From: Isurus oxyrinchus
Lineage: Eukaryota
Direction: 5' to 3'
Assembly (NCBI GenBank): GCA_026770705.1
Contig: JANJGN010000021.1
Span: 97,154,001 to 97,218,000 of the forward strand
DNA length: 64,000 nucleotides
The notes under the pieces are model-generated. The model searched no databases. It saw only the letters and a program-made list of their open reading frames with translations, and was not told where the DNA came from. Every line of letters starts with the position of its first letter. The first letter of the stretch is position 1. The position numbers and the translations under genes were made by a program. Of this stretch, positions 1 to 64,000 are shown piece by piece.

Positions 1-285
1 GATCTCTTTCAATTACTTCCTTTATCATTGTCATTTTACTGTGGCATTGTCTCAACTATACTCTCTATCACACTGACAAAGTTGAGTTAGTTTTTCTACC
101 GCCACTTTCCTGCCAGCTCGTTGCCCATTTGCCCCAGTGGTCCACCTGTGCTTTGAAAGCATTGGCTACACATCGATTTTGTGGGTGCATGCAGCCAGAT
201 ACTGTATAAGCAGCGTCGACATCGAAAAATTCGGACCCGATTGCTATCGAAATTTTCTTACGTGTCTTGTCATTCAGTCATTGTT

Positions 286-410
286 GGAAGTAAAATTGAA
301 ATCCTTGCGAGGAAATACAGCAGCATTCTGGCACAATCTTTGGAAATGAAATCAGACTGAACTTTGCCAGTCTAAGACTCCCAGCACTTTCCTGCTTTAA
401 TTTCAGACTT
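286..410. mobile_element. Decayed PLE terminal fragments in inverted arrangement (minus ~286-362, plus ~365-410); recurs in every unit
   Basis: In a diverged unit, TCTGGCAGCATC (57825-57836) is identical to PLE 40709-40720. CTGGCA (328-333) and TGCCAG (365-370) are inverted. Confidence 0.5.
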
Positions 411-522
411 AGCGTTTGCGCTTTTGTGCCAAACATCCGCCCTACAACAGACATCATCAAAAGCACAACCTTTGGCACAGTTAACCAGCATAAGCCCCTT
501 ACATTTCAATCTCTGCGCAGCA

Positions 523-726
523 CTGATGAAGAGGCTTAGGGCCACAGATGTTAACTCTATCCTCTCTCGTAACAAATGTTGCCAGTGCAGCTCGGCATTT
601 CTGTTATTTTCACTTTTGACTTCACATTTGCACCATTTGCATTATGTTAGCTAAACTTACCCCTTGTTTCTATCTGCACAGTAGCTGCTTGATCAGCTCG
701 GCACTTGCAGCATTTCTGTTGGCATT
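523..726 (+). mobile_element. Decayed Penelope-like 3'-terminal modules (two in tandem, first with a fossil hammerhead); recurs in every unit
   Basis: CTGATGAAGAGGCTTAGGGCCACAGATGTTAACTCT...AAATGTTGCCAG..GCTCGGCATTTC resembles the young PLE end (minus strand of 40673-40774: CTGTCGAAGGGTC...GAAACGTCAACTCT...GATGCTGCCAGACCTGCTGAGATTTTCCAG). Second copy at ~650-726. Confidence 0.6.
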
Positions 727-2099
727 GGAGACGTTGGTTTTGGGAAGCTTTGTTCCAATTCACAGAAAATTGTTCTCTTCAAATCCAGAGAAAATTATTC
801 TGTTCAGTTGCACTTCATTTTGTCTTGGAGTTATTCCACACCCTTTTATGATGGCACTGCCAAACCTGGTGGACATTCAACATGTATTCCCTAATCAAGA
901 AAGTTTTTCAAGGTGAAACTTCAACTTATGCAGCTGTTAATGTCACTTTAAATTACACGCAAACCGATGGCGCTACCAGTTGTTGCATAAAACCTCTGAT
1001 TTCTTCTCCTCCACGTGTTGTTTGGTCTCATCGTGGTGACAGGGGAGCAGATCTTTTCAATTAGTGTGCAAGAAATTGATTTCTATGACAATGTGCAACG
1101 ATTGTTACTATGGCCTGTGAAGAAACTGTTGAAGGAGCATGATGTTATACTAGGTGCCCAGAAGTGGCGAAAAAGTACTATATTCAAGGTTGTGCCCTTT
1201 TGTAACTCCAATGTGGGAACAACGGACAAGAAGTCATCTTCCAAAAAAATATGTATATATATATTTCACTTTAGAAACTGCAATGCACTTTTGTTCCATT
1301 TTGCGTAATCGAATGAGCTGCTTTGTAAAGCTATTGCCCTGAAACTGGCAGTAAAGAAGAATCAATGGGGAGCAGACTTGCACAAGCACGAAGTACATGT
1401 CGGAATCTCATATGCATTCAACAAATTGACGTTCCAGAGAGCCGGGAGGAGAGCTCTGTAGTTAGTAAATCAGTTGAAGTGGGCTATCTTTCTTGCCAAC
1501 CAAAGCAATCTTCAATGTGAGAGCCTATTGGCCTGGAGGGTGCGCTTCCATAACTTTTTACTTCATATCAGGGATAGGTCCTACGCTGAATCCTGGTAAA
1601 ACATTGTTTTGCTTTGTGGCAGCAGCAACATCCGTTCTCAGGTAATTTCATAACCCTGATGCATTAGTTCAGTTTTCATATCGAAATCTGCTGTCAGACT
1701 TCCTGCACACCTGTAACATTTACACTTTCCATTCCTGCTTTACAGCATGTGCAGTGTTTTCGTTTTGTGAGCATGAAGCTGGAGGATATCTTACAATCAT
1801 ATTTTAGAAATGCCGACTCTAATTCGGACTGCTGGACTTTGAACAGCTGTATTATTAACTAAATGGAGACTGCCAAGTACCACGAAGACAAACTTTCGGA
1901 ATATGTTTTCGTTTCCTTCTTTCAATGCAATGTCTGGAATTTGTGGCCAAAGAACAGGAAATTTTGGAAGCTTGGATGCTCAATTCACTTTTCTGCGTGA
2001 GGCTTGCCGTGCGATCGAGCACATTTTTCGAAGTTTTTGGTTGTGAAAATGTGCTACCAGCCTGCAGCTTGGCGGTCCATGCCAGCAGCGACGGGTGGC

Positions 2100-2171
2100 G
2101 CCGTGATCGTATAGTGGTTAGTACTCTGCGTTGTGGCCGCAGTAACCTCGGTTCGAATCCGAGTCACGGCA
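2100..2171 (+). tRNA. tRNA-His-GTG: tRNA-His(GTG) copy 1, intact
   Basis: GCCGTGATCGTATAGTGGTTAGTACTCTGCGTTGTGGCCGCAGTAACCTCGGTTCGAATCCGAGTCACGGCA: full cloverleaf, A/B boxes, anticodon GTG, A73. Matches the canonical vertebrate tRNA-His as I recall it, except U44. Confidence 0.97.
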
Positions 2172-2187
2172 TTGCATCTTTCTGTTC

Positions 2188-2191
2188 TTTT
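2188..2191 (+). terminator. Pol III oligo-T terminator (representative; recurs ~17 nt after most tRNA copies)
   Basis: ...CTGTTCTTTTGC downstream of the tRNA. Mutated in copy 18 (TTCT), copy 24 (TATT) and copies 25/26. Confidence 0.7.
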
Positions 2192-4446
2192 GCTGGAATA
2201 ACAGGGAGGAATGTTCAAAATTGCAACACCAGTTTGTAATGTGAAAGTGCAATTCATAATTTCAATATAACACCCCACTAGTCTGTCTTTTGTTATCCAG
2301 AGTACAATCCAACCCCACATCAGATGTATCTGCCTGCCCAATTCACTGATCTCTTTCAATTACTTCCTTTTTCATTGTCATCTTACTGTGGCATTGTCTC
2401 AACTATACTCTCTATCACACTGACAAAGTTGAGTTAGTTTTTCTACCGCCACTTTCCTGCCAGCTCGTTGCCCATTTGCCCCAGTGGTCCACCTGTGCTT
2501 TGAAAGCATTGGCTACACATCGATTTTGTGGGTGCATGCAGCCAGATACTGTATAAGCAGCGTCGACATCGAAAAATTCGGACCCGATTGCTATCGAAAT
2601 TTTCTTACGTGTCTTGTCATTCAGTCATTGTTGGAAGTAAAATTGAAATCCTTGCGAGGAAATACAGCAGCATTCTGGCACAATCTTTGGAAATGAAATC
2701 AGACTGAACTTTGCCAGTCTAAGACTCCCAGCACTTTCCTGCTTTAATTTCAGACTTAGCGTTTGCGCTTTTGTGCCAAACATCCGCCCTACAACAGACA
2801 TCATCAAAAGCACAACCTTTGGCACAGTTAACCAGCATAAGCCCCTTACATTTCAATCTCTGCGCAGCACTGATGAAGAGGCTTAGGGCCACAGATGTTA
2901 ACTCTATCCTCTCTCGTAACAAATGTTGCCAGTGCAGCTCGGCATTTCTGTTATTTTCACTTTTGACTTCACATTTGCACCATTTGCATTATGTTAGCTA
3001 AACTTACCCCTTGTTTCTATCTGCACAGTAGCTGCTTGATCAGCTCGGCACTTGCAGCATTTCTGTTGGCATTGGAGACGTTGGTTTTGGGAAGCTTTGT
3101 TCCAATTCACAGAAAATTGTTCTCTTCAAATCCAGAGAAAATTATTCTGTTCAGTTGCACTTCATTTTGTCTTGGAGTTATTCCACACCCTTTTATGATG
3201 GCACTGCCAAACCTGGTGGACATTCAACATGTATTCCCTAATCAAGAAAGTTTTTCAAGGTGAAACTTCAACTTATGCAGCTGTTAATGTCACTTTAAAT
3301 TACACGCAAACCGATGGCGCTACCAGTTGTTGCATAAAACCTCCGATTTCTTCTCCTCCACGTGTTGTTTGGTCTCATCGTGGTGACAGGGGAGCAGATC
3401 TTTTCAATTAGTGTGCAAGAACTTGATTTCTATGACAATGTGCAACGATTGTTACTATGGCCTGTGAAGAAACTGTTGAAGGAGCATGATGTTATACTAG
3501 GTGCCCAGAAGTGGCGAAAAAGTACTATATTCAAGGTTGTGCCCTTTTGTAACTCCAATGTGGGAACAACGGACAAGAAGTCATCTTCCAAAAAAATATG
3601 TATATATATATTTCACTTTAGAAACTGCAATGCACTTTTGTTCCATTTTGCGTAATCGAATGAGCTGCTTTGTAAAGCTATTTCCCTGAAACTGGCAGTA
3701 AAGAAGAATCAATGGGGAGCAGACTTGCACAAACACGAAGTACATGTCGGAATCTCATATGCATTCAACAAATTGATGTTCCAGAGAGCCGGGAGGAGAG
3801 CTCTGTAGTTAGTAAATCAGTTGAAGTGGGCTATCTTTCTTGCCAACCAAAGCAATCTTCAATGTGAGAGCCTATTGGCCTGGAGGGTGCGCTTCCATAA
3901 CTTTTTACTTCATATCAGGGATAGGTCCTACGCTGAATCCTGGTAAAACATTGTTTTGCTTTGTGGCAGCAGCAACATCCGTTCTCAGGTAATTTCATAA
4001 CCCTGATGCATTAGTTCAGTTTTCATATCGAAATCTGCTGTTAGACTTCCTGCACACCTGTAACATTTACACTTTCCATTCCTGCTTTACAGCATGTGCA
4101 GTGTTTTCGTTTTGTGAGCATGAAGCTGGAGGATATCTTACAATCATATTTTAGAAATGCCGACTCTAATTCGGACTGCTGGACTTTGAACAGCTGTATT
4201 ATTAACTAAATGGAGACTGCCAAGTACCACGAAGACAAACTTTCGGAATATGTTTTCGTTTCCTTCTTTCAATGCAATGTCTGGAATTTGTGGCCAAAGA
4301 ACAGGAAATTTTGGAAGCTTGGATGCTCAATTCACTTTTCTGCGTGAGGCTTGCCGTGCGATCGAGCACATTTTTCGAAGTTTTTGGTTGAGAAAATGTG
4401 CTACCAGCCTGCAGCTTGGCGGTCCATGCCAGCAGCGACGGGTGGC

Positions 4447-4518
4447 GCCGTGATCGTATAGTGGTTAGTACTCTGCGTTGTGGCCGCAGTAACCTCGGTT
4501 CGAATCCGAGTCACGGCA
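4447..4518 (+). tRNA. tRNA-His-GTG: tRNA-His(GTG) copy 2, intact
   Basis: Identical to copy 1. Confidence 0.97.
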
Positions 4519-6794
4519 TTGCATCTTTCTGTTCTTTTGCTGGAATAACAGGGAGGAATGTTCAAAATTGCAACACCAGTTTGTAATGTGAAAGTGCAAT
4601 TCATAATTTCAATGTAACACCCCACTAGTCTGTCTTTTGTTATCCAGAGTACAATCCAACCCCACATCAGATGTATCTGCCTGCCCAATTCACTGATCTC
4701 TTTCAATTACTTCCTTTATCATTGTCATTTTACTGTGGCATTGTCTCAACTATACTCTCTATCACACTGACAAAGTTGAGTTAGTTTTTCTACCGCCACT
4801 TTCCTGCCAGCTCGTTGCCCATTTGCCCCAGTGGTCCACCTGTGCTTTGAAAGCATTGGCTACACATCGATTTTGTGGGTGCATGCAGCCAGATACTGTA
4901 TAAGCAGCGTCGACATCGAAAAATTCGGACCCGATTGCTATCGAAATTTTCTTACGTGTCTTGTCATTCAGTCATTGTTGGAAGTAAAATTGAAATCCTT
5001 GCGAGGAAATACAGCAGCATTCTGGCACAATCTTTGGAAATGAAATCAGACTGAACTTTGCCAGTCTAAGACTCCCAGCACTTTCCTGCTTTAATTTCAG
5101 ACTTAGCGTTTGCGCTTTTGTGCCAAACATCCGCCCTACAACAGACATCATCAAAAGCACAACCTTTGGCACAGTTAACCAGCATAAGCCCCTTACATTT
5201 CAATCTCTGCGCAGCACTGATGAAGAGGCTTAGGGCCACAGATGTTAACTCTATCCTCTCTCGTAACAAATGTTGCCAGTGCAGCTCGGCATTTCTGTTA
5301 TTTTCACTTTTGACTTCACATTTGCACCATTTGCATTATGTTAGCTAAACGTACCCCTTGTTTCTATCTGCACAGTAGCTGCTTGATCAGCTCGGCACTT
5401 GCAGCATTTCTGTTGGCATTGGAGACGTTGGTTTTGGGAAGCTTTGTTCCAATTCACAGAAAATTGTTCTCTTCAAATCCAGAGAAAATTATTCTGTTCG
5501 GTTGCACTTCATTTTGTCTTGGAGTTATTCCACACCCTTTTATGATGGCACTGCCAAACCTGGTGGACATTCAACATGTATTCCCTAATCAAGAAAGTTT
5601 TTCAAGGTGAAACTTCAACTTATGCAGCTGTTAATGTCACTTTAAATTACACGCAAACCGATGGCGCTACCAGTTGTTGCATAAAACCTCCGATTTCTTC
5701 TCCTCCACGTGTTGTTTGGTCTCATCGTGGTGACAGGGGAGCAGATCTTTTCAATTAGTGTGCAAGAACTTGATTTCTATGACAATGTGCAACGATTGTT
5801 ACTATGGCCTGTGAAGAAACTGTTGAAGGAGCATGATGTTATACTAGGTGCCCAGAAGTGGCGAAAAAGTACTATATTCAAGGTTGTGACCTTTTGTAAC
5901 TCCAATGTGGGAACAACGGACAAGAAGTCATCTTCCAAAAAAAATATGTATATATATATTTCACTTTAGAAACTGCAATGCACTTTTGTTCCATTTTGCG
6001 TAATCGAATGAGCTGCTTTGTAAAGCTATTTCCCTGAAACTGGCAGTAAAGAAGAATCAATGGGGAGCAGACTTGCACAAACACGAAGTACATGTCGGAA
6101 TCTCATATGCATTCAACAAATTGACGTTCCAGAGAGCCGGGAGGAGAGCTCTGTAGTTAGTAAATCAGTTGAAGTGGGCTATCTTTCTTGCCAACCAAAG
6201 CAATCTTCAATGTGAGAGCCTATTGGCCTGGAGGGTGCGCTTCCATAACTTTTTACTTCATATCAGGGATAGGTCCTACGCTGAATCCTGGTAAAACATT
6301 GTTTTGCTTTGTGGCAGCAGCAACATCCGTTCTCAGGTAATTTCATAACCCTGATGCATTAGTTCAGTTTTCATATCGAAATCTGCTGTTAGACTTCCTG
6401 CACACCTGTAACATTTACACTTTCCATTCCTGCTTTACAGCATGTGCAGTGTTTTCGTTTTGTGAGCATGAAGCTGGAGGATATCTTACAATCATATTTT
6501 AGAAATGCCGACTCTAATTCGGACTGCTGGACTTTGAACAGCTGTGTTATTAACTAAATGGAGACTGCCAAGTACCACGAAGACAAACTTTCGGAATATG
6601 TTTTCGTTTCCTTCTTTCAATGCAATGTCTGGAATTTGTGGCCAAAGAACAGGAAATTTTGGAAGCTTGGATGCTCAATTCACTTTTCTGCGTGAGGCTT
6701 GCCGTGCGATCGAGCACATTTTTCGAAGTTTTTGGTTGAGAAAATGTGCTACCAGCCTGCAGCTTGGCGGTCCATGCCAGCAGCGACGGGTGGC

Positions 6795-6866
6795 GCCGTG
6801 ATCGTATAGTGGTTAGTACTCTGCGTTGTGGCCGCAGTAACCTCGGTTCGAATCCGAGTCACAGCA
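6795..6866 (+). tRNA. tRNA-His-GTG: tRNA-His(GTG) copy 3, variant G70A (C3:A70 mismatch)
   Basis: 3' end TCACAGCA. Confidence 0.9.
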
Positions 6867-9142
6867 TTGCATCTTTCTGTTCTTTTGCTGGAATAACAGG
6901 GAGGAATGTTCAAAATTGCAACACCAGTTTGTAATGTGAAAGTGCAATTCATAATTTCAATGTAACACCCCACTAGTCTGTCTTTTGTTATCCAGAGTAC
7001 AATCCAACCCCACATCAGATGTATCTGCCTGCCCAATTCACTGATCTCTTTCAATTACTTCCTTTATCATTGTCATTTTACTGTGGCATTGTCTCAACTA
7101 TACTCTCTATCACACTGACAAAGTTGAGTTAGTTTTTCTACCGCCACTTTCCTGCCAGCTCGTTGCCCATTTGCCCCAGTGGTCCACCTGTGCTTTGAAA
7201 GCATTGGCTACACATCGATTTTGTGGGTGCATGCAGCCAGATACTGTATAAGCAGCGTCGACATCGAAAAATTCGGACCCGATTGCTATCGAAATTTTCT
7301 TACGTGTCTTGTCATTCAGTCATTGTTGGAAGTAAAATTGAAATCCTTGCGAGGAAATACAGCAGCATTCTGGCACAATCTTTGGAAATGAAATCAGACT
7401 GAACTTTGCCAGTCTAAGACTCCCAGCACTTTCCTGCTTTAATTTCAGACTTAGCGTTTGCGCTTTTGTGCCAAACATCCGCCCTACAACAGACATCATC
7501 AAAAGCACAACCTTTGGCACAGTTAACCAGCATAAGCCCCTTACATTTCAATCTCTGCGCAGCACTGATGAAGAGGCTTAGGGCCACAGATGTTAACTCT
7601 ATCCTCTCTCGTAACAAATGTTGCCAGTGCAGCTCGGCATTTCTGTTATTTTCACTTTTGACTTCACATTTGCACCATTTGCATTATGTTAGCTAAACGT
7701 ACCCCTTGTTTCTATCTGCACAGTAGCTGCTTGATCAGCTCGGCACTTGCAGCATTTCTGTTGGCATTGGAGACGTTGGTTTTGGGAAGCTTTGTTCCAA
7801 TTCACAGAAAATTGTTCTCTTCAAATCCAGAGAAAATTATTCTGTTCGGTTGCACTTCATTTTGTCTTGGAGTTATTCCACACCCTTTTATGATGGCACT
7901 GCCAAACCTGGTGGACATTCAACATGTATTCCCTAATCAAGAAAGTTTTTCAAGGTGAAACTTCAACTTATGCAGCTGTTAATGTCACTTTAAATTACAC
8001 GCAAACCGATGGCGCTACCAGTTGTTGCATAAAACCTCCGATTTCTTCTCCTCCACGTGTTGTTTGGTCTCATCGTGGTGACAGGGGAGCAGATCTTTTC
8101 AATTAGTGTGCAAGAACTTGATTTCTATGACAATGTGCAACGATTGTTACTATGGCCTGTGAAGAAACTGTTGAAGGAGCATGATGTTATACTAGGTGCC
8201 CAGAAGTGGCGAAAAAGTACTATATTCAAGGTTGTGACCTTTTGTAACTCCAATGTGGGAACAACGGACAAGAAGTCATCTTCCAAAAAAAATATGTATA
8301 TATATATTTCACTTTAGAAACTGCAATGCACTTTTGTTCCATTTTGCGTAATCGAATGAGCTGCTTTGTAAAGCTATTTCCCTGAAACTGGCAGTAAAGA
8401 AGAATCAATGGGGAGCAGACTTGCACAAACACGAAGTACATGTCGGAATCTCATATGCATTCAACAAATTGACGTTCCAGAGAGCCGGGAGGAGAGCTCT
8501 GTAGTTAGTAAATCAGTTGAAGTGGGCTATCTTTCTTGCCAACCAAAGCAATCTTCAATGTGAGAGCCTATTGGCCTGGAGGGTGCGCTTCCATAACTTT
8601 TTACTTCATATCAGGGATAGGTCCTACGCTGAATCCTGGTAAAACATTGTTTTGCTTTGTGGCAGCAGCAACATCCGTTCTCAGGTAATTTCATAACCCT
8701 GATGCATTAGTTCAGTTTTCATATCGAAATCTGCTGTTAGACTTCCTGCACACCTGTAACATTTACACTTTCCATTCCTGCTTTACAGCATGTGCAGTGT
8801 TTTCGTTTTGTGAGCATGAAGCTGGAGGATATCTTACAATCATATTTTAGAAATGCCGACTCTAATTCGGACTGCTGGACTTTGAACAGCTGTGTTATTA
8901 ACTAAATGGAGACTGCCAAGTACCACGAAGACAAACTTTCGGAATATGTTTTCGTTTCCTTCTTTCAATGCAATGTCTGGAATTTGTGGCCAAAGAACAG
9001 GAAATTTTGGAAGCTTGGATGCTCAATTCACTTTTCTGCGTGAGGCTTGCCGTGCGATCGAGCACATTTTTCGAAGTTTTTGGTTGAGAAAATGTGCTAC
9101 CAGCCTGCAGCTTGGCGGTCCATGCCAGCAGCGACGGGTGGC

Positions 9143-9214
9143 GCCGTGATCGTATAGTGGTTAGTACTCTGCGTTGTGGCCGCAGTAACCTCGGTTCGAA
9201 TCCGAGTCACAGCA
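9143..9214 (+). tRNA. tRNA-His-GTG: tRNA-His(GTG) copy 4, variant G70A
   Basis: Same as copy 3. Confidence 0.9.
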
Positions 9215-11489
9215 TTGCATCTTTCTGTTCTTTTGCTGGAATAACAGGGAGGAATGTTCAAAATTGCAACACCAGTTTGTAATGTGAAAGTGCAATTCAT
9301 AATTTCAATGTAACACCCCACTAGTCTGTCTTTTGTTATCCAGAGTACAATCCAACCCCACATCAGATGTATCTGCCTGCCCAATTCACTGATCTCTTTC
9401 AATTACTTCCTTTATCATTGTCATTTTACTGTGGCATTGTCTCAACTATACTCTCTATCACACTGACAAAGTTGAGTTAGTTTTTCTACCGCCACTTTCC
9501 TGCCAGCTCGTTGCCCATTTGCCCCAGTGGTCCACCTGTGCTTTGAAAGCATTGGCTACACATCGATTTTGTGGGTGCATGCAGCCAGATACTGTATAAG
9601 CAGCGTCGACATCGAAAAATTCGGACCCGATTGCTATCGAAATTTTCTTACGTGTCTTGTCATTCAGTCATTGTTGGAAGTAAAATTGAAATCCTTGCGA
9701 GGAAATACAGCAGCATTCTGGCACAATCTTTGGAAATGAAATCAGACTGAACTTTGCCAGTCTAAGACTCCCAGCACTTTCCTGCTTTAATTTCAGACTT
9801 AGCGTTTGCGCTTTTGTGCCAAACATCCGCCCTACAACAGACATCATCAAAAGCACAACCTTTGGCACAGTTAACCAGCATAAGCCCCTTACATTTCAAT
9901 CTCTGCGCAGCACTGATGAAGAGGCTTAGGGCCACAGATGTTAACTCTATCCTCTCTCGTAACAAATGTTGCCAGTGCAGCTCGGCATTTCTGTTATTTT
10001 CACTTTTGACTTCACATTTGCACCATTTGCATTATGTTAGCTAAACTTACCCCTTGTTTCTATCTGCACAGTAGCTGCTTGATCAGCTCGGCACTTGCAG
10101 CATTTCTGTTGGCATTGGAGACGTTGGTTTTGGGAAGCTTTGTTCCAATTCACAGAAAATTGTTCTCTTCAAATCCAGAGAAAATTATTCTGTTCGGTTG
10201 CACTTCATTTTGTCTTGGAGTTATTCCACACCCTTTTATGATGGCACTGCCAAACCTGGTGGACATTCAACATGTATTCCCTAATCAAGAAAGTTTTTCA
10301 AGGTGAAACTTCAACTTATGCAGCTGTTAATGTCACTTTAAATTACACGCAAACCGATGGCGCTACCAGTTGTTGCATAAAACCTCCGATTTCTTCTCCT
10401 CCACGTGTTGTTTGGTCTCATCGTGGTGACAGGGGAGCAGATCTTTTCAATTAGTGTGCAAGAACTTGATTTCTATGACAATGTGCAACGATTGTTACTA
10501 TGGCCAGTGAAGAAACTGTTGAAGGAGCATGATGTTATACTAGGTGCCCAGAAGTGGCGAAAAAGTACTATATTCAAGGTTGTGCCCTTTTGTAACTCCA
10601 ATGTGGGAACAACGGACAAGAAGTCATCTTCCAAAAAAATATGTATATATATATTTCACTTTAGAAACTGCAATGCACTTTTGTTCCATTTTGCGTAATC
10701 GAATGAGCTGCTTTGTAAAGCTATTTCCCTGAAACTGGCAGTAAAGAAGAATCAATGGGGAGCAGACTTGCACAAACACGAAGTACATGTCGGAATCTCA
10801 TATGCATTCAACAAATTGACGTTCCAGAGAGCCGGGAGGAGAGCTCTGTAGTTAGTAAATCAGTTGAAGTGGGCTATCTTTCTTGCCAACCAAAGCAATC
10901 TTCAATGTGAGAGCCTATTGGCCTGGAGGGTGCGCTTCCATAACTTTTTACTTCATATCAGGGATAGGTCCTACGCTGAATCCTGGTAAAACATTGTTTT
11001 GCTTTGTGGCAGCAGCAACATCCGTTCTCAGGTAATTTCATAACCCTGATGCATTAGTTCAGTTTTCATATCGAAATCTGCTGTTAGACTTCCTGCACAC
11101 CTGTAACATTTACACTTTCCATTCCTGCTTTACAGCATGTGCAGTGTTTTCGTTTTGTGAGCATGAAGCTGGAGGATATCTTACAATCATATTTTAGAAA
11201 TGCCGACTCTAATTCGGACTGCTGGACTTTGAACAGCTGTATTATTAACTAAATGGAGACTGCCAAGTACCACGAAGACAAACTTTCGGAATATGTTTTC
11301 GTTTCCTTCTTTCAATGCAATGTCTGGAATTTGTGGCCAAAGAACAGGAAATTTTGGAAGCTTGGATGCTCAATTCACTTTTCTGCGTGAGGCTTGCCGT
11401 GCGATCGAGCACATTTTTCGAAGTTTTTGGTTGTGAAAATGTGCTACCAGCCTGCAGCTTGGCGGTCCATGCCAGCAGCGACGGGTGGC

Positions 11490-11561
11490 GCCGTGATCGT
11501 ATAGTGGTTAGTACTCTGCGTTGTGGCCGCAGTAACCTCGGTTCGAATCCGAGTCACGGCA
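11490..11561 (+). tRNA. tRNA-His-GTG: tRNA-His(GTG) copy 5, intact
   Basis: Identical to copy 1. Confidence 0.97.
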
Positions 11562-13836
11562 TTGCATCTTTCTGTTCTTTTGCTGGAATAACAGGGAGGA
11601 ATGTTCAAAATTGCAACACCAGTTTGTAATGTGAAAGTGCAATTCATAATTTCAATGTAACACCCCACTAGTCTGTCTTTTGTTATCCAGAGTACAATCC
11701 AACCCCACATCAGATGTATCTGCCTGCCCAATTCACTGATCTCTTTCAATTACTTCCTTTATCATTGTCATTTTACTGTGGCATTGTCTCAACTATACTC
11801 TCTATCACACTGACAAAGTTGAGTTAGTTTTTCTACCGCCACTTTCCTGCCAGCTCGTTGCCCATTTGCCCCAGTGGTCCACCTGTGCTTTGAAAGCATT
11901 GGCTACACATCGATTTTGTGGGTGCATGCAGCCAGATACTGTATAAGCAGCGTCGACATCGAAAAATTCGGACCCGATTGCTATCGAAATTTTCTTACGT
12001 GTCTTGTCATTCAGTCATTGTTGGAAGTAAAATTGAAATCCTTGCGAGGAAATACAGCAGCATTCTGGCACAATCTTTGGAAATGAAATCAGACTGAACT
12101 TTGCCAGTCTAAGACTCCCAGCACTTTCCTGCTTTAATTTCAGACTTAGCGTTTGCGCTTTTGTGCCAAACATCCGCCCTACAACAGACATCATCAAAAG
12201 CACAACCTTTGGCACAGTTAACCAGCATAAGCCCCTTACATTTCAATCTCTGCGCAGCACTGATGAAGAGGCTTAGGGCCACAGATGTTAACTCTATCCT
12301 CTCTCGTAACAAATGTTGCCAGTGCAGCTCGGCATTTCTGTTATTTTCACTTTTGACTTCACATTTGCACCATTTGCATTATGTTAGCTAAACTTACCCC
12401 TTGTTTCTATCTGCACAGTAGCTGCTTGATCAGCTCGGCACTTGCAGCATTTCTGTTGGCATTGGAGACGTTGGTTTTGGGAAGCTTTGTTCCAATTCAC
12501 AGAAAATTGTTCTCTTCAAATCCAGAGAAAATTATTCTGTTCGGTTGCACTTCATTTTGTCTTGGAGTTATTCCACACCCTTTTATGATGGCACTGCCAA
12601 ACCTGGTGGACATTCAACATGTATTCCCTAATCAAGAAAGTTTTTCAAGGTGAAACTTCAACTTATGCAGCTGTTAATGTCACTTTAAATTACACGCAAA
12701 CCGATGGCGCTACCAGTTGTTGCATAAAACCTCCGATTTCTTCTCCTCCACATGTTGTTTGGTCTCATCGTGGTGACAGGGGAGCAGATCTTTTCAATTA
12801 GTGTGCAAGAACTTGATTTCTATGACAATGTGCAACGATTGTTACTATGGCCTGTGAAGAATCTGTTGAAGGAGCATGATGTTATACTAGGTGCCCAGAA
12901 GTGGAGAAAAAGTACTATATTCAAGGTTCTGCCCTTTTGTAACTCCAATGTGGGAACAACGGACAAGAAGTCATCTTCCAAAAAAATATGTATATATATA
13001 TTTCACTTTAGAAACTGCAATGCACTTTTGTTCCATTTTGCGTAATCGAATGAGCTGCTTTGTAAAGCTATTTCCCTGAAACTGGCAGTAAAGAAGAATC
13101 AATGGGGAGCAGACTTGCACAAACACGAAGTACATGTCGGAATCTCATATGCATTCAACAAATTGACGTTCCAGAGAGCCGGGAGGAGAGCTCTGTAGTT
13201 AGTAAATCAGTTGAAGTGGGCTATCTTTCTTGCCAACCAAAGCAATCTTCAATGTGAGAGCCTATTGGCCTGGAGGGTGCGCTTCCATAACTTTTTACTT
13301 CATATCAGGGATAGGTCCTACGCTGAATCCTGGTAAAACATTGTTTTGCTTTGTGGCAGCAGCAACATCCGTTCTCAGGTAATTTCATAACCCTGATGCA
13401 TTAGTTCAGTTTTCATATCGAAATCTGCTGTTAGACTTCCTGCACACCTGTAACATTTACACTTTCCATTCCTGCTTTACAGCATGTGCAGTGTTTTCGT
13501 TTTGCGAGCATGAAGCTGGAGGATATGTTACAATCATATTTTAGAAATGCCGACTCTAATTCGGACTGGTGGACTTTGCACAGCTGTATTATTAACTAAA
13601 TGGAGATTGCCAAGCACCACGAAGACAAACTTTCGGAATATGTTTTCGTTTCCTTCTTTCAATGCAATGTCTGGAATTTGTGGCCAAAGAACAGGAAATT
13701 TTGGAAGCTTGGATGCTCAATTCACTTTTCTGCGTGAGGCTTGCCGTGCGATCGAGCACATTTTTCGAAGTTTTTGGTTGTGAAAATGTGCTACCAGCCT
13801 GCAGCTTGGCAGTCGATGCCAGCAGCGACGGGTGAC

Positions 13837-13908
13837 GCCGTGATCGTATAGTGGTTAGTACTCTGCATTGTGGCCGCAGTAACCTCGGTTCGAATCCGAG
13901 TCACGGCA
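13837..13908 (+). tRNA. tRNA-His-GTG: tRNA-His(GTG) copy 6, variant G31A (anticodon-stem mismatch)
   Basis: CTGCATTGTGGCCGCAG. Confidence 0.9.
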
Positions 13909-16183
13909 TTGCATCTTTCTGTTCTTTTGCTGGAATAACAGGGAGGAATGTTCAAAATTGCAACACCAGTTTGTAATGTGAAAGTGCAATTCATAATTTC
14001 AATGTAACACCCCACTAGTCTGTCTTTTGTTATCCAGAGTACAATCCAACCCCACATCAGATGTATCTGCCTGCCCAATTCACTGATCTCTTTCAATTAC
14101 TTCCTTTATCATTGTCATTTTACTGTGGCATTGTCTCAACTATACTCTCTATCACACTGACAAAGTTGAGTTAGTTTTTCTACCGCCACTTTCCTGCCAG
14201 CTCGTTGCCCAGTTACCCCAGTGGTCCACCTGTGCTTTGAAAGCATTGTATACACATCGATTTTGTGGGTGCATGCAGCCAGATACTGTATAAGCAGCGT
14301 CGACATCGAAAAATTCGGACCCGATTGCTATCGAAATTTTCTTACGTGTCTTGTCATTCAGTCATTGTTGGAAGTAAAATTGAAATCCTTGCGAGGAAAT
14401 ACAGCAGCATTCTGGCACAATCTTTGGAAATGAAATCAGACTGAACTTTGCCAGTCTAAGACTCCCAGCACTTTCCTGCTTTAATTTCAGACTTAGCGTT
14501 TGCGCTTTTGTGCCAAACATCCGCCCTACAACAGACATCATCAAAAGCACAACCTTTGGCACAGTTAACCAGCATAAGCCCCTTACATTTCAATCTCTGC
14601 GCAGCACTGATGAAGAGGCTTAGGGCCACAGATGTTAACTCTATCCTCTCTCGTAACAAATGTTGCCAGTGCAGCTCGGCATTTCTGTTATTTTCACTTT
14701 TGACTTCACATTTGCACCATTTGCATTATGTTAGCTAAACTTACCCCTTGTTTCTATCTGCACAGTAGCTGCTTGATCAGCTCGGCACTTGCAGCATTTC
14801 TGTTGGCATTGGAGACGTTGGTTTTGGGAAGCTTTGTTCCAATTCACAGAAAATTGTTCTCTTCAAATCCAGAGAAAATTATTCTGTTCGGTTGCACTTC
14901 ATTTTGTCTTGGAGTTATTCCACACCCTTTTATGATGGCACTGCCAAACCTGGTGGACATTCAACATGTATTCCCTAATCAAGAAAGTTTTTCAAGGTGA
15001 AACTTCAACTTATGCAGCTGTTAATGTCACTTTAAATTACACGCAAACCGATGGCGCTACCAGTTGTTGCATAAAACCTCCGATTTCTTCTCCTCCACGT
15101 GTTGTTTGGTCTCATCGTGGTGACAGGGGAGCAGATCTTTTCAATTAGTGTGCAAGAACTTGATTTCTATGACAATGTGCAACGATTGTTACTATGGCCA
15201 GTGAAGAAACTGTTGAAGGAGCATGATGTTATACTAGGTGCCCAGAAGTGGCGAAAAAGTACTATATTCAAGGTTGTGCCCTTTTGTAACTCCAATGTGG
15301 GAACAACGGACAAGAAGTCATCTTCCAAAAAAATATGTATATATATATTTCACTTTAGAAACTGCAATGCACTTTTGTTCCATTTTGCGTAATCGAATGA
15401 GCTGCTTTGTAAAGCTATTTCCCTGAAACTGGCAGTAAAGAAGAATCAATGGGGAGCAGACTTGCACAAACACGAAGCACATGTCGGAATCTCATATGCA
15501 TTCAACAAATTGACGTTCCAGAGAGCCGGGAGGAGAGCTCTGTAGTTAGTAAATCAGTTGAAGTGGGCTATCTTTCTTGCCAACCAAAGCAATCTTCAAT
15601 GTGAGAGCCTATTGGCCTGGAGGGTGCGCTTCCATAACTTTTTACTTCATATCAGGGATAGGTCCTACGCTGAATCCTGGTAAAACATTGTTTTGCTTTG
15701 TGGCAGCAGCAACATCCGTTCTCAGGTAATTTCATAACCCTGATGCATTAGTTCAGTTTTCATATCGAAATCTGCTGTTAGACTTCCTGCACACCTGTAA
15801 CATTTACACTTTCCATTCCTGCTTTACAGCATGTGCAGTGTTTTCGTTTTGTGAGCATGAAGCTGGAGGATATCTTACAATCATATTTTAGAAATGCCGA
15901 CTCTAATTCGGACTGCTGGACTTTGAACAGCTGTATTATTAACTAAATGGAGACTGCCAAGTACCACGAAGACAAACTTTCGGAATATGTTTTCGTTTCC
16001 TTCTTTCAATGCAATGTCTGGAATTTGTGGCCAAAGAACAGGAAATTTTGGAAGCTTGGATGCTCAATTCACTTTTCTGCGTGAGGCTTGCCGTGCGATC
16101 GAGCACATTTTTCGAAGTTTTTGGTTGAGAAAATGTGCTACCAGCCTGCAGCTTGGCGGTCCATGCCAGCAGCGACGGGTGGC

Positions 16184-16255
16184 GCCGTGATCGTATAGTG
16201 GTTAGTACTCTGCGTTGTGGCCGCAGTAACCTCGGTTCGAATCCGAGTCACGGCA
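16184..16255 (+). tRNA. tRNA-His-GTG: tRNA-His(GTG) copy 7, intact
   Basis: Identical to copy 1. Confidence 0.97.
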
Positions 16256-18530
16256 TTGCATCTTTCTGTTCTTTTGCTGGAATAACAGGGAGGAATGTTC
16301 AAAATTGCAACACCAGTTTGTAATGTGAAAGTGCAATTCATAATTTCAATGTAACACCCCACTAGTCTGTCTTTTGTTATCCAGAGTACAATCCAACCCC
16401 ACATCAGATGTATCTGCCTGCCCAATTCACTGATCTCTTTCAATTACTTCCTTTATCATTGTCATTTTACTGTGGCATTGTCTCAACTATACTCTCTATC
16501 ACACTGACAAAGTTGAGTTAGTTTTTCTACCGCCACTTTCCTGCCAGCTCGTTGCCCATTTGCCCCAGTGGTCCACCTGTGCTTTGAAAGCATTGGCTAC
16601 ACATCGATTTTGTGGGTGCATGCAGCCAGATACTGTATAAGCAGCGTCGACATCGAAAAATTCGGACCCGATTGCTATCGAAATTTTCTTACGTGTCTTG
16701 TCATTCAGTCATTGTTGGAAGTAAAATTGAAATCCTTGCGAGGAAATACAGCAGCATTCTGGCACAATCTTTGGAAATGAAATCAGACTGAACTTTGCCA
16801 GTCTAAAACTCCCAGCACTTTCCTGCTTTAATTTCAGACTTAGCGTTTGCGCTTTTGTGCCAAACATCCGCCCTACAACAGACATCATCAAAAGCACAAC
16901 CTTTGGCACAGTTAACCAGCATAGGCCCCTTACATTTCAATCTCTGCGCAGCACTGATGAAGAGGCTTAGGGCCACAGATGTTAACTCTATCCTCTCTCG
17001 TAACAAATGTTGCCAGTGCAGCTCGGCATTTCTGTTATTTTCACTTTTGACTTCACATTTGCACCATTTGCATTATGTTAGCTAAACTTACCCCTTGTTT
17101 CTATCTGCACAGTAGCTGCTTGATCAGCTCGGCACTTGCAGCATTTCTGTTGGCATTGGAGACGTTGGTTTTGGGAAGCTTTGTTCCAATTCACAGAAAA
17201 TTGTTCTCTTCAAATCCAGAGAAAATTATTCTGTTCGGTTGCACTTCATTTTGTCTTGGAGTTATTCCACACCCTTTTATGATGGCACTGCCAAACCTGG
17301 TGGACATTCAACATGTATTCCCTAATCAAGAAAGTTTTTCAAGGTGAAACTTCAACTTATGCAGCTGTTAATGTCACTTTAAATTACACGCAAACCGATG
17401 GCGCTACCAGTTGTTGCATAAAACCTCCGATTTCTTCTCCTCCACGTGTTGTTTGGTCTCATCGTGGTGACAGGGGAGCAGATCTTTTCAATTAGTGTGC
17501 AAGAACTTGATTTCTATGACAATGTGCAACGATTGTTACTATGGCCAGTGAAGAAACTGTTGAAAGAGCATGATGTTATACTAGGTGCCCAGAAGTGGCG
17601 AAAAAGTACTATATTCAAGGTTGTGCCCTTTTGTAACTCCAATGTGGGAACAACGGACAAGAAGTCATCTTCCAAAAAAATATGTATATATATATTTCAC
17701 TTTAGAAACTGCAATGCACTTTTGTTCCATTTTGCGTAATCGAATGAGCTGCTTTGTAAAGCTATTTCCCTGAAACTGGCAGTAAAGAAGAATCAATGGG
17801 GAGCAGACTTGCACAAACACGAAGTACATGTCGGAATCTCATATGCATTCAACAAATTGACGTTCCAGAGAGCCGGGAGGAGAGCTCTGTAGTTAGTAAA
17901 TCAGTTGAAGTGGGCTATCTTTCTTGCCAACCAAAGCAATCTTCAATGTGAGAGCCTATTGGCCTGGAGGGTGCGCTTCCATAACTTTTTACTTCATATC
18001 AGGGATAGGTCCTACGCTGAATCCTGGTAAAACATTGTTTTGCTTTGTGGCAGCAGCAACATCCGTTCTCAGGTAATTTCATAACCCTGATGCATTAGTT
18101 CAGTTTTCATATCGAAATCTGCTGTTAGACTTCCTGCACACCTGTAACATTTACACTTTCCATTCCTGCTTTACAGCATGTGCAGTGTTTTCGTTTTGTG
18201 AGCATGAAGCTGGAGGATATCTTACAATCATATTTTAGAAATGCCGACTCTAATTCGGACTGCTGGACTTTGAACAGCTGTATTATTAACTAAATGGAGA
18301 CTGCCAAGTACCACGAAGACAAACTTTCGGAATATGTTTTCGTTTCCTTCTTTCAATGCAATGTCTGGAATTTGTGGCCAAAGAACAGGAAATTTTGGAA
18401 GCTTGGATGCTCAATTCACTTTTCTGCGTGAGGCTTGCCGTGCGATCGAGCACATTTTTCGAAGTTTTTGGTTGTGAAAATGTGCTACCAGCCTGCATCT
18501 TGGCGGTCCATGCCAGCAGCGACGGGTGGC

Positions 18531-18602
18531 GCCGTGATCGTATAGTGGTTAGTACTCTGCGTTGTGGCCGCAGTAACCTCGGTTCGAATCCGAGTCACGG
18601 CA
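18531..18602 (+). tRNA. tRNA-His-GTG: tRNA-His(GTG) copy 8, intact
   Basis: Identical to copy 1. Confidence 0.97.
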
Positions 18603-20877
18603 TTGCATCTTTCTGTTCTTTTGCTGGAATAACAGGGAGGAATGTTCAAAATTGCAACACCAGTTTGTAATGTGAAAGTGCAATTCATAATTTCAATGTA
18701 ACACCCCACTAGTCTGTCTTTTGTTATCCAGAGTACAATCCAACCCCACATCAGATGTATCTGCCTGCCCAATTCACTGATCTCTTTCAATTACTTCCTT
18801 TATCATTGTCATTTTACTGTGGCATTGTCTCAACTATACTCTCTATCACACTGACAAAGTTGAGTTAGTTTTTCTACCGCCACTTTCCTGCCAGCTCGTT
18901 GCCCATTTGCCCCAGTGGTCCACCTGTGCTTTGAAAGCATTGGCTACACATCGATTTTGTGGGTGCATGCAGCCAGATACTGTATAAGCAGCGTCGACAT
19001 CGAAAAATTCGGACCCGATTGCTATCGAAATTTTCTTACGTGTCTTGTCATTCAGTCATTGTTGGAAGTAAAATTGAAATCCTTGCGAGGAAATACAGCA
19101 GCATTCTGGCACAATCTTTGGAAATGAAATCAGACTGAACTTTGCCAGTCTAAGACTCCCAGCACTTTCCTGCTTTAATTTCAGACTTAGCGTTTGCGCT
19201 TTTGTGCCAAACATCCGCCCTACAACAGACATCATCAAAAGCACAACCTTTGGCACAGTTAACCAGCATAAGCCCCTTACATTTCAATCTCTGCGCAGCA
19301 CTGATGAAGAGGCTTAGGGCCACAGATGTTAACTCTATCCTCTCTCGTAACAAATGTTGCCAGTGCAGCTCGGCATTTCTGTTATTTTCACTTTTGACTT
19401 CACATTTGCACCATTTGCATTATGTTAGCTAAACTTACCCCTTGTTTCTATCTGCACAGTAGCTGCTTGATCAGCTCGGCACTTGCAGCATTTCTGTTGG
19501 CATTGGAGACGTTGGTTTTGGGAAGCTTTGTTCCAATTCACAGAAAATTGTTCTCTTCAAATCCAGAGAAAATTATTCTGTTCGGTTGCACTTCATTTTG
19601 TCTTGGAGTTATTCCACACCCTTTTATGATGGCACTGCCAAACCTGGTGGACATTCAACATGTATTCCCTAATCAAGAAAGTTTTTCAAGGTGAAACTTC
19701 AACTTATGCAGCTGTTAATGTCACTTTAAATTACACGCAAACCGATGGCGCTACCAGTTGTTGCATAAAACCTCCGATTTCTTCTACTCCACGTGTTGTT
19801 TGGTCTCATCGTGGTGACAGGGGAGCAGATCTTTTCAATTAGTGTGCAAGAACTTGATTTCTATGACAATGTGCAACGATTGTTACTATGGCCTGTGAAG
19901 AATCTGTTGAAGGAGCATGATGTTATACTAGGTGCCCAGAAGTGGAGAAAAAGTACTATATTCAAGGTTGTGCCCTTTTGTAACTCCAATGTGGGAACAA
20001 CGGACAAGAAGTCATCTTCCAAAAAAATATGTATATATATATTTCACTTTAGAAACTGCAATGCACTTTTGTTCCATTTTGCGTAATCGAATGAGCTGCT
20101 TTGTAAAGCTATTTCCCTGAAACTGGCAGTAAAGAAGAATCAATGGGGAGCAGACTTGCACAAACACGAAGTACATGTCGGAATCTCATATGCATTCAAC
20201 AAATTGACGTTCCAGAGAGCCGGGAGGAGAGCTCTGTAGTTAGTAAATCAGTTGAAGTGGGCTATCTTTCTTGCCAACCAAAGCAATCTTCAATGTGAGA
20301 GCCTATTGGCCTGGAGGGTGCGCTTCCATAACTTTTTACTTCATATCAGGGATAGGTCCTACGCTGAATCCTGGTAAAACATTGTTTTGCTTTGTGGCAG
20401 CAGCAACATCCGTTCTCAGGTAATTTCATAACCCTGATGCATTAGTTCAGTTTTCATATCGAAATCTGCTGTTAGACTTCCTGCACACCTGTAACATTTA
20501 CACTTTCCATTCCTGCTTTACAGCATGTGCAGTGTTTTCGTTTTGCGAGCATGAAGCTGGAGGATATGTTACAATCATATTTTAGAAATGCCGACTCTAA
20601 TTCGAACTGGTGGACTTTGCACAGCTGTATTATTAACTAAATGGAGATTGCCAAGCACCACGAAGACAAACTTTCGGAATATGTTTTCGTTTCCTTCTTT
20701 CAATGCAATGTCTGGAATTTGTGGCCAAAGAACAGGAAATTTTGGAAGCTTGGATGCTCAATTCACTTTTCTGCGTGAGGCTTGCCGTGCGATCGAGCAC
20801 ATTTTTCGAAGTTTTTGGTTGTGAAAATGTGCTACCAGCCTGCAGCTTGGCAGTCGATGCCAGCAGCGACGGGTGGC

Positions 20878-20949
20878 GCCGTGATCGTATAGTGGTTAGT
20901 ACTCTGCGTTGTGGCCGCAGTAACCTCGGTTCGAATCCGAGTCACGGCA
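20878..20949 (+). tRNA. tRNA-His-GTG: tRNA-His(GTG) copy 9, intact
   Basis: Identical to copy 1. Confidence 0.97.
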
Positions 20950-23225
20950 TTGCATCTTTCTGTTCTTTTGCTGGAATAACAGGGAGGAATGTTCAAAATT
21001 GCAACACCAGTTTGTAATGTGAAAGTGCAATTCATAATTTCAATGTAACACCCCACTAGTCTGTCTTTTGTTATCCAGAGTACAATCCAACCCCACATCA
21101 GATGTATCTGCCTGCCCAATTCACTGATCTCTTTCAATTACTTCCTTTATCATTGTCATTTTACTGTGGCATTGTCTCAACTATACTCTCTATCACACTG
21201 ACAAAGTTGAGTTAGTTTTTCTACCGCCACTTTCCTGCCAGCTCGTTGCCCATTTACCCCAGTGGTCCACCTGTGCTTTGAAAGCATTGGCTACACATCG
21301 ATTTTGTGGGTGCATGCAGCCAGATACTGTATAAGCAGCGTCGACATCGAAAAATTCGGACCCGATTGCTATCGAAATTTTCTTACGTGTCTTGTCATTC
21401 AGTCATTGTTGGAAGTAAAATTGAAATCCTTGCGAGGAAATACAGCAGCATTCTGGCACAATCTTTGGAAATGAAATCAGACTGAACTTTGCCAGTCTAA
21501 GATTCCCAGCACTTTCCTGCTTTAATTTCAGACTTAGCGTTTGCGCTTTTGTGCCAAACATCCGCCCTACAACAGACATCATCAAAAGCACAACCTTTGG
21601 CACAGTTAACCAGCATAAGCCCCTTACATTTCAATCTCTGCGCAGCACTGATGAAGAGGCTTAGGGCCACAGATGTTAACTCTATCCTCTCTCGTAACAA
21701 ATGTTGCCAGTGCAGCTCGGCATTTCTGTTATTTTCACTTTTGACTTCACATTTGCACCATTTGCATTATGTTAGCTAAACTTACCCCTTGTTTCTATCT
21801 GCACAGTAGCTGCTTGATCAGCTCGGCACTTGCAGCATTTCTGTTGGCATTGGAGACGTTGGTTTTGGGAAGCTTTGTTCCAATTCACAGAAAATTGTTC
21901 TCTTCAAATCCAGAGAAAATTATTCTGTTCGGTTGCACTTCATTTTGTCTTGGAGTTATTCCACACCCTTTTATGATGGCACTGCCAAACCTGGTGGACA
22001 TTCAACATGTATTCCCTAATCAAGAAAGTTTTTCAAGGTGAAACTTCAACTTATGCAGCTGTTAATGTCACTTTAAATTACACGCAAACCGATGGCGCTA
22101 CCAGTTGTTGCATAAAACCTCCGATTTCTTCTCCTCCACGTGTTGTTTGGTCTCATCGTGGTGACAGGGGAGCAGATCTTTTCAATTAGTGTGCAAGAAC
22201 TTGATTTCTATGACAATGTGCAACGATTGTTACTATGGCCTGTGAAGAAACTGTTGAAAGAGCATGATGTTATACTAGGTGCCCAGAAGTGGCGAAAAAG
22301 TACTATATTCAAGGTTGTGCCCTTTTGTAACTCCAATGTGGGAACAACGGACAAGAAGTCATCTTCCAAAAAAAATATGTATATATATATTTCACTTTAG
22401 AAACTGCAATGCACTTTTGTTCCATTTTGCGTAATTGAATGAGCTGCTTTGTAAAGCTATTTCCCTGAAACTGGCAGTAAAGAAGAATCAATGGGGAGCA
22501 GACTTGCACAAACACGAAGTACATGTCGGAATCTCATATGCATTCAACAAATTGACGTTCCAGAGAGCCGGGAGGAGAGCTCTGTAGTTAGTAAATCAGT
22601 TGAAGTGGGCTATCTTTCTTGCCAACCAAAGCAATCTTCAATGTGAGAGCCTATTGTCCTGGAGGGTGCGCTTCCATAACTTTTTACTTCATATCAGGGA
22701 TAGGTCCTACGCTGAATCCTGGTAAAACATTGTTTTGCTTTGTGGCAGCAGCAACATCCGTTCTCAGGTAATTTCATAACCCTGATGCATTAGTTCAGTT
22801 TTCATATCGAAATCTGCTGTTAGACTTCCTGCACACCTGTAACATTTACACTTTCCATTCCTGCTTTACAGCATGTGCAGTGTTTTCGTTTTGTGAGCAT
22901 GAAGCTGGAGGATATCTTACAATCATATTTTAGAAATGCCGACTCTAATTCGGACTGGTGGACTTTGAACAGCTGTATTATTAACTAAATGGAGATTGCC
23001 AAGCACCACGAAGACAAACTTTCGGAATATGTTTTCGTTTCCTTCTTTCAATGCAATGTCTGGAATTTGTGGCCAAAGAACAGGAAATTTTGGAAGCTTG
23101 GATGCTCAATTCACTTTTCTGCGTGAGGCTTGCCGTGCGATCGAGCACATTTTTCGAAGTTTTTGGTTGTGAAAATGTGCTACCAGCCTGCAGCTTGGCG
23201 GTCCATGCCAGCAGCGACGGGTGGT

Positions 23226-23297
23226 GTCGTGATCGTATAGTGGTTAGTACTCTGCGTTGTGGCCGCAGTAACCTCGGTTCGAATCCGAGTCAAGGCA
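23226..23297 (+). tRNA. tRNA-His-GTG: tRNA-His(GTG) copy 10, acceptor-stem variant (C2T, C69A)
   Basis: GTCGTGA...TCAAGGCA. Confidence 0.88.
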
Positions 23298-25572
23298 TTG
23301 CATCTTTCTGTTCTTTTGCTGGAATAACAGGGAGGAATGTTCAAAATTGCAACACCAGTTTGTAATGTGAAAGTGCAATTCATAATTTCAATGTAACACC
23401 CCACTAGTCTGTCTTTTGTTATCCAGAGTACAATCCAACCCCACATCAGATGTATCTGCCTGCCCAATTCACTGATCTCTTTCAATTACTTCCTTTATCA
23501 TTGTCATTTTACTGTGGCATTGTCTCAACTATACTCTCTATCACACTGACAAAGTTGAGTTAGTTTTTCTACCGCCACTTTCCTGCCAGCTCGTTGCCCA
23601 TTTGCCCCAGTGGTCCACCTGTGCTTTGAAAGCATTGGCTACACATCGATTTTGTGGGTGCATGCAGCCAGATACTGTATAAGCAGCGTCGACATCGAAA
23701 AATTCGGACCCGATTGCTATCGAAATTTTCTTACGTGTCTTGTCATTCAGTCATTGTTGGAAGTAAAATTGAAATCCTTGCGAGGAAATACAGCAGCATT
23801 CTGGCACAATCTTTGGAAATGAAATCAGACTGAACTTTGCCAGTCTAAGACTCCCAGCACTTTCCTGCTTTAATTTCAGACTTAGCGTTTGCGCTTTTGT
23901 GCCAAACATCCGCCCTACAACAGACATCATCAAAAGCACAACCTTTGGCACAGTTAACCAGCATAAGCCCCTTACATTTCAATCTCTGCGCAGCACTGAT
24001 GAAGAGGCTTAGGGCCACAGATGTTAACTCTATCCTCTCTCGTAACAAATGTTGCCAGTGCAGCTCGGCATTTCTGTTATTTTCACTTTTGACTTCACAT
24101 TTGCACCATTTGCATTATGTTAGCTAAACTTACCCCTTGTTTCTATCTGCACAGTAGCTGCTTGATCAGCTCGGCACTTGCAGCATTTCTGTTGGCATTG
24201 GAGACGTTGGTTTTGGGAAGCTTTGTTCCAATTCACAGAAAATTGTTCTCTTCAAATCCAGAGAAAATTATTCTGTTCGGTTGCACTTCATTTTGTCTTG
24301 GAGTTATTCCACACCCTTTTATGATGGCACTGCCAAACCTGGTGGACATTCAACATGTATTCCCTAATCAAGAAAGTTTTTCAAGGTGAAACTTCAACTT
24401 ATGCAGCTGTTAATGTCACTTTAAATTACACGCAAACCGATGGCGCTACCAGTTGTTGCATAAAACCTCCGATTTCTTCTCCTCCACGTGTTGTTTGGTC
24501 TCATCGTGGTGACAGGGGAGCAGATCTTTTCAATTAGTGTGCAAGAACTTGATTTCTATGACAATGTGCAACGATTGTTACTATGGCCTGTGACGAAACT
24601 GTTGAAGGAGCATGATGTTATACTAGGTGCCCAGAAGTGGCGAAAAAGTACTATATTCAAGGTTCTGCCCTTTTCTAACTCCAATATGGGAACAACGGAC
24701 AAGAAGTCATCTTCCAAAAAAATATGTATATATATATTTCACTTTAGAAACTGCAATGCACTTTTGTTCCATTTTGCGTAATCGAATGAGCTGCTTTGTA
24801 AAGCTATTTCCCTGAAACTGGCAGTAAAGAAGAATCAATGGGGAGCAGACTTGCACAAACACGAAGTACATGTCGGAATCTCATATGCATTCAACAAATT
24901 GACGTTCCAGAGAGCCGGGAGGAGAGCTCTGTAGTTAGTAAATCAGTTGAAGTGGGTTATCTTTCTTGCCAACCAAAGCAATCTTCAATGTGAGAGCCTA
25001 TTGGCCTGGAGGTTGCGCTTCCATAACTTTTTACTTCATATCAGGGATAGGTCCTACGCTGAATCCTGGTAAAACATTGTTTTGCTTTGTGGCAGCAGCA
25101 ACATCCGTTCTCAGGTAATTTCATAACCCTGATGCATTAGTTCAGTTTTCATATCGAAATCTGCTGTTAGACTTCCTGCACACCTGTAACATTTACACTT
25201 TCCATTCCTGCTTTACAGCATGTGCAGTGTTTTCGTTTTGTGAGCATGAAGCTGGAGGATATCTTACAATCATATTTTAGAAATGCCGACTCTAATTCGG
25301 ACTGGTGGACTTTGAACAGCTGTATTATTAACTAAATGGAGACTGCCAAGCACCACGAAGACAAACTTTCGGAATATGTTTTCGTTTCCTTCTTTCAATG
25401 CAATGTCTGGAATTTGTGGCCAAAGAACAGGAAATTTTGGAAGCTTGGATGCTCAATTCACTTTTCTGCGTGAGGCTTGCCGTGCGATCGAGCACATTTT
25501 TCGAAGTTTTTGGTGGTGAAAATGTGCTACCAGCCTGCAGCTTGGCGGTCCAGGCCAGCAGCGACGGGTGGC

Positions 25573-25644
25573 GCCGTGATCGTATAGTGGTTAGTACTCT
25601 GCGTTGTGGCCGCAGTACCCTCGGCTCGAATCCGAGTCATGGCA
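25573..25644 (+). tRNA. tRNA-His-GTG: tRNA-His(GTG) copy 11, B-box variant (T54C, A46C, C69T); possibly inactive
   Basis: GCAGTACCCTCGGCTCGAATCCGAGTCATGGCA. Confidence 0.85.
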
Positions 25645-27918
25645 TTGCGTCTTTCTGTTCTTTTGCTGGAATAACAGGGAGGAATGTTCAAAATTGCAAC
25701 ACCAGTTTGTAATGTGAAAGTGCAATTCATAATTTCAATATAACACCACACTAGTCTGTCTTTTGTTATCCAGAGTACAATCCAACCCCACATCAGATGT
25801 ATCTGCCTGCCCAATTCACTGATCTCTTTCAATTACTTCCTTTTTCATTGTCATTTTACTGTGGCATTGTCTCAACTATACTCTCTATCACACTGACAAA
25901 GTTGAGTTAGTTTTTCTACCGCCACTTTCCTGCCAGCTCGTTGCCCATTTGCCCCAGTGGTCCACCTGTGCTTTGAAAGCATTGGCTACACATCGATTTT
26001 GTGGGTGCATGCAGCCAGATACTGTATAAGCAGCGTCGACATCGAAAAATTCGGACCCGATTGCTATCGAACTTTTCTTACGTGTCTTGTCATTCAGTCA
26101 TTGTTGGAAGTAAAATTGAAATCCTTGCGAGGAAATACAGCAGCATTCTGGCACAATCTTTGGAAATGAAATCAGACTGAACTTTGCCAGTCTAAGACTC
26201 CCAGCACTTTCCTGCTTTAATTTCAGACTTAGCGTTTGCGCTTTTGTGCCAAACATCCGCCCTACAACAGACATCATCAAAAGCACAACCTTTGGCACAG
26301 TTAACCAGCATAAGCCCCTTACATTTCAATCTCTGCGCAGCACTGATGAAGAGGCTTAGGGCCACAGATGTTACCTCTATCCTCTCTCGTAACAAATGCT
26401 GCCAGTGCAGCTCGGCATTTCTGTTATTTTCACTTTTGACTTCACATTTGCACCATTTGCATTATGTTAGCTAAACTTACCCCTTGTTTCAATCGGCACA
26501 GTAGCTGTTTGATCTGCTCGGCACTTGCAGCATTTCTGTTGGCATTGGAGACGTTGGTTTTGGGAAGCTTTGTTCCAATTCACAGAAAATTGTTCTCTTC
26601 AAATCCAGAGAAAATTATTCTGTTCGGTTGCACTTCATTTTGTCTTGGAGTTATTCCACACCCTTTTATGATGGCACTGCCAAACCTGATGGACATTCAA
26701 CATGTATTCCCTAATCAAGAAAGTTTTTCAAGGTGAAACTTCAACTTATGCAGCTGTTAATGTCACTTTAAATTACACGCAAACCGATGGCGCTACCAGT
26801 TGTTGCATAAAACCTCCGATTTCTTCTCCTCCACGTGTTGTTTGGTATCATCGTGGTGACAGGGGAGCAGATATTTCCAATTAGTGTGCAAGAACTTGAT
26901 TTCTATGACAATGTGAAACGATTGTTACTATGGCCTGTGAAGAAACTGTTGAAGGAGCATGATGTTATACTAGGTGCCCAGAAGTGGCGAAAAAGTACTA
27001 TATTCAAGGTTGTGCCCTTTTCTAACTCCAATATGGGAACCACCGGCAAGAAGTCATCTTCCAAAAAAAATGTATATATATATTTCACTTTAGAAACTGC
27101 AATGCACTTTTGTTCCATTTTGCGTAATCGAATGAGCTGCTTTGTAAAGCTATTTCCCTGAAACTGGCAGTAAAGAAGAATCAATGGGGAGCAGACTTGC
27201 ACAAACACGAAGTACATGTCGGAATCTCATATGCATTCAACAAATTGACGTTCCAGAGAGCCGGGAGGAGAGCTCTGTAGTTAGTAAATCAGTTGAAGTG
27301 GGCTATCTTTCTTGTCAACCAAAGCAATCTTCAATGTGAGAGCCTATTGGCCTGGAGGGTGCGCTTCCATAACTTTTTACTTCATATCAGGGATAGGTCC
27401 TACGCTGAATCCTGGTAAAACATTGTTTTGCTTTGTGGCAGCAGCAACATCCGTTCTCAGGTAATTTCATAACCCTGATGCATTAGTTCAGTTTTCATAT
27501 CGAAATCTGCTGTTAGACTTCCTGCACACCTGTAACATTTACACTTTCCATTCCTGCTTTACAGCATGTGCAGTGTTTTCGTTTTGTGAGCATGAAGCTG
27601 GTGGATATCTTACAATCATATTTTAGAAATGCCGACTCTAATTCGTACTGGTGGACTTTGAACAGCTGTATTATTAACTAAATGGAGACTGCCAAGTACC
27701 ACGAAGACAAACTTTCGGAATATGTTTTCGTTTCCTTCTTTCAATGCAATGTCTGGAATTTGTGGCCAAAGAACAGGAAATTTTGGAAGCTTGGATGCTC
27801 AATTCACTTTTCTGCGTGAGGCTTGCCGTGCGATCGAGCACATTTTTCGAAGTTTTTGGTTGTGAAAATGTGCTACCAGCCTGCAGCTTGGCGGTCCATG
27901 CCAGCAGCGACGGGTGGC

Positions 27919-27990
27919 GCCGTGATCGTATAGTGGTTAGTACTCTGCGTTGTGGCCGCAGTAACCTCGGTTCGAATCCGAGTCACGGCA
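27919..27990 (+). tRNA. tRNA-His-GTG: tRNA-His(GTG) copy 12, intact
   Basis: Identical to copy 1. Confidence 0.97.
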
Positions 27991-30266
27991 TTGCATCTTT
28001 CTGTTCTTTTGCTGGAATAACAGGGAGGAATGTTCAAAATTGCAACACCAGTTTGTAATGTGAAAGTGCAATTCATAATTTCAATGTAACACCCCACTAG
28101 TCTGTCTTTTGTTATCCAGAGTACAATCCAACCCCACATCAGATGTATCTGCCTGCCCAATTCACTGATCTCTTACAATTACTTCCTTTATCATTGTCAT
28201 TTTACTGTGGCATTGTCTCAACTATACTCTCTATCACACTGACAAAGTTGAGTTAGTTTTTCTACCGCCACTTTCCTGCCAGCTCGTTGCCCATTTGCCC
28301 CAGTGGTCCACCTGTGCTTTGAAAGCATTGGCTACACATCGATTTTGTGGGTGCATGCAGCCAGATACTGTATAAGCAGCGTCGACATCGAAAAATTCGG
28401 ACCCGATTGCTATCGAAATTTTCTTACGTGTCTTGTCATTCAGTCATTGTTGGAAGTAAAATTGAAATCCTTGCGAGGAAATACAGCAGCATTCTGGCAC
28501 AATCTTTGGAAATGAAATCAGACTGAACTTTGCCAGTCTAAGACTCCCAGCACTTTCCTGCTTTAATTTCAGACTTAGCGTTTGCGCTTTTGTGCCAAAC
28601 ATCCGCCCTACAACAGACATCATCAAAAGCACAACCTTTGGCACAGTTAACCAGCATAAGCCCCTTACATTTCAATCTCTGCGCAGCACTGATGAAGAGG
28701 CTTAGGGCCACAGATGTTAACTCTATCCTCTCTCGTAACAAATGTTGCCAGTGCAGCTCGGCATTTCTGTTATTTTCACTTTTGACTTCACATTTGCACC
28801 ATTTGCATTATGTTAGCTAAACTAACCCCTTGTTTCTATCTGCACAGTAGTTGCTTGATCAGCTCGGCACTTGCAGCATTTCTGTTGGCATTGGAGACGT
28901 TGGTTTTGGGAAGCTTTGTTCCAATTCACAGAAAATTGTTCTCTTCAAATCCAGAGAAAATTATTCTGTTCGGTTGCACTTCATTTTGTCTTGGAGTTAT
29001 TCCACACCCTTTTATGATGGCACTGCCAAACCTGGTGGACATTCAACATGTATTCCCTAATCAAGAAAGTTTTTCAAGGTGAAACTTCAACTTATGCAGC
29101 TGTTAATGTCACTTTAAATTACACGCAAACCGATGGCGCTACCAGTTGTTGCATAAAACCTCCGATTTCTTCTCCTCCACGTGTTGTTTGGTCTCATCGT
29201 GGTGACAGGGGAGCAGATCTTTTCAATTAGTGTGCAAGAACTTGATTTCTATGACAATGTGCAACGATTGTTACTATGGCCTGTGAAGAATCTGTTGAAG
29301 GAGCATGATGTTATACTAGGTGCCCAGAAGTGGCGAAAAAGTACTATATTCAAGGTTGTGCCCTTTTGTAACTCCAATGTGGGAACAACGGACAAGAAGT
29401 CATCTTCCAAAAAAAATATGTATATATATATTTCACTTTAGAAACTGCAATGCACTTTTGTTCCATTTTGCGTAATCGAATGAGCTGCTTTGTAAAGCTA
29501 TTTCCCTGAAACTGGCAGTAAAGAAGAATCAATGGGGAGCAGACTTGCACAAACACGAAGTACATGTCGGAATCTCATATGCATTCAACAAATTGACGTT
29601 CCAGAGAGCCGGGAGGAGAGCTCTGTAGTTAGTAAATCAGTTGAAGTGGGCTATCTTTCTTGTCAACCAAAGCAATCTTCAATGTGAGAGCCTATTGGCC
29701 TGGAGGGTGCGCTTCCATAACTTTTTACTTCATATCAGGGATAGGTCCTACGCTGAATCCTGGTAAAACATTGTTTTGCTTTGTGGCAGCAGCAACATCC
29801 GTTCTCAGGTAATTTCATAACCCTGATGCATTAGTTCAGTTTTCATATCGAAATCTGCTGTTAGACTTCCTGCACACCTGTAACATTTACACTTTCCATT
29901 CCTGCTTTACAGCATGTGCAGTGTTTTCGTTTTGCGAGCATGAAGCTGGAGGATATGTTACAATCATATTTTAGAAATGCCGACTCTAATTCGGACTGGT
30001 GGACTTTGCACAGCTGTATTATTAACTAAATGGAGATTGCCAAGCACCACGAAGACAAACTTTCGGAATATGTTTTCGTTTCCTTCTTTCAATGCAATGT
30101 CTGGAATTTGTGGCCAAAGAACAGGAAATTTTGGAAGCTTGGATGCTCAATTCACTTTTCTGCGTGAGGCTTGCCGTGCGATCGAGCACATTTTTCGAAG
30201 TTTTTGGTTGTGAAAATGTGCTACCAGCCTGCAGCTTGGCGGTCCATGCCAGCAGCGACGGGTGGC

Positions 30267-30338
30267 GCCGTGATCGTATAGTGGTTAGTACTCTGCGTTG
30301 TGGCCGCAGTAACCTCGGTTCGAATCCGAGTCACGGCA
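30267..30338 (+). tRNA. tRNA-His-GTG: tRNA-His(GTG) copy 13, intact
   Basis: Identical to copy 1. Confidence 0.97.
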
Positions 30339-32614
30339 TTGCATCTTTCTGTTCTTTTGCTGGAATAACAGGGAGGAATGTTCAAAATTGCAACACCAGT
30401 TTGTAATGTGAAAGTGCAATTCATAATTTCAATGTAACACCCCACTAGTCTGTCTTTTGTTATCCAGAGTACAATCCAACCCCACATCAGATGTATCTGC
30501 CTGCCCAATTCACTGATCTCTTTCAATTACTTCCTTTATCATTGTCATTTTACTGTGGCATTGTCTCAACTATACTCTCTATCACACTGACAAAGTTGAG
30601 TTAGTTTTTCTACCGCCACTTTCCTGCCAGCTCGTTGCCCATTTGCCCCAGTGGTCCACCTGTGCTTTGAAAGCATTGGCTACACATCGATTTTGTGGGT
30701 GCATGCAGCCAGATACTGTATAAGCAGCGTCGACATCGAAAAATTCGGACCCGATTGCTATCGAAATTTTCTTACGTGTCTTGTCATTCAGTCATTGTTG
30801 GAAGTAAAATTGAAATCCTTGCGAGGAAATACAGCAGCATTCTGGCACAATCTTTGGAAATGAAATCAGACTGAACTTTGCCAGTCTAAGACTCCCAGCA
30901 CTTTCCTGCTTTAATTTCAGACTTAGCGTTTGCGCTTTTGTGCCAAACATCCGCCCTACAACAGACATCATCAAAAGCACAACCTTTGGCACAGTTAACC
31001 AGCATAAGCCCCTTACATTTCAATCTCTGCGCAGCACTGATGAAGAGGCTTAGGGCCACAGATGTTAACTCTATCCTCTCTCGTAACAAATGTTGCCAGT
31101 GCAGCTCGGCATTTCTGTTATTTTCACTTTTGACTTCACATTTGCACCATTTGCATTATGTTAGCTAAACTAACCCCTTGTTTCTATCTGCACAGTAGTT
31201 GCTTGATCAGCTCGGCACTTGCAGCATTTCTGTTGGCATTGGAGACGTTGGTTTTGGGAAGCTTTGTTCCAATTCACAGAAAATTGTTCTCTTCAAATCC
31301 AGAGAAAATTATTCTGTTCGGTTGCACTTCATTTTGTCTTGGAGTTATTCCACACCCTTTTATGATGGCACTGCCAAACCTGGTGGACATTCAACATGTA
31401 TTCCCTAATCAAGAAAGTTTTTCAAGGTGAAACTTCAACTTATGCAGCTGTTAATGTCACTTTAAATTACACGCAAACCGATGGCGCTACCAGTTGTTGC
31501 ATAAAACCTCCGATTTCTTCTCCTCCACGTGTTGTTTGGTCTCATCGTGGTGACAGGGGAGCAGATCTTTTCAATTAGTGTGCAAGAACTTGATTTCTAT
31601 GACAATGTGCAACGATTGTTACTATGGCCTGTGAAGAATCTGTTGAAGGAGCATGATGTTATACTAGGTGCCCAGAAGTGGCGAAAAAGTACTATATTCA
31701 AGGTTGTGCCCTTTTGTAACTCCAATGTGGGAACAACGGACAAGAAGTCATCTTCCAAAAAAAATATGTATATATATATTTCACTTTAGAAACTGCAATG
31801 CACTTTTGTTCCATTTTGCGTAATCGAATGAGCTGCTTTGTAAAGCTATTTCCCTGAAACTGGCAGTAAAGAAGAATCAATGGGGAGCAGACTTGCACAA
31901 ACACGAAGTACATGTCGGAATCTCATATGCATTCAACAAATTGACGTTCCAGAGAGCCGGGAGGAGAGCTCTGTAGTTAGTAAATCAGTTGAAGTGGGCT
32001 ATCTTTCTTGTCAACCAAAGCAATCTTCAATGTGAGAGCCTATTGGCCTGGAGGGTGCGCTTCCATAACTTTTTACTTCATATCAGGGATAGGTCCTACG
32101 CTGAATCCTGGTAAAACATTGTTTTGCTTTGTGGCAGCAGCAACATCCGTTCTCAGGTAATTTCATAACCCTGATGCATTAGTTCAGTTTTCATATCGAA
32201 ATCTGCTGTTAGACTTCCTGCACACCTGTAACATTTACACTTTCCATTCCTGCTTTACAGCATGTGCAGTGTTTTCGTTTTGCGAGCATGAAGCTGGAGG
32301 ATATGTTACAATCATATTTTAGAAATGCCGACTCTAATTCGGACTGGTGGACTTTGCACAGCTGTATTATTAACTAAATGGAGATTGCCAAGCACCACGA
32401 AGACAAACTTTCGGAATATGTTTTCGTTTCCTTCTTTCAATGCAATGTCTGGAATTTGTGGCCAAAGAACAGGAAATTTTGGAAGCTTGGATGCTCAATT
32501 CACTTTTCTGCGTGAGGCTTGCCGTGCGATCGAGCACATTTTTCGAAGTTTTTGGTTGTGAAAATGTGCTACCAGCCTGCAGCTTGGCGGTCCATGCCAG
32601 CAGCGACGGGTGGC

Positions 32615-32686
32615 GCCGTGATCGTATAGTGGTTAGTACTCTGCGTTGTGGCCGCAGTAACCTCGGTTCGAATCCGAGTCACGGCA
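32615..32686 (+). tRNA. tRNA-His-GTG: tRNA-His(GTG) copy 14, intact
   Basis: Identical to copy 1. Confidence 0.97.
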
Positions 32687-34961
32687 TTGCATCTTTCTGT
32701 TCTTTTGCTGGAATAACAGGGAGGAATGTTCAAAATTGCAACACCAGTTTGTAATGTGAAAGTGCAATTCATAATTTCAATGTAACACCCCACTAGTCTG
32801 TCTTTTGTTATCCAGAGTACAATCCAACCCCACATCAGATGTATCTGCCTGCCCAATTCACTGATCTCTTTCAATTACTTCCTTTATCATTGTCATTTTA
32901 CTGTGGCATTGTCTCAACTATACTCTCTATCACACTGACAAAGTTGAGTTAGTTTTTCTACCGCCACTTTCCTGCCAGCTCGTTGCCCATTTGCCCCAGT
33001 GGTCCACCTGTGCTTTGAAAGCATTGGCTACACATCGATTTTGTGGGTGCATGCAGCCAGATACTGTATAAGCAGCGTCGACATCGAAAAATTCGGACCC
33101 GATTGCTATCGAAATTTTCTTACGTGTCTTGTCATTCAGTCATTGTTGGAAGTAAAATTGAAATCCTTGCGAGGAAATACAGCAGCATTCTGGCACAATC
33201 TTTGGAAATGAAATCAGACTGAACTTTGCCAGTCTAAGACTCCCAGCACTTTCCTGCTTTAATTTCAGACTTAGCGTTTGCGCTTTTGTGCCAAACATCC
33301 GCCCTACAACAGACATCATCAAAAGCACAACCTTTGGCACAGTTAACCAGCATAAGCCCCTTACATTTCAATCTCTGCGCAGCACTGATGAAGAGGCTTA
33401 GGGCCACAGATGTTAACTCTATCCTCTCTCGTAACAAATGATGCCAGTGCAGCTCGGCATTTCTGTTATTTTCACTTTTGACTTCACATTTGCACCATTT
33501 GCATTATGTTAGCTAAACTTACCCCTTGTTTCTATCTGCACAGTAGCTGCTTGATCAGCTCGGCACTTGCAGCATTTCTGTTGGCATTGGAGACGTTGGT
33601 TTTGGGAAGCTTTGTTCCAATTCACAGAAAATTGTTCTCTTCAAATCCAGAGAAAATTATTCTGTTCGGTTGCACTTCATTTTGTCTTGGAGTTATTCCA
33701 CACCCTTTTATGATGGCACTGCCAAACCTGGTGGACATTCAACATGTATTCCCTAATCAAGAAAGTTTTTCAAGGTGAAACTTCAACTTATGCAGCTGTT
33801 AATGTCACTTTAAATTACACGCAAACCGATGGCGCTACCAGTTGTTGCATAAAACCTCCGATTTCTTCTCCTCCACGTGTTGTTTGGTCTCATCGTGGTG
33901 ACAGGGGAGCAGATCTTTTCAATTAGTGTGCATGAACTTGATTTCTATGACAATGTGCAACGATTGTTACTATGGCCTGTGAAGAAACTGTTGAAGGAGC
34001 ATGATGTTATACTAGGTGCCCAGAAGTGGCGAAAAAGTACTATATTCAAGGTTGTGCCCTTTTCTAACTCCAATATGGGAACAACGGACAAGAAGTCATC
34101 TTCCAAAAAAATATGTATATATATATTTCACTTTAGAAACTGCAATGCACTTTTGTTCCATTTTGCGTAATCGAATGAGCTGCTTTGTAAAGCTATTTCC
34201 CTGAAACTGGCAGTAAAGAAGAATCAATGGGGAGCAGACTTGCACAAACACGAAGTAAATGTCGGAATCTCATATGCATTCAACAAATTGACGTTACAGA
34301 GAGCCGGGAGGAGAGCTCTGTAGTTAGTAAATCAGTTGAAGTGGGCTATCTTTCTTGCCAACCAAAGCAATCTTCAATGTGAGAGCCTATTGGCCTGGAG
34401 GGTGCGCTTCCATAACTTTTTACTTCATATCAGGGATAGGTCCTACGCTGAATCCTGGTAAAACATTGTTTTGCTTTGTGGCAGCAGCAACATCCGTTCT
34501 CAGGTAATTTCATAACCCTGATGCATTAGTTCAGTTTTCATATCGAAATCTGCTGTTAGACTTCCTGCACACCTGTAACATTTACACTTTCCATTCCTGC
34601 TTTACAGCATGTGCAGTGTTTTCGTTTTGCGAGCATGAAGCTGGAGGATATGTTACAATCATATTTTAGAAATGCCGACTCTAATTCGGACTGGTGGACT
34701 TTGCACAGCTGTATTATTAACTAAATGGAGATTGCCAAGCACCACGAAGACAAACTTTCGGAATATGTTTTCGTTTCCTTCTTTCAATGCAATGTCTGGA
34801 ATTTGTGGCCAAAGAACAGGAAATTTTGGAAGCTTGGATGCTCAATTCACTTTTCTGCGTGAGGCTTGCCGTGCGATCGAGCACATTTTTCGAAGTTTTT
34901 GGTTGTGAAAATGTGCTACCAGCCTGCAGCTTGGCGGTCCATGCCAGCAGCGACGGGTGGC

Positions 34962-35033
34962 GCCGTGATCGTATAGTGGTTAGTACTCTGCGTTGTGGCC
35001 GCAGTAACCTCGGTTCGAATCCGAGTCACGGCA
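34962..35033 (+). tRNA. tRNA-His-GTG: tRNA-His(GTG) copy 15, intact
   Basis: Identical to copy 1. Confidence 0.97.
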
Positions 35034-37308
35034 TTGCATCTTTCTGTTCTTTTGCTGGAATAACAGGGAGGAATGTTCAAAATTGCAACACCAGTTTGTA
35101 ATGTGAAAGTGCAATTCATAATTTCAATGTAACACCCCACTAGTCTGTCTTTTGTTATCCAGAGTACAATCCAACCCCACATCAGATGTATCTGCCTGCC
35201 CAATTCACTGATCTCTTTCAATTACTTCCTTTATCATTGTCATTTTACTGTGGCATTGTCTCAACTATACTCTCTATCACACTGACAAAGTTGAGTTAGT
35301 TTTTCTACCGCCACTTTCCTGCCAGCTCGTTGCCCATTTGCCCCAGTGGTCCACCTGTGCTTTGAAAGCATTGGCTACACATCGATTTTGTGGGTGCATG
35401 CAGCCAGATACTGTATAAGCAGCGTCGACATCGAAAAATTCGGACCCGATTGCTATCGAAATTTTCTTACGTGTCTTGTCATTCAGTCATTGTTGGAAGT
35501 AAAATTGAAATCCTTGCGAGGAAATACAGCAGCATTCTGGCACAATCTTTGGAAATGAAATCAGACTGAACTTTGCCAGTCTAAGACTCCCAGCACTTTC
35601 CTGCTTTAATTTCAGACTTAGCGTTTGCGCTTTTGTGCCAAACATCCGCCCTACAACAGACATCATCAAAAGCACAACCTTTGGCACAGTTAACCAGCAT
35701 AAGCCCCTTACATTTCAATCTCTGCGCAGCACTGATGAAGAGGCTTAGGGCCACAGATGTTAACTCTATCCTCTCTCGTAACAAATGTTGCCAGTGCAGC
35801 TCGGCATTTCTGTTATTTTCACTTTTGACTTCACATTTGCACCATTTGCATTATGTTAGCTAAACTTACCCCTTGTTTCTATCTGCACAGTAGCTGCTTG
35901 ATCAGCTCGGCACTTGCAGCATTTCTGTTGGCATTGGAGACGTTGGTTTTGGGAAGCTTTGTTCCAATTCACAGAAAATTGTTCTCTTCAAATCCAGAGA
36001 AAATTATTCTGTTCGGTTGCACTTCATTTTGTCTTGGAGTTATTCCACACCCTTTTATGATGGCACTGCCAAACCTGGTGGACATTCAACATGTATTCCC
36101 TAATCAAGAAAGTTTTTCAAGGTGAAACTTCAACTTATGCAGCTGTTAATGTCACTTTAAATTACACGCAAACCGATGGCGCTACCAGTTGTTGCATAAA
36201 ACCTCCGATTTCTTCTCCTCCACGTGTTGTTTGGTCTCATCGTGGTGACAGGGGAGCAGATCTTTTCAATTAGTGTGCATGAACTTGATTTCTATGACAA
36301 TGTGCAACGATTGTTACTATGGCCTGTGAAGAAACTGTTGAAGGAGCATGATGTTATACTAGGTGCCCAGAAGTGGCGAAAAAGTACTATATTCAAGGTT
36401 GTGCCCTTTTCTAACTCCAATATGGGAACAACGGACAAGAAGTCATCTTCCAAAAAAATATGTATATATATATTTCACTTTAGAAACTGCAATGCACTTT
36501 TGTTCCATTTTGCGTAATCGAATGAGCTGCTTTGTAAAGCTATTTCCCTGAAACTGGCAGTAAAGAAGAATCAATGGGGAGCAGACTTGCACAAACACGA
36601 AGTACATGTCGGAATCTCATATGCATTCAACAAATTGACGTTCCAGAGAGCCGGGAGGAGAGCTCTGTAGTTAGTAAATCAGTTGAAGTGGGTTATCTTT
36701 CTTGCCAACCAAAGCAATCTTCAATGTGAGAGCCTATTGGCCTGGAGGTTGCGCTTCCATAACTTTTTACTTCATATCAGGGATAGGTCCTACGCTGAAT
36801 CCTGGTAAAACATTGTTTTGCTTTGTGGCAGCAGCAACATCCGTTCTCAGGTAATTTCATAACCCTGATGCATTAGTTCAGTTTTCATATCGAAATCTGC
36901 TGTTAGACTTCCTGCACACCTGTAACATTTACACTTTCCATTCCTGCTTTACAGCATGTGCAGTGTTTTCGTTTTGTGAGCATGAAGCTGGAGGATATCT
37001 TACAATCATATTTTAGAAATGCCGACTCTAATTCGGACTGGTGGACTTTGAACAGCTGTATTATTAACTAAATGGAGACTGCCAAGCACCACGAAGACAA
37101 ACTTTCGGAATATGTTTTCGTTTCCTTCTTTCAATGCAATGTCTGGAATTTGTGGCCAAAGAACAGGAAATTTTGGAAGCTTGGATGCTCAATTCACTTT
37201 TCTGCGTGAGGCTTGCCGTGCGATCGAGCACATTTTTCGAAGTTTTTGGTGGTGAAAATGTGCTACCAGCCTGCAGCTTGGCGGTCCAGGCCAGCAGCGA
37301 CGGGTGGC

Positions 37309-37380
37309 GCCGTGATCGTATAGTGGTTAGTACTCTGCGTTGTGGCCGCAGTACCCTCGGCTCGAATCCGAGTCATGGCA
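37309..37380 (+). tRNA. tRNA-His-GTG: tRNA-His(GTG) copy 16, B-box variant identical to copy 11
   Basis: GCAGTACCCTCGGCTCGAATCCGAGTCATGGCA. Confidence 0.85.
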
Positions 37381-39656
37381 TTGCATCTTTCTGTTCTTTT
37401 GCTGGAATAACAGGGAGGAATGTTCAAAATTGCAACACCAGTTTGTAATGTGAAAGTGCAATTCATAATTTGAATGTAACACCACACTAGTCTGTCTTTT
37501 GTTATCCAGAGTACAATCCAACCCCACATCAGATGTATCTGCCTGCCCAATTCACTGATCTCTTTCAATTACTTCCTTTTTCATTGTCATTTTACTGTGG
37601 CATTGTCTCAACTATACTCTCTATCACACTGACAAAGTTGAGTTAGTTTTTCTACCGCCACTTTCCTGCCAGCTCGTTGCCCATTTGCCCCAGTGGTCCA
37701 CCTGTGCTTTGAAAGCATTGGCTACACATCGATTTTGTGGGTGCATGCAGCCAGATACTGTATAAGCAGCGTCGACATCGAAAAATTCGGACCCGATTGC
37801 TATCGAAATTTTCTTACGTGTCTTGTCATTCAGTCATTGTTGGAAGTAAAATTGAAATCCTTGCGAGGAAATACAGCAGCATTCTGGCACAATCTTTGGA
37901 AATGAAATCAGACTGAACTTTGCCAGTCTAAGACTCCCAGCACTTTCCTGCTTTAATTTCAGACTTAGCGTTTGCGCTTTTGTGCCAAACATCCGCCCTA
38001 CAACAGACATCATCAAAAGCACAACCTTTGGCACAGTTAACCAGCATAAGCCCCTTACATTTCAATCTCTGCGCAGCACTGATGAAGAGGCTTAGGGCCA
38101 CAGATGTTACCTCTATCCTCTCTCGTAACAAATGTTGCCAGTGCAGCTCGGCATTTCTGTTATTTTCACTTTTGACTTCACATTTGCACCATTTGCATTA
38201 TGTTAGCTAAACTTACCCCTTGTTTCAATCTGCACAGTAGTTGCTTGATCAGCTCGGCACTTGCAGCATTTCTGTTGGCATTGGAGACGTTGGTTTTGGG
38301 AAGCTTTGTTCCAATTCACAGAAAATTGTTCTCTTCAAATCCAGAGAAAATTATTCTGTTCGGTTGCACTTCATTTTGTCTTGGAGTTATTCCACACCCT
38401 TTTATGATGGCACTGCCAAACCTGATGGACATTCAACATGTATTCCCTAATCAAGAAAGTTTTTCAAGGTGAAACTTCAACTTATGCAGCTGTTAATGTC
38501 ACTTTAAATTACACGCAAACCGATGGCGCTACCAGTTGTTGCATAAAACCTCCGATTTCTTCTCCTCCACGTGTTCTTTGGTCTCATCGTGGTGACAGGG
38601 GAGGAGATCTTTCCAATTAGTGTGCAAGAACTTGATTTCTATGACAATGTGCAACGATTGTTACTATGGCCTGTGAAGAAACTGTTGAAGGAGCATGATG
38701 TTATACTAGGTGCCCAGAAGTGGCGAAAAAGTACTATATTCAAGGTTGTGCCCTTTTGTAACTCCAATGTGGGAACAACGGACAAGAAGTCATCTTCCAA
38801 AAAAAATATGTATATATATATTTCACTTTAGAAACTGCAATGCACTTTTGTTCCATTTTGCGTAATCGAATGAGCTGCTTTGTAAAGCTATTTCCCTGAA
38901 ACTGTCAGTAAAGAAGAATCAATGGGGAGCAGACTTGCACAAACACGAAGTACATGTCGGAATCTCATATGCATTCAACAGATTGACGTTACAGAGAGCC
39001 TGGAGGAGAGCTCTGTAGTTAGTAAATCAGTTGAAGTGGGCTATCTTTCTTGCCAACCAAAGCAATCTTCTATGTGAGAGCCTATTGGCCTGCAGGGTGC
39101 GCTTCCATAACTTTTTACTTCATATCAGGGATAGGTCCTACGCTGAATCCTGGTAAAACATTGTTTTGCTTTGTGGCAGCAGCAACATCCGTTCTCAGGT
39201 AATTTCATAACCCTGATGCATTAGTTCAGTTTTCATATCGAAATCTGCTGTTAGACTTCCTGCACACCTGTAACATTTACACTTTCCATTCCTGCTTTAC
39301 AGCATGTGCAGTGTTTTCGTTTTGTGAGCATGAAGCTGGAGGATATCTTACAATCATATTTTAGAAATGCCGACTCTAATTCGGACTGGTGGACTTTGAA
39401 CAGCTGTATTATTAACTAAATGGAGACTGCCAAGCACCACGAAGACAAACTTTCGGAATATGTTTTCGTTTCCTTCTTTCAATGCAATGTCTGGAATTTG
39501 TGGCCAAAGAACAGGAAATTTTGGAAGCTTGGATGCTCAATTCACTTTTCTGCATGAGGCTTGCCGTGCGATCGAGCACATTTTTCGAAGTTTTTGGTGG
39601 TGAAAATGTGCTACCAGCCTGCAGCTTGGCGGTCCATGCCAGCAGCGACGGGTGGC

Positions 39657-39727
39657 GCGTGATCGTATAGTGGTTAGTACTCTGCGTTGTGGCCGCAGTA
39701 ACCTCGGTTCGAATCCGAGTCACGGCA
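39657..39727 (+). pseudogene. tRNA-His-GTG: tRNA-His copy 17, 1-nt deletion in the acceptor stem 5' strand
   Basis: GGTGGCGCGTGATC instead of GGTGGCGCCGTGATC; rest intact. Confidence 0.8.
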
Positions 39728-40735
39728 TTGCATCTTTCTGTTCTTTTGCTGGAATAACAGGGAGGAATGTTCAAAATTGCAACACCAGTTTGTAATGTGA
39801 AAGTGCAATTCATAATTTCAATATAACACCCCACTAGTCTGTCTTTTGTTAGCCAGAGTACAATCCAACCCCACATCAGATGTATCTGCCTGCCCAATTC
39901 ACTGATCTCTTTCAATTACTTCCTTTTTCATTGTCATTTTACTGTGGCATTGTCTCAACTATACTCTCTATCACACTGACAAAGTTGAGTTAGTTTTTCT
40001 ACCGCCACTTTCCTGCCAGCTCGTTGCCCATTTGCCCCAGTGGTCCACCTGTGCTTTGAAAGCATTGGCTACACATCGATTTTGTGGGTGCATGCAGCCA
40101 GATACTGTATAAGCAGCGTCGACATCGAAAAATTCGGACCCGATTGCTATCGAAATTTTCTTACGTGTCTTATCATTCAGTCATTGTTGGAAGTAAAATT
40201 GAAATCCTTGCGAGGAAATACAGCAGCATTCTGGCACCATCTTTGGAAATGAAATCAGACTGAACTTTGCCAGTCTAAGACTCCCAGCACTTTCCTGCTT
40301 TAATTTCAGACTTAGCGTTTGCGCTTTTGTGCCAAACATCCGCCCTACAACAGACATCATCAAAAGCACAACCTTTGGCACAGTTAACCAGCATAAGCCC
40401 CTTACATTTCAATCTCTGCGCAGCACTGATGAAGAGGCTTAGGGCCACAGATGTTAACTCTATCCTCTCTCGTAACAAATGTTGCCAGTGCAGCTCGGCA
40501 TTTCTGTTATTTTCACTTTTGACTTCACATTTGCACCATTTGCATTACGTTAGCTAAACTTACCCCTTGTTTCTATCTGCACAGTAGCTGCTTGATCAGC
40601 TCGGCACTTGCAGCATTTCTGTGTTCCAATTCACAGAAAATTGTTCTCTTCAAATCCAGAGAAAATTATTCTAAACAAAAACAGAATTACCTGGAAAATC
40701 TCAGCAGGTCTGGCAGCATCGGCGGAGAAGAAAAG

Positions 40736-40774
40736 AGTTGACGTTTCGAGTCTTCATGACCCTTCGACAGAACT
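40736..40774 (-). ncRNA. Minimal type I hammerhead ribozyme motif in the PLE 3' end (core variant CUGUCGA)
   Basis: Minus strand AGTT-CTGTCGA-A-GGGTC-ATGAA-GACTC-GAAA-CG-TC-AACT: helix I AGTT/AACT, helix II GGGTC/GACTC, palindromic ACGU helix III typical of PLE hammerheads. Confidence 0.75.
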
Positions 40775-40828
40775 TGATTTCGAGTCCAGGAAAGAGTTGA
40801 AATATAAGCTGGTTTAAGGTGTGTGGGA

Positions 40829-40862
40829 GGGGGGGGGGGGGGGCGGAGAGAGAGAGAGAGAC
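40829..40862 (+). repeat. G15 run followed by (AG)n inside the PLE 3' UTR
   Basis: GGGGGGGGGGGGGGGCGGAGAGAGAGAGAGAG. Confidence 0.9.
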
Positions 40863-41174
40863 AGAGGTGCTTGTGTAGACAAACAAGCAGTGATAGAAGC
40901 AGATCATCAAAAGATGTCAGTGACAATGGGACAAAAGTACACATAGGTGTTAAAGTTAAAGTTGCTGATATTATCTAAACGAATGTGCTAATTAAGAATG
41001 GATGGTAGGGCACTCAAGGTACAGCTCTAGTGGGGGTGGGGGAGCATGAAAGATTTTAAAATATTTAAAAATAATGGAAATAGGTGGGAAAAGAAAAATC
41101 TATAAAATTTATAGGGAAAAAAAGGGGGAAAAAAAGGGGGGAAACAGAAAGGGGGTGGGGATGGGGGAGGGAGC

Positions 41175-41883
41175 TCACGACCTAAAGTTATTGAATTCAA
41201 TATTCAGACCGGAAGGCTGTAAGGTGCCTAGTCGGAAGATGAGGTGTTGTTCCTCCAGTTTGCGTTGGGCTTCACTGGAACAATGCAGTAAGCCAAGGAC
41301 AGACATGTGGGCAAGAGAGCAGGGTGGAGTGTTAAAATGGCAAGCGACAGGGAGGTTTGGGTCATTCTTGCGGACAGACAGCAGGTGTTCTGCAAAGCGG
41401 TCGCCCAGTTTACGTTTGGTCTCTCCAATGTAGAGGAGACCACATTGGGAGCAACGAATGCAGTAGACTAAGTTGGGGGAAATGCAAGTGAAATGCTGCT
41501 TCACTTGAAAGGAGTGTTTGGGCCCTTGGACGGTGAGGAGAGAGGAAGTGAAGGGGCAGGTGTTACATCTTTTGCGTGGGCATGGGGTGGTGCCATAGGA
41601 GGGGGTTGAGGAGTAGGGGGTGATGGAGGAGTGGACCAGGGTGTCCCGGAGGGAGCGATCCCTACGGAATGCCGATAAGGGGGGTGAAGGGAAGATGTGT
41701 TTGGTGGTGGCATCATGCTGGAGTTGGCGGAAATGGCGGAGGATGATCCTTTGAATGCGGAAGCTGGTGGGGTGATAAGTGAGGACAAGGGGGACCCTAT
41801 CATGTTTCTGGGAGGGAGGAGAAGGCGTGAGGGCGGATGCGCGGGAGATGGGCCGGACACGGTTGAGGGCACTGTCAACGACC
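41175..41883 (-). CDS. C-terminal part of Penelope-like ORF: linker, Cys motif and GIY-YIG endonuclease (RT missing)
   Basis: RVPLVLTYHP...CPRKRCNTC...FTC..NLVYCIRCSQCGLLYIGET.RKL..RFAEH...PVACHF...E..LIFRLGTLQPSGLN. No stops or frameshifts. Confidence 0.9.
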
Positions 41884-43190
41884 ATTATTCTGTTCGGTTG
41901 CACTTCATTTTGTCTTGGAGTTATTCCACACCCTTTTATGATGGCACTGCCAAACCTGGTGGACATTCAACATGTATTCCCTAATCAAGAAAGTTTTTCA
42001 AGGTGAAACTTCAACTTATGCAGATGTTAATGTCACTTTAAAGTACACGCAAACCGATGGCGCTACCAGTTGTTGCATAAAACCTCCGATTTCTTCTCCT
42101 CCACGTGTTGTTTGGTCTCATCGTGGTGACAGGGGAGGAGATCTTTCCAATTAGTGTGCAAGAACTTGATTTCTATGACAATGTGCAACGATTGTTACTA
42201 TGGCCTGTGAAGAAACTGTTGAAGGAGCATGATGTTGTACTAGGTGCCCAGAAGTGGCGAAAAAGCACTATATTCAAGGTTGTGCCCTTTTGTAACTCCA
42301 ATGTGGGAACAACGGACAAGAAGTCATCTTCCAAAAAAAATATGTATATATATATTTCACTTTAGAAACTGCAATGCACTTTTGTTCCATTTTGCGTAAT
42401 CGAATGAGCTGCTTTGTAAAGCTATTGCCCTGAAACTGGCAGTAAAGAAGAATCAATGGGGAGCAGACTTGCACAAACACGAAGTACATGTCGGAATCTC
42501 ATATGCATTCAACAAATTGACGTTCCAGAGAGCCGGGAGGAGAGCTCTGTAGTTAGTAAATCAGTTGAAGTGGGCTATCTTTCTTGCCAACCAAAGCAAT
42601 CTTCAATGTGAGAGCCTATTGTCCTGGAGGGTGCGCTTCCATAACTTTTTACTTCATATCAGGGATAGGTTCTACGCTGAATCCTGGTAAAACATTGTTT
42701 TGCTTTGTGGCAGCAGCAACATCCGTTCTCAGGTAATTTCATAACCCTGATGCATTAGTTCAGTTTTCATATCGAAATCTGCTGTTAGACTTCCTGCACA
42801 CTTGTAACATTTACACTTTCCATTCCTGCTTTACAGCATGTGCAGTGTTTTCGTTTTGTGAGCATGAAGCTGGAGGATATCTTACAATCATATTTTAGAA
42901 ATGCCGACTCTAATTCGGACTGGTGGACTTTGAACAGCTGTATTCTTAACTAAATGGAGACTGCCAAGCACCACGAAGACAAACTTTCGGAATATGTTTT
43001 CGTTTCCTTCTTTCAATGCAATGTCTGGAATTTGTGGCCAAAGAACAGGAAATTTTGGAAGCTTGGATGCTCAATTCACTTTTCTGCATGTGGCTTGCCG
43101 TGCGATCGAGCACATTTTTCGAAGTTTTTGGTGGTGAAAATGTGCTACCAGCCTGCAGCTTGGCGGTCCATGCCAGCAGCGACGGGTGGC

Positions 43191-43261
43191 GCGTGATCGT
43201 ATAGTGGTTAGTACTCTGCGTTGTGGCCGCAGTAACCTCGGTTCGAATCCGAGTCACGGCA
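43191..43261 (+). pseudogene. tRNA-His-GTG: tRNA-His copy 18, same 1-nt acceptor deletion; terminator mutated
   Basis: GCGTGATC...; downstream TTCTTCTG. Confidence 0.8.
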
Positions 43262-45537
43262 TTGCATCTTTCTGTTCTTCTGCTGGAATAACAGGGAGGA
43301 ATGTTCAAAATTGCAACACCAGTTTGTAATGTGAAATTGCAATTCATAATTTCAATATAACACCCCACTAGTCTGTCTTTTGTTATCCAGAGTACATTCC
43401 AACCCCACATCAGATGTATCTGCCTGCCCAATTCACTGATCTCTTTCAATTACTTCCTTTTTCATTGTCATTTTACTGTGGCATTGTCTCAACTATACTC
43501 TCTATCACACTGACAAAGTTGAGTTAGTTTTTCTACCGCCACTTTCCTGCCAGCTCGTTTCCCATTTGCCCCAGTGGTCCACCTGTGCTTTGAAAGCATT
43601 GGCTACACATCGATTTTGTGGGTGCATGCAGCCAGATACTGTATAAGCAGCGTCGACATCGAAAAATTCGGACCCGATTGCTATCGAAATTTTCTTACGT
43701 GTCTTGTCATTCAGTCATTGTTGGAAGTAAAATTGAAATCCTTGCGAGGAAATACAGCAGCATTCTGGCACAATCTTTGGAAATGAAATCAGACTGAACT
43801 TTGCCAGTCTAAGACTCCCAGCACTTTCCTGCTTTAATTTCAGACTTAGCGTTTGCGCTTTTGTGCCAAACATCCGCCCTACAACAGACATCATCAAAAG
43901 CACAACCTTTGGCACAGTGAACCAGCATAAGCCCCTTACATTTCAATCTCTGCGCAGCACTGATGAAGAGGCTTAGGGCCACAGATGTTAACTCTATCCT
44001 CTCTCGTAACAAATGTTGCCAGTGCAGCTCGGCATTTCTGTTATTTTCACTTTTGACTTCACATTTGCACCATTTGCATTATGTTAGCTAAATTTACCCC
44101 TTGTTTCTATCTGCACAGTAGCTGCTTGATCAGCTCGGCACTTGCAGCATTTCTGTTGGCATTGGAGACGTTGGTTTTGGGAAGCTTTGTTCCAATTCAC
44201 AGAAAATTGTTCTCTTCAAATCCAGAGAAAATTATTCTGTTCGGTTGCACTTCATTTTGTCTTGGAGTTATTCCACACCCTTTTATGATGGCACTGCCAA
44301 ACCTGGTGGACATTCAACATGTATTCCCTAATCAAGAAAGTTTTTCAAGGTGAAACTTCAACTTATGCAGCTGTTAATGTCACTTTAAAGTACACGCAAA
44401 CCGATGGCGCTACCAGTTGTTGCATAAAACCTCCGATTTCTTCTCCTCCACGTGTTGTTTGGTCTCATCGTGGTGACAGGGGAGGAGATCTTTCCAATTA
44501 GTGTGCAAGAACTTGATTTCCATGACAATGTGCAACGATTGTTACTATGGCCTGTGAAGAAACTGTTGAAGGAGCATGATGTTATACTAGGTGCCCAGAA
44601 GTGGCGAAAAAGTACTATATTCAAGGTTGTGCCCTTTTGTAACTCCAATGTGGGAACAACGGACAAGAAGTCATCTTCCAAGAAAAATATGTATATATAT
44701 ATTTCACTTTAGAAACTGCAATGCACTTTTGTTCCATTTTGCGTAATCGAATGAGCTGCTTTGTAAAGCTATTTCCCTGAAACTGGCAGTAAAGTAGAAT
44801 CAATGGGGAGCAGACTTGCACAAACACGAAGTACATGTCGGAATCTCATATGCATTCAACAAATTGACGTTACAGAGAGCCTGGAGGAGAGCTCTGTAGT
44901 TAGTAAATCAGTTGAAGTGGGCTATCTTTCTTGCCAACCAAAGCAATCTTCTATGTGAGAGCCTATTGGCCTGGAGGGTGCGCTTCCATAACTTTTTACT
45001 TCATATCAGGGATAGGTCCTACGCTGAATCCTGGTAAAACATTGTTTTGCTTTGTGGCAGCAGCAACATCCGTTCTCAGGTAATTTCATAACCCTGATGC
45101 ATTCGTTCAGTTTTCATATCGAAATCTGCTGTTAGACTTCCTGCACACCTGTAACATTTACACTTTCCATTCCTGCTTTACAGCATGTGCAGTGTTTTCG
45201 TTTTGTGAGCATGAAGCTGGAGGATATCTTACAATCATATTCTAGAAATGCCGACTCTAATTCGGACTGGTGGACTTTGAACAGCTGTATTCTTAACTAA
45301 ATGGAGACTGCCAAGCACCACGAAGACAAACTTTCGGAATATGTTTTCGTTTCCTTCTTTCAATGCAATGTCTGGAATTTGTGGCCAAAGAACAGGAAAT
45401 TTTGGAAGCTTGGATGCTCAATTCACTTTTCTGCATGAGGCTTGCCGTGCGATCGAGCACATTTTTCGAAGTTTTTGGTGGTGAAAATGTGCTACCAGCC
45501 TGCAGCTTGGCGGTCCATGCCAGCAGCGACGGGTGGC

Positions 45538-45608
45538 GCGTGATCGTATAGTGGTTAGTACTCTGCGTTGTGGCCGCAGTAACCTCGGTTCGAATCCGAG
45601 TCACGGCA
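45538..45608 (+). pseudogene. tRNA-His-GTG: tRNA-His copy 19, same 1-nt acceptor deletion
   Basis: GCGTGATC...TCACGGCA. Confidence 0.8.
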
Positions 45609-47870
45609 TTGCATCTTTCTGTTCTTTTTCTGGAATAACAGGGAGGAATGTTCAAAATTGCAACACCAGTTTGTAATGTGAAAGTGCAATTCATAATTTC
45701 AATATAACACCCCACTAGTCTGTCTTTTGTTATCCAGAGTACAATCCAACCCCACATCAGATGTATCTGCCTGCCCAATTCACTGATCTCTTTCAATTAC
45801 TTCCTTTTTCATTGTCATTTTACTGTGCCTTTGTCTCAACTAATAATCTATATGACACTGACAACGTTGAGTTAGATTTTCTACCGCCACTTTCCTGCCA
45901 GCTCGTTGCCCATTCGCCCCAATGCTTTGAAAGCATTGGCTACACATCGATTTTGTGGGTGCATGCAGCCAGATACTGTATAAGCAGCGTCGACATCGAA
46001 AAATTCGGACCCGATTGCTATCGAAATTTTCTTACGTGTCTTGTCATTCAGTCATTGTTGGAAGTAAAATTGAAATCCTTGCGAGGAAATACAGCAGCAT
46101 TCTGGCACAATCTTTGGAAATGAAATCAGACTGAACTTTGCCAGTCTAAGACTCCCAGCACTTTCCTGCTTTAATTTCAGACTTAGCGTTTGCGCTTTTG
46201 TGCCAAACATCCGCCCTACAACAGACATCATCAAAAGCACAACCTTTGGCACAGTTAACCAGCATAAGCCCCTTACATTTCAATCTCTGCGCAGCACTGA
46301 TGAAGAGGCTTAGGGCCACAGATGTTAACTCTATCCTCTCTCGTAACAAATGTTGCCAGTGCAGCTCGGCATTTCTGTTATTTTCACTTTTGACTTCACA
46401 TTTGCACCATTTGCATTATGTTAGCTAAACCTACCCCTTGTTTCAATCTGCACAGTAGCTGTTTGATCAGCTCGGCACTTGCAGCATTTCTGTTGGCATT
46501 GGAGACGTTGGTTTTGGGAAGCTTTGTTCCAATTCACAGAAAATTGTTCTCTTCAAATCCAGAGAAAATTATTCTGTTCGGTTGCACTTCATTTTGTCTT
46601 GGAGTTATTCCACACCCTTTTATGATGGCACTGCCAAACCTGATGGACATTCAACATGTATTCCCTAATCAAGAAAGTTTTTCAAGGTGAAACTTCAACT
46701 TATGCAGCTGTTAATGTCACTTTAAATTACACGCAAACCGATGGCGTTACCAGCGTGTTGCATGAAACCTGCGATTTCCTTCTCCTCCACGTGTTGTTTG
46801 GTATCATCGTGGTGACAGGGGAACAGATCTTTTCAATTAATGTGCGATAACTTGATTTCAATGACAATGTGCAACGATTGTTACTATGGCCTGTGAACGA
46901 ACTGATGAAGGAGCTGTTGTTAAACTAGGTGCCCAGAAGTGGCGAGAAAGTACTATATTCAAGGTTTTGCACTTTTCTAACTCCAACAAGGGAACAACGG
47001 AAAAGAAGTCACCGTTCAAAAAATATGTATATATATATTTCACTTGAGAAACTGCAATGCACTTTTATTCCATTTTGCGTAATAGAATGAGCTCCTTTGT
47101 AAAGTTATTTCCCTGAAACTGCCAGTAAAGAAGAATCAATGGTGAGCAGACTTGCACAAACACGAGATACATGTCGGAATCTCATATGCATTCAACAAAT
47201 TGACGTTACAGCGAGCCGGGGGGAGAGCTCTGTAGTTAGTAAATCAGTTGAAGTGGGTTATCTTTCTTTTCAACCAAAGCAATCTTCAATGTGAGAGCCT
47301 ATTGGCCTGGAGGGTGCGCTTCCATAACTTTTTACTTCATATCAGGGATAAGTCCTACGCTGATTCCTGGTAAAACATTGTTTTGCTTTGTGGCAGCAGC
47401 AACATCCGTTCTCAGGTAATTTCATAACCCTGATGCATTAGTTCAGTTTTCATATCGAAATCTGCTGTTAGACTTCCTGCACACCTGTAACATTTACACT
47501 TTCCATTCCTGCTTTACAGCATGTGCAGTGTTTTCGTTTTGTGAGCATGAAGCTGGAGAATATCTTACAATATTTTAGAAATGCCGACTCTAATTCGGAC
47601 TGGTGGACTTTGAACAGCTGTATTATTAACTAAATGGAGACTGCCAAGCACCACGAAGACAAACGTTTGGAATATTTTTTCGTTTCCTTCTTTCAATGCA
47701 ATGCCTTGAATTTGCAGCCAAAGAACAGGAAATTTTGGAAGCTTGGATGCTCAATTCACTTTTCTGCATGAGGCTTGCCGCGCAATCGAGCACTTTTTTC
47801 GAAGTGTTTGGTGGTGAAAATGTGCTACCAGCCTGCAGCTTGGCAGTCCATGCCAGCAGCGACGGGTGGC

Positions 47871-47942
47871 GCCATGATCGTATAGTGGTTAGTACCCTGC
47901 GTTGTGGCCGCAGTAACCTTGGTTCGAATCCGAGTCATGGCA
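47871..47942 (+). tRNA. tRNA-His-GTG: tRNA-His(GTG) copy 20, isodecoder with A4-U69 pair, C26, U51:G63
   Basis: GCCATGA...TACCCTGCG...CTTGGTTCGAATCCGAGTCATGGCA; all stems still pair. Confidence 0.88.
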
Positions 47943-50196
47943 TTGCTTCTTTCTGTTCTTTTGCTGGAATAACTGGGAGGAATGTTCAAAATTGCAACAC
48001 CAGTTTGTAATGTGAAAGTGCAATTCATAATTTCAATATAACACCCCACTAGTCTGTCTTTTGTTATCCAGAGTACAATCCAACCCCACATCAGATGTAT
48101 CTGCCTGCCCAATTCACTGATTTCTTTCAATTACTTCCTTTATCATTGTCATTTTACTGTGCCTTTGTCTCAACTAATAATCTATATCACACTGACAACG
48201 TTGAGTTAGATTTTCTACCGCCACTTTCCTGCCAGCTCGTTGCCCATTCGCCCCAGTGGACCACCTGTGCTTTGAAAGCATTGGCTACACATCGATTTTG
48301 TGGGTGCATGCAGCCAGATACTGTATAAGCAGGGTGGACATCGAAAAATTCGGACCCGATTGATATCGAAATTTTCTTATGTATCTTGTCATTCAGTCAT
48401 TGTTGGAAGTAAAATTGAAATCCTTGCGAGGAAATACCGCAGCATTGTGGCACAATCTTTGGAAATGAAATCAGACTGAACTTTGCCATTCGAAGACTCC
48501 CAGCACTTTCCTGCTTTAATTTCAGACTTAGCGCTTGCACTTTTGTGCCAAACCTACTCCCTACAGCAGACATCATCAAAAGCACAACCTCTGCCACAGT
48601 TAACAGGCATAACCCCAAAACTTTTTTTATCCCTGCACAGCACTGATGAAGGGGCTTAGGGCCTCAGATGTTAACTCTATCCTCTCTCGTAACAAATGTT
48701 GCCAGTGCGGCTTCCCATTTCTGTTATTTTCACTTTTTACTTCACAATTGCACCATTCGCATTATGTTAGCTAAACTTACCCCTTGTTTCTATCTGCACA
48801 GTAGCTGCTTGATCAGCTCGGCACTTGCAGCATTTATGTTGGCATTGGAGACGTTCGTTTTGGAACGCTTTGTTCCAATTCACTGAAAATTGTTCCCTTC
48901 AAATCCAGAGAAAATTATTCTGTTCGGTTGCGCTTCATTTTGTCTTGGAATTATTCCACACCCTTTTATGCTGGCACTGCCAAACCTGGTGGGCATTCAA
49001 CATGTATTCCCGAATCCAGAAAGACTTATGCAGCTGTTGTTGTCACTTTTAAATACGCACAAACTGATGGCGCGACCAGCATGTTGCATAAAACCTCCAA
49101 TTTCTTCTCCTCCACGTGTTGTTTGGTATCATCGCGGTGACAGGGGAGCAGATCTTTTCAATTAATGTGCAAGAACTTGATTTCAATGACAATGTGCAAT
49201 GATTGTTACTATGGCCAGTGAACAAACTGATGAAGGAGCCGATGTTAAACTAGGTGCCCAAAAGTGGCGAAAAAGTACTATATTCAAGGCTGTGCACTTT
49301 TGTAACTCCAACAAGGGAACAACGGAAAAGAAGTCACCGTTCAAAAAAATATGTTTGAATATATGTCACTTGAGAAACTGCAATGCACTTTTATTCCATT
49401 TTGCGTAATAGAATGAGCTCCTTTGTAAAGCTATTTCCCTGAAACTGCCAGTAAAGAAGAATCAATGGTGAGCAGACTTGCACAAACACGAGATACATGT
49501 CGGAATCTTATATGCATTCAACAAATTGACGTTACAGCGAGCCGGGAGGAGAGCTCTGTAGTTAGTAAATCAATTGAAGTGGGTTATCTTTCTTTTCAAC
49601 CAAAGCAATCTTCAATGTGAGAGCCTATTGGCCTGGAGGGTGCGCTTCCATAACTTTTTACTTCATATCAGTGATAAGTCCTACGCTGATTCGTGGTAAA
49701 ACATTGTTTTGCTTTGTGGCAGCAGCAACATCCGTTCTCAGGTAATTTCATAACCCTGATGCATTAGTTCAGTTTGCATATCGAAATCTGCTGTTAGACT
49801 TCCTGCACACCTGTAACATTTACACTTTCCATTCCTGCTTTACAGCATGTGCAGTGTTTTCGTTTTGTGAGCATGAAGCTGGAGGATATTTTACAATATT
49901 TTAGAAATGCCGACTCGAATTCGGACCGGTGGACTTTGAACAGCTGTATTATTAACTAAATGGAGACTGCCAAGCACCACGAAGACAAACGTTTGGAATA
50001 TTTTTTCGTTTCCTTCTTTCAGTGCAATGCCTTGAATTTGCAGCCAAAGAACAGGAAATTTTGGAAGCTTGGATGCTCAATTCACTTTTCTGCGTGAGGC
50101 TTGCCGCGCAATCGAGCGCTTTTTTCGAAGTGTTTGGTGGTGAAAATGTGCTACCAGCCTGCAACTTGGCAGTCCATGCCAGCAGCGACGGGTGGC

Positions 50197-50268
50197 GCCA
50201 TGATCGTATAGTGGTTAGTACCCTGCGTTGTGGCCGCAGTAACCTTGGTTCGAATCCGAGTCATGGCA
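50197..50268 (+). tRNA. tRNA-His-GTG: tRNA-His(GTG) copy 21, same as copy 20
   Basis: Identical to copy 20. Confidence 0.88.
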
Positions 50269-52547
50269 TTGCTTCTTTCTGTTCTTTTGCTGGAATAACT
50301 GGGAGGAATGTTCAAAACTGCAACACCAGTTTGTAATGTGAAAGTGCAATTCATAATTTCAATATAACACCCCACTAGTCTGTCTTTTGTTATCCAGAGT
50401 ACAATCCAACCCCACATCAGATGTATCTGCCTGCCAATTCACTGATTTCTTTCAATTACTTCCTTTATCATTGTCATTTTACTGTGCCTTTGTCTCAACT
50501 AATAATCTATATCACACTGACAACGTTGAGTTAGATTTTCTACCGCCACTTTCCTGCCAGCTCGTTGCCCATTCGCCCCAGTGGACCACCTGTGCTTTGA
50601 AGGCATTGGCTACACATCGATTTTGTGGGTGCATGCAGCCAGATACTGTATAAGCAGGGTGGACATCGAAAAATTCGGACCCGATTGATATCGAAATTTT
50701 CTTATGTATCTTGTCATTCAGTCATTGTTGGAAGTAAAAATTGAAATCCTTGCGAGGAAATACCGCAGCATTCTGGCACAATCTTTGCAAATGAAATCAG
50801 ACTGAACTTTGCCAGTCGAAGACTCCCAGCACTTTCCTGCTTTAATTTCAGACTTAGCGTTTGCCCTTTTGTGCCAAACCTCCTCCCTACAACAGACATC
50901 ATCTAAAGCACAACCTCTGCCACAGTTAACCGGCATAACCCCAAAACTTTTATATCTCTGCACAGCACTGATGAAGGGGCTTAGGGCCTCAGATGTTAAC
51001 TCTATCCTCTCTCGTAACAAATGTTGCCAGTGCGGCTTGGCATTTCTGTTATTTTCACTTTTTACTTCACAATTGCAACATTCGCATTATGTTACCTAAA
51101 CTTATCCCTTGTTTCTATCTGCACAGTAGCTGCTTGATCAGCTCGGCACTTGCAGCATTTATGTTGGCATTGTAGACGTTGGTTTTGGAACGCTTTGTTC
51201 CAATTCACAGAAAATTGTTCTCTTCAAATCCAGAGAAAATTATTCTGTCCGGTTGCAATTCATTTTGTCTCGGACTTATTCCAGACCCTTTTATGCTGGC
51301 ACTGCCAAACCCGATGGACATTGAACCATGTATTCCCCTGTCAAGAAAGCTTTTCAAGGTGAAACTTCAACTTATGCAGCTGTAAATGTCACTTTAAAAT
51401 ACGAGCAAACCGATGGCGCTACCAGCGTGTTGCATGAAACCTCCGATTTCCTTCTATTCCACGTGTTGTTTGGTATCATCGCGGTGACAGGGGAGCAGAT
51501 CTTTTTAATTAGTGTGCAAGAACTTGATTTCAATGACAATGTGCAACGATTGTTACTATGGCCTGTGAACAAACTGATGAAGGAGCCGATGTTAAACTAG
51601 GTGCCCAGCAGTGGCGAGAAAGTACTATATTCAAGGTTTTGCCCTTTTGTAAGTCCAACAACGGAACAACGGAAAAGAAGTCACCTTCCAAAAAAATATG
51701 TATACATATATTTCACTTTAGAAACTGCAATGCAATTTTATTCCATTTTGCGTAATAGAATGAGCTCCTTTGTAAAGCTATTTCCCTGAAACTGGCAGTG
51801 AGGAAGAATCAATGGGGAGCAGACTTGCACAAACACGAGATACATGTCGGAATCTCATATGCATTCAACAACTTGACATTACAGAGAGCCGGGAGGAGAG
51901 CTCTGTAGTTACTAAATCAGTTGAAGTGGGCTATCTTTCTTGTCAACCACAGCAATCTTCAATGTGAGAGCCTATTGGCCTGGAGGGTGCGCCTCCATAA
52001 CTTTTTACTTCATATCAGGGATAAGTCCTACGCTGATTCCTGGTAAAACATTGTTTTGCTTTGTGGCAGCAGCAACATCCGTTCTCAGGTAATTTCATAA
52101 CCCTGATGGATTAGTTCAGTTTTCATATCGAAATCTGCTGTTAGACATCCTGCACACCTGTAACATTTACACTTTCCATTCCTGCTTTAGAGCATGTGCA
52201 GTGTTTTCGTTTTGTGAGCATGATGCTGGAGGATATCTTACAATGATATTTTAGAAATGCCGACTCTAATTTCGGACCGGTGGACTTTGAAAAGCTGTAT
52301 TATTAACTAAATGGAGACTGCCAAGCACCACGAAGACAAACGTTTGGAATATTTTTTCGTTTCCTTCTTTCAATGCAATGCCTTGAATTTGCAGCCAAAG
52401 AACAGGAAATTTTGGAAGCTTGGATGCTCAATTCACTTTTCTGCGTGAGGCTTGCCGCGCAATCGAGCACTTTTTTCGAAGTGTTTGGTGGTGAAAATGT
52501 GCTACCAGCCTGCAGCTTGGTGGTCCATGCCAGCAGCGATGGGTGGC

Positions 52548-52619
52548 ACCATGATCGTTTAGTGGTTAGTACTCTGCGTTGTGGCCGCAGTAACCTCCGT
52601 TCGAATCCGAGTCACGGCA
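52548..52619 (+). pseudogene. tRNA-His pseudogene copy 22
   Basis: G1A, G4A, A12T and G52C break the acceptor, D and T stems. Confidence 0.85.
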
Positions 52620-54896
52620 TTGCTTCTTTCTGTTCTTTTGCTGGAATAACAGGGAGGAATGTTCAAAATTGCAACACCAGTTTGTAATGTGAAAGTGCAA
52701 TTCATAATTTCAATATAACACCCCACTAATCTGTCTTTTGTTCTCGAGATTTCAATCCAACAACAAATCAGATGTATCCCCGTGCCCAATTCACTGGTTT
52801 CTTTCAATAACTTCCTTTTTCATTGTCATTTTACTGTGGCATTGTCTCAACTAATACTCTCTATCAAACTGACAATGTTGAGTTAGATTTTCTACCGCCG
52901 CTTTCCTGCCAGCTCGTTGCCCATTCGCCCCAGTGGTCCACCTGTGCTTTGAAAGCATTGGCTACACATCGATTTTCTGGGTGCATGCAGCCAGATACTG
53001 TATAAGCAGGGTCGACATCGAAAAATTCGGACCCGATTGCTATCGAAATTTTCTTATGTTTCTTGTCATTCAGTCATTTTTGGAAATAAAAATTGACATC
53101 CTTGCGAGGAAATACAGCAGCATTCTGGCACAATCTTTGGAAATGAAATCAGACTGAACTTTGCCTGACTAAGACTCCCAGCACTTTCCTGCTTTAATTT
53201 CAGACTTAACGTTTGTCCTGTTGTGCCAAACCTCCGACCTACGACAGACATCATCAAAAGCCCCACCTCTGCCACAGTTAACCAGAATAAGCCCCTTACA
53301 TTTCTATCTCTGTGCAGCACTGATGAAGAGTCTTAGGGCGTCAGATGTTAACTCCATCCACACTCGTAACAAATGTTGCCAGTGCGGCTCGGCATTTCTG
53401 TTATTTTCACTTTTAACTTCACAATTGCACCATTCGCATTATGTTAGCGAACTTACCCATTGTTTCTATCTGCACAGTAGCTGCTTGATCAGCTCGGCTC
53501 CTGCAGCATTTATGTTGGCATTGGAGACGTTGGTTTTGGAACGCTTTGTTCCAATTCACAGAAAATTGTTCTCTTCAAATCCAGAGAAAATTATTCTGTT
53601 CGGTTGCACTTCATTTTGTCTCGGAGTTATTCCACTCCCTTTTATGCTGGCACTGCCAAACCCAGTGGACATTCAACATGTATTCCCCTGTCAAGAATGC
53701 TTTTCAAGGTGAAACTTCAACTTATGCAGCCATTGCTGTCACTTTAAAATACGCGCAGACTGATGGCGCTACCAGCGTGTTGCATGAAACCTGCGATTTC
53801 CTTCTCTTCCACGTGTTGTTTGGTATCATCGCGGTGACAGGGAAACAGATCTTTTCAATTAGTGTGCAAGAACTTGATTTCAAAGACAATGTGCAACGAT
53901 TGTTACTATGGCCTGTCAACAAACTTATGAAGGAGCCGATGTTAAACCAGGTGCCCAAAAGTGGCGAAAAAGTACTATATTCAAGGCTGTGCACTTTTGT
54001 AACTCCAACAAGGGAACAACGGAAAAGAAGTCACCTTTCAAAAAAATAAGTTTAAATATATGTCACTTGAGAAACTGCAATGCACTTTTATTCCATTTTG
54101 CGTAATAGAATGAGCTGCTTTGTAAAGCTATTTCCCTGAAACTGGCAATGAGGAAGAATCAATGGGGAGCAGACTTGCACAAACACGAGATACATGTCGG
54201 AATCTCATATGCATTCAACAACTTGACGTTACAGAGAGCCGGGAGGAGAGCTCTGTAGTTAGTAAATCAGTTGAAGTGGGCTATCTTTCTTGTCAACCAA
54301 AGCAATCTTCAATGTGAGAGCCTATTGGCCTGGAGGGTGCGCTTCCATTACGTTTTACTTCATATCAGGGATAAGTCCTACGCTGATTCCTGGTAAAATA
54401 TTGTTTTGCTTTGTGGCAGCTGCAACATCCGTTCTCAGGTAATTTCATAACCCTGATGCATTAGTTCAGTTTGCATAACGAAATCTGCTGTTAGACTTCC
54501 TGCACACCTGTAACATTTACGCCTTCCATTCCTGCTTTACAGCATGTGCAGTGTTTTCGTTTTGTGAGCATGAAGCTGGAGGATATCTTACAATGATATT
54601 TTAGAAATGCCGACTCTAATTCGGACCGGTGGACTTTGAACAGCTGTATTATTAACTAAATGGAGACTGCCAAGCACCACGAAGACAAACATTTGGAATA
54701 TGTTTTCATTTCCTCCTTTCAATGCAATGCCTGGAATTTGCGGCCAAAGAACAGGAAATTTTGGAAGCTTGGATGCTCAATTCACTCTTCTGCGTGAGGC
54801 TTGCCGTGCGATCGAGCACTTTTTTCGAAGGCTTTGGTGGTGAAAATGTGCTACCAGCCTGCAGCTTGGCGGTCCATGCCAGCAGCGACGGGTGGC

Positions 54897-54968
54897 GTCA
54901 TGATCGTATATTGCTTATTACTCTGCGTTGTGGCCGCAGTAACCTCAACTCGAATCTGAGTCATGGCA
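54897..54968 (+). pseudogene. tRNA-His pseudogene copy 23
   Basis: A box TATTGCTTATT and B box AACTCGAATCT both broken. Confidence 0.9.
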
Positions 54969-57248
54969 TTGTTTCTTTCTGTTCTTTTGCTGGAATAACA
55001 GGGAGGAATGTTCAAAATTGCAACACCAGTTTGTAATGTGAAAGTGCAATTCATAATCTCAATTTAACACCCCACTAGTCTGTCTTTTGTTATCCAGAGT
55101 ACAATCCAACCTCACATCAGATGTATCTGCCTGAACAATTCACTGATTTCTTTCAATAGCTTCCTTTTTCATTGTCATTTTTTCTGTGGCATTGTCTCAA
55201 CTAATACTCTCTATCAAACTGACAATGTTGAGTTAGATTTTCTACCGCCGCTTTCCTGCCAGCTCGTTGCCCATTCGCCCCAGTGGTCCACTTGTGCTTT
55301 GAAAGCATTGGCTACACATCGATTTTCGTGGCTGCAATCAGCCAGATACTGTATGAGCAGGGTCGACATCGAAAAATTCGGACCCGATTGCTATCGAAAT
55401 TTTCTTATGTTTCTTGTCATTCAGTCATTTTTGGAAGTAAAAATTGAAATCCTTGCGAGGAAATACCACAACATTCTGGCACAATCTTTGGAAATGAAAT
55501 CAGACTGAACTTTGCCTGACTAAGACTCCCAGCACTTTCCTGCTTTAATTTCAGACTTAACGTTTGCCCTGTTGTGCCAAACCTCCGACCTACGACAGAC
55601 ATCATCAAAAGCCCCACCTCTGCCACAGTTAACCAGAATAACCCCCTTACATTTCTATCTCTGTGCAGCACTGATGAAGGGTCTTAGGGCGACAGATGTT
55701 AACTCCATCCACACTCGTAACAAATGTTGCCAGTGCGGTTCGGCATTTCTGTTATTTTCACTTTGGACTTCACATTTGCACCATTCGCATTATGTTAGCT
55801 AAACTTACCCTTTGTTTCTATCTGCACAGTAGCTGCTTGATTAGCTCAGCACTTGCAGCATTTATGTTGGCATTTGAGACGTTAGTTTTGGAACGCTTTG
55901 TGCCAATTCACAGAAAATTGTCCTCTTCAAATCCAGAGAACATTACTCTGTTCGGTTGCAATTCATTTTGTCTCGGAGTTATTCCACACCCTTTTATGCT
56001 GGCACTGCCAAACCCGTTGGACATTCAACATGTATTCCCCTGTCAAGATTGCTTTTCAAGGTGAAACTTCAACTTATGCAGCTGTAATTGTCACTTTAAA
56101 ATACGTGCAAAATGATGGCGCTACCAGCGTGTCGCATAAAACCAGCGATTTCCTTCTCCTCCACGTGTTGTTTGGTATCATCACGGTGACAGGGGAACAG
56201 ATCTTTTCAATTAGTGTGCAAGAACTTGATTTCAATGACAACGTGCAACGATTGTTACTATGGCCTGTGAACAAACTGATGAAGGAACCAATGTTAAACT
56301 AGGTGCCCAGAAGTGGTGAAAAAGTACTATATTCAAGGTTGTGCCCTTTTGTAACTCCAATGTGGGAACAACGGAATAGAAGTCACCTTCCAAAAAAATA
56401 TGTATACATATATTTCACTTTAGAAACTGCAATGCACTTTTATTCCATTTTGCGTAATAGAATGAGCTGCTTTGTAAAGCTATTTCCCTGAAACTGCCAG
56501 TAAAGAAGAATCAATGGGGAGCAGACTTGCACAAACACGAGATACATGTCGGAATCTCATATGCATTCAACAAATTGACCTTACAGAGAGCCGGGAGGAG
56601 AGCTCTGTAGTTAGTAAATCAGTTGAAGTGGGCTATCTTTCTTGTCAACCAAAGCAATCTTCAATGTGAGAGCCTATTGTCCTGGAGGGTGCGCTTCCAT
56701 AACTTTTTACTTCATATCAGGGATAGGTCCTACGCTGATTCCTGGTAAAACATTGTTTTGCTTTGTGGCAGCAGCAACATCCGTTCTCAGGTAATTTCAT
56801 AACCCTGGTGCATTAGTTCAGTTTTCATATCGAAATCTGCTGTTAGACTTCCTGCACACCTGTAACATTTACACCTTCCATTTTTGCTTTACAGCATGTA
56901 CAGTGTTTTCGTTTTATGAGCATTAAGCTGGAGGATATCTTACAATGATATTTTAGAAATGCCGACTCTAATTCGGACCGGTGGACTTTGAGCAGCTGTA
57001 TTATTAACTAAATGGAGACTGCCAAGCAGCACGAAGACAAGCGTTTGGAATATGTTTTCAATTCCTCCTTTCAATGCAATGCCTTGAATTTGTGGCCAAA
57101 GAACTGGAAATTTTGGAAGCTTGGATGCTCAATTCACTTTTCTGTGTGAGGCTTGCCGTGAGATCGAGCACTTTTTTCAAAGTCTTTGGTGGTGAAAATG
57201 TGCTACCAGCCTGCATCTTGGCGGTCCATGCCAGCTGCGACTGGTGGC

Positions 57249-57320
57249 GCCATGATCGTATAGTGGTTAGCACCATGCGTTGTGGCCGCAGTAACCTCGG
57301 TTCGATTCCGAGTCATGGCA
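57249..57320 (+). pseudogene. tRNA-His copy 24, probable pseudogene
   Basis: A4-U69 pair but T23C and C27A mismatches; terminator TATT. Confidence 0.7.
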
Positions 57321-59626
57321 TTGCTTCTTTCTGTTCTATTGCTGGAATAACAGGGAGGAATATTCATAATTGCAACACCAGTTTGTAATGTGAAAGTGCA
57401 ATTCATAATTTCAATATAACTCCCCACTAGTCTGCCTTTTGTTATCCAGAGTACAAGCCAACCCCACATCAGATGTATCTGCCTGTCCAATTCACTGATT
57501 TCTTTCAATTACTTCCTTTTTCATTGTCATTTTACTGTGGCATTGTCTCAACTATACTCTCTATCACACTGACAACGTTGAGTTAGATTTTCTACCGCCG
57601 CTTTCCTGCCAGCTAGCTGCCCATTCGCCCCAGTGGTCCACCTGTCCTTTGAAAGCACTGGCTACACATCGATCTTTGTGGCTGCACGGAGCCAGGCACT
57701 ATCTAAGCAGGGTTGAAATTGAAAAAGACCGACCAGATTGATCTCGAAATTTTCTTACGAGTCTTGTCATTCAGTCAGTGTTGGAAGTAAACATTGAAAT
57801 CCTTGGGAGAGAAAACCATAGCATTCTGGCAGCATCTGTAGAAAGAAAATCAGACTGAACTATGCCAGTCTAAGCCTCCCAGCGCATTCCTGCTTTAATT
57901 TCAGGCTTAACGTTTGCTCTCTTGCACCAACTCTCTGCCCTGCAACCGCATCATCACACGCACCACCTCCGCCATTGTTAAACAGAATAAACGCCTTACA
58001 TTTCCACCTGTCCTCAGCAATGATGAATAGTCTTAGGGGCTCAGATGTTAACTCTATCCTCTCTCGTAACAAATGTTGCCCATGCTGCTGGGCATTTCTG
58101 TTATTTTCAGTTTTTAATTCACAATAGCAGCATTCGCATTATTTTATCTCAGCTTAACCATGGTTTCTGTCTTCACAGTAGCTTCTTGATCAGCTCAGCA
58201 CTTGCAGCATTTATGTTGTCATTGGAGACGTTGGTTCTGGAAAGCTTTGCTGTATTCACAGAAAATTGTTTTCTTCAAATCCAGAGAAAATTATTCTGTT
58301 TGGTTGCACTTCATTTTGTCTCGGAGTGCTTTCTCGCCCTTTTATGCAAGCACTACCAAACCTGGCGACACATTCAACATGTATTCCCCTGTCAAGAAAG
58401 CTTTTCAAGGTGTATCTTCAACTTATGCAGCTGGTAATGTCATTTCAAAATATGTGCGAACAAATCGCGCTACCAGAGTGTTGCATAAAACCTCCGAGTT
58501 CCTTCTCCTGCAAATATTAGTTGATATCATCGTGGCGACAGAGGAACTGATCTTTTCAATCAGTGCACCAGAACTGGATTTCGATGCCAGTGTGCAACGA
58601 TTGTTTCTATGGCCTGTGAACAAGCTGATGAAGGAGCTGATGTTAGACAAGCTGCCCAGAAGTGGAGAAAAAGTAATATATTGAATATTGTGCACTTCTG
58701 TAACTCCAACATGGGAACGACGGAAAAGAAGTCAGCTTCCAAAAATATATGTATATATATATTTCAGTTTAGAATGAGTCAACGTTATACTAATTGCAAT
58801 GCACTTTTGTTCCATTTTACGTAATACAATGAGGTGCTTTGTAAAGCTAATTGCCCGGAATGTAAGTAAAGAAGACAAAGTGGGGAGCAGACTTGCACAA
58901 ACACAAAATACATGTCGGAATCTCATATGCATTAGCCAAATTGACGATACAGAGGGCCGGGAGGAGAGCTCTGTAGTTAGTAAATCAGTTGAAGTGGGCT
59001 ATCTTTCTTGTCAACCAAAGCAATCTTCAATGTGAGAGCCTATTGGCCTGGAGGGTGCGCTTCCATAACTTTTTACTTCATATCAGGGATAGGTCCTACG
59101 CTGATTCCTGGTAAAACATTGTTTTGCTTTGTGGCAGCAGCAACATCCGTTCTCAGGTAATTTCATAACCCTGATGCATTAGGTCAGTTTTCATATCGAA
59201 ATCTGCTGTTAGACTTCCTGCACACCTGTAACATTTACACTTTCCATTTCTGCTTTACAGCATGTGCAGTGTTTTCGTTTTGTGAGCATGAAGCTGGAGG
59301 ATATCTTACCATGTTATTTTAGAAATGACGACTCTAATTCGGACCGGTGGACTTTGAACAGCTGTATTATTAACTAAAGGATCTATCAAATGGACACTGC
59401 CAAGCACCACGAAGACAAACGTTTGGAATGTGTTTTCATTTCCTCCATTCAATGCAATGCTGGGAATTTGCGGGCAAAGAACAGGAAATTTTGGAAGCTT
59501 GGTTGCTCAACTCACTCTTCTGTGAATGGCTTGCCGTGCGACCTAGTGCCTTTTTCGAAGTGTTTGGTGGTTAGGATGTGCTAATAGCCTGCAGCTTTGC
59601 CATTAGAGCCAACAGCAATGAGTGGC

Positions 59627-59698
59627 ACCGTGATTGTATAGTGGTTAGTACACTGCGTTGTGGTCGCAGTAACTTTTGTTCAAATCCGAGTCATGGCA
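59627..59698 (+). pseudogene. tRNA-His pseudogene copy 25 (subfamily B)
   Basis: G1A, C9T, T26A, C38T, T-stem CTCGG to TTTTG, G57A, C69T. Confidence 0.85.
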
Positions 59699-62005
59699 AA
59701 GCTTCTTTCTCGTATTTAGCTGGAGAGACGGGGAGGAAGGTTCAAGTTTGCAGCGTAAGTTTGTAATGTGAAAGCACAATTCATAATTTCAATCTAACAC
59801 CCCACATGTCGGGCTTTTTTATCCAGAATGCAACCCAACCCCACTTCAGATGTATCTCGCTTCCCAATTCACTGATCTCTTCCAATTCCTTCCTGGTTCA
59901 TTCTCATTTTCATACGGTATTGTCTCATGTAATACTCTCTGTCACACTGACAACGCTGATTTAGTTTATCGACCGTCACGTTCCTCCCGGCACGTTGCCC
60001 ATTCGCCCCAGTGGTCCACCTGTGCTTTCAAAGCACTGGCTACACATCGATGTTTGTGGCTGCACGGAGCCAGGCACTATCTAAGCAGGGTCGAAATTGA
60101 AAAAGACCGACCCGATTGCTCTCGAAATTTTCTTACGTGTGTTGTCATTCAGTCAGTGTTGGAAGTAAACATTGAAATCCTTGGGAGAAAAAACCTTAGC
60201 ATTCTGGCAGCATCTGTGCAAAGAAAATCAGACTGAACTTTGCCAGTCTAAGACTCCCAGCGCATTCCTGCTTTAATTTCAGGCATAACGTTTGCTCTCT
60301 TGCGTCAACTCTCTGCTCTGCACCCAATTCATCACACGCACCACCTCCGCCACTGTTAAACAGAATAAACCCCTTACATTTCCACCTGTCCTCAGCAATG
60401 TTGAAGAGTCTTAGGGGCTCAGATTTTAACTCTATGCTCTCTCATAACAAATATTGCCCGTGCTACTGGGCATTTCTGTTATTTTCAGTTTTTAATTCAC
60501 AGTTGCAGCATTCACATTATTTTATCTCAACTTACCCATTGTTTCTGTCTTCACAGTAGCTGCTTGATCAGCTCAGCACTTGCAGCATTTATGTTGTCAT
60601 TGGAGACGTTGGTTCTGGAAAGCTTTGTTCCAATTCACAGAAATTTTTTCTCTTCAAATCCAGAGAAAATTATTTTGTTCAGTGATGCTAGATTTTGTCT
60701 CGGAGTTGTTCCTCTTCCTCTTTTGCGGGTACCGCCAAACCTGGCGACATATTCAACATGTATTCCCCTGTCAAGAAAGCTTTTCAAAGTGGACCTTCAA
60801 CTTATGCAGCTGGTAATTTCAAAATACCCGCAAACCGATGGCACTACCAGAGTGTTGCATAAAACCTCCGAGTTCTTTCTCCAGCAGGTTTTAGTTGGTA
60901 TGATCACGGCGACAGGGGAATGGATCTTTTCAATCCGTGCGCCAGAACTGGACTTCCATGACGATGTGCAACGGTTGTTAAAATGCCCTGTGAACAAACT
61001 GATGAAGGAGCCAATGTTAAACTAGGTGCCCAAAAGTGGCGAAAAAGTAATATATTCAATGTTGTGCACTTTTGTAACTCCAACATGGGAATGACGGAAA
61101 AGAAGTCACCTTCTGAAAATACATATGTATATATATATATTTCAGTTTAGAATGAGTCACTGGTATACTAAATGCAATGCACTTTTGTTCCATTTTACGT
61201 AATAGAATGAGTTGATTTGTAAAGCTAATTCCCCGAAACAATCAGTAAAGAAGAAACAATGGGGAGCAGACTTGCACAAACACGAAATACATGTCGGAAT
61301 CTCATATGCATTCGCCAAATTGACGTTACAGAGAGTCGGCAGGAGAGCTCAGTATTTAGTAAATCAATTGAAGTGGGCTATCTTTCTTGTCAACAAAAGC
61401 ACTCTTCAATGTGAGGGCCTATTGGCCTGGAGCGTGTGCTTCTATAACTTTTTACTTTATATCAGGACTAAGTCCTATGCTGATTCATGGTAAAACATTC
61501 GTTTGCTTTGAGGCACCAAAAGCATGCATTCTCAGGGAATTTCATAACCCTGAAGCATTAATTCAGTTTTCCTTTCCAAATCTGCTGTTAGACTTCCTGT
61601 ACAACAGTAAAATTTACACTTTCCATTTCTGCTTTCCAGCATGTGCAGTGTTTTCGTTTTGTGTGCATGAAGCTGGAGGATATCTTACAATGTTATATTA
61701 GAAAAGCCGACTCTGATTCGGAGCAGTGGACTTTGAACAGCTGTATTATTAACTAAAGGATCTATCAAATGGACACTGCCAAGCACCACGAAGACAAACG
61801 TTTGGAATGTGTTTTCATTTCTTCCATTCAATGCAATGCCTGGAATTTGCGGGCAAAGAACAGGAAATTCTGGAAGCTTGGTTGCTCAACTCACTCTTCT
61901 GTGAATGGCTTGCCGTGCGACCTAGTGCCTTTTTCGAAGTGTTTGGTGGTTAGGATGTGCTAATAGCCTGCAGCTTTGCCATTAGAGCCAACAGCAATGA
62001 GTGGC

Positions 62006-62077
62006 ACCGTGATCATATAGTGGTTAGTACACTGCGTTGTGGTCGCAGTAACTTTTGTTCAAATCCGAGTCATGGCA
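62006..62077 (+). pseudogene. tRNA-His pseudogene copy 26 (subfamily B)
   Basis: Shares copy 25 lesions (except C9T), plus G10A. Confidence 0.85.
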
Positions 62078-63497
62078 AAGCTTCTTTCTCGTATTTAGCT
62101 GGAGAGACGGGGAGGAAGGTTCAAGTTTGCAGCGTAAGTTTGTAATGTAAAAGTACAATTCATAATTTCAATCTAACACCCCACATGTCGGGCTTTTTTA
62201 TCCAGAATTCAACCCAACCGCACTTCAGATGTATCTCGCTTCCCAATTCACTGATCTCTTCCAATTCCTTCCTAGTTCATTCTCATTTTCATACGGTATT
62301 GTCTCATCTAATACTCTCTGTCACACTGACAACGCTGATTTAGTTTTTCCACCGTCACTTTCCTCCCGGCACGTTGCCCATTCGCCCCAGTGGTCCACCT
62401 GTGCTTTCAAAGCACTGGCTACACATCGATGTTTGTGGCTGCACGGAGCCAGGCACTATCTAAGCAGGGTCGAAATTGAAAAAGACCGACCCGATTGCTC
62501 TCGAAGTCTTCTTACGTGTGTTGTCATTCAGTCAGTGTTGGAAGTAAACATTGAAATCCTTGGGAGAAAAAACCTTAGCATTCTGGCAGCATCTGTGCAA
62601 AGAAAATAAGACTGAACTTTGCCAGTCTAAGACTCCCAGCGCATTCCTGCTTTAATTTCAGGCATAACGTTTGCTCTCTTGCGTCAACTCTCTGCTCTGC
62701 ACCCAAGTCATCACACGCACCACCTCCACCACTGTTAAACAGAATAAACCCTTTACATTTCCACCTGTCCTCAGCAATGTTGAAGAGTCTTAGGGGCTCA
62801 GATGTTAACTCTATCCTCTCTCATAACAAATATTGCCCGTGCTACTGGGCATTTCTGTTATTTTCAGTTTTTAATTCACAGTTGCAGCATTCACATTATT
62901 TTATCTCAACTTACCCATTGTTTCTGTCTTCACAGTAGCTGCTTGATCAGCTCAGCACTTGCAGCATTTATGTTGTCATTGGAGACGTTGGTTCTGGAAA
63001 GCTTTGTTCCAATTCACAGAAAATTTTTCTCTTCAAATCCAGAGAAAATTATTTTGTTCAGTGATGCTAGATTTTGTCTCGGAGTTATTCCTCTTCCTTT
63101 TTTGCGGGTACTGCCAAACCTGGCGACACATTCAACATATATTCCCCTGTCAAGAAAGCTTTTCAAAGTGGACCTTCAACTTATGCAGCTGGTAATTTCA
63201 AAATACCCGTAAACTGATGGCACTACCAGAGTGTTGCATAAAACCTCCGAGTTCCTTCTCCGGCAGGTTTTAGTTGGTATGATCGCGACGACAGGGGAAT
63301 GGATCTTTTCAATCCGTGCGCCAGAACTGGATTTCCATGACCGTGTGCAATGGTTGTTAAAATGACCTGTGAACAAACTGATGAAGGAGCCTATGTTAAT
63401 CTAGGTGCCCAAAAGTGGCGAAAAAGTAATATATTCAATGTTGTGCACTTTTGTAACTCCAACATGGGAACGACGGAAAAGAAGTCTCCTTCTGAGA

Positions 63498-63521
63498 ATA
63501 TATATATATATATATATATAT
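63498..63521 (+). repeat. (AT)~12 microsatellite, expanded allele of the short AT tract found in every unit
   Basis: Other units have ATATGTATATATATAT (e.g. ~1249-1264). Confidence 0.85.
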
Positions 63522-64000
63522 TTAAGTTTAGAATGAGTCACTGGTATACTAAATGCAATGCACTTTTGTTCCATTTTACATAATAGAATGAGTTGATTTG
63601 TAAAGCTAATTCCCCGAAACAATCAGTAAAGAAGAAACAATGGGGAGCAGACTTGCACAAACACGAAATACATGTCGGAATCTCATATGCATTCGCCAAA
63701 TTGACGTTACAGAGAGTCGGCAGGAGAGCTCAGTAGTTAGTAAATCAATTGAAGTGGGCTATCTTTCTTGTCAACCAAAGCACTCTTCAATGTGAGGGCC
63801 TATTGGCCTGGAGCGTGTGCTTCTATAACTTTTTACTTTATATCAGGGCTAAGTCCTGCGCTGATTCTTGGTAAAACATTCGTTTGCTTTGAGGCACCAA
63901 CAGCATGCATTCTCAGGGAATTTCATAACCCTGAAGCATTAATTCAGTTTTCCTTTCCAAATCTGCTGTTAGACTTCCTGCACAACAGTAAAATTTACAC

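Follow-up and report, generated by a model that had tools for sequence, protein, structure and literature searches.

The tRNA-His array and its features

The window, by which we mean the whole 64,000-nt stretch of DNA analysed here (G000:C21:97154001-97218000), consists entirely of a tandem array of tRNA-His genes with a unit of ~2347 nt (~2.35 kb). The array extends beyond the window for ~16.7 kb leftward and ~15.7 kb rightward. The features referred to below are the following:

1..64000, forward strand: tandem array of ~2.35-kb tRNA-His units, with a homogeneous core and a diverged right flank
292..390, reverse strand: second terminus remnant, inverted and head-to-head with the main one (profile search)
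470..620 (limits approximate), forward strand: main Penelope-like terminus remnant, with a profile match at 515-602; each unit has one, which makes 27 in the window
523..557, forward strand: apparently dead minimal type-I hammerhead, with a CTGATGA box, an extra A, helix II arms, a broken GAAA box, a GTT site and AACTC
666..719, forward strand: third terminus remnant, partial, tail part only (11-15 bits)
1610..1705 (limits approximate), forward strand: fourth terminus remnant, very decayed, upstream of the tRNA gene (profile search)
2100..2171, forward strand: tRNA-His(GUG) gene, the first of 25 called in the window, with a period of ~2347 nt
2188..2191, forward strand: first run of four T 3' of the tRNA gene, a likely Pol III terminator; six further runs of at least four T precede the next motif at 2870
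40673..41883, reverse strand: young 5'-truncated Penelope-like insertion in one unit, oriented opposite to the fossil, with a GIY-YIG remnant
40735..40774, reverse strand: hammerhead motif of the young element, with first box CTGTCGA and an intact GAAA box

The units stand head to tail. Their identity is ~99% in the core, 83-95% in the diverged right flank inside the window, and 67-95% at the edges, including those outside the window. A homogenised core with diverged edges, also seen in a tree of 20 units, is the pattern of a tandem array under concerted evolution. The motif region is present in 41 copies within 144 kb (window plus flanks). In the 4.98 Gb of genome searched, copies of the unit were confined to one contig and to one cluster of ~250 kb (at least 37 and at least 67 matches in two genome searches, in which the best candidates were scored). 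The array itself is part of a larger grouping of tRNA-His genes, which are dispersed and occur in either orientation.

Several local observations concern the genes themselves. Dispersed intact tRNA-His genes and many decayed unit fragments occupy the array flanks at ~96.56-97.35 Mb of the same contig (G000:C21), and dispersed tRNA-His genes also occur at C10 146.87 Mb and C28 29.83 Mb. Three successive units around the young insertion (39656-45608) have an altered tRNA 5' end, CGCG instead of GCCG, and a tRNA score of 47.7 vs 61.9 bits, which marks a damaged gene that has expanded locally to a small extent. The tRNA of one unit paralog (locus L127, 2128-2201) was called Tyr(GTA) by ARAGORN and is probably a His gene with an altered anticodon.

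A hammerhead-like motif in the array units

Analysis of the sequence alone had proposed that every tRNA-His unit carries a fossil hammerhead ribozyme, ~700 nt downstream of the tRNA and on its strand. The position was confirmed: the first motif starts at 523, on the tRNA strand, and the motif lies 698 nt past the tRNA end. With a loose pattern it was found in 27 of 27 window units, but the claim does not extend to the dispersed tRNA-His genes, none of which carries the main remnant (0/18 called). The exact motif as originally described is present in 20 of the 27 window units. CTGATGA is kept in 24, and the three most diverged units read ATGATGA or ATGTTGA, the latter in the unit at 62785.

The helix II arms of the first motif lie at 531-535 and 541-545. 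The arm variants originally quoted were all found in place: GAGGC/GCCAC in the core, with an A-A mismatch, GGGGC/GCCTC at 48651-48665, and GAGTC/GGCTC at 62785-62799. The accompanying statement that the arms mostly pair fails for part of the unit types, as two of the five helix II pairs are broken in unit 53320 and three of five in unit 55671.

Rfam reported no hammerhead over the window at gathering score, and none at E up to 10 over 40300-40900, where the fossil and the young element's motif both lie. Since even the motif of the young element is missed, Rfam is blind to motifs of this type. Diverged units also contain a second CTGATGA (46902, 49227, 51574, 56276, 58625, 60999, and 63378), corresponding to window position 1128, where core units read CTGTTGA; no hammerhead context was found behind it.

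Homology to Penelope-like termini

The young insertion is bounded by an 8-bp target duplication, ATTATTCT (40665-40672 and 41884-41891). The family to which it belongs is abundant, with 99% identity between contigs, and has matches to GIY-YIG (E 1.7e-4, just short of the Pfam cut-off) and, in a longer member, to RVT_1 (E 3.7e-8). CTGTCGA replaces CTGANGA in 34/34 matches of this family. The host unit (insertion with duplications at 40665-41891) lacks ~32 nt near 40620. Elsewhere, the endonuclease region of the young element matched within a 3917-aa open frame (G000:C34:10705187-10705489), while other long copies have ~926 aa.

The motif had been assigned to a Penelope terminus on a by-eye alignment to this young element. 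That alignment is at the level of chance: the unit aligned to 40673-41883 with a score of 37 vs 33.7 ± 4.0 in 200 shuffles (maximum 51), which is not significant, and blastn between unit and young element was likewise at chance level. The assignment itself stands on profile homology. A Penelope-end profile, seeded with the young element's end and iterated on 320 kb of unrelated DNA, where it collected 26 ends, matches 515-602 at 25.8 bits (E 2e-7), compared to a maximum of 8.2 bits among 500 shuffled units. In the reverse search, a profile of the array unit matched unrelated Penelope ends down to E 1e-16. An alignment of ~165 nt was also obtained between an old edge copy and each of the two unrelated ends that stand head to head in locus L094, on another contig. 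The homology is to the ends of a family that has a reverse transcriptase and a GIY-YIG endonuclease. These comparisons support reading the motif as the fossil of a Penelope-like terminus whose minimal hammerhead is now dead.

The same profile indicates up to three remnants per unit besides the main one, one of them on the opposite strand, so that end copies occur in direct and inverted arrangement (292-390 on the reverse strand; 515-602 and 666-719 on the forward strand). The inverted remnant at 292-390 is weak in core units and scores 14-21 bits in diverged window units and 35 bits in an edge unit. The fourth (~1610-1705) scores 10-13 bits in diverged units and 22-34 bits in dispersed paralogs. 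Inverted ends of Penelope-like elements are described in PMC3846280 and PMC8557442, and PMC4209133 reports opposite-strand motif pairs 100-700 bp apart, most of its motifs being single ones from truncated elements. A search for an empty insertion site used the paralogs that share the tRNA flank up to the inverted remnant (L115, both L121 genes, and L126); homology fails to resume beyond it (scores 32-35), and no such site could be defined. A tblastn search of 41 units with the 236-aa frame of the young element found no attached coding sequence (best E 0.21).

Loss of the catalytic core

The first box of a minimal hammerhead, C3-U4-G5-A6-N7-G8-A9, is intact in 35/41 copies. The G12-A13-A14 (GAAA) box is found in 0/41 and is missing also in 6/6 further paralogs outside the 144 kb, and the pairing of helices I and II falls short of that of an active ribozyme. 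The broken GAAA box reads AGA after the loss of one base. This one-base deletion at G12 is common to all 47 copies examined, including copies only ~70% identical to the core, and was seen in 0/37 unrelated Penelope ends matched in 860 kb. G12 is described as the general base of the hammerhead (PMC6155905). The most diverged copies have also lost G12, and their arms still read GACTC, as in the dispersed family. The sequence-only reading had noted that the GAAA core reads AGA and had called the motif probably dead; the verdict holds, although the damage is the G12 deletion plus later substitutions rather than substitutions only.

The shared deletion is most simply read as a single lesion in a common ancestor of all 47 copies. 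As it occurs in every copy and in none of the 37 unrelated ends, the ribozyme had likely lost its activity before copying began. In a DNA run from another organism 30/30 unit bins are covered, and the contigs that cross the motif differ by ~10-15%, with no indel listed there; a further DNA run, with 9/30 bins in short pieces, was left out of the unit comparison. The lack of a listed indel across the motif would fit a G12 lesion predating the species split, although a missing row is no proof and substitutions within the motif were not displayed. The shared lesion is a useful marker, since it would make both events, insertion of the end and inactivation of its ribozyme, older than the entire unit family.

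Sequence variation and pairing

The motif diverges like the remaining spacer and is not conserved above it. Among 15 diverged units, the 30-nt motif has a diversity of 0.147 and the spacer one of 0.150; of spacer windows of the same 30-nt length, 56% equal or exceed the motif in conservation. In 20 distinct rows, the proportion of paired cells is 42.5% for helix I and 85.7% for helix II.

The pairing of helix II raises the possibility that the hairpin was co-opted for a non-catalytic RNA- or DNA-structural role in the unit and held by selection. Its 85.7% exceeds the 76.8 ± 4.3% of a neutral-decay simulation at the arms' own divergence, in which rows were treated as independent, and the covariation score was reached by only 9/500 shuffles, a control that ignores the relatedness of the rows. 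The DNA of the second organism moreover spans the whole unit at ~85-90% identity. The rows are related, however, and one double change counted six times explains most of the pairing excess. Pairs altered on both sides number 2, vs 2.2 in shuffles. The covariation rests on one pair, changing from T-A via T-G to G-C, and G-G and T-C states also occur; the arm variation reduces to one double change via unpaired states. The arms are more diverged than the rest of the remnant (0.17 vs 0.12), and the commonest unit type has the A-A mismatch and a predicted fold from which helix II is absent. With the motif as diverse as the spacer, and with dispersed intact tRNA-His genes that lack the motif, a co-opted hairpin is very improbable.

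How the array arose

We consider it highly probable (~0.88) that the motif is a decayed old Penelope end in the spacer of a tRNA-His array, likely inactive before it was copied, and that the array probably grew at the DNA level by unequal crossing-over. Capture of old Penelope debris before DNA-level amplification had been offered originally as the second of two alternatives, and it is the one favoured by the evidence. In a first step, the sequence flanking an old tRNA-His cluster would have received insertions of Penelope ends, which are inserted throughout the genome; the main end would then have lost one base of its GAAA box. Two tRNA-His copies sharing their 3' flank (segment A, the tRNA plus ~650 nt) may have come to lie 2.35 kb apart, on either side of a segment X with the fossil. 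Unequal crossing-over between both A segments would yield (A-X)n-A, and later homogenisation would account for a core that is ~99% identical. The fossil would play no role in the growth of the array.

The layout of the array is consistent with these steps. Measured on a unit profile whose first position is the start of the tRNA, the array opens at position 7 and closes with an isolated piece that spans positions 3-633; an RNA route predicts ends at the cleavage site, which is near position 800. The ends are at the start of a tRNA and ~630 nt past a tRNA, off the cleavage site, which fits unequal crossing-over. A one-unit A-X-A state is found in three dispersed paralogs (L112, L113, and L128), each with a decayed tRNA, a full unit, and an intact tRNA plus ~650 nt, and locus L125 holds a 5'-truncated version of it. 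The A-X-A loci illustrate the probable way in which the array was seeded; crossing-over is here read from the layout, not from observed events. Growth by unequal crossing-over has been proposed for a tRNA array of Arabidopsis (PMC2886086). The two direct remnants on either side of the tRNA have the wrong spacing for recombination between them to have seeded the duplication, and that route was rejected.

The sequence-only reading also coupled a Pol III gene to a ribozyme, with amplification through RNA as its other alternative. In the retrozyme-like form of that alternative, hammerheads spaced by one unit would cleave a read-through RNA, and a Penelope enzyme would reinsert the circularised products in tandem. 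In its favour, each tandem unit has a single motif, lying on the tRNA strand, and animal retrozymes, tandem repeats that carry type-I hammerheads, likely descend from Penelope ends (bioRxiv 10.64898/2026.07.22.740005). Against this stand the core broken by a shared lesion in 47/47 copies, the motif's lack of extra conservation, and array ends that do not match the cleavage site. The unit of 2347 nt compares with RNAs of 170-400 nt in PMC7229834 and families of 51-972 bp in bioRxiv 10.64898/2026.07.22.740005. Runs of at least four T stop Pol III, and seven such runs lie between tRNA and motif, the first 16 nt past the tRNA. Among the best candidates of the genome searches, none was a dispersed copy outside the cluster. 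Complete cores in consecutive units, a short non-coding unit, and genome-wide dispersal of monomers or multimers, the features of a retrozyme, are not seen here. Neither the coupling of a Pol III gene with a ribozyme nor RNA-mediated amplification finds support in these data, and a retrozyme-like origin, which we regard as extremely unlikely, is already largely refuted.

Copying in trans was also weighed: the Penelope enzyme would have copied host DNA between its ends into a first unit, and later growth would be DNA recombination. Trans copying by a Penelope enzyme has been reported for a rotifer gene, and the unit does hold one inverted and several direct ends. The direct remnants around the tRNA, however, are ~1.2 kb apart rather than 2.35 kb, and no target duplication was identified. 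The inverted remnant is moreover common to segment A of dispersed genes that have no main remnant, so that the remnants need not stem from a single insertion. We judge this route to the first unit to be very unlikely.

Relation to known systems

The motif is a remnant of a minimal Penelope hammerhead and is not a retrozyme. It resembles the minimal type-I hammerheads described in metazoan Penelope pseudo-LTRs (Cervera and de la Pena 2014, PMC4209133) in its CTGANGA box, a single additional base ahead of helix II, a G-C closing pair, and a short palindromic helix III region. It differs from them in having lost G12, in a mostly unpaired helix I, in the absence of coding sequence, and in being multiplied inside a tRNA gene array. 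Its head-to-head ends with a partial direct copy recall the inverted and tandem pseudo-LTR layout of EN+ Penelope elements (PMC3846280, PMC8557442), but the remnants are very decayed, no target duplication was found, and the inverted copy may date from an earlier insertion of its own.

Animal non-LTR retrozymes such as newt satellite 2 and Sm-alpha (PMC7229834) are likewise tandem repeats with one Penelope-derived hammerhead motif per unit. The present unit, however, is at least 2.4 times as long as the longest family listed in bioRxiv 10.64898/2026.07.22.740005, its core is dead in all copies, and it is centred on a tRNA, in a single cluster whose ends lie off the cleavage site. As in the Arabidopsis array (PMC2886086), tRNA genes are locally tandem with related spacers; here there is one tRNA-His per 2.35-kb unit, with retroelement debris in the spacer, in an animal genome. 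A search of the accessible literature, with few subscription papers in it, returned no report of a hammerhead remnant in a tRNA array; the supplements to PMC4209133 and bioRxiv 10.64898/2026.07.22.740005 may list cartilaginous-fish motifs. As it stands, the fossil is an ordinary passenger of little consequence.

Penelope ends in the genome and around tRNA genes

The 26 Penelope ends in 320 kb of unrelated DNA give an average of one every ~12 kb, and a random 2.35-kb tile contains an end in 12-13% of cases. Where a genome has an end this often, one hammerhead-like motif per repeat is no evidence of a retrozyme. Only 0.1% of tiles hold three, so three or four remnants per unit are unusual, and chance capture does not fully account for them.

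This excess raises the question of whether insertion or retention of Penelope elements is biased toward tRNA genes, the fossil being one product that was then amplified as DNA. For event counts, matches were merged and unit paralogs excluded; also removed were one L192 repeat copy, two L116 near-copies and the duplicated half of L121. In 14 non-His loci, 11/17 events lie within 1 kb of a tRNA, with 5.7 expected (p 0.004, the best of three distances). Match density is 0.39-0.68 per kb near tRNA genes vs 0.08-0.11 in controls, a 4-8-fold difference in which paralogs are included, and tRNA-His neighbourhoods show 3.3 Penelope events per 10 kb vs 0.7-1.2 elsewhere. At the 10-kb scale, however, 17 events in 14 tRNA loci compare with 20 in 20 paired controls (p 0.23), and in 10 tRNA-His stretches 8/23 events fall within 1 kb with 7.8 expected, that is, no clustering. 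There is no preference for side or strand (5/4/5/3), and tRNA-free stretches 0.4-4 Mb rightward are also rich (18 matches in 60 kb).

The crowding near tRNA genes remains at the level of a hint, and such a bias is on the whole unlikely to have produced the fossil. It is equally doubtful that Penelope elements favour the neighbourhood of tRNA genes, at a distance of ~0.5-1 kb, through targeting linked to Pol III. No description of such targeting for the Penelope class was found in the literature search, and PMC5911963 mentions Penelope once, in passing. If it were true, tRNA arrays would routinely inherit and amplify hammerhead-bearing ends; the crowding would be of specialist interest only if upheld genome-wide. 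The preferred reading, in which an old end was carried along in a growing array, is the one retained here.

Locus L123 (G000:C10:146863001-146873000) has 12 matches in 10 kb around two tRNA-His genes, with 0 matches in the adjacent 6 kb and 0 in two controls 0.3-0.4 Mb off. Three related tRNA-His genes have a different, better preserved Penelope end ~420 nt downstream on the tRNA strand (L116 2501-2598, L118 2487-2584, and L119 2478-2575) and a second end ~700 nt upstream on the other strand. In the search for tRNA genes by pattern, matches resembled members of a dispersed repeat family, and the tRNA-Val search returned mostly one cluster. Among other tRNA repeats, L183, L189, and L190 contain no Penelope end, and L192 has one on the opposite strand, upstream. 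The latter is a 4.5-kb tRNA-Lys repeat with one end per unit (2559-2657 and 7056-7154), in which the GAAA box is intact and the first box is damaged.
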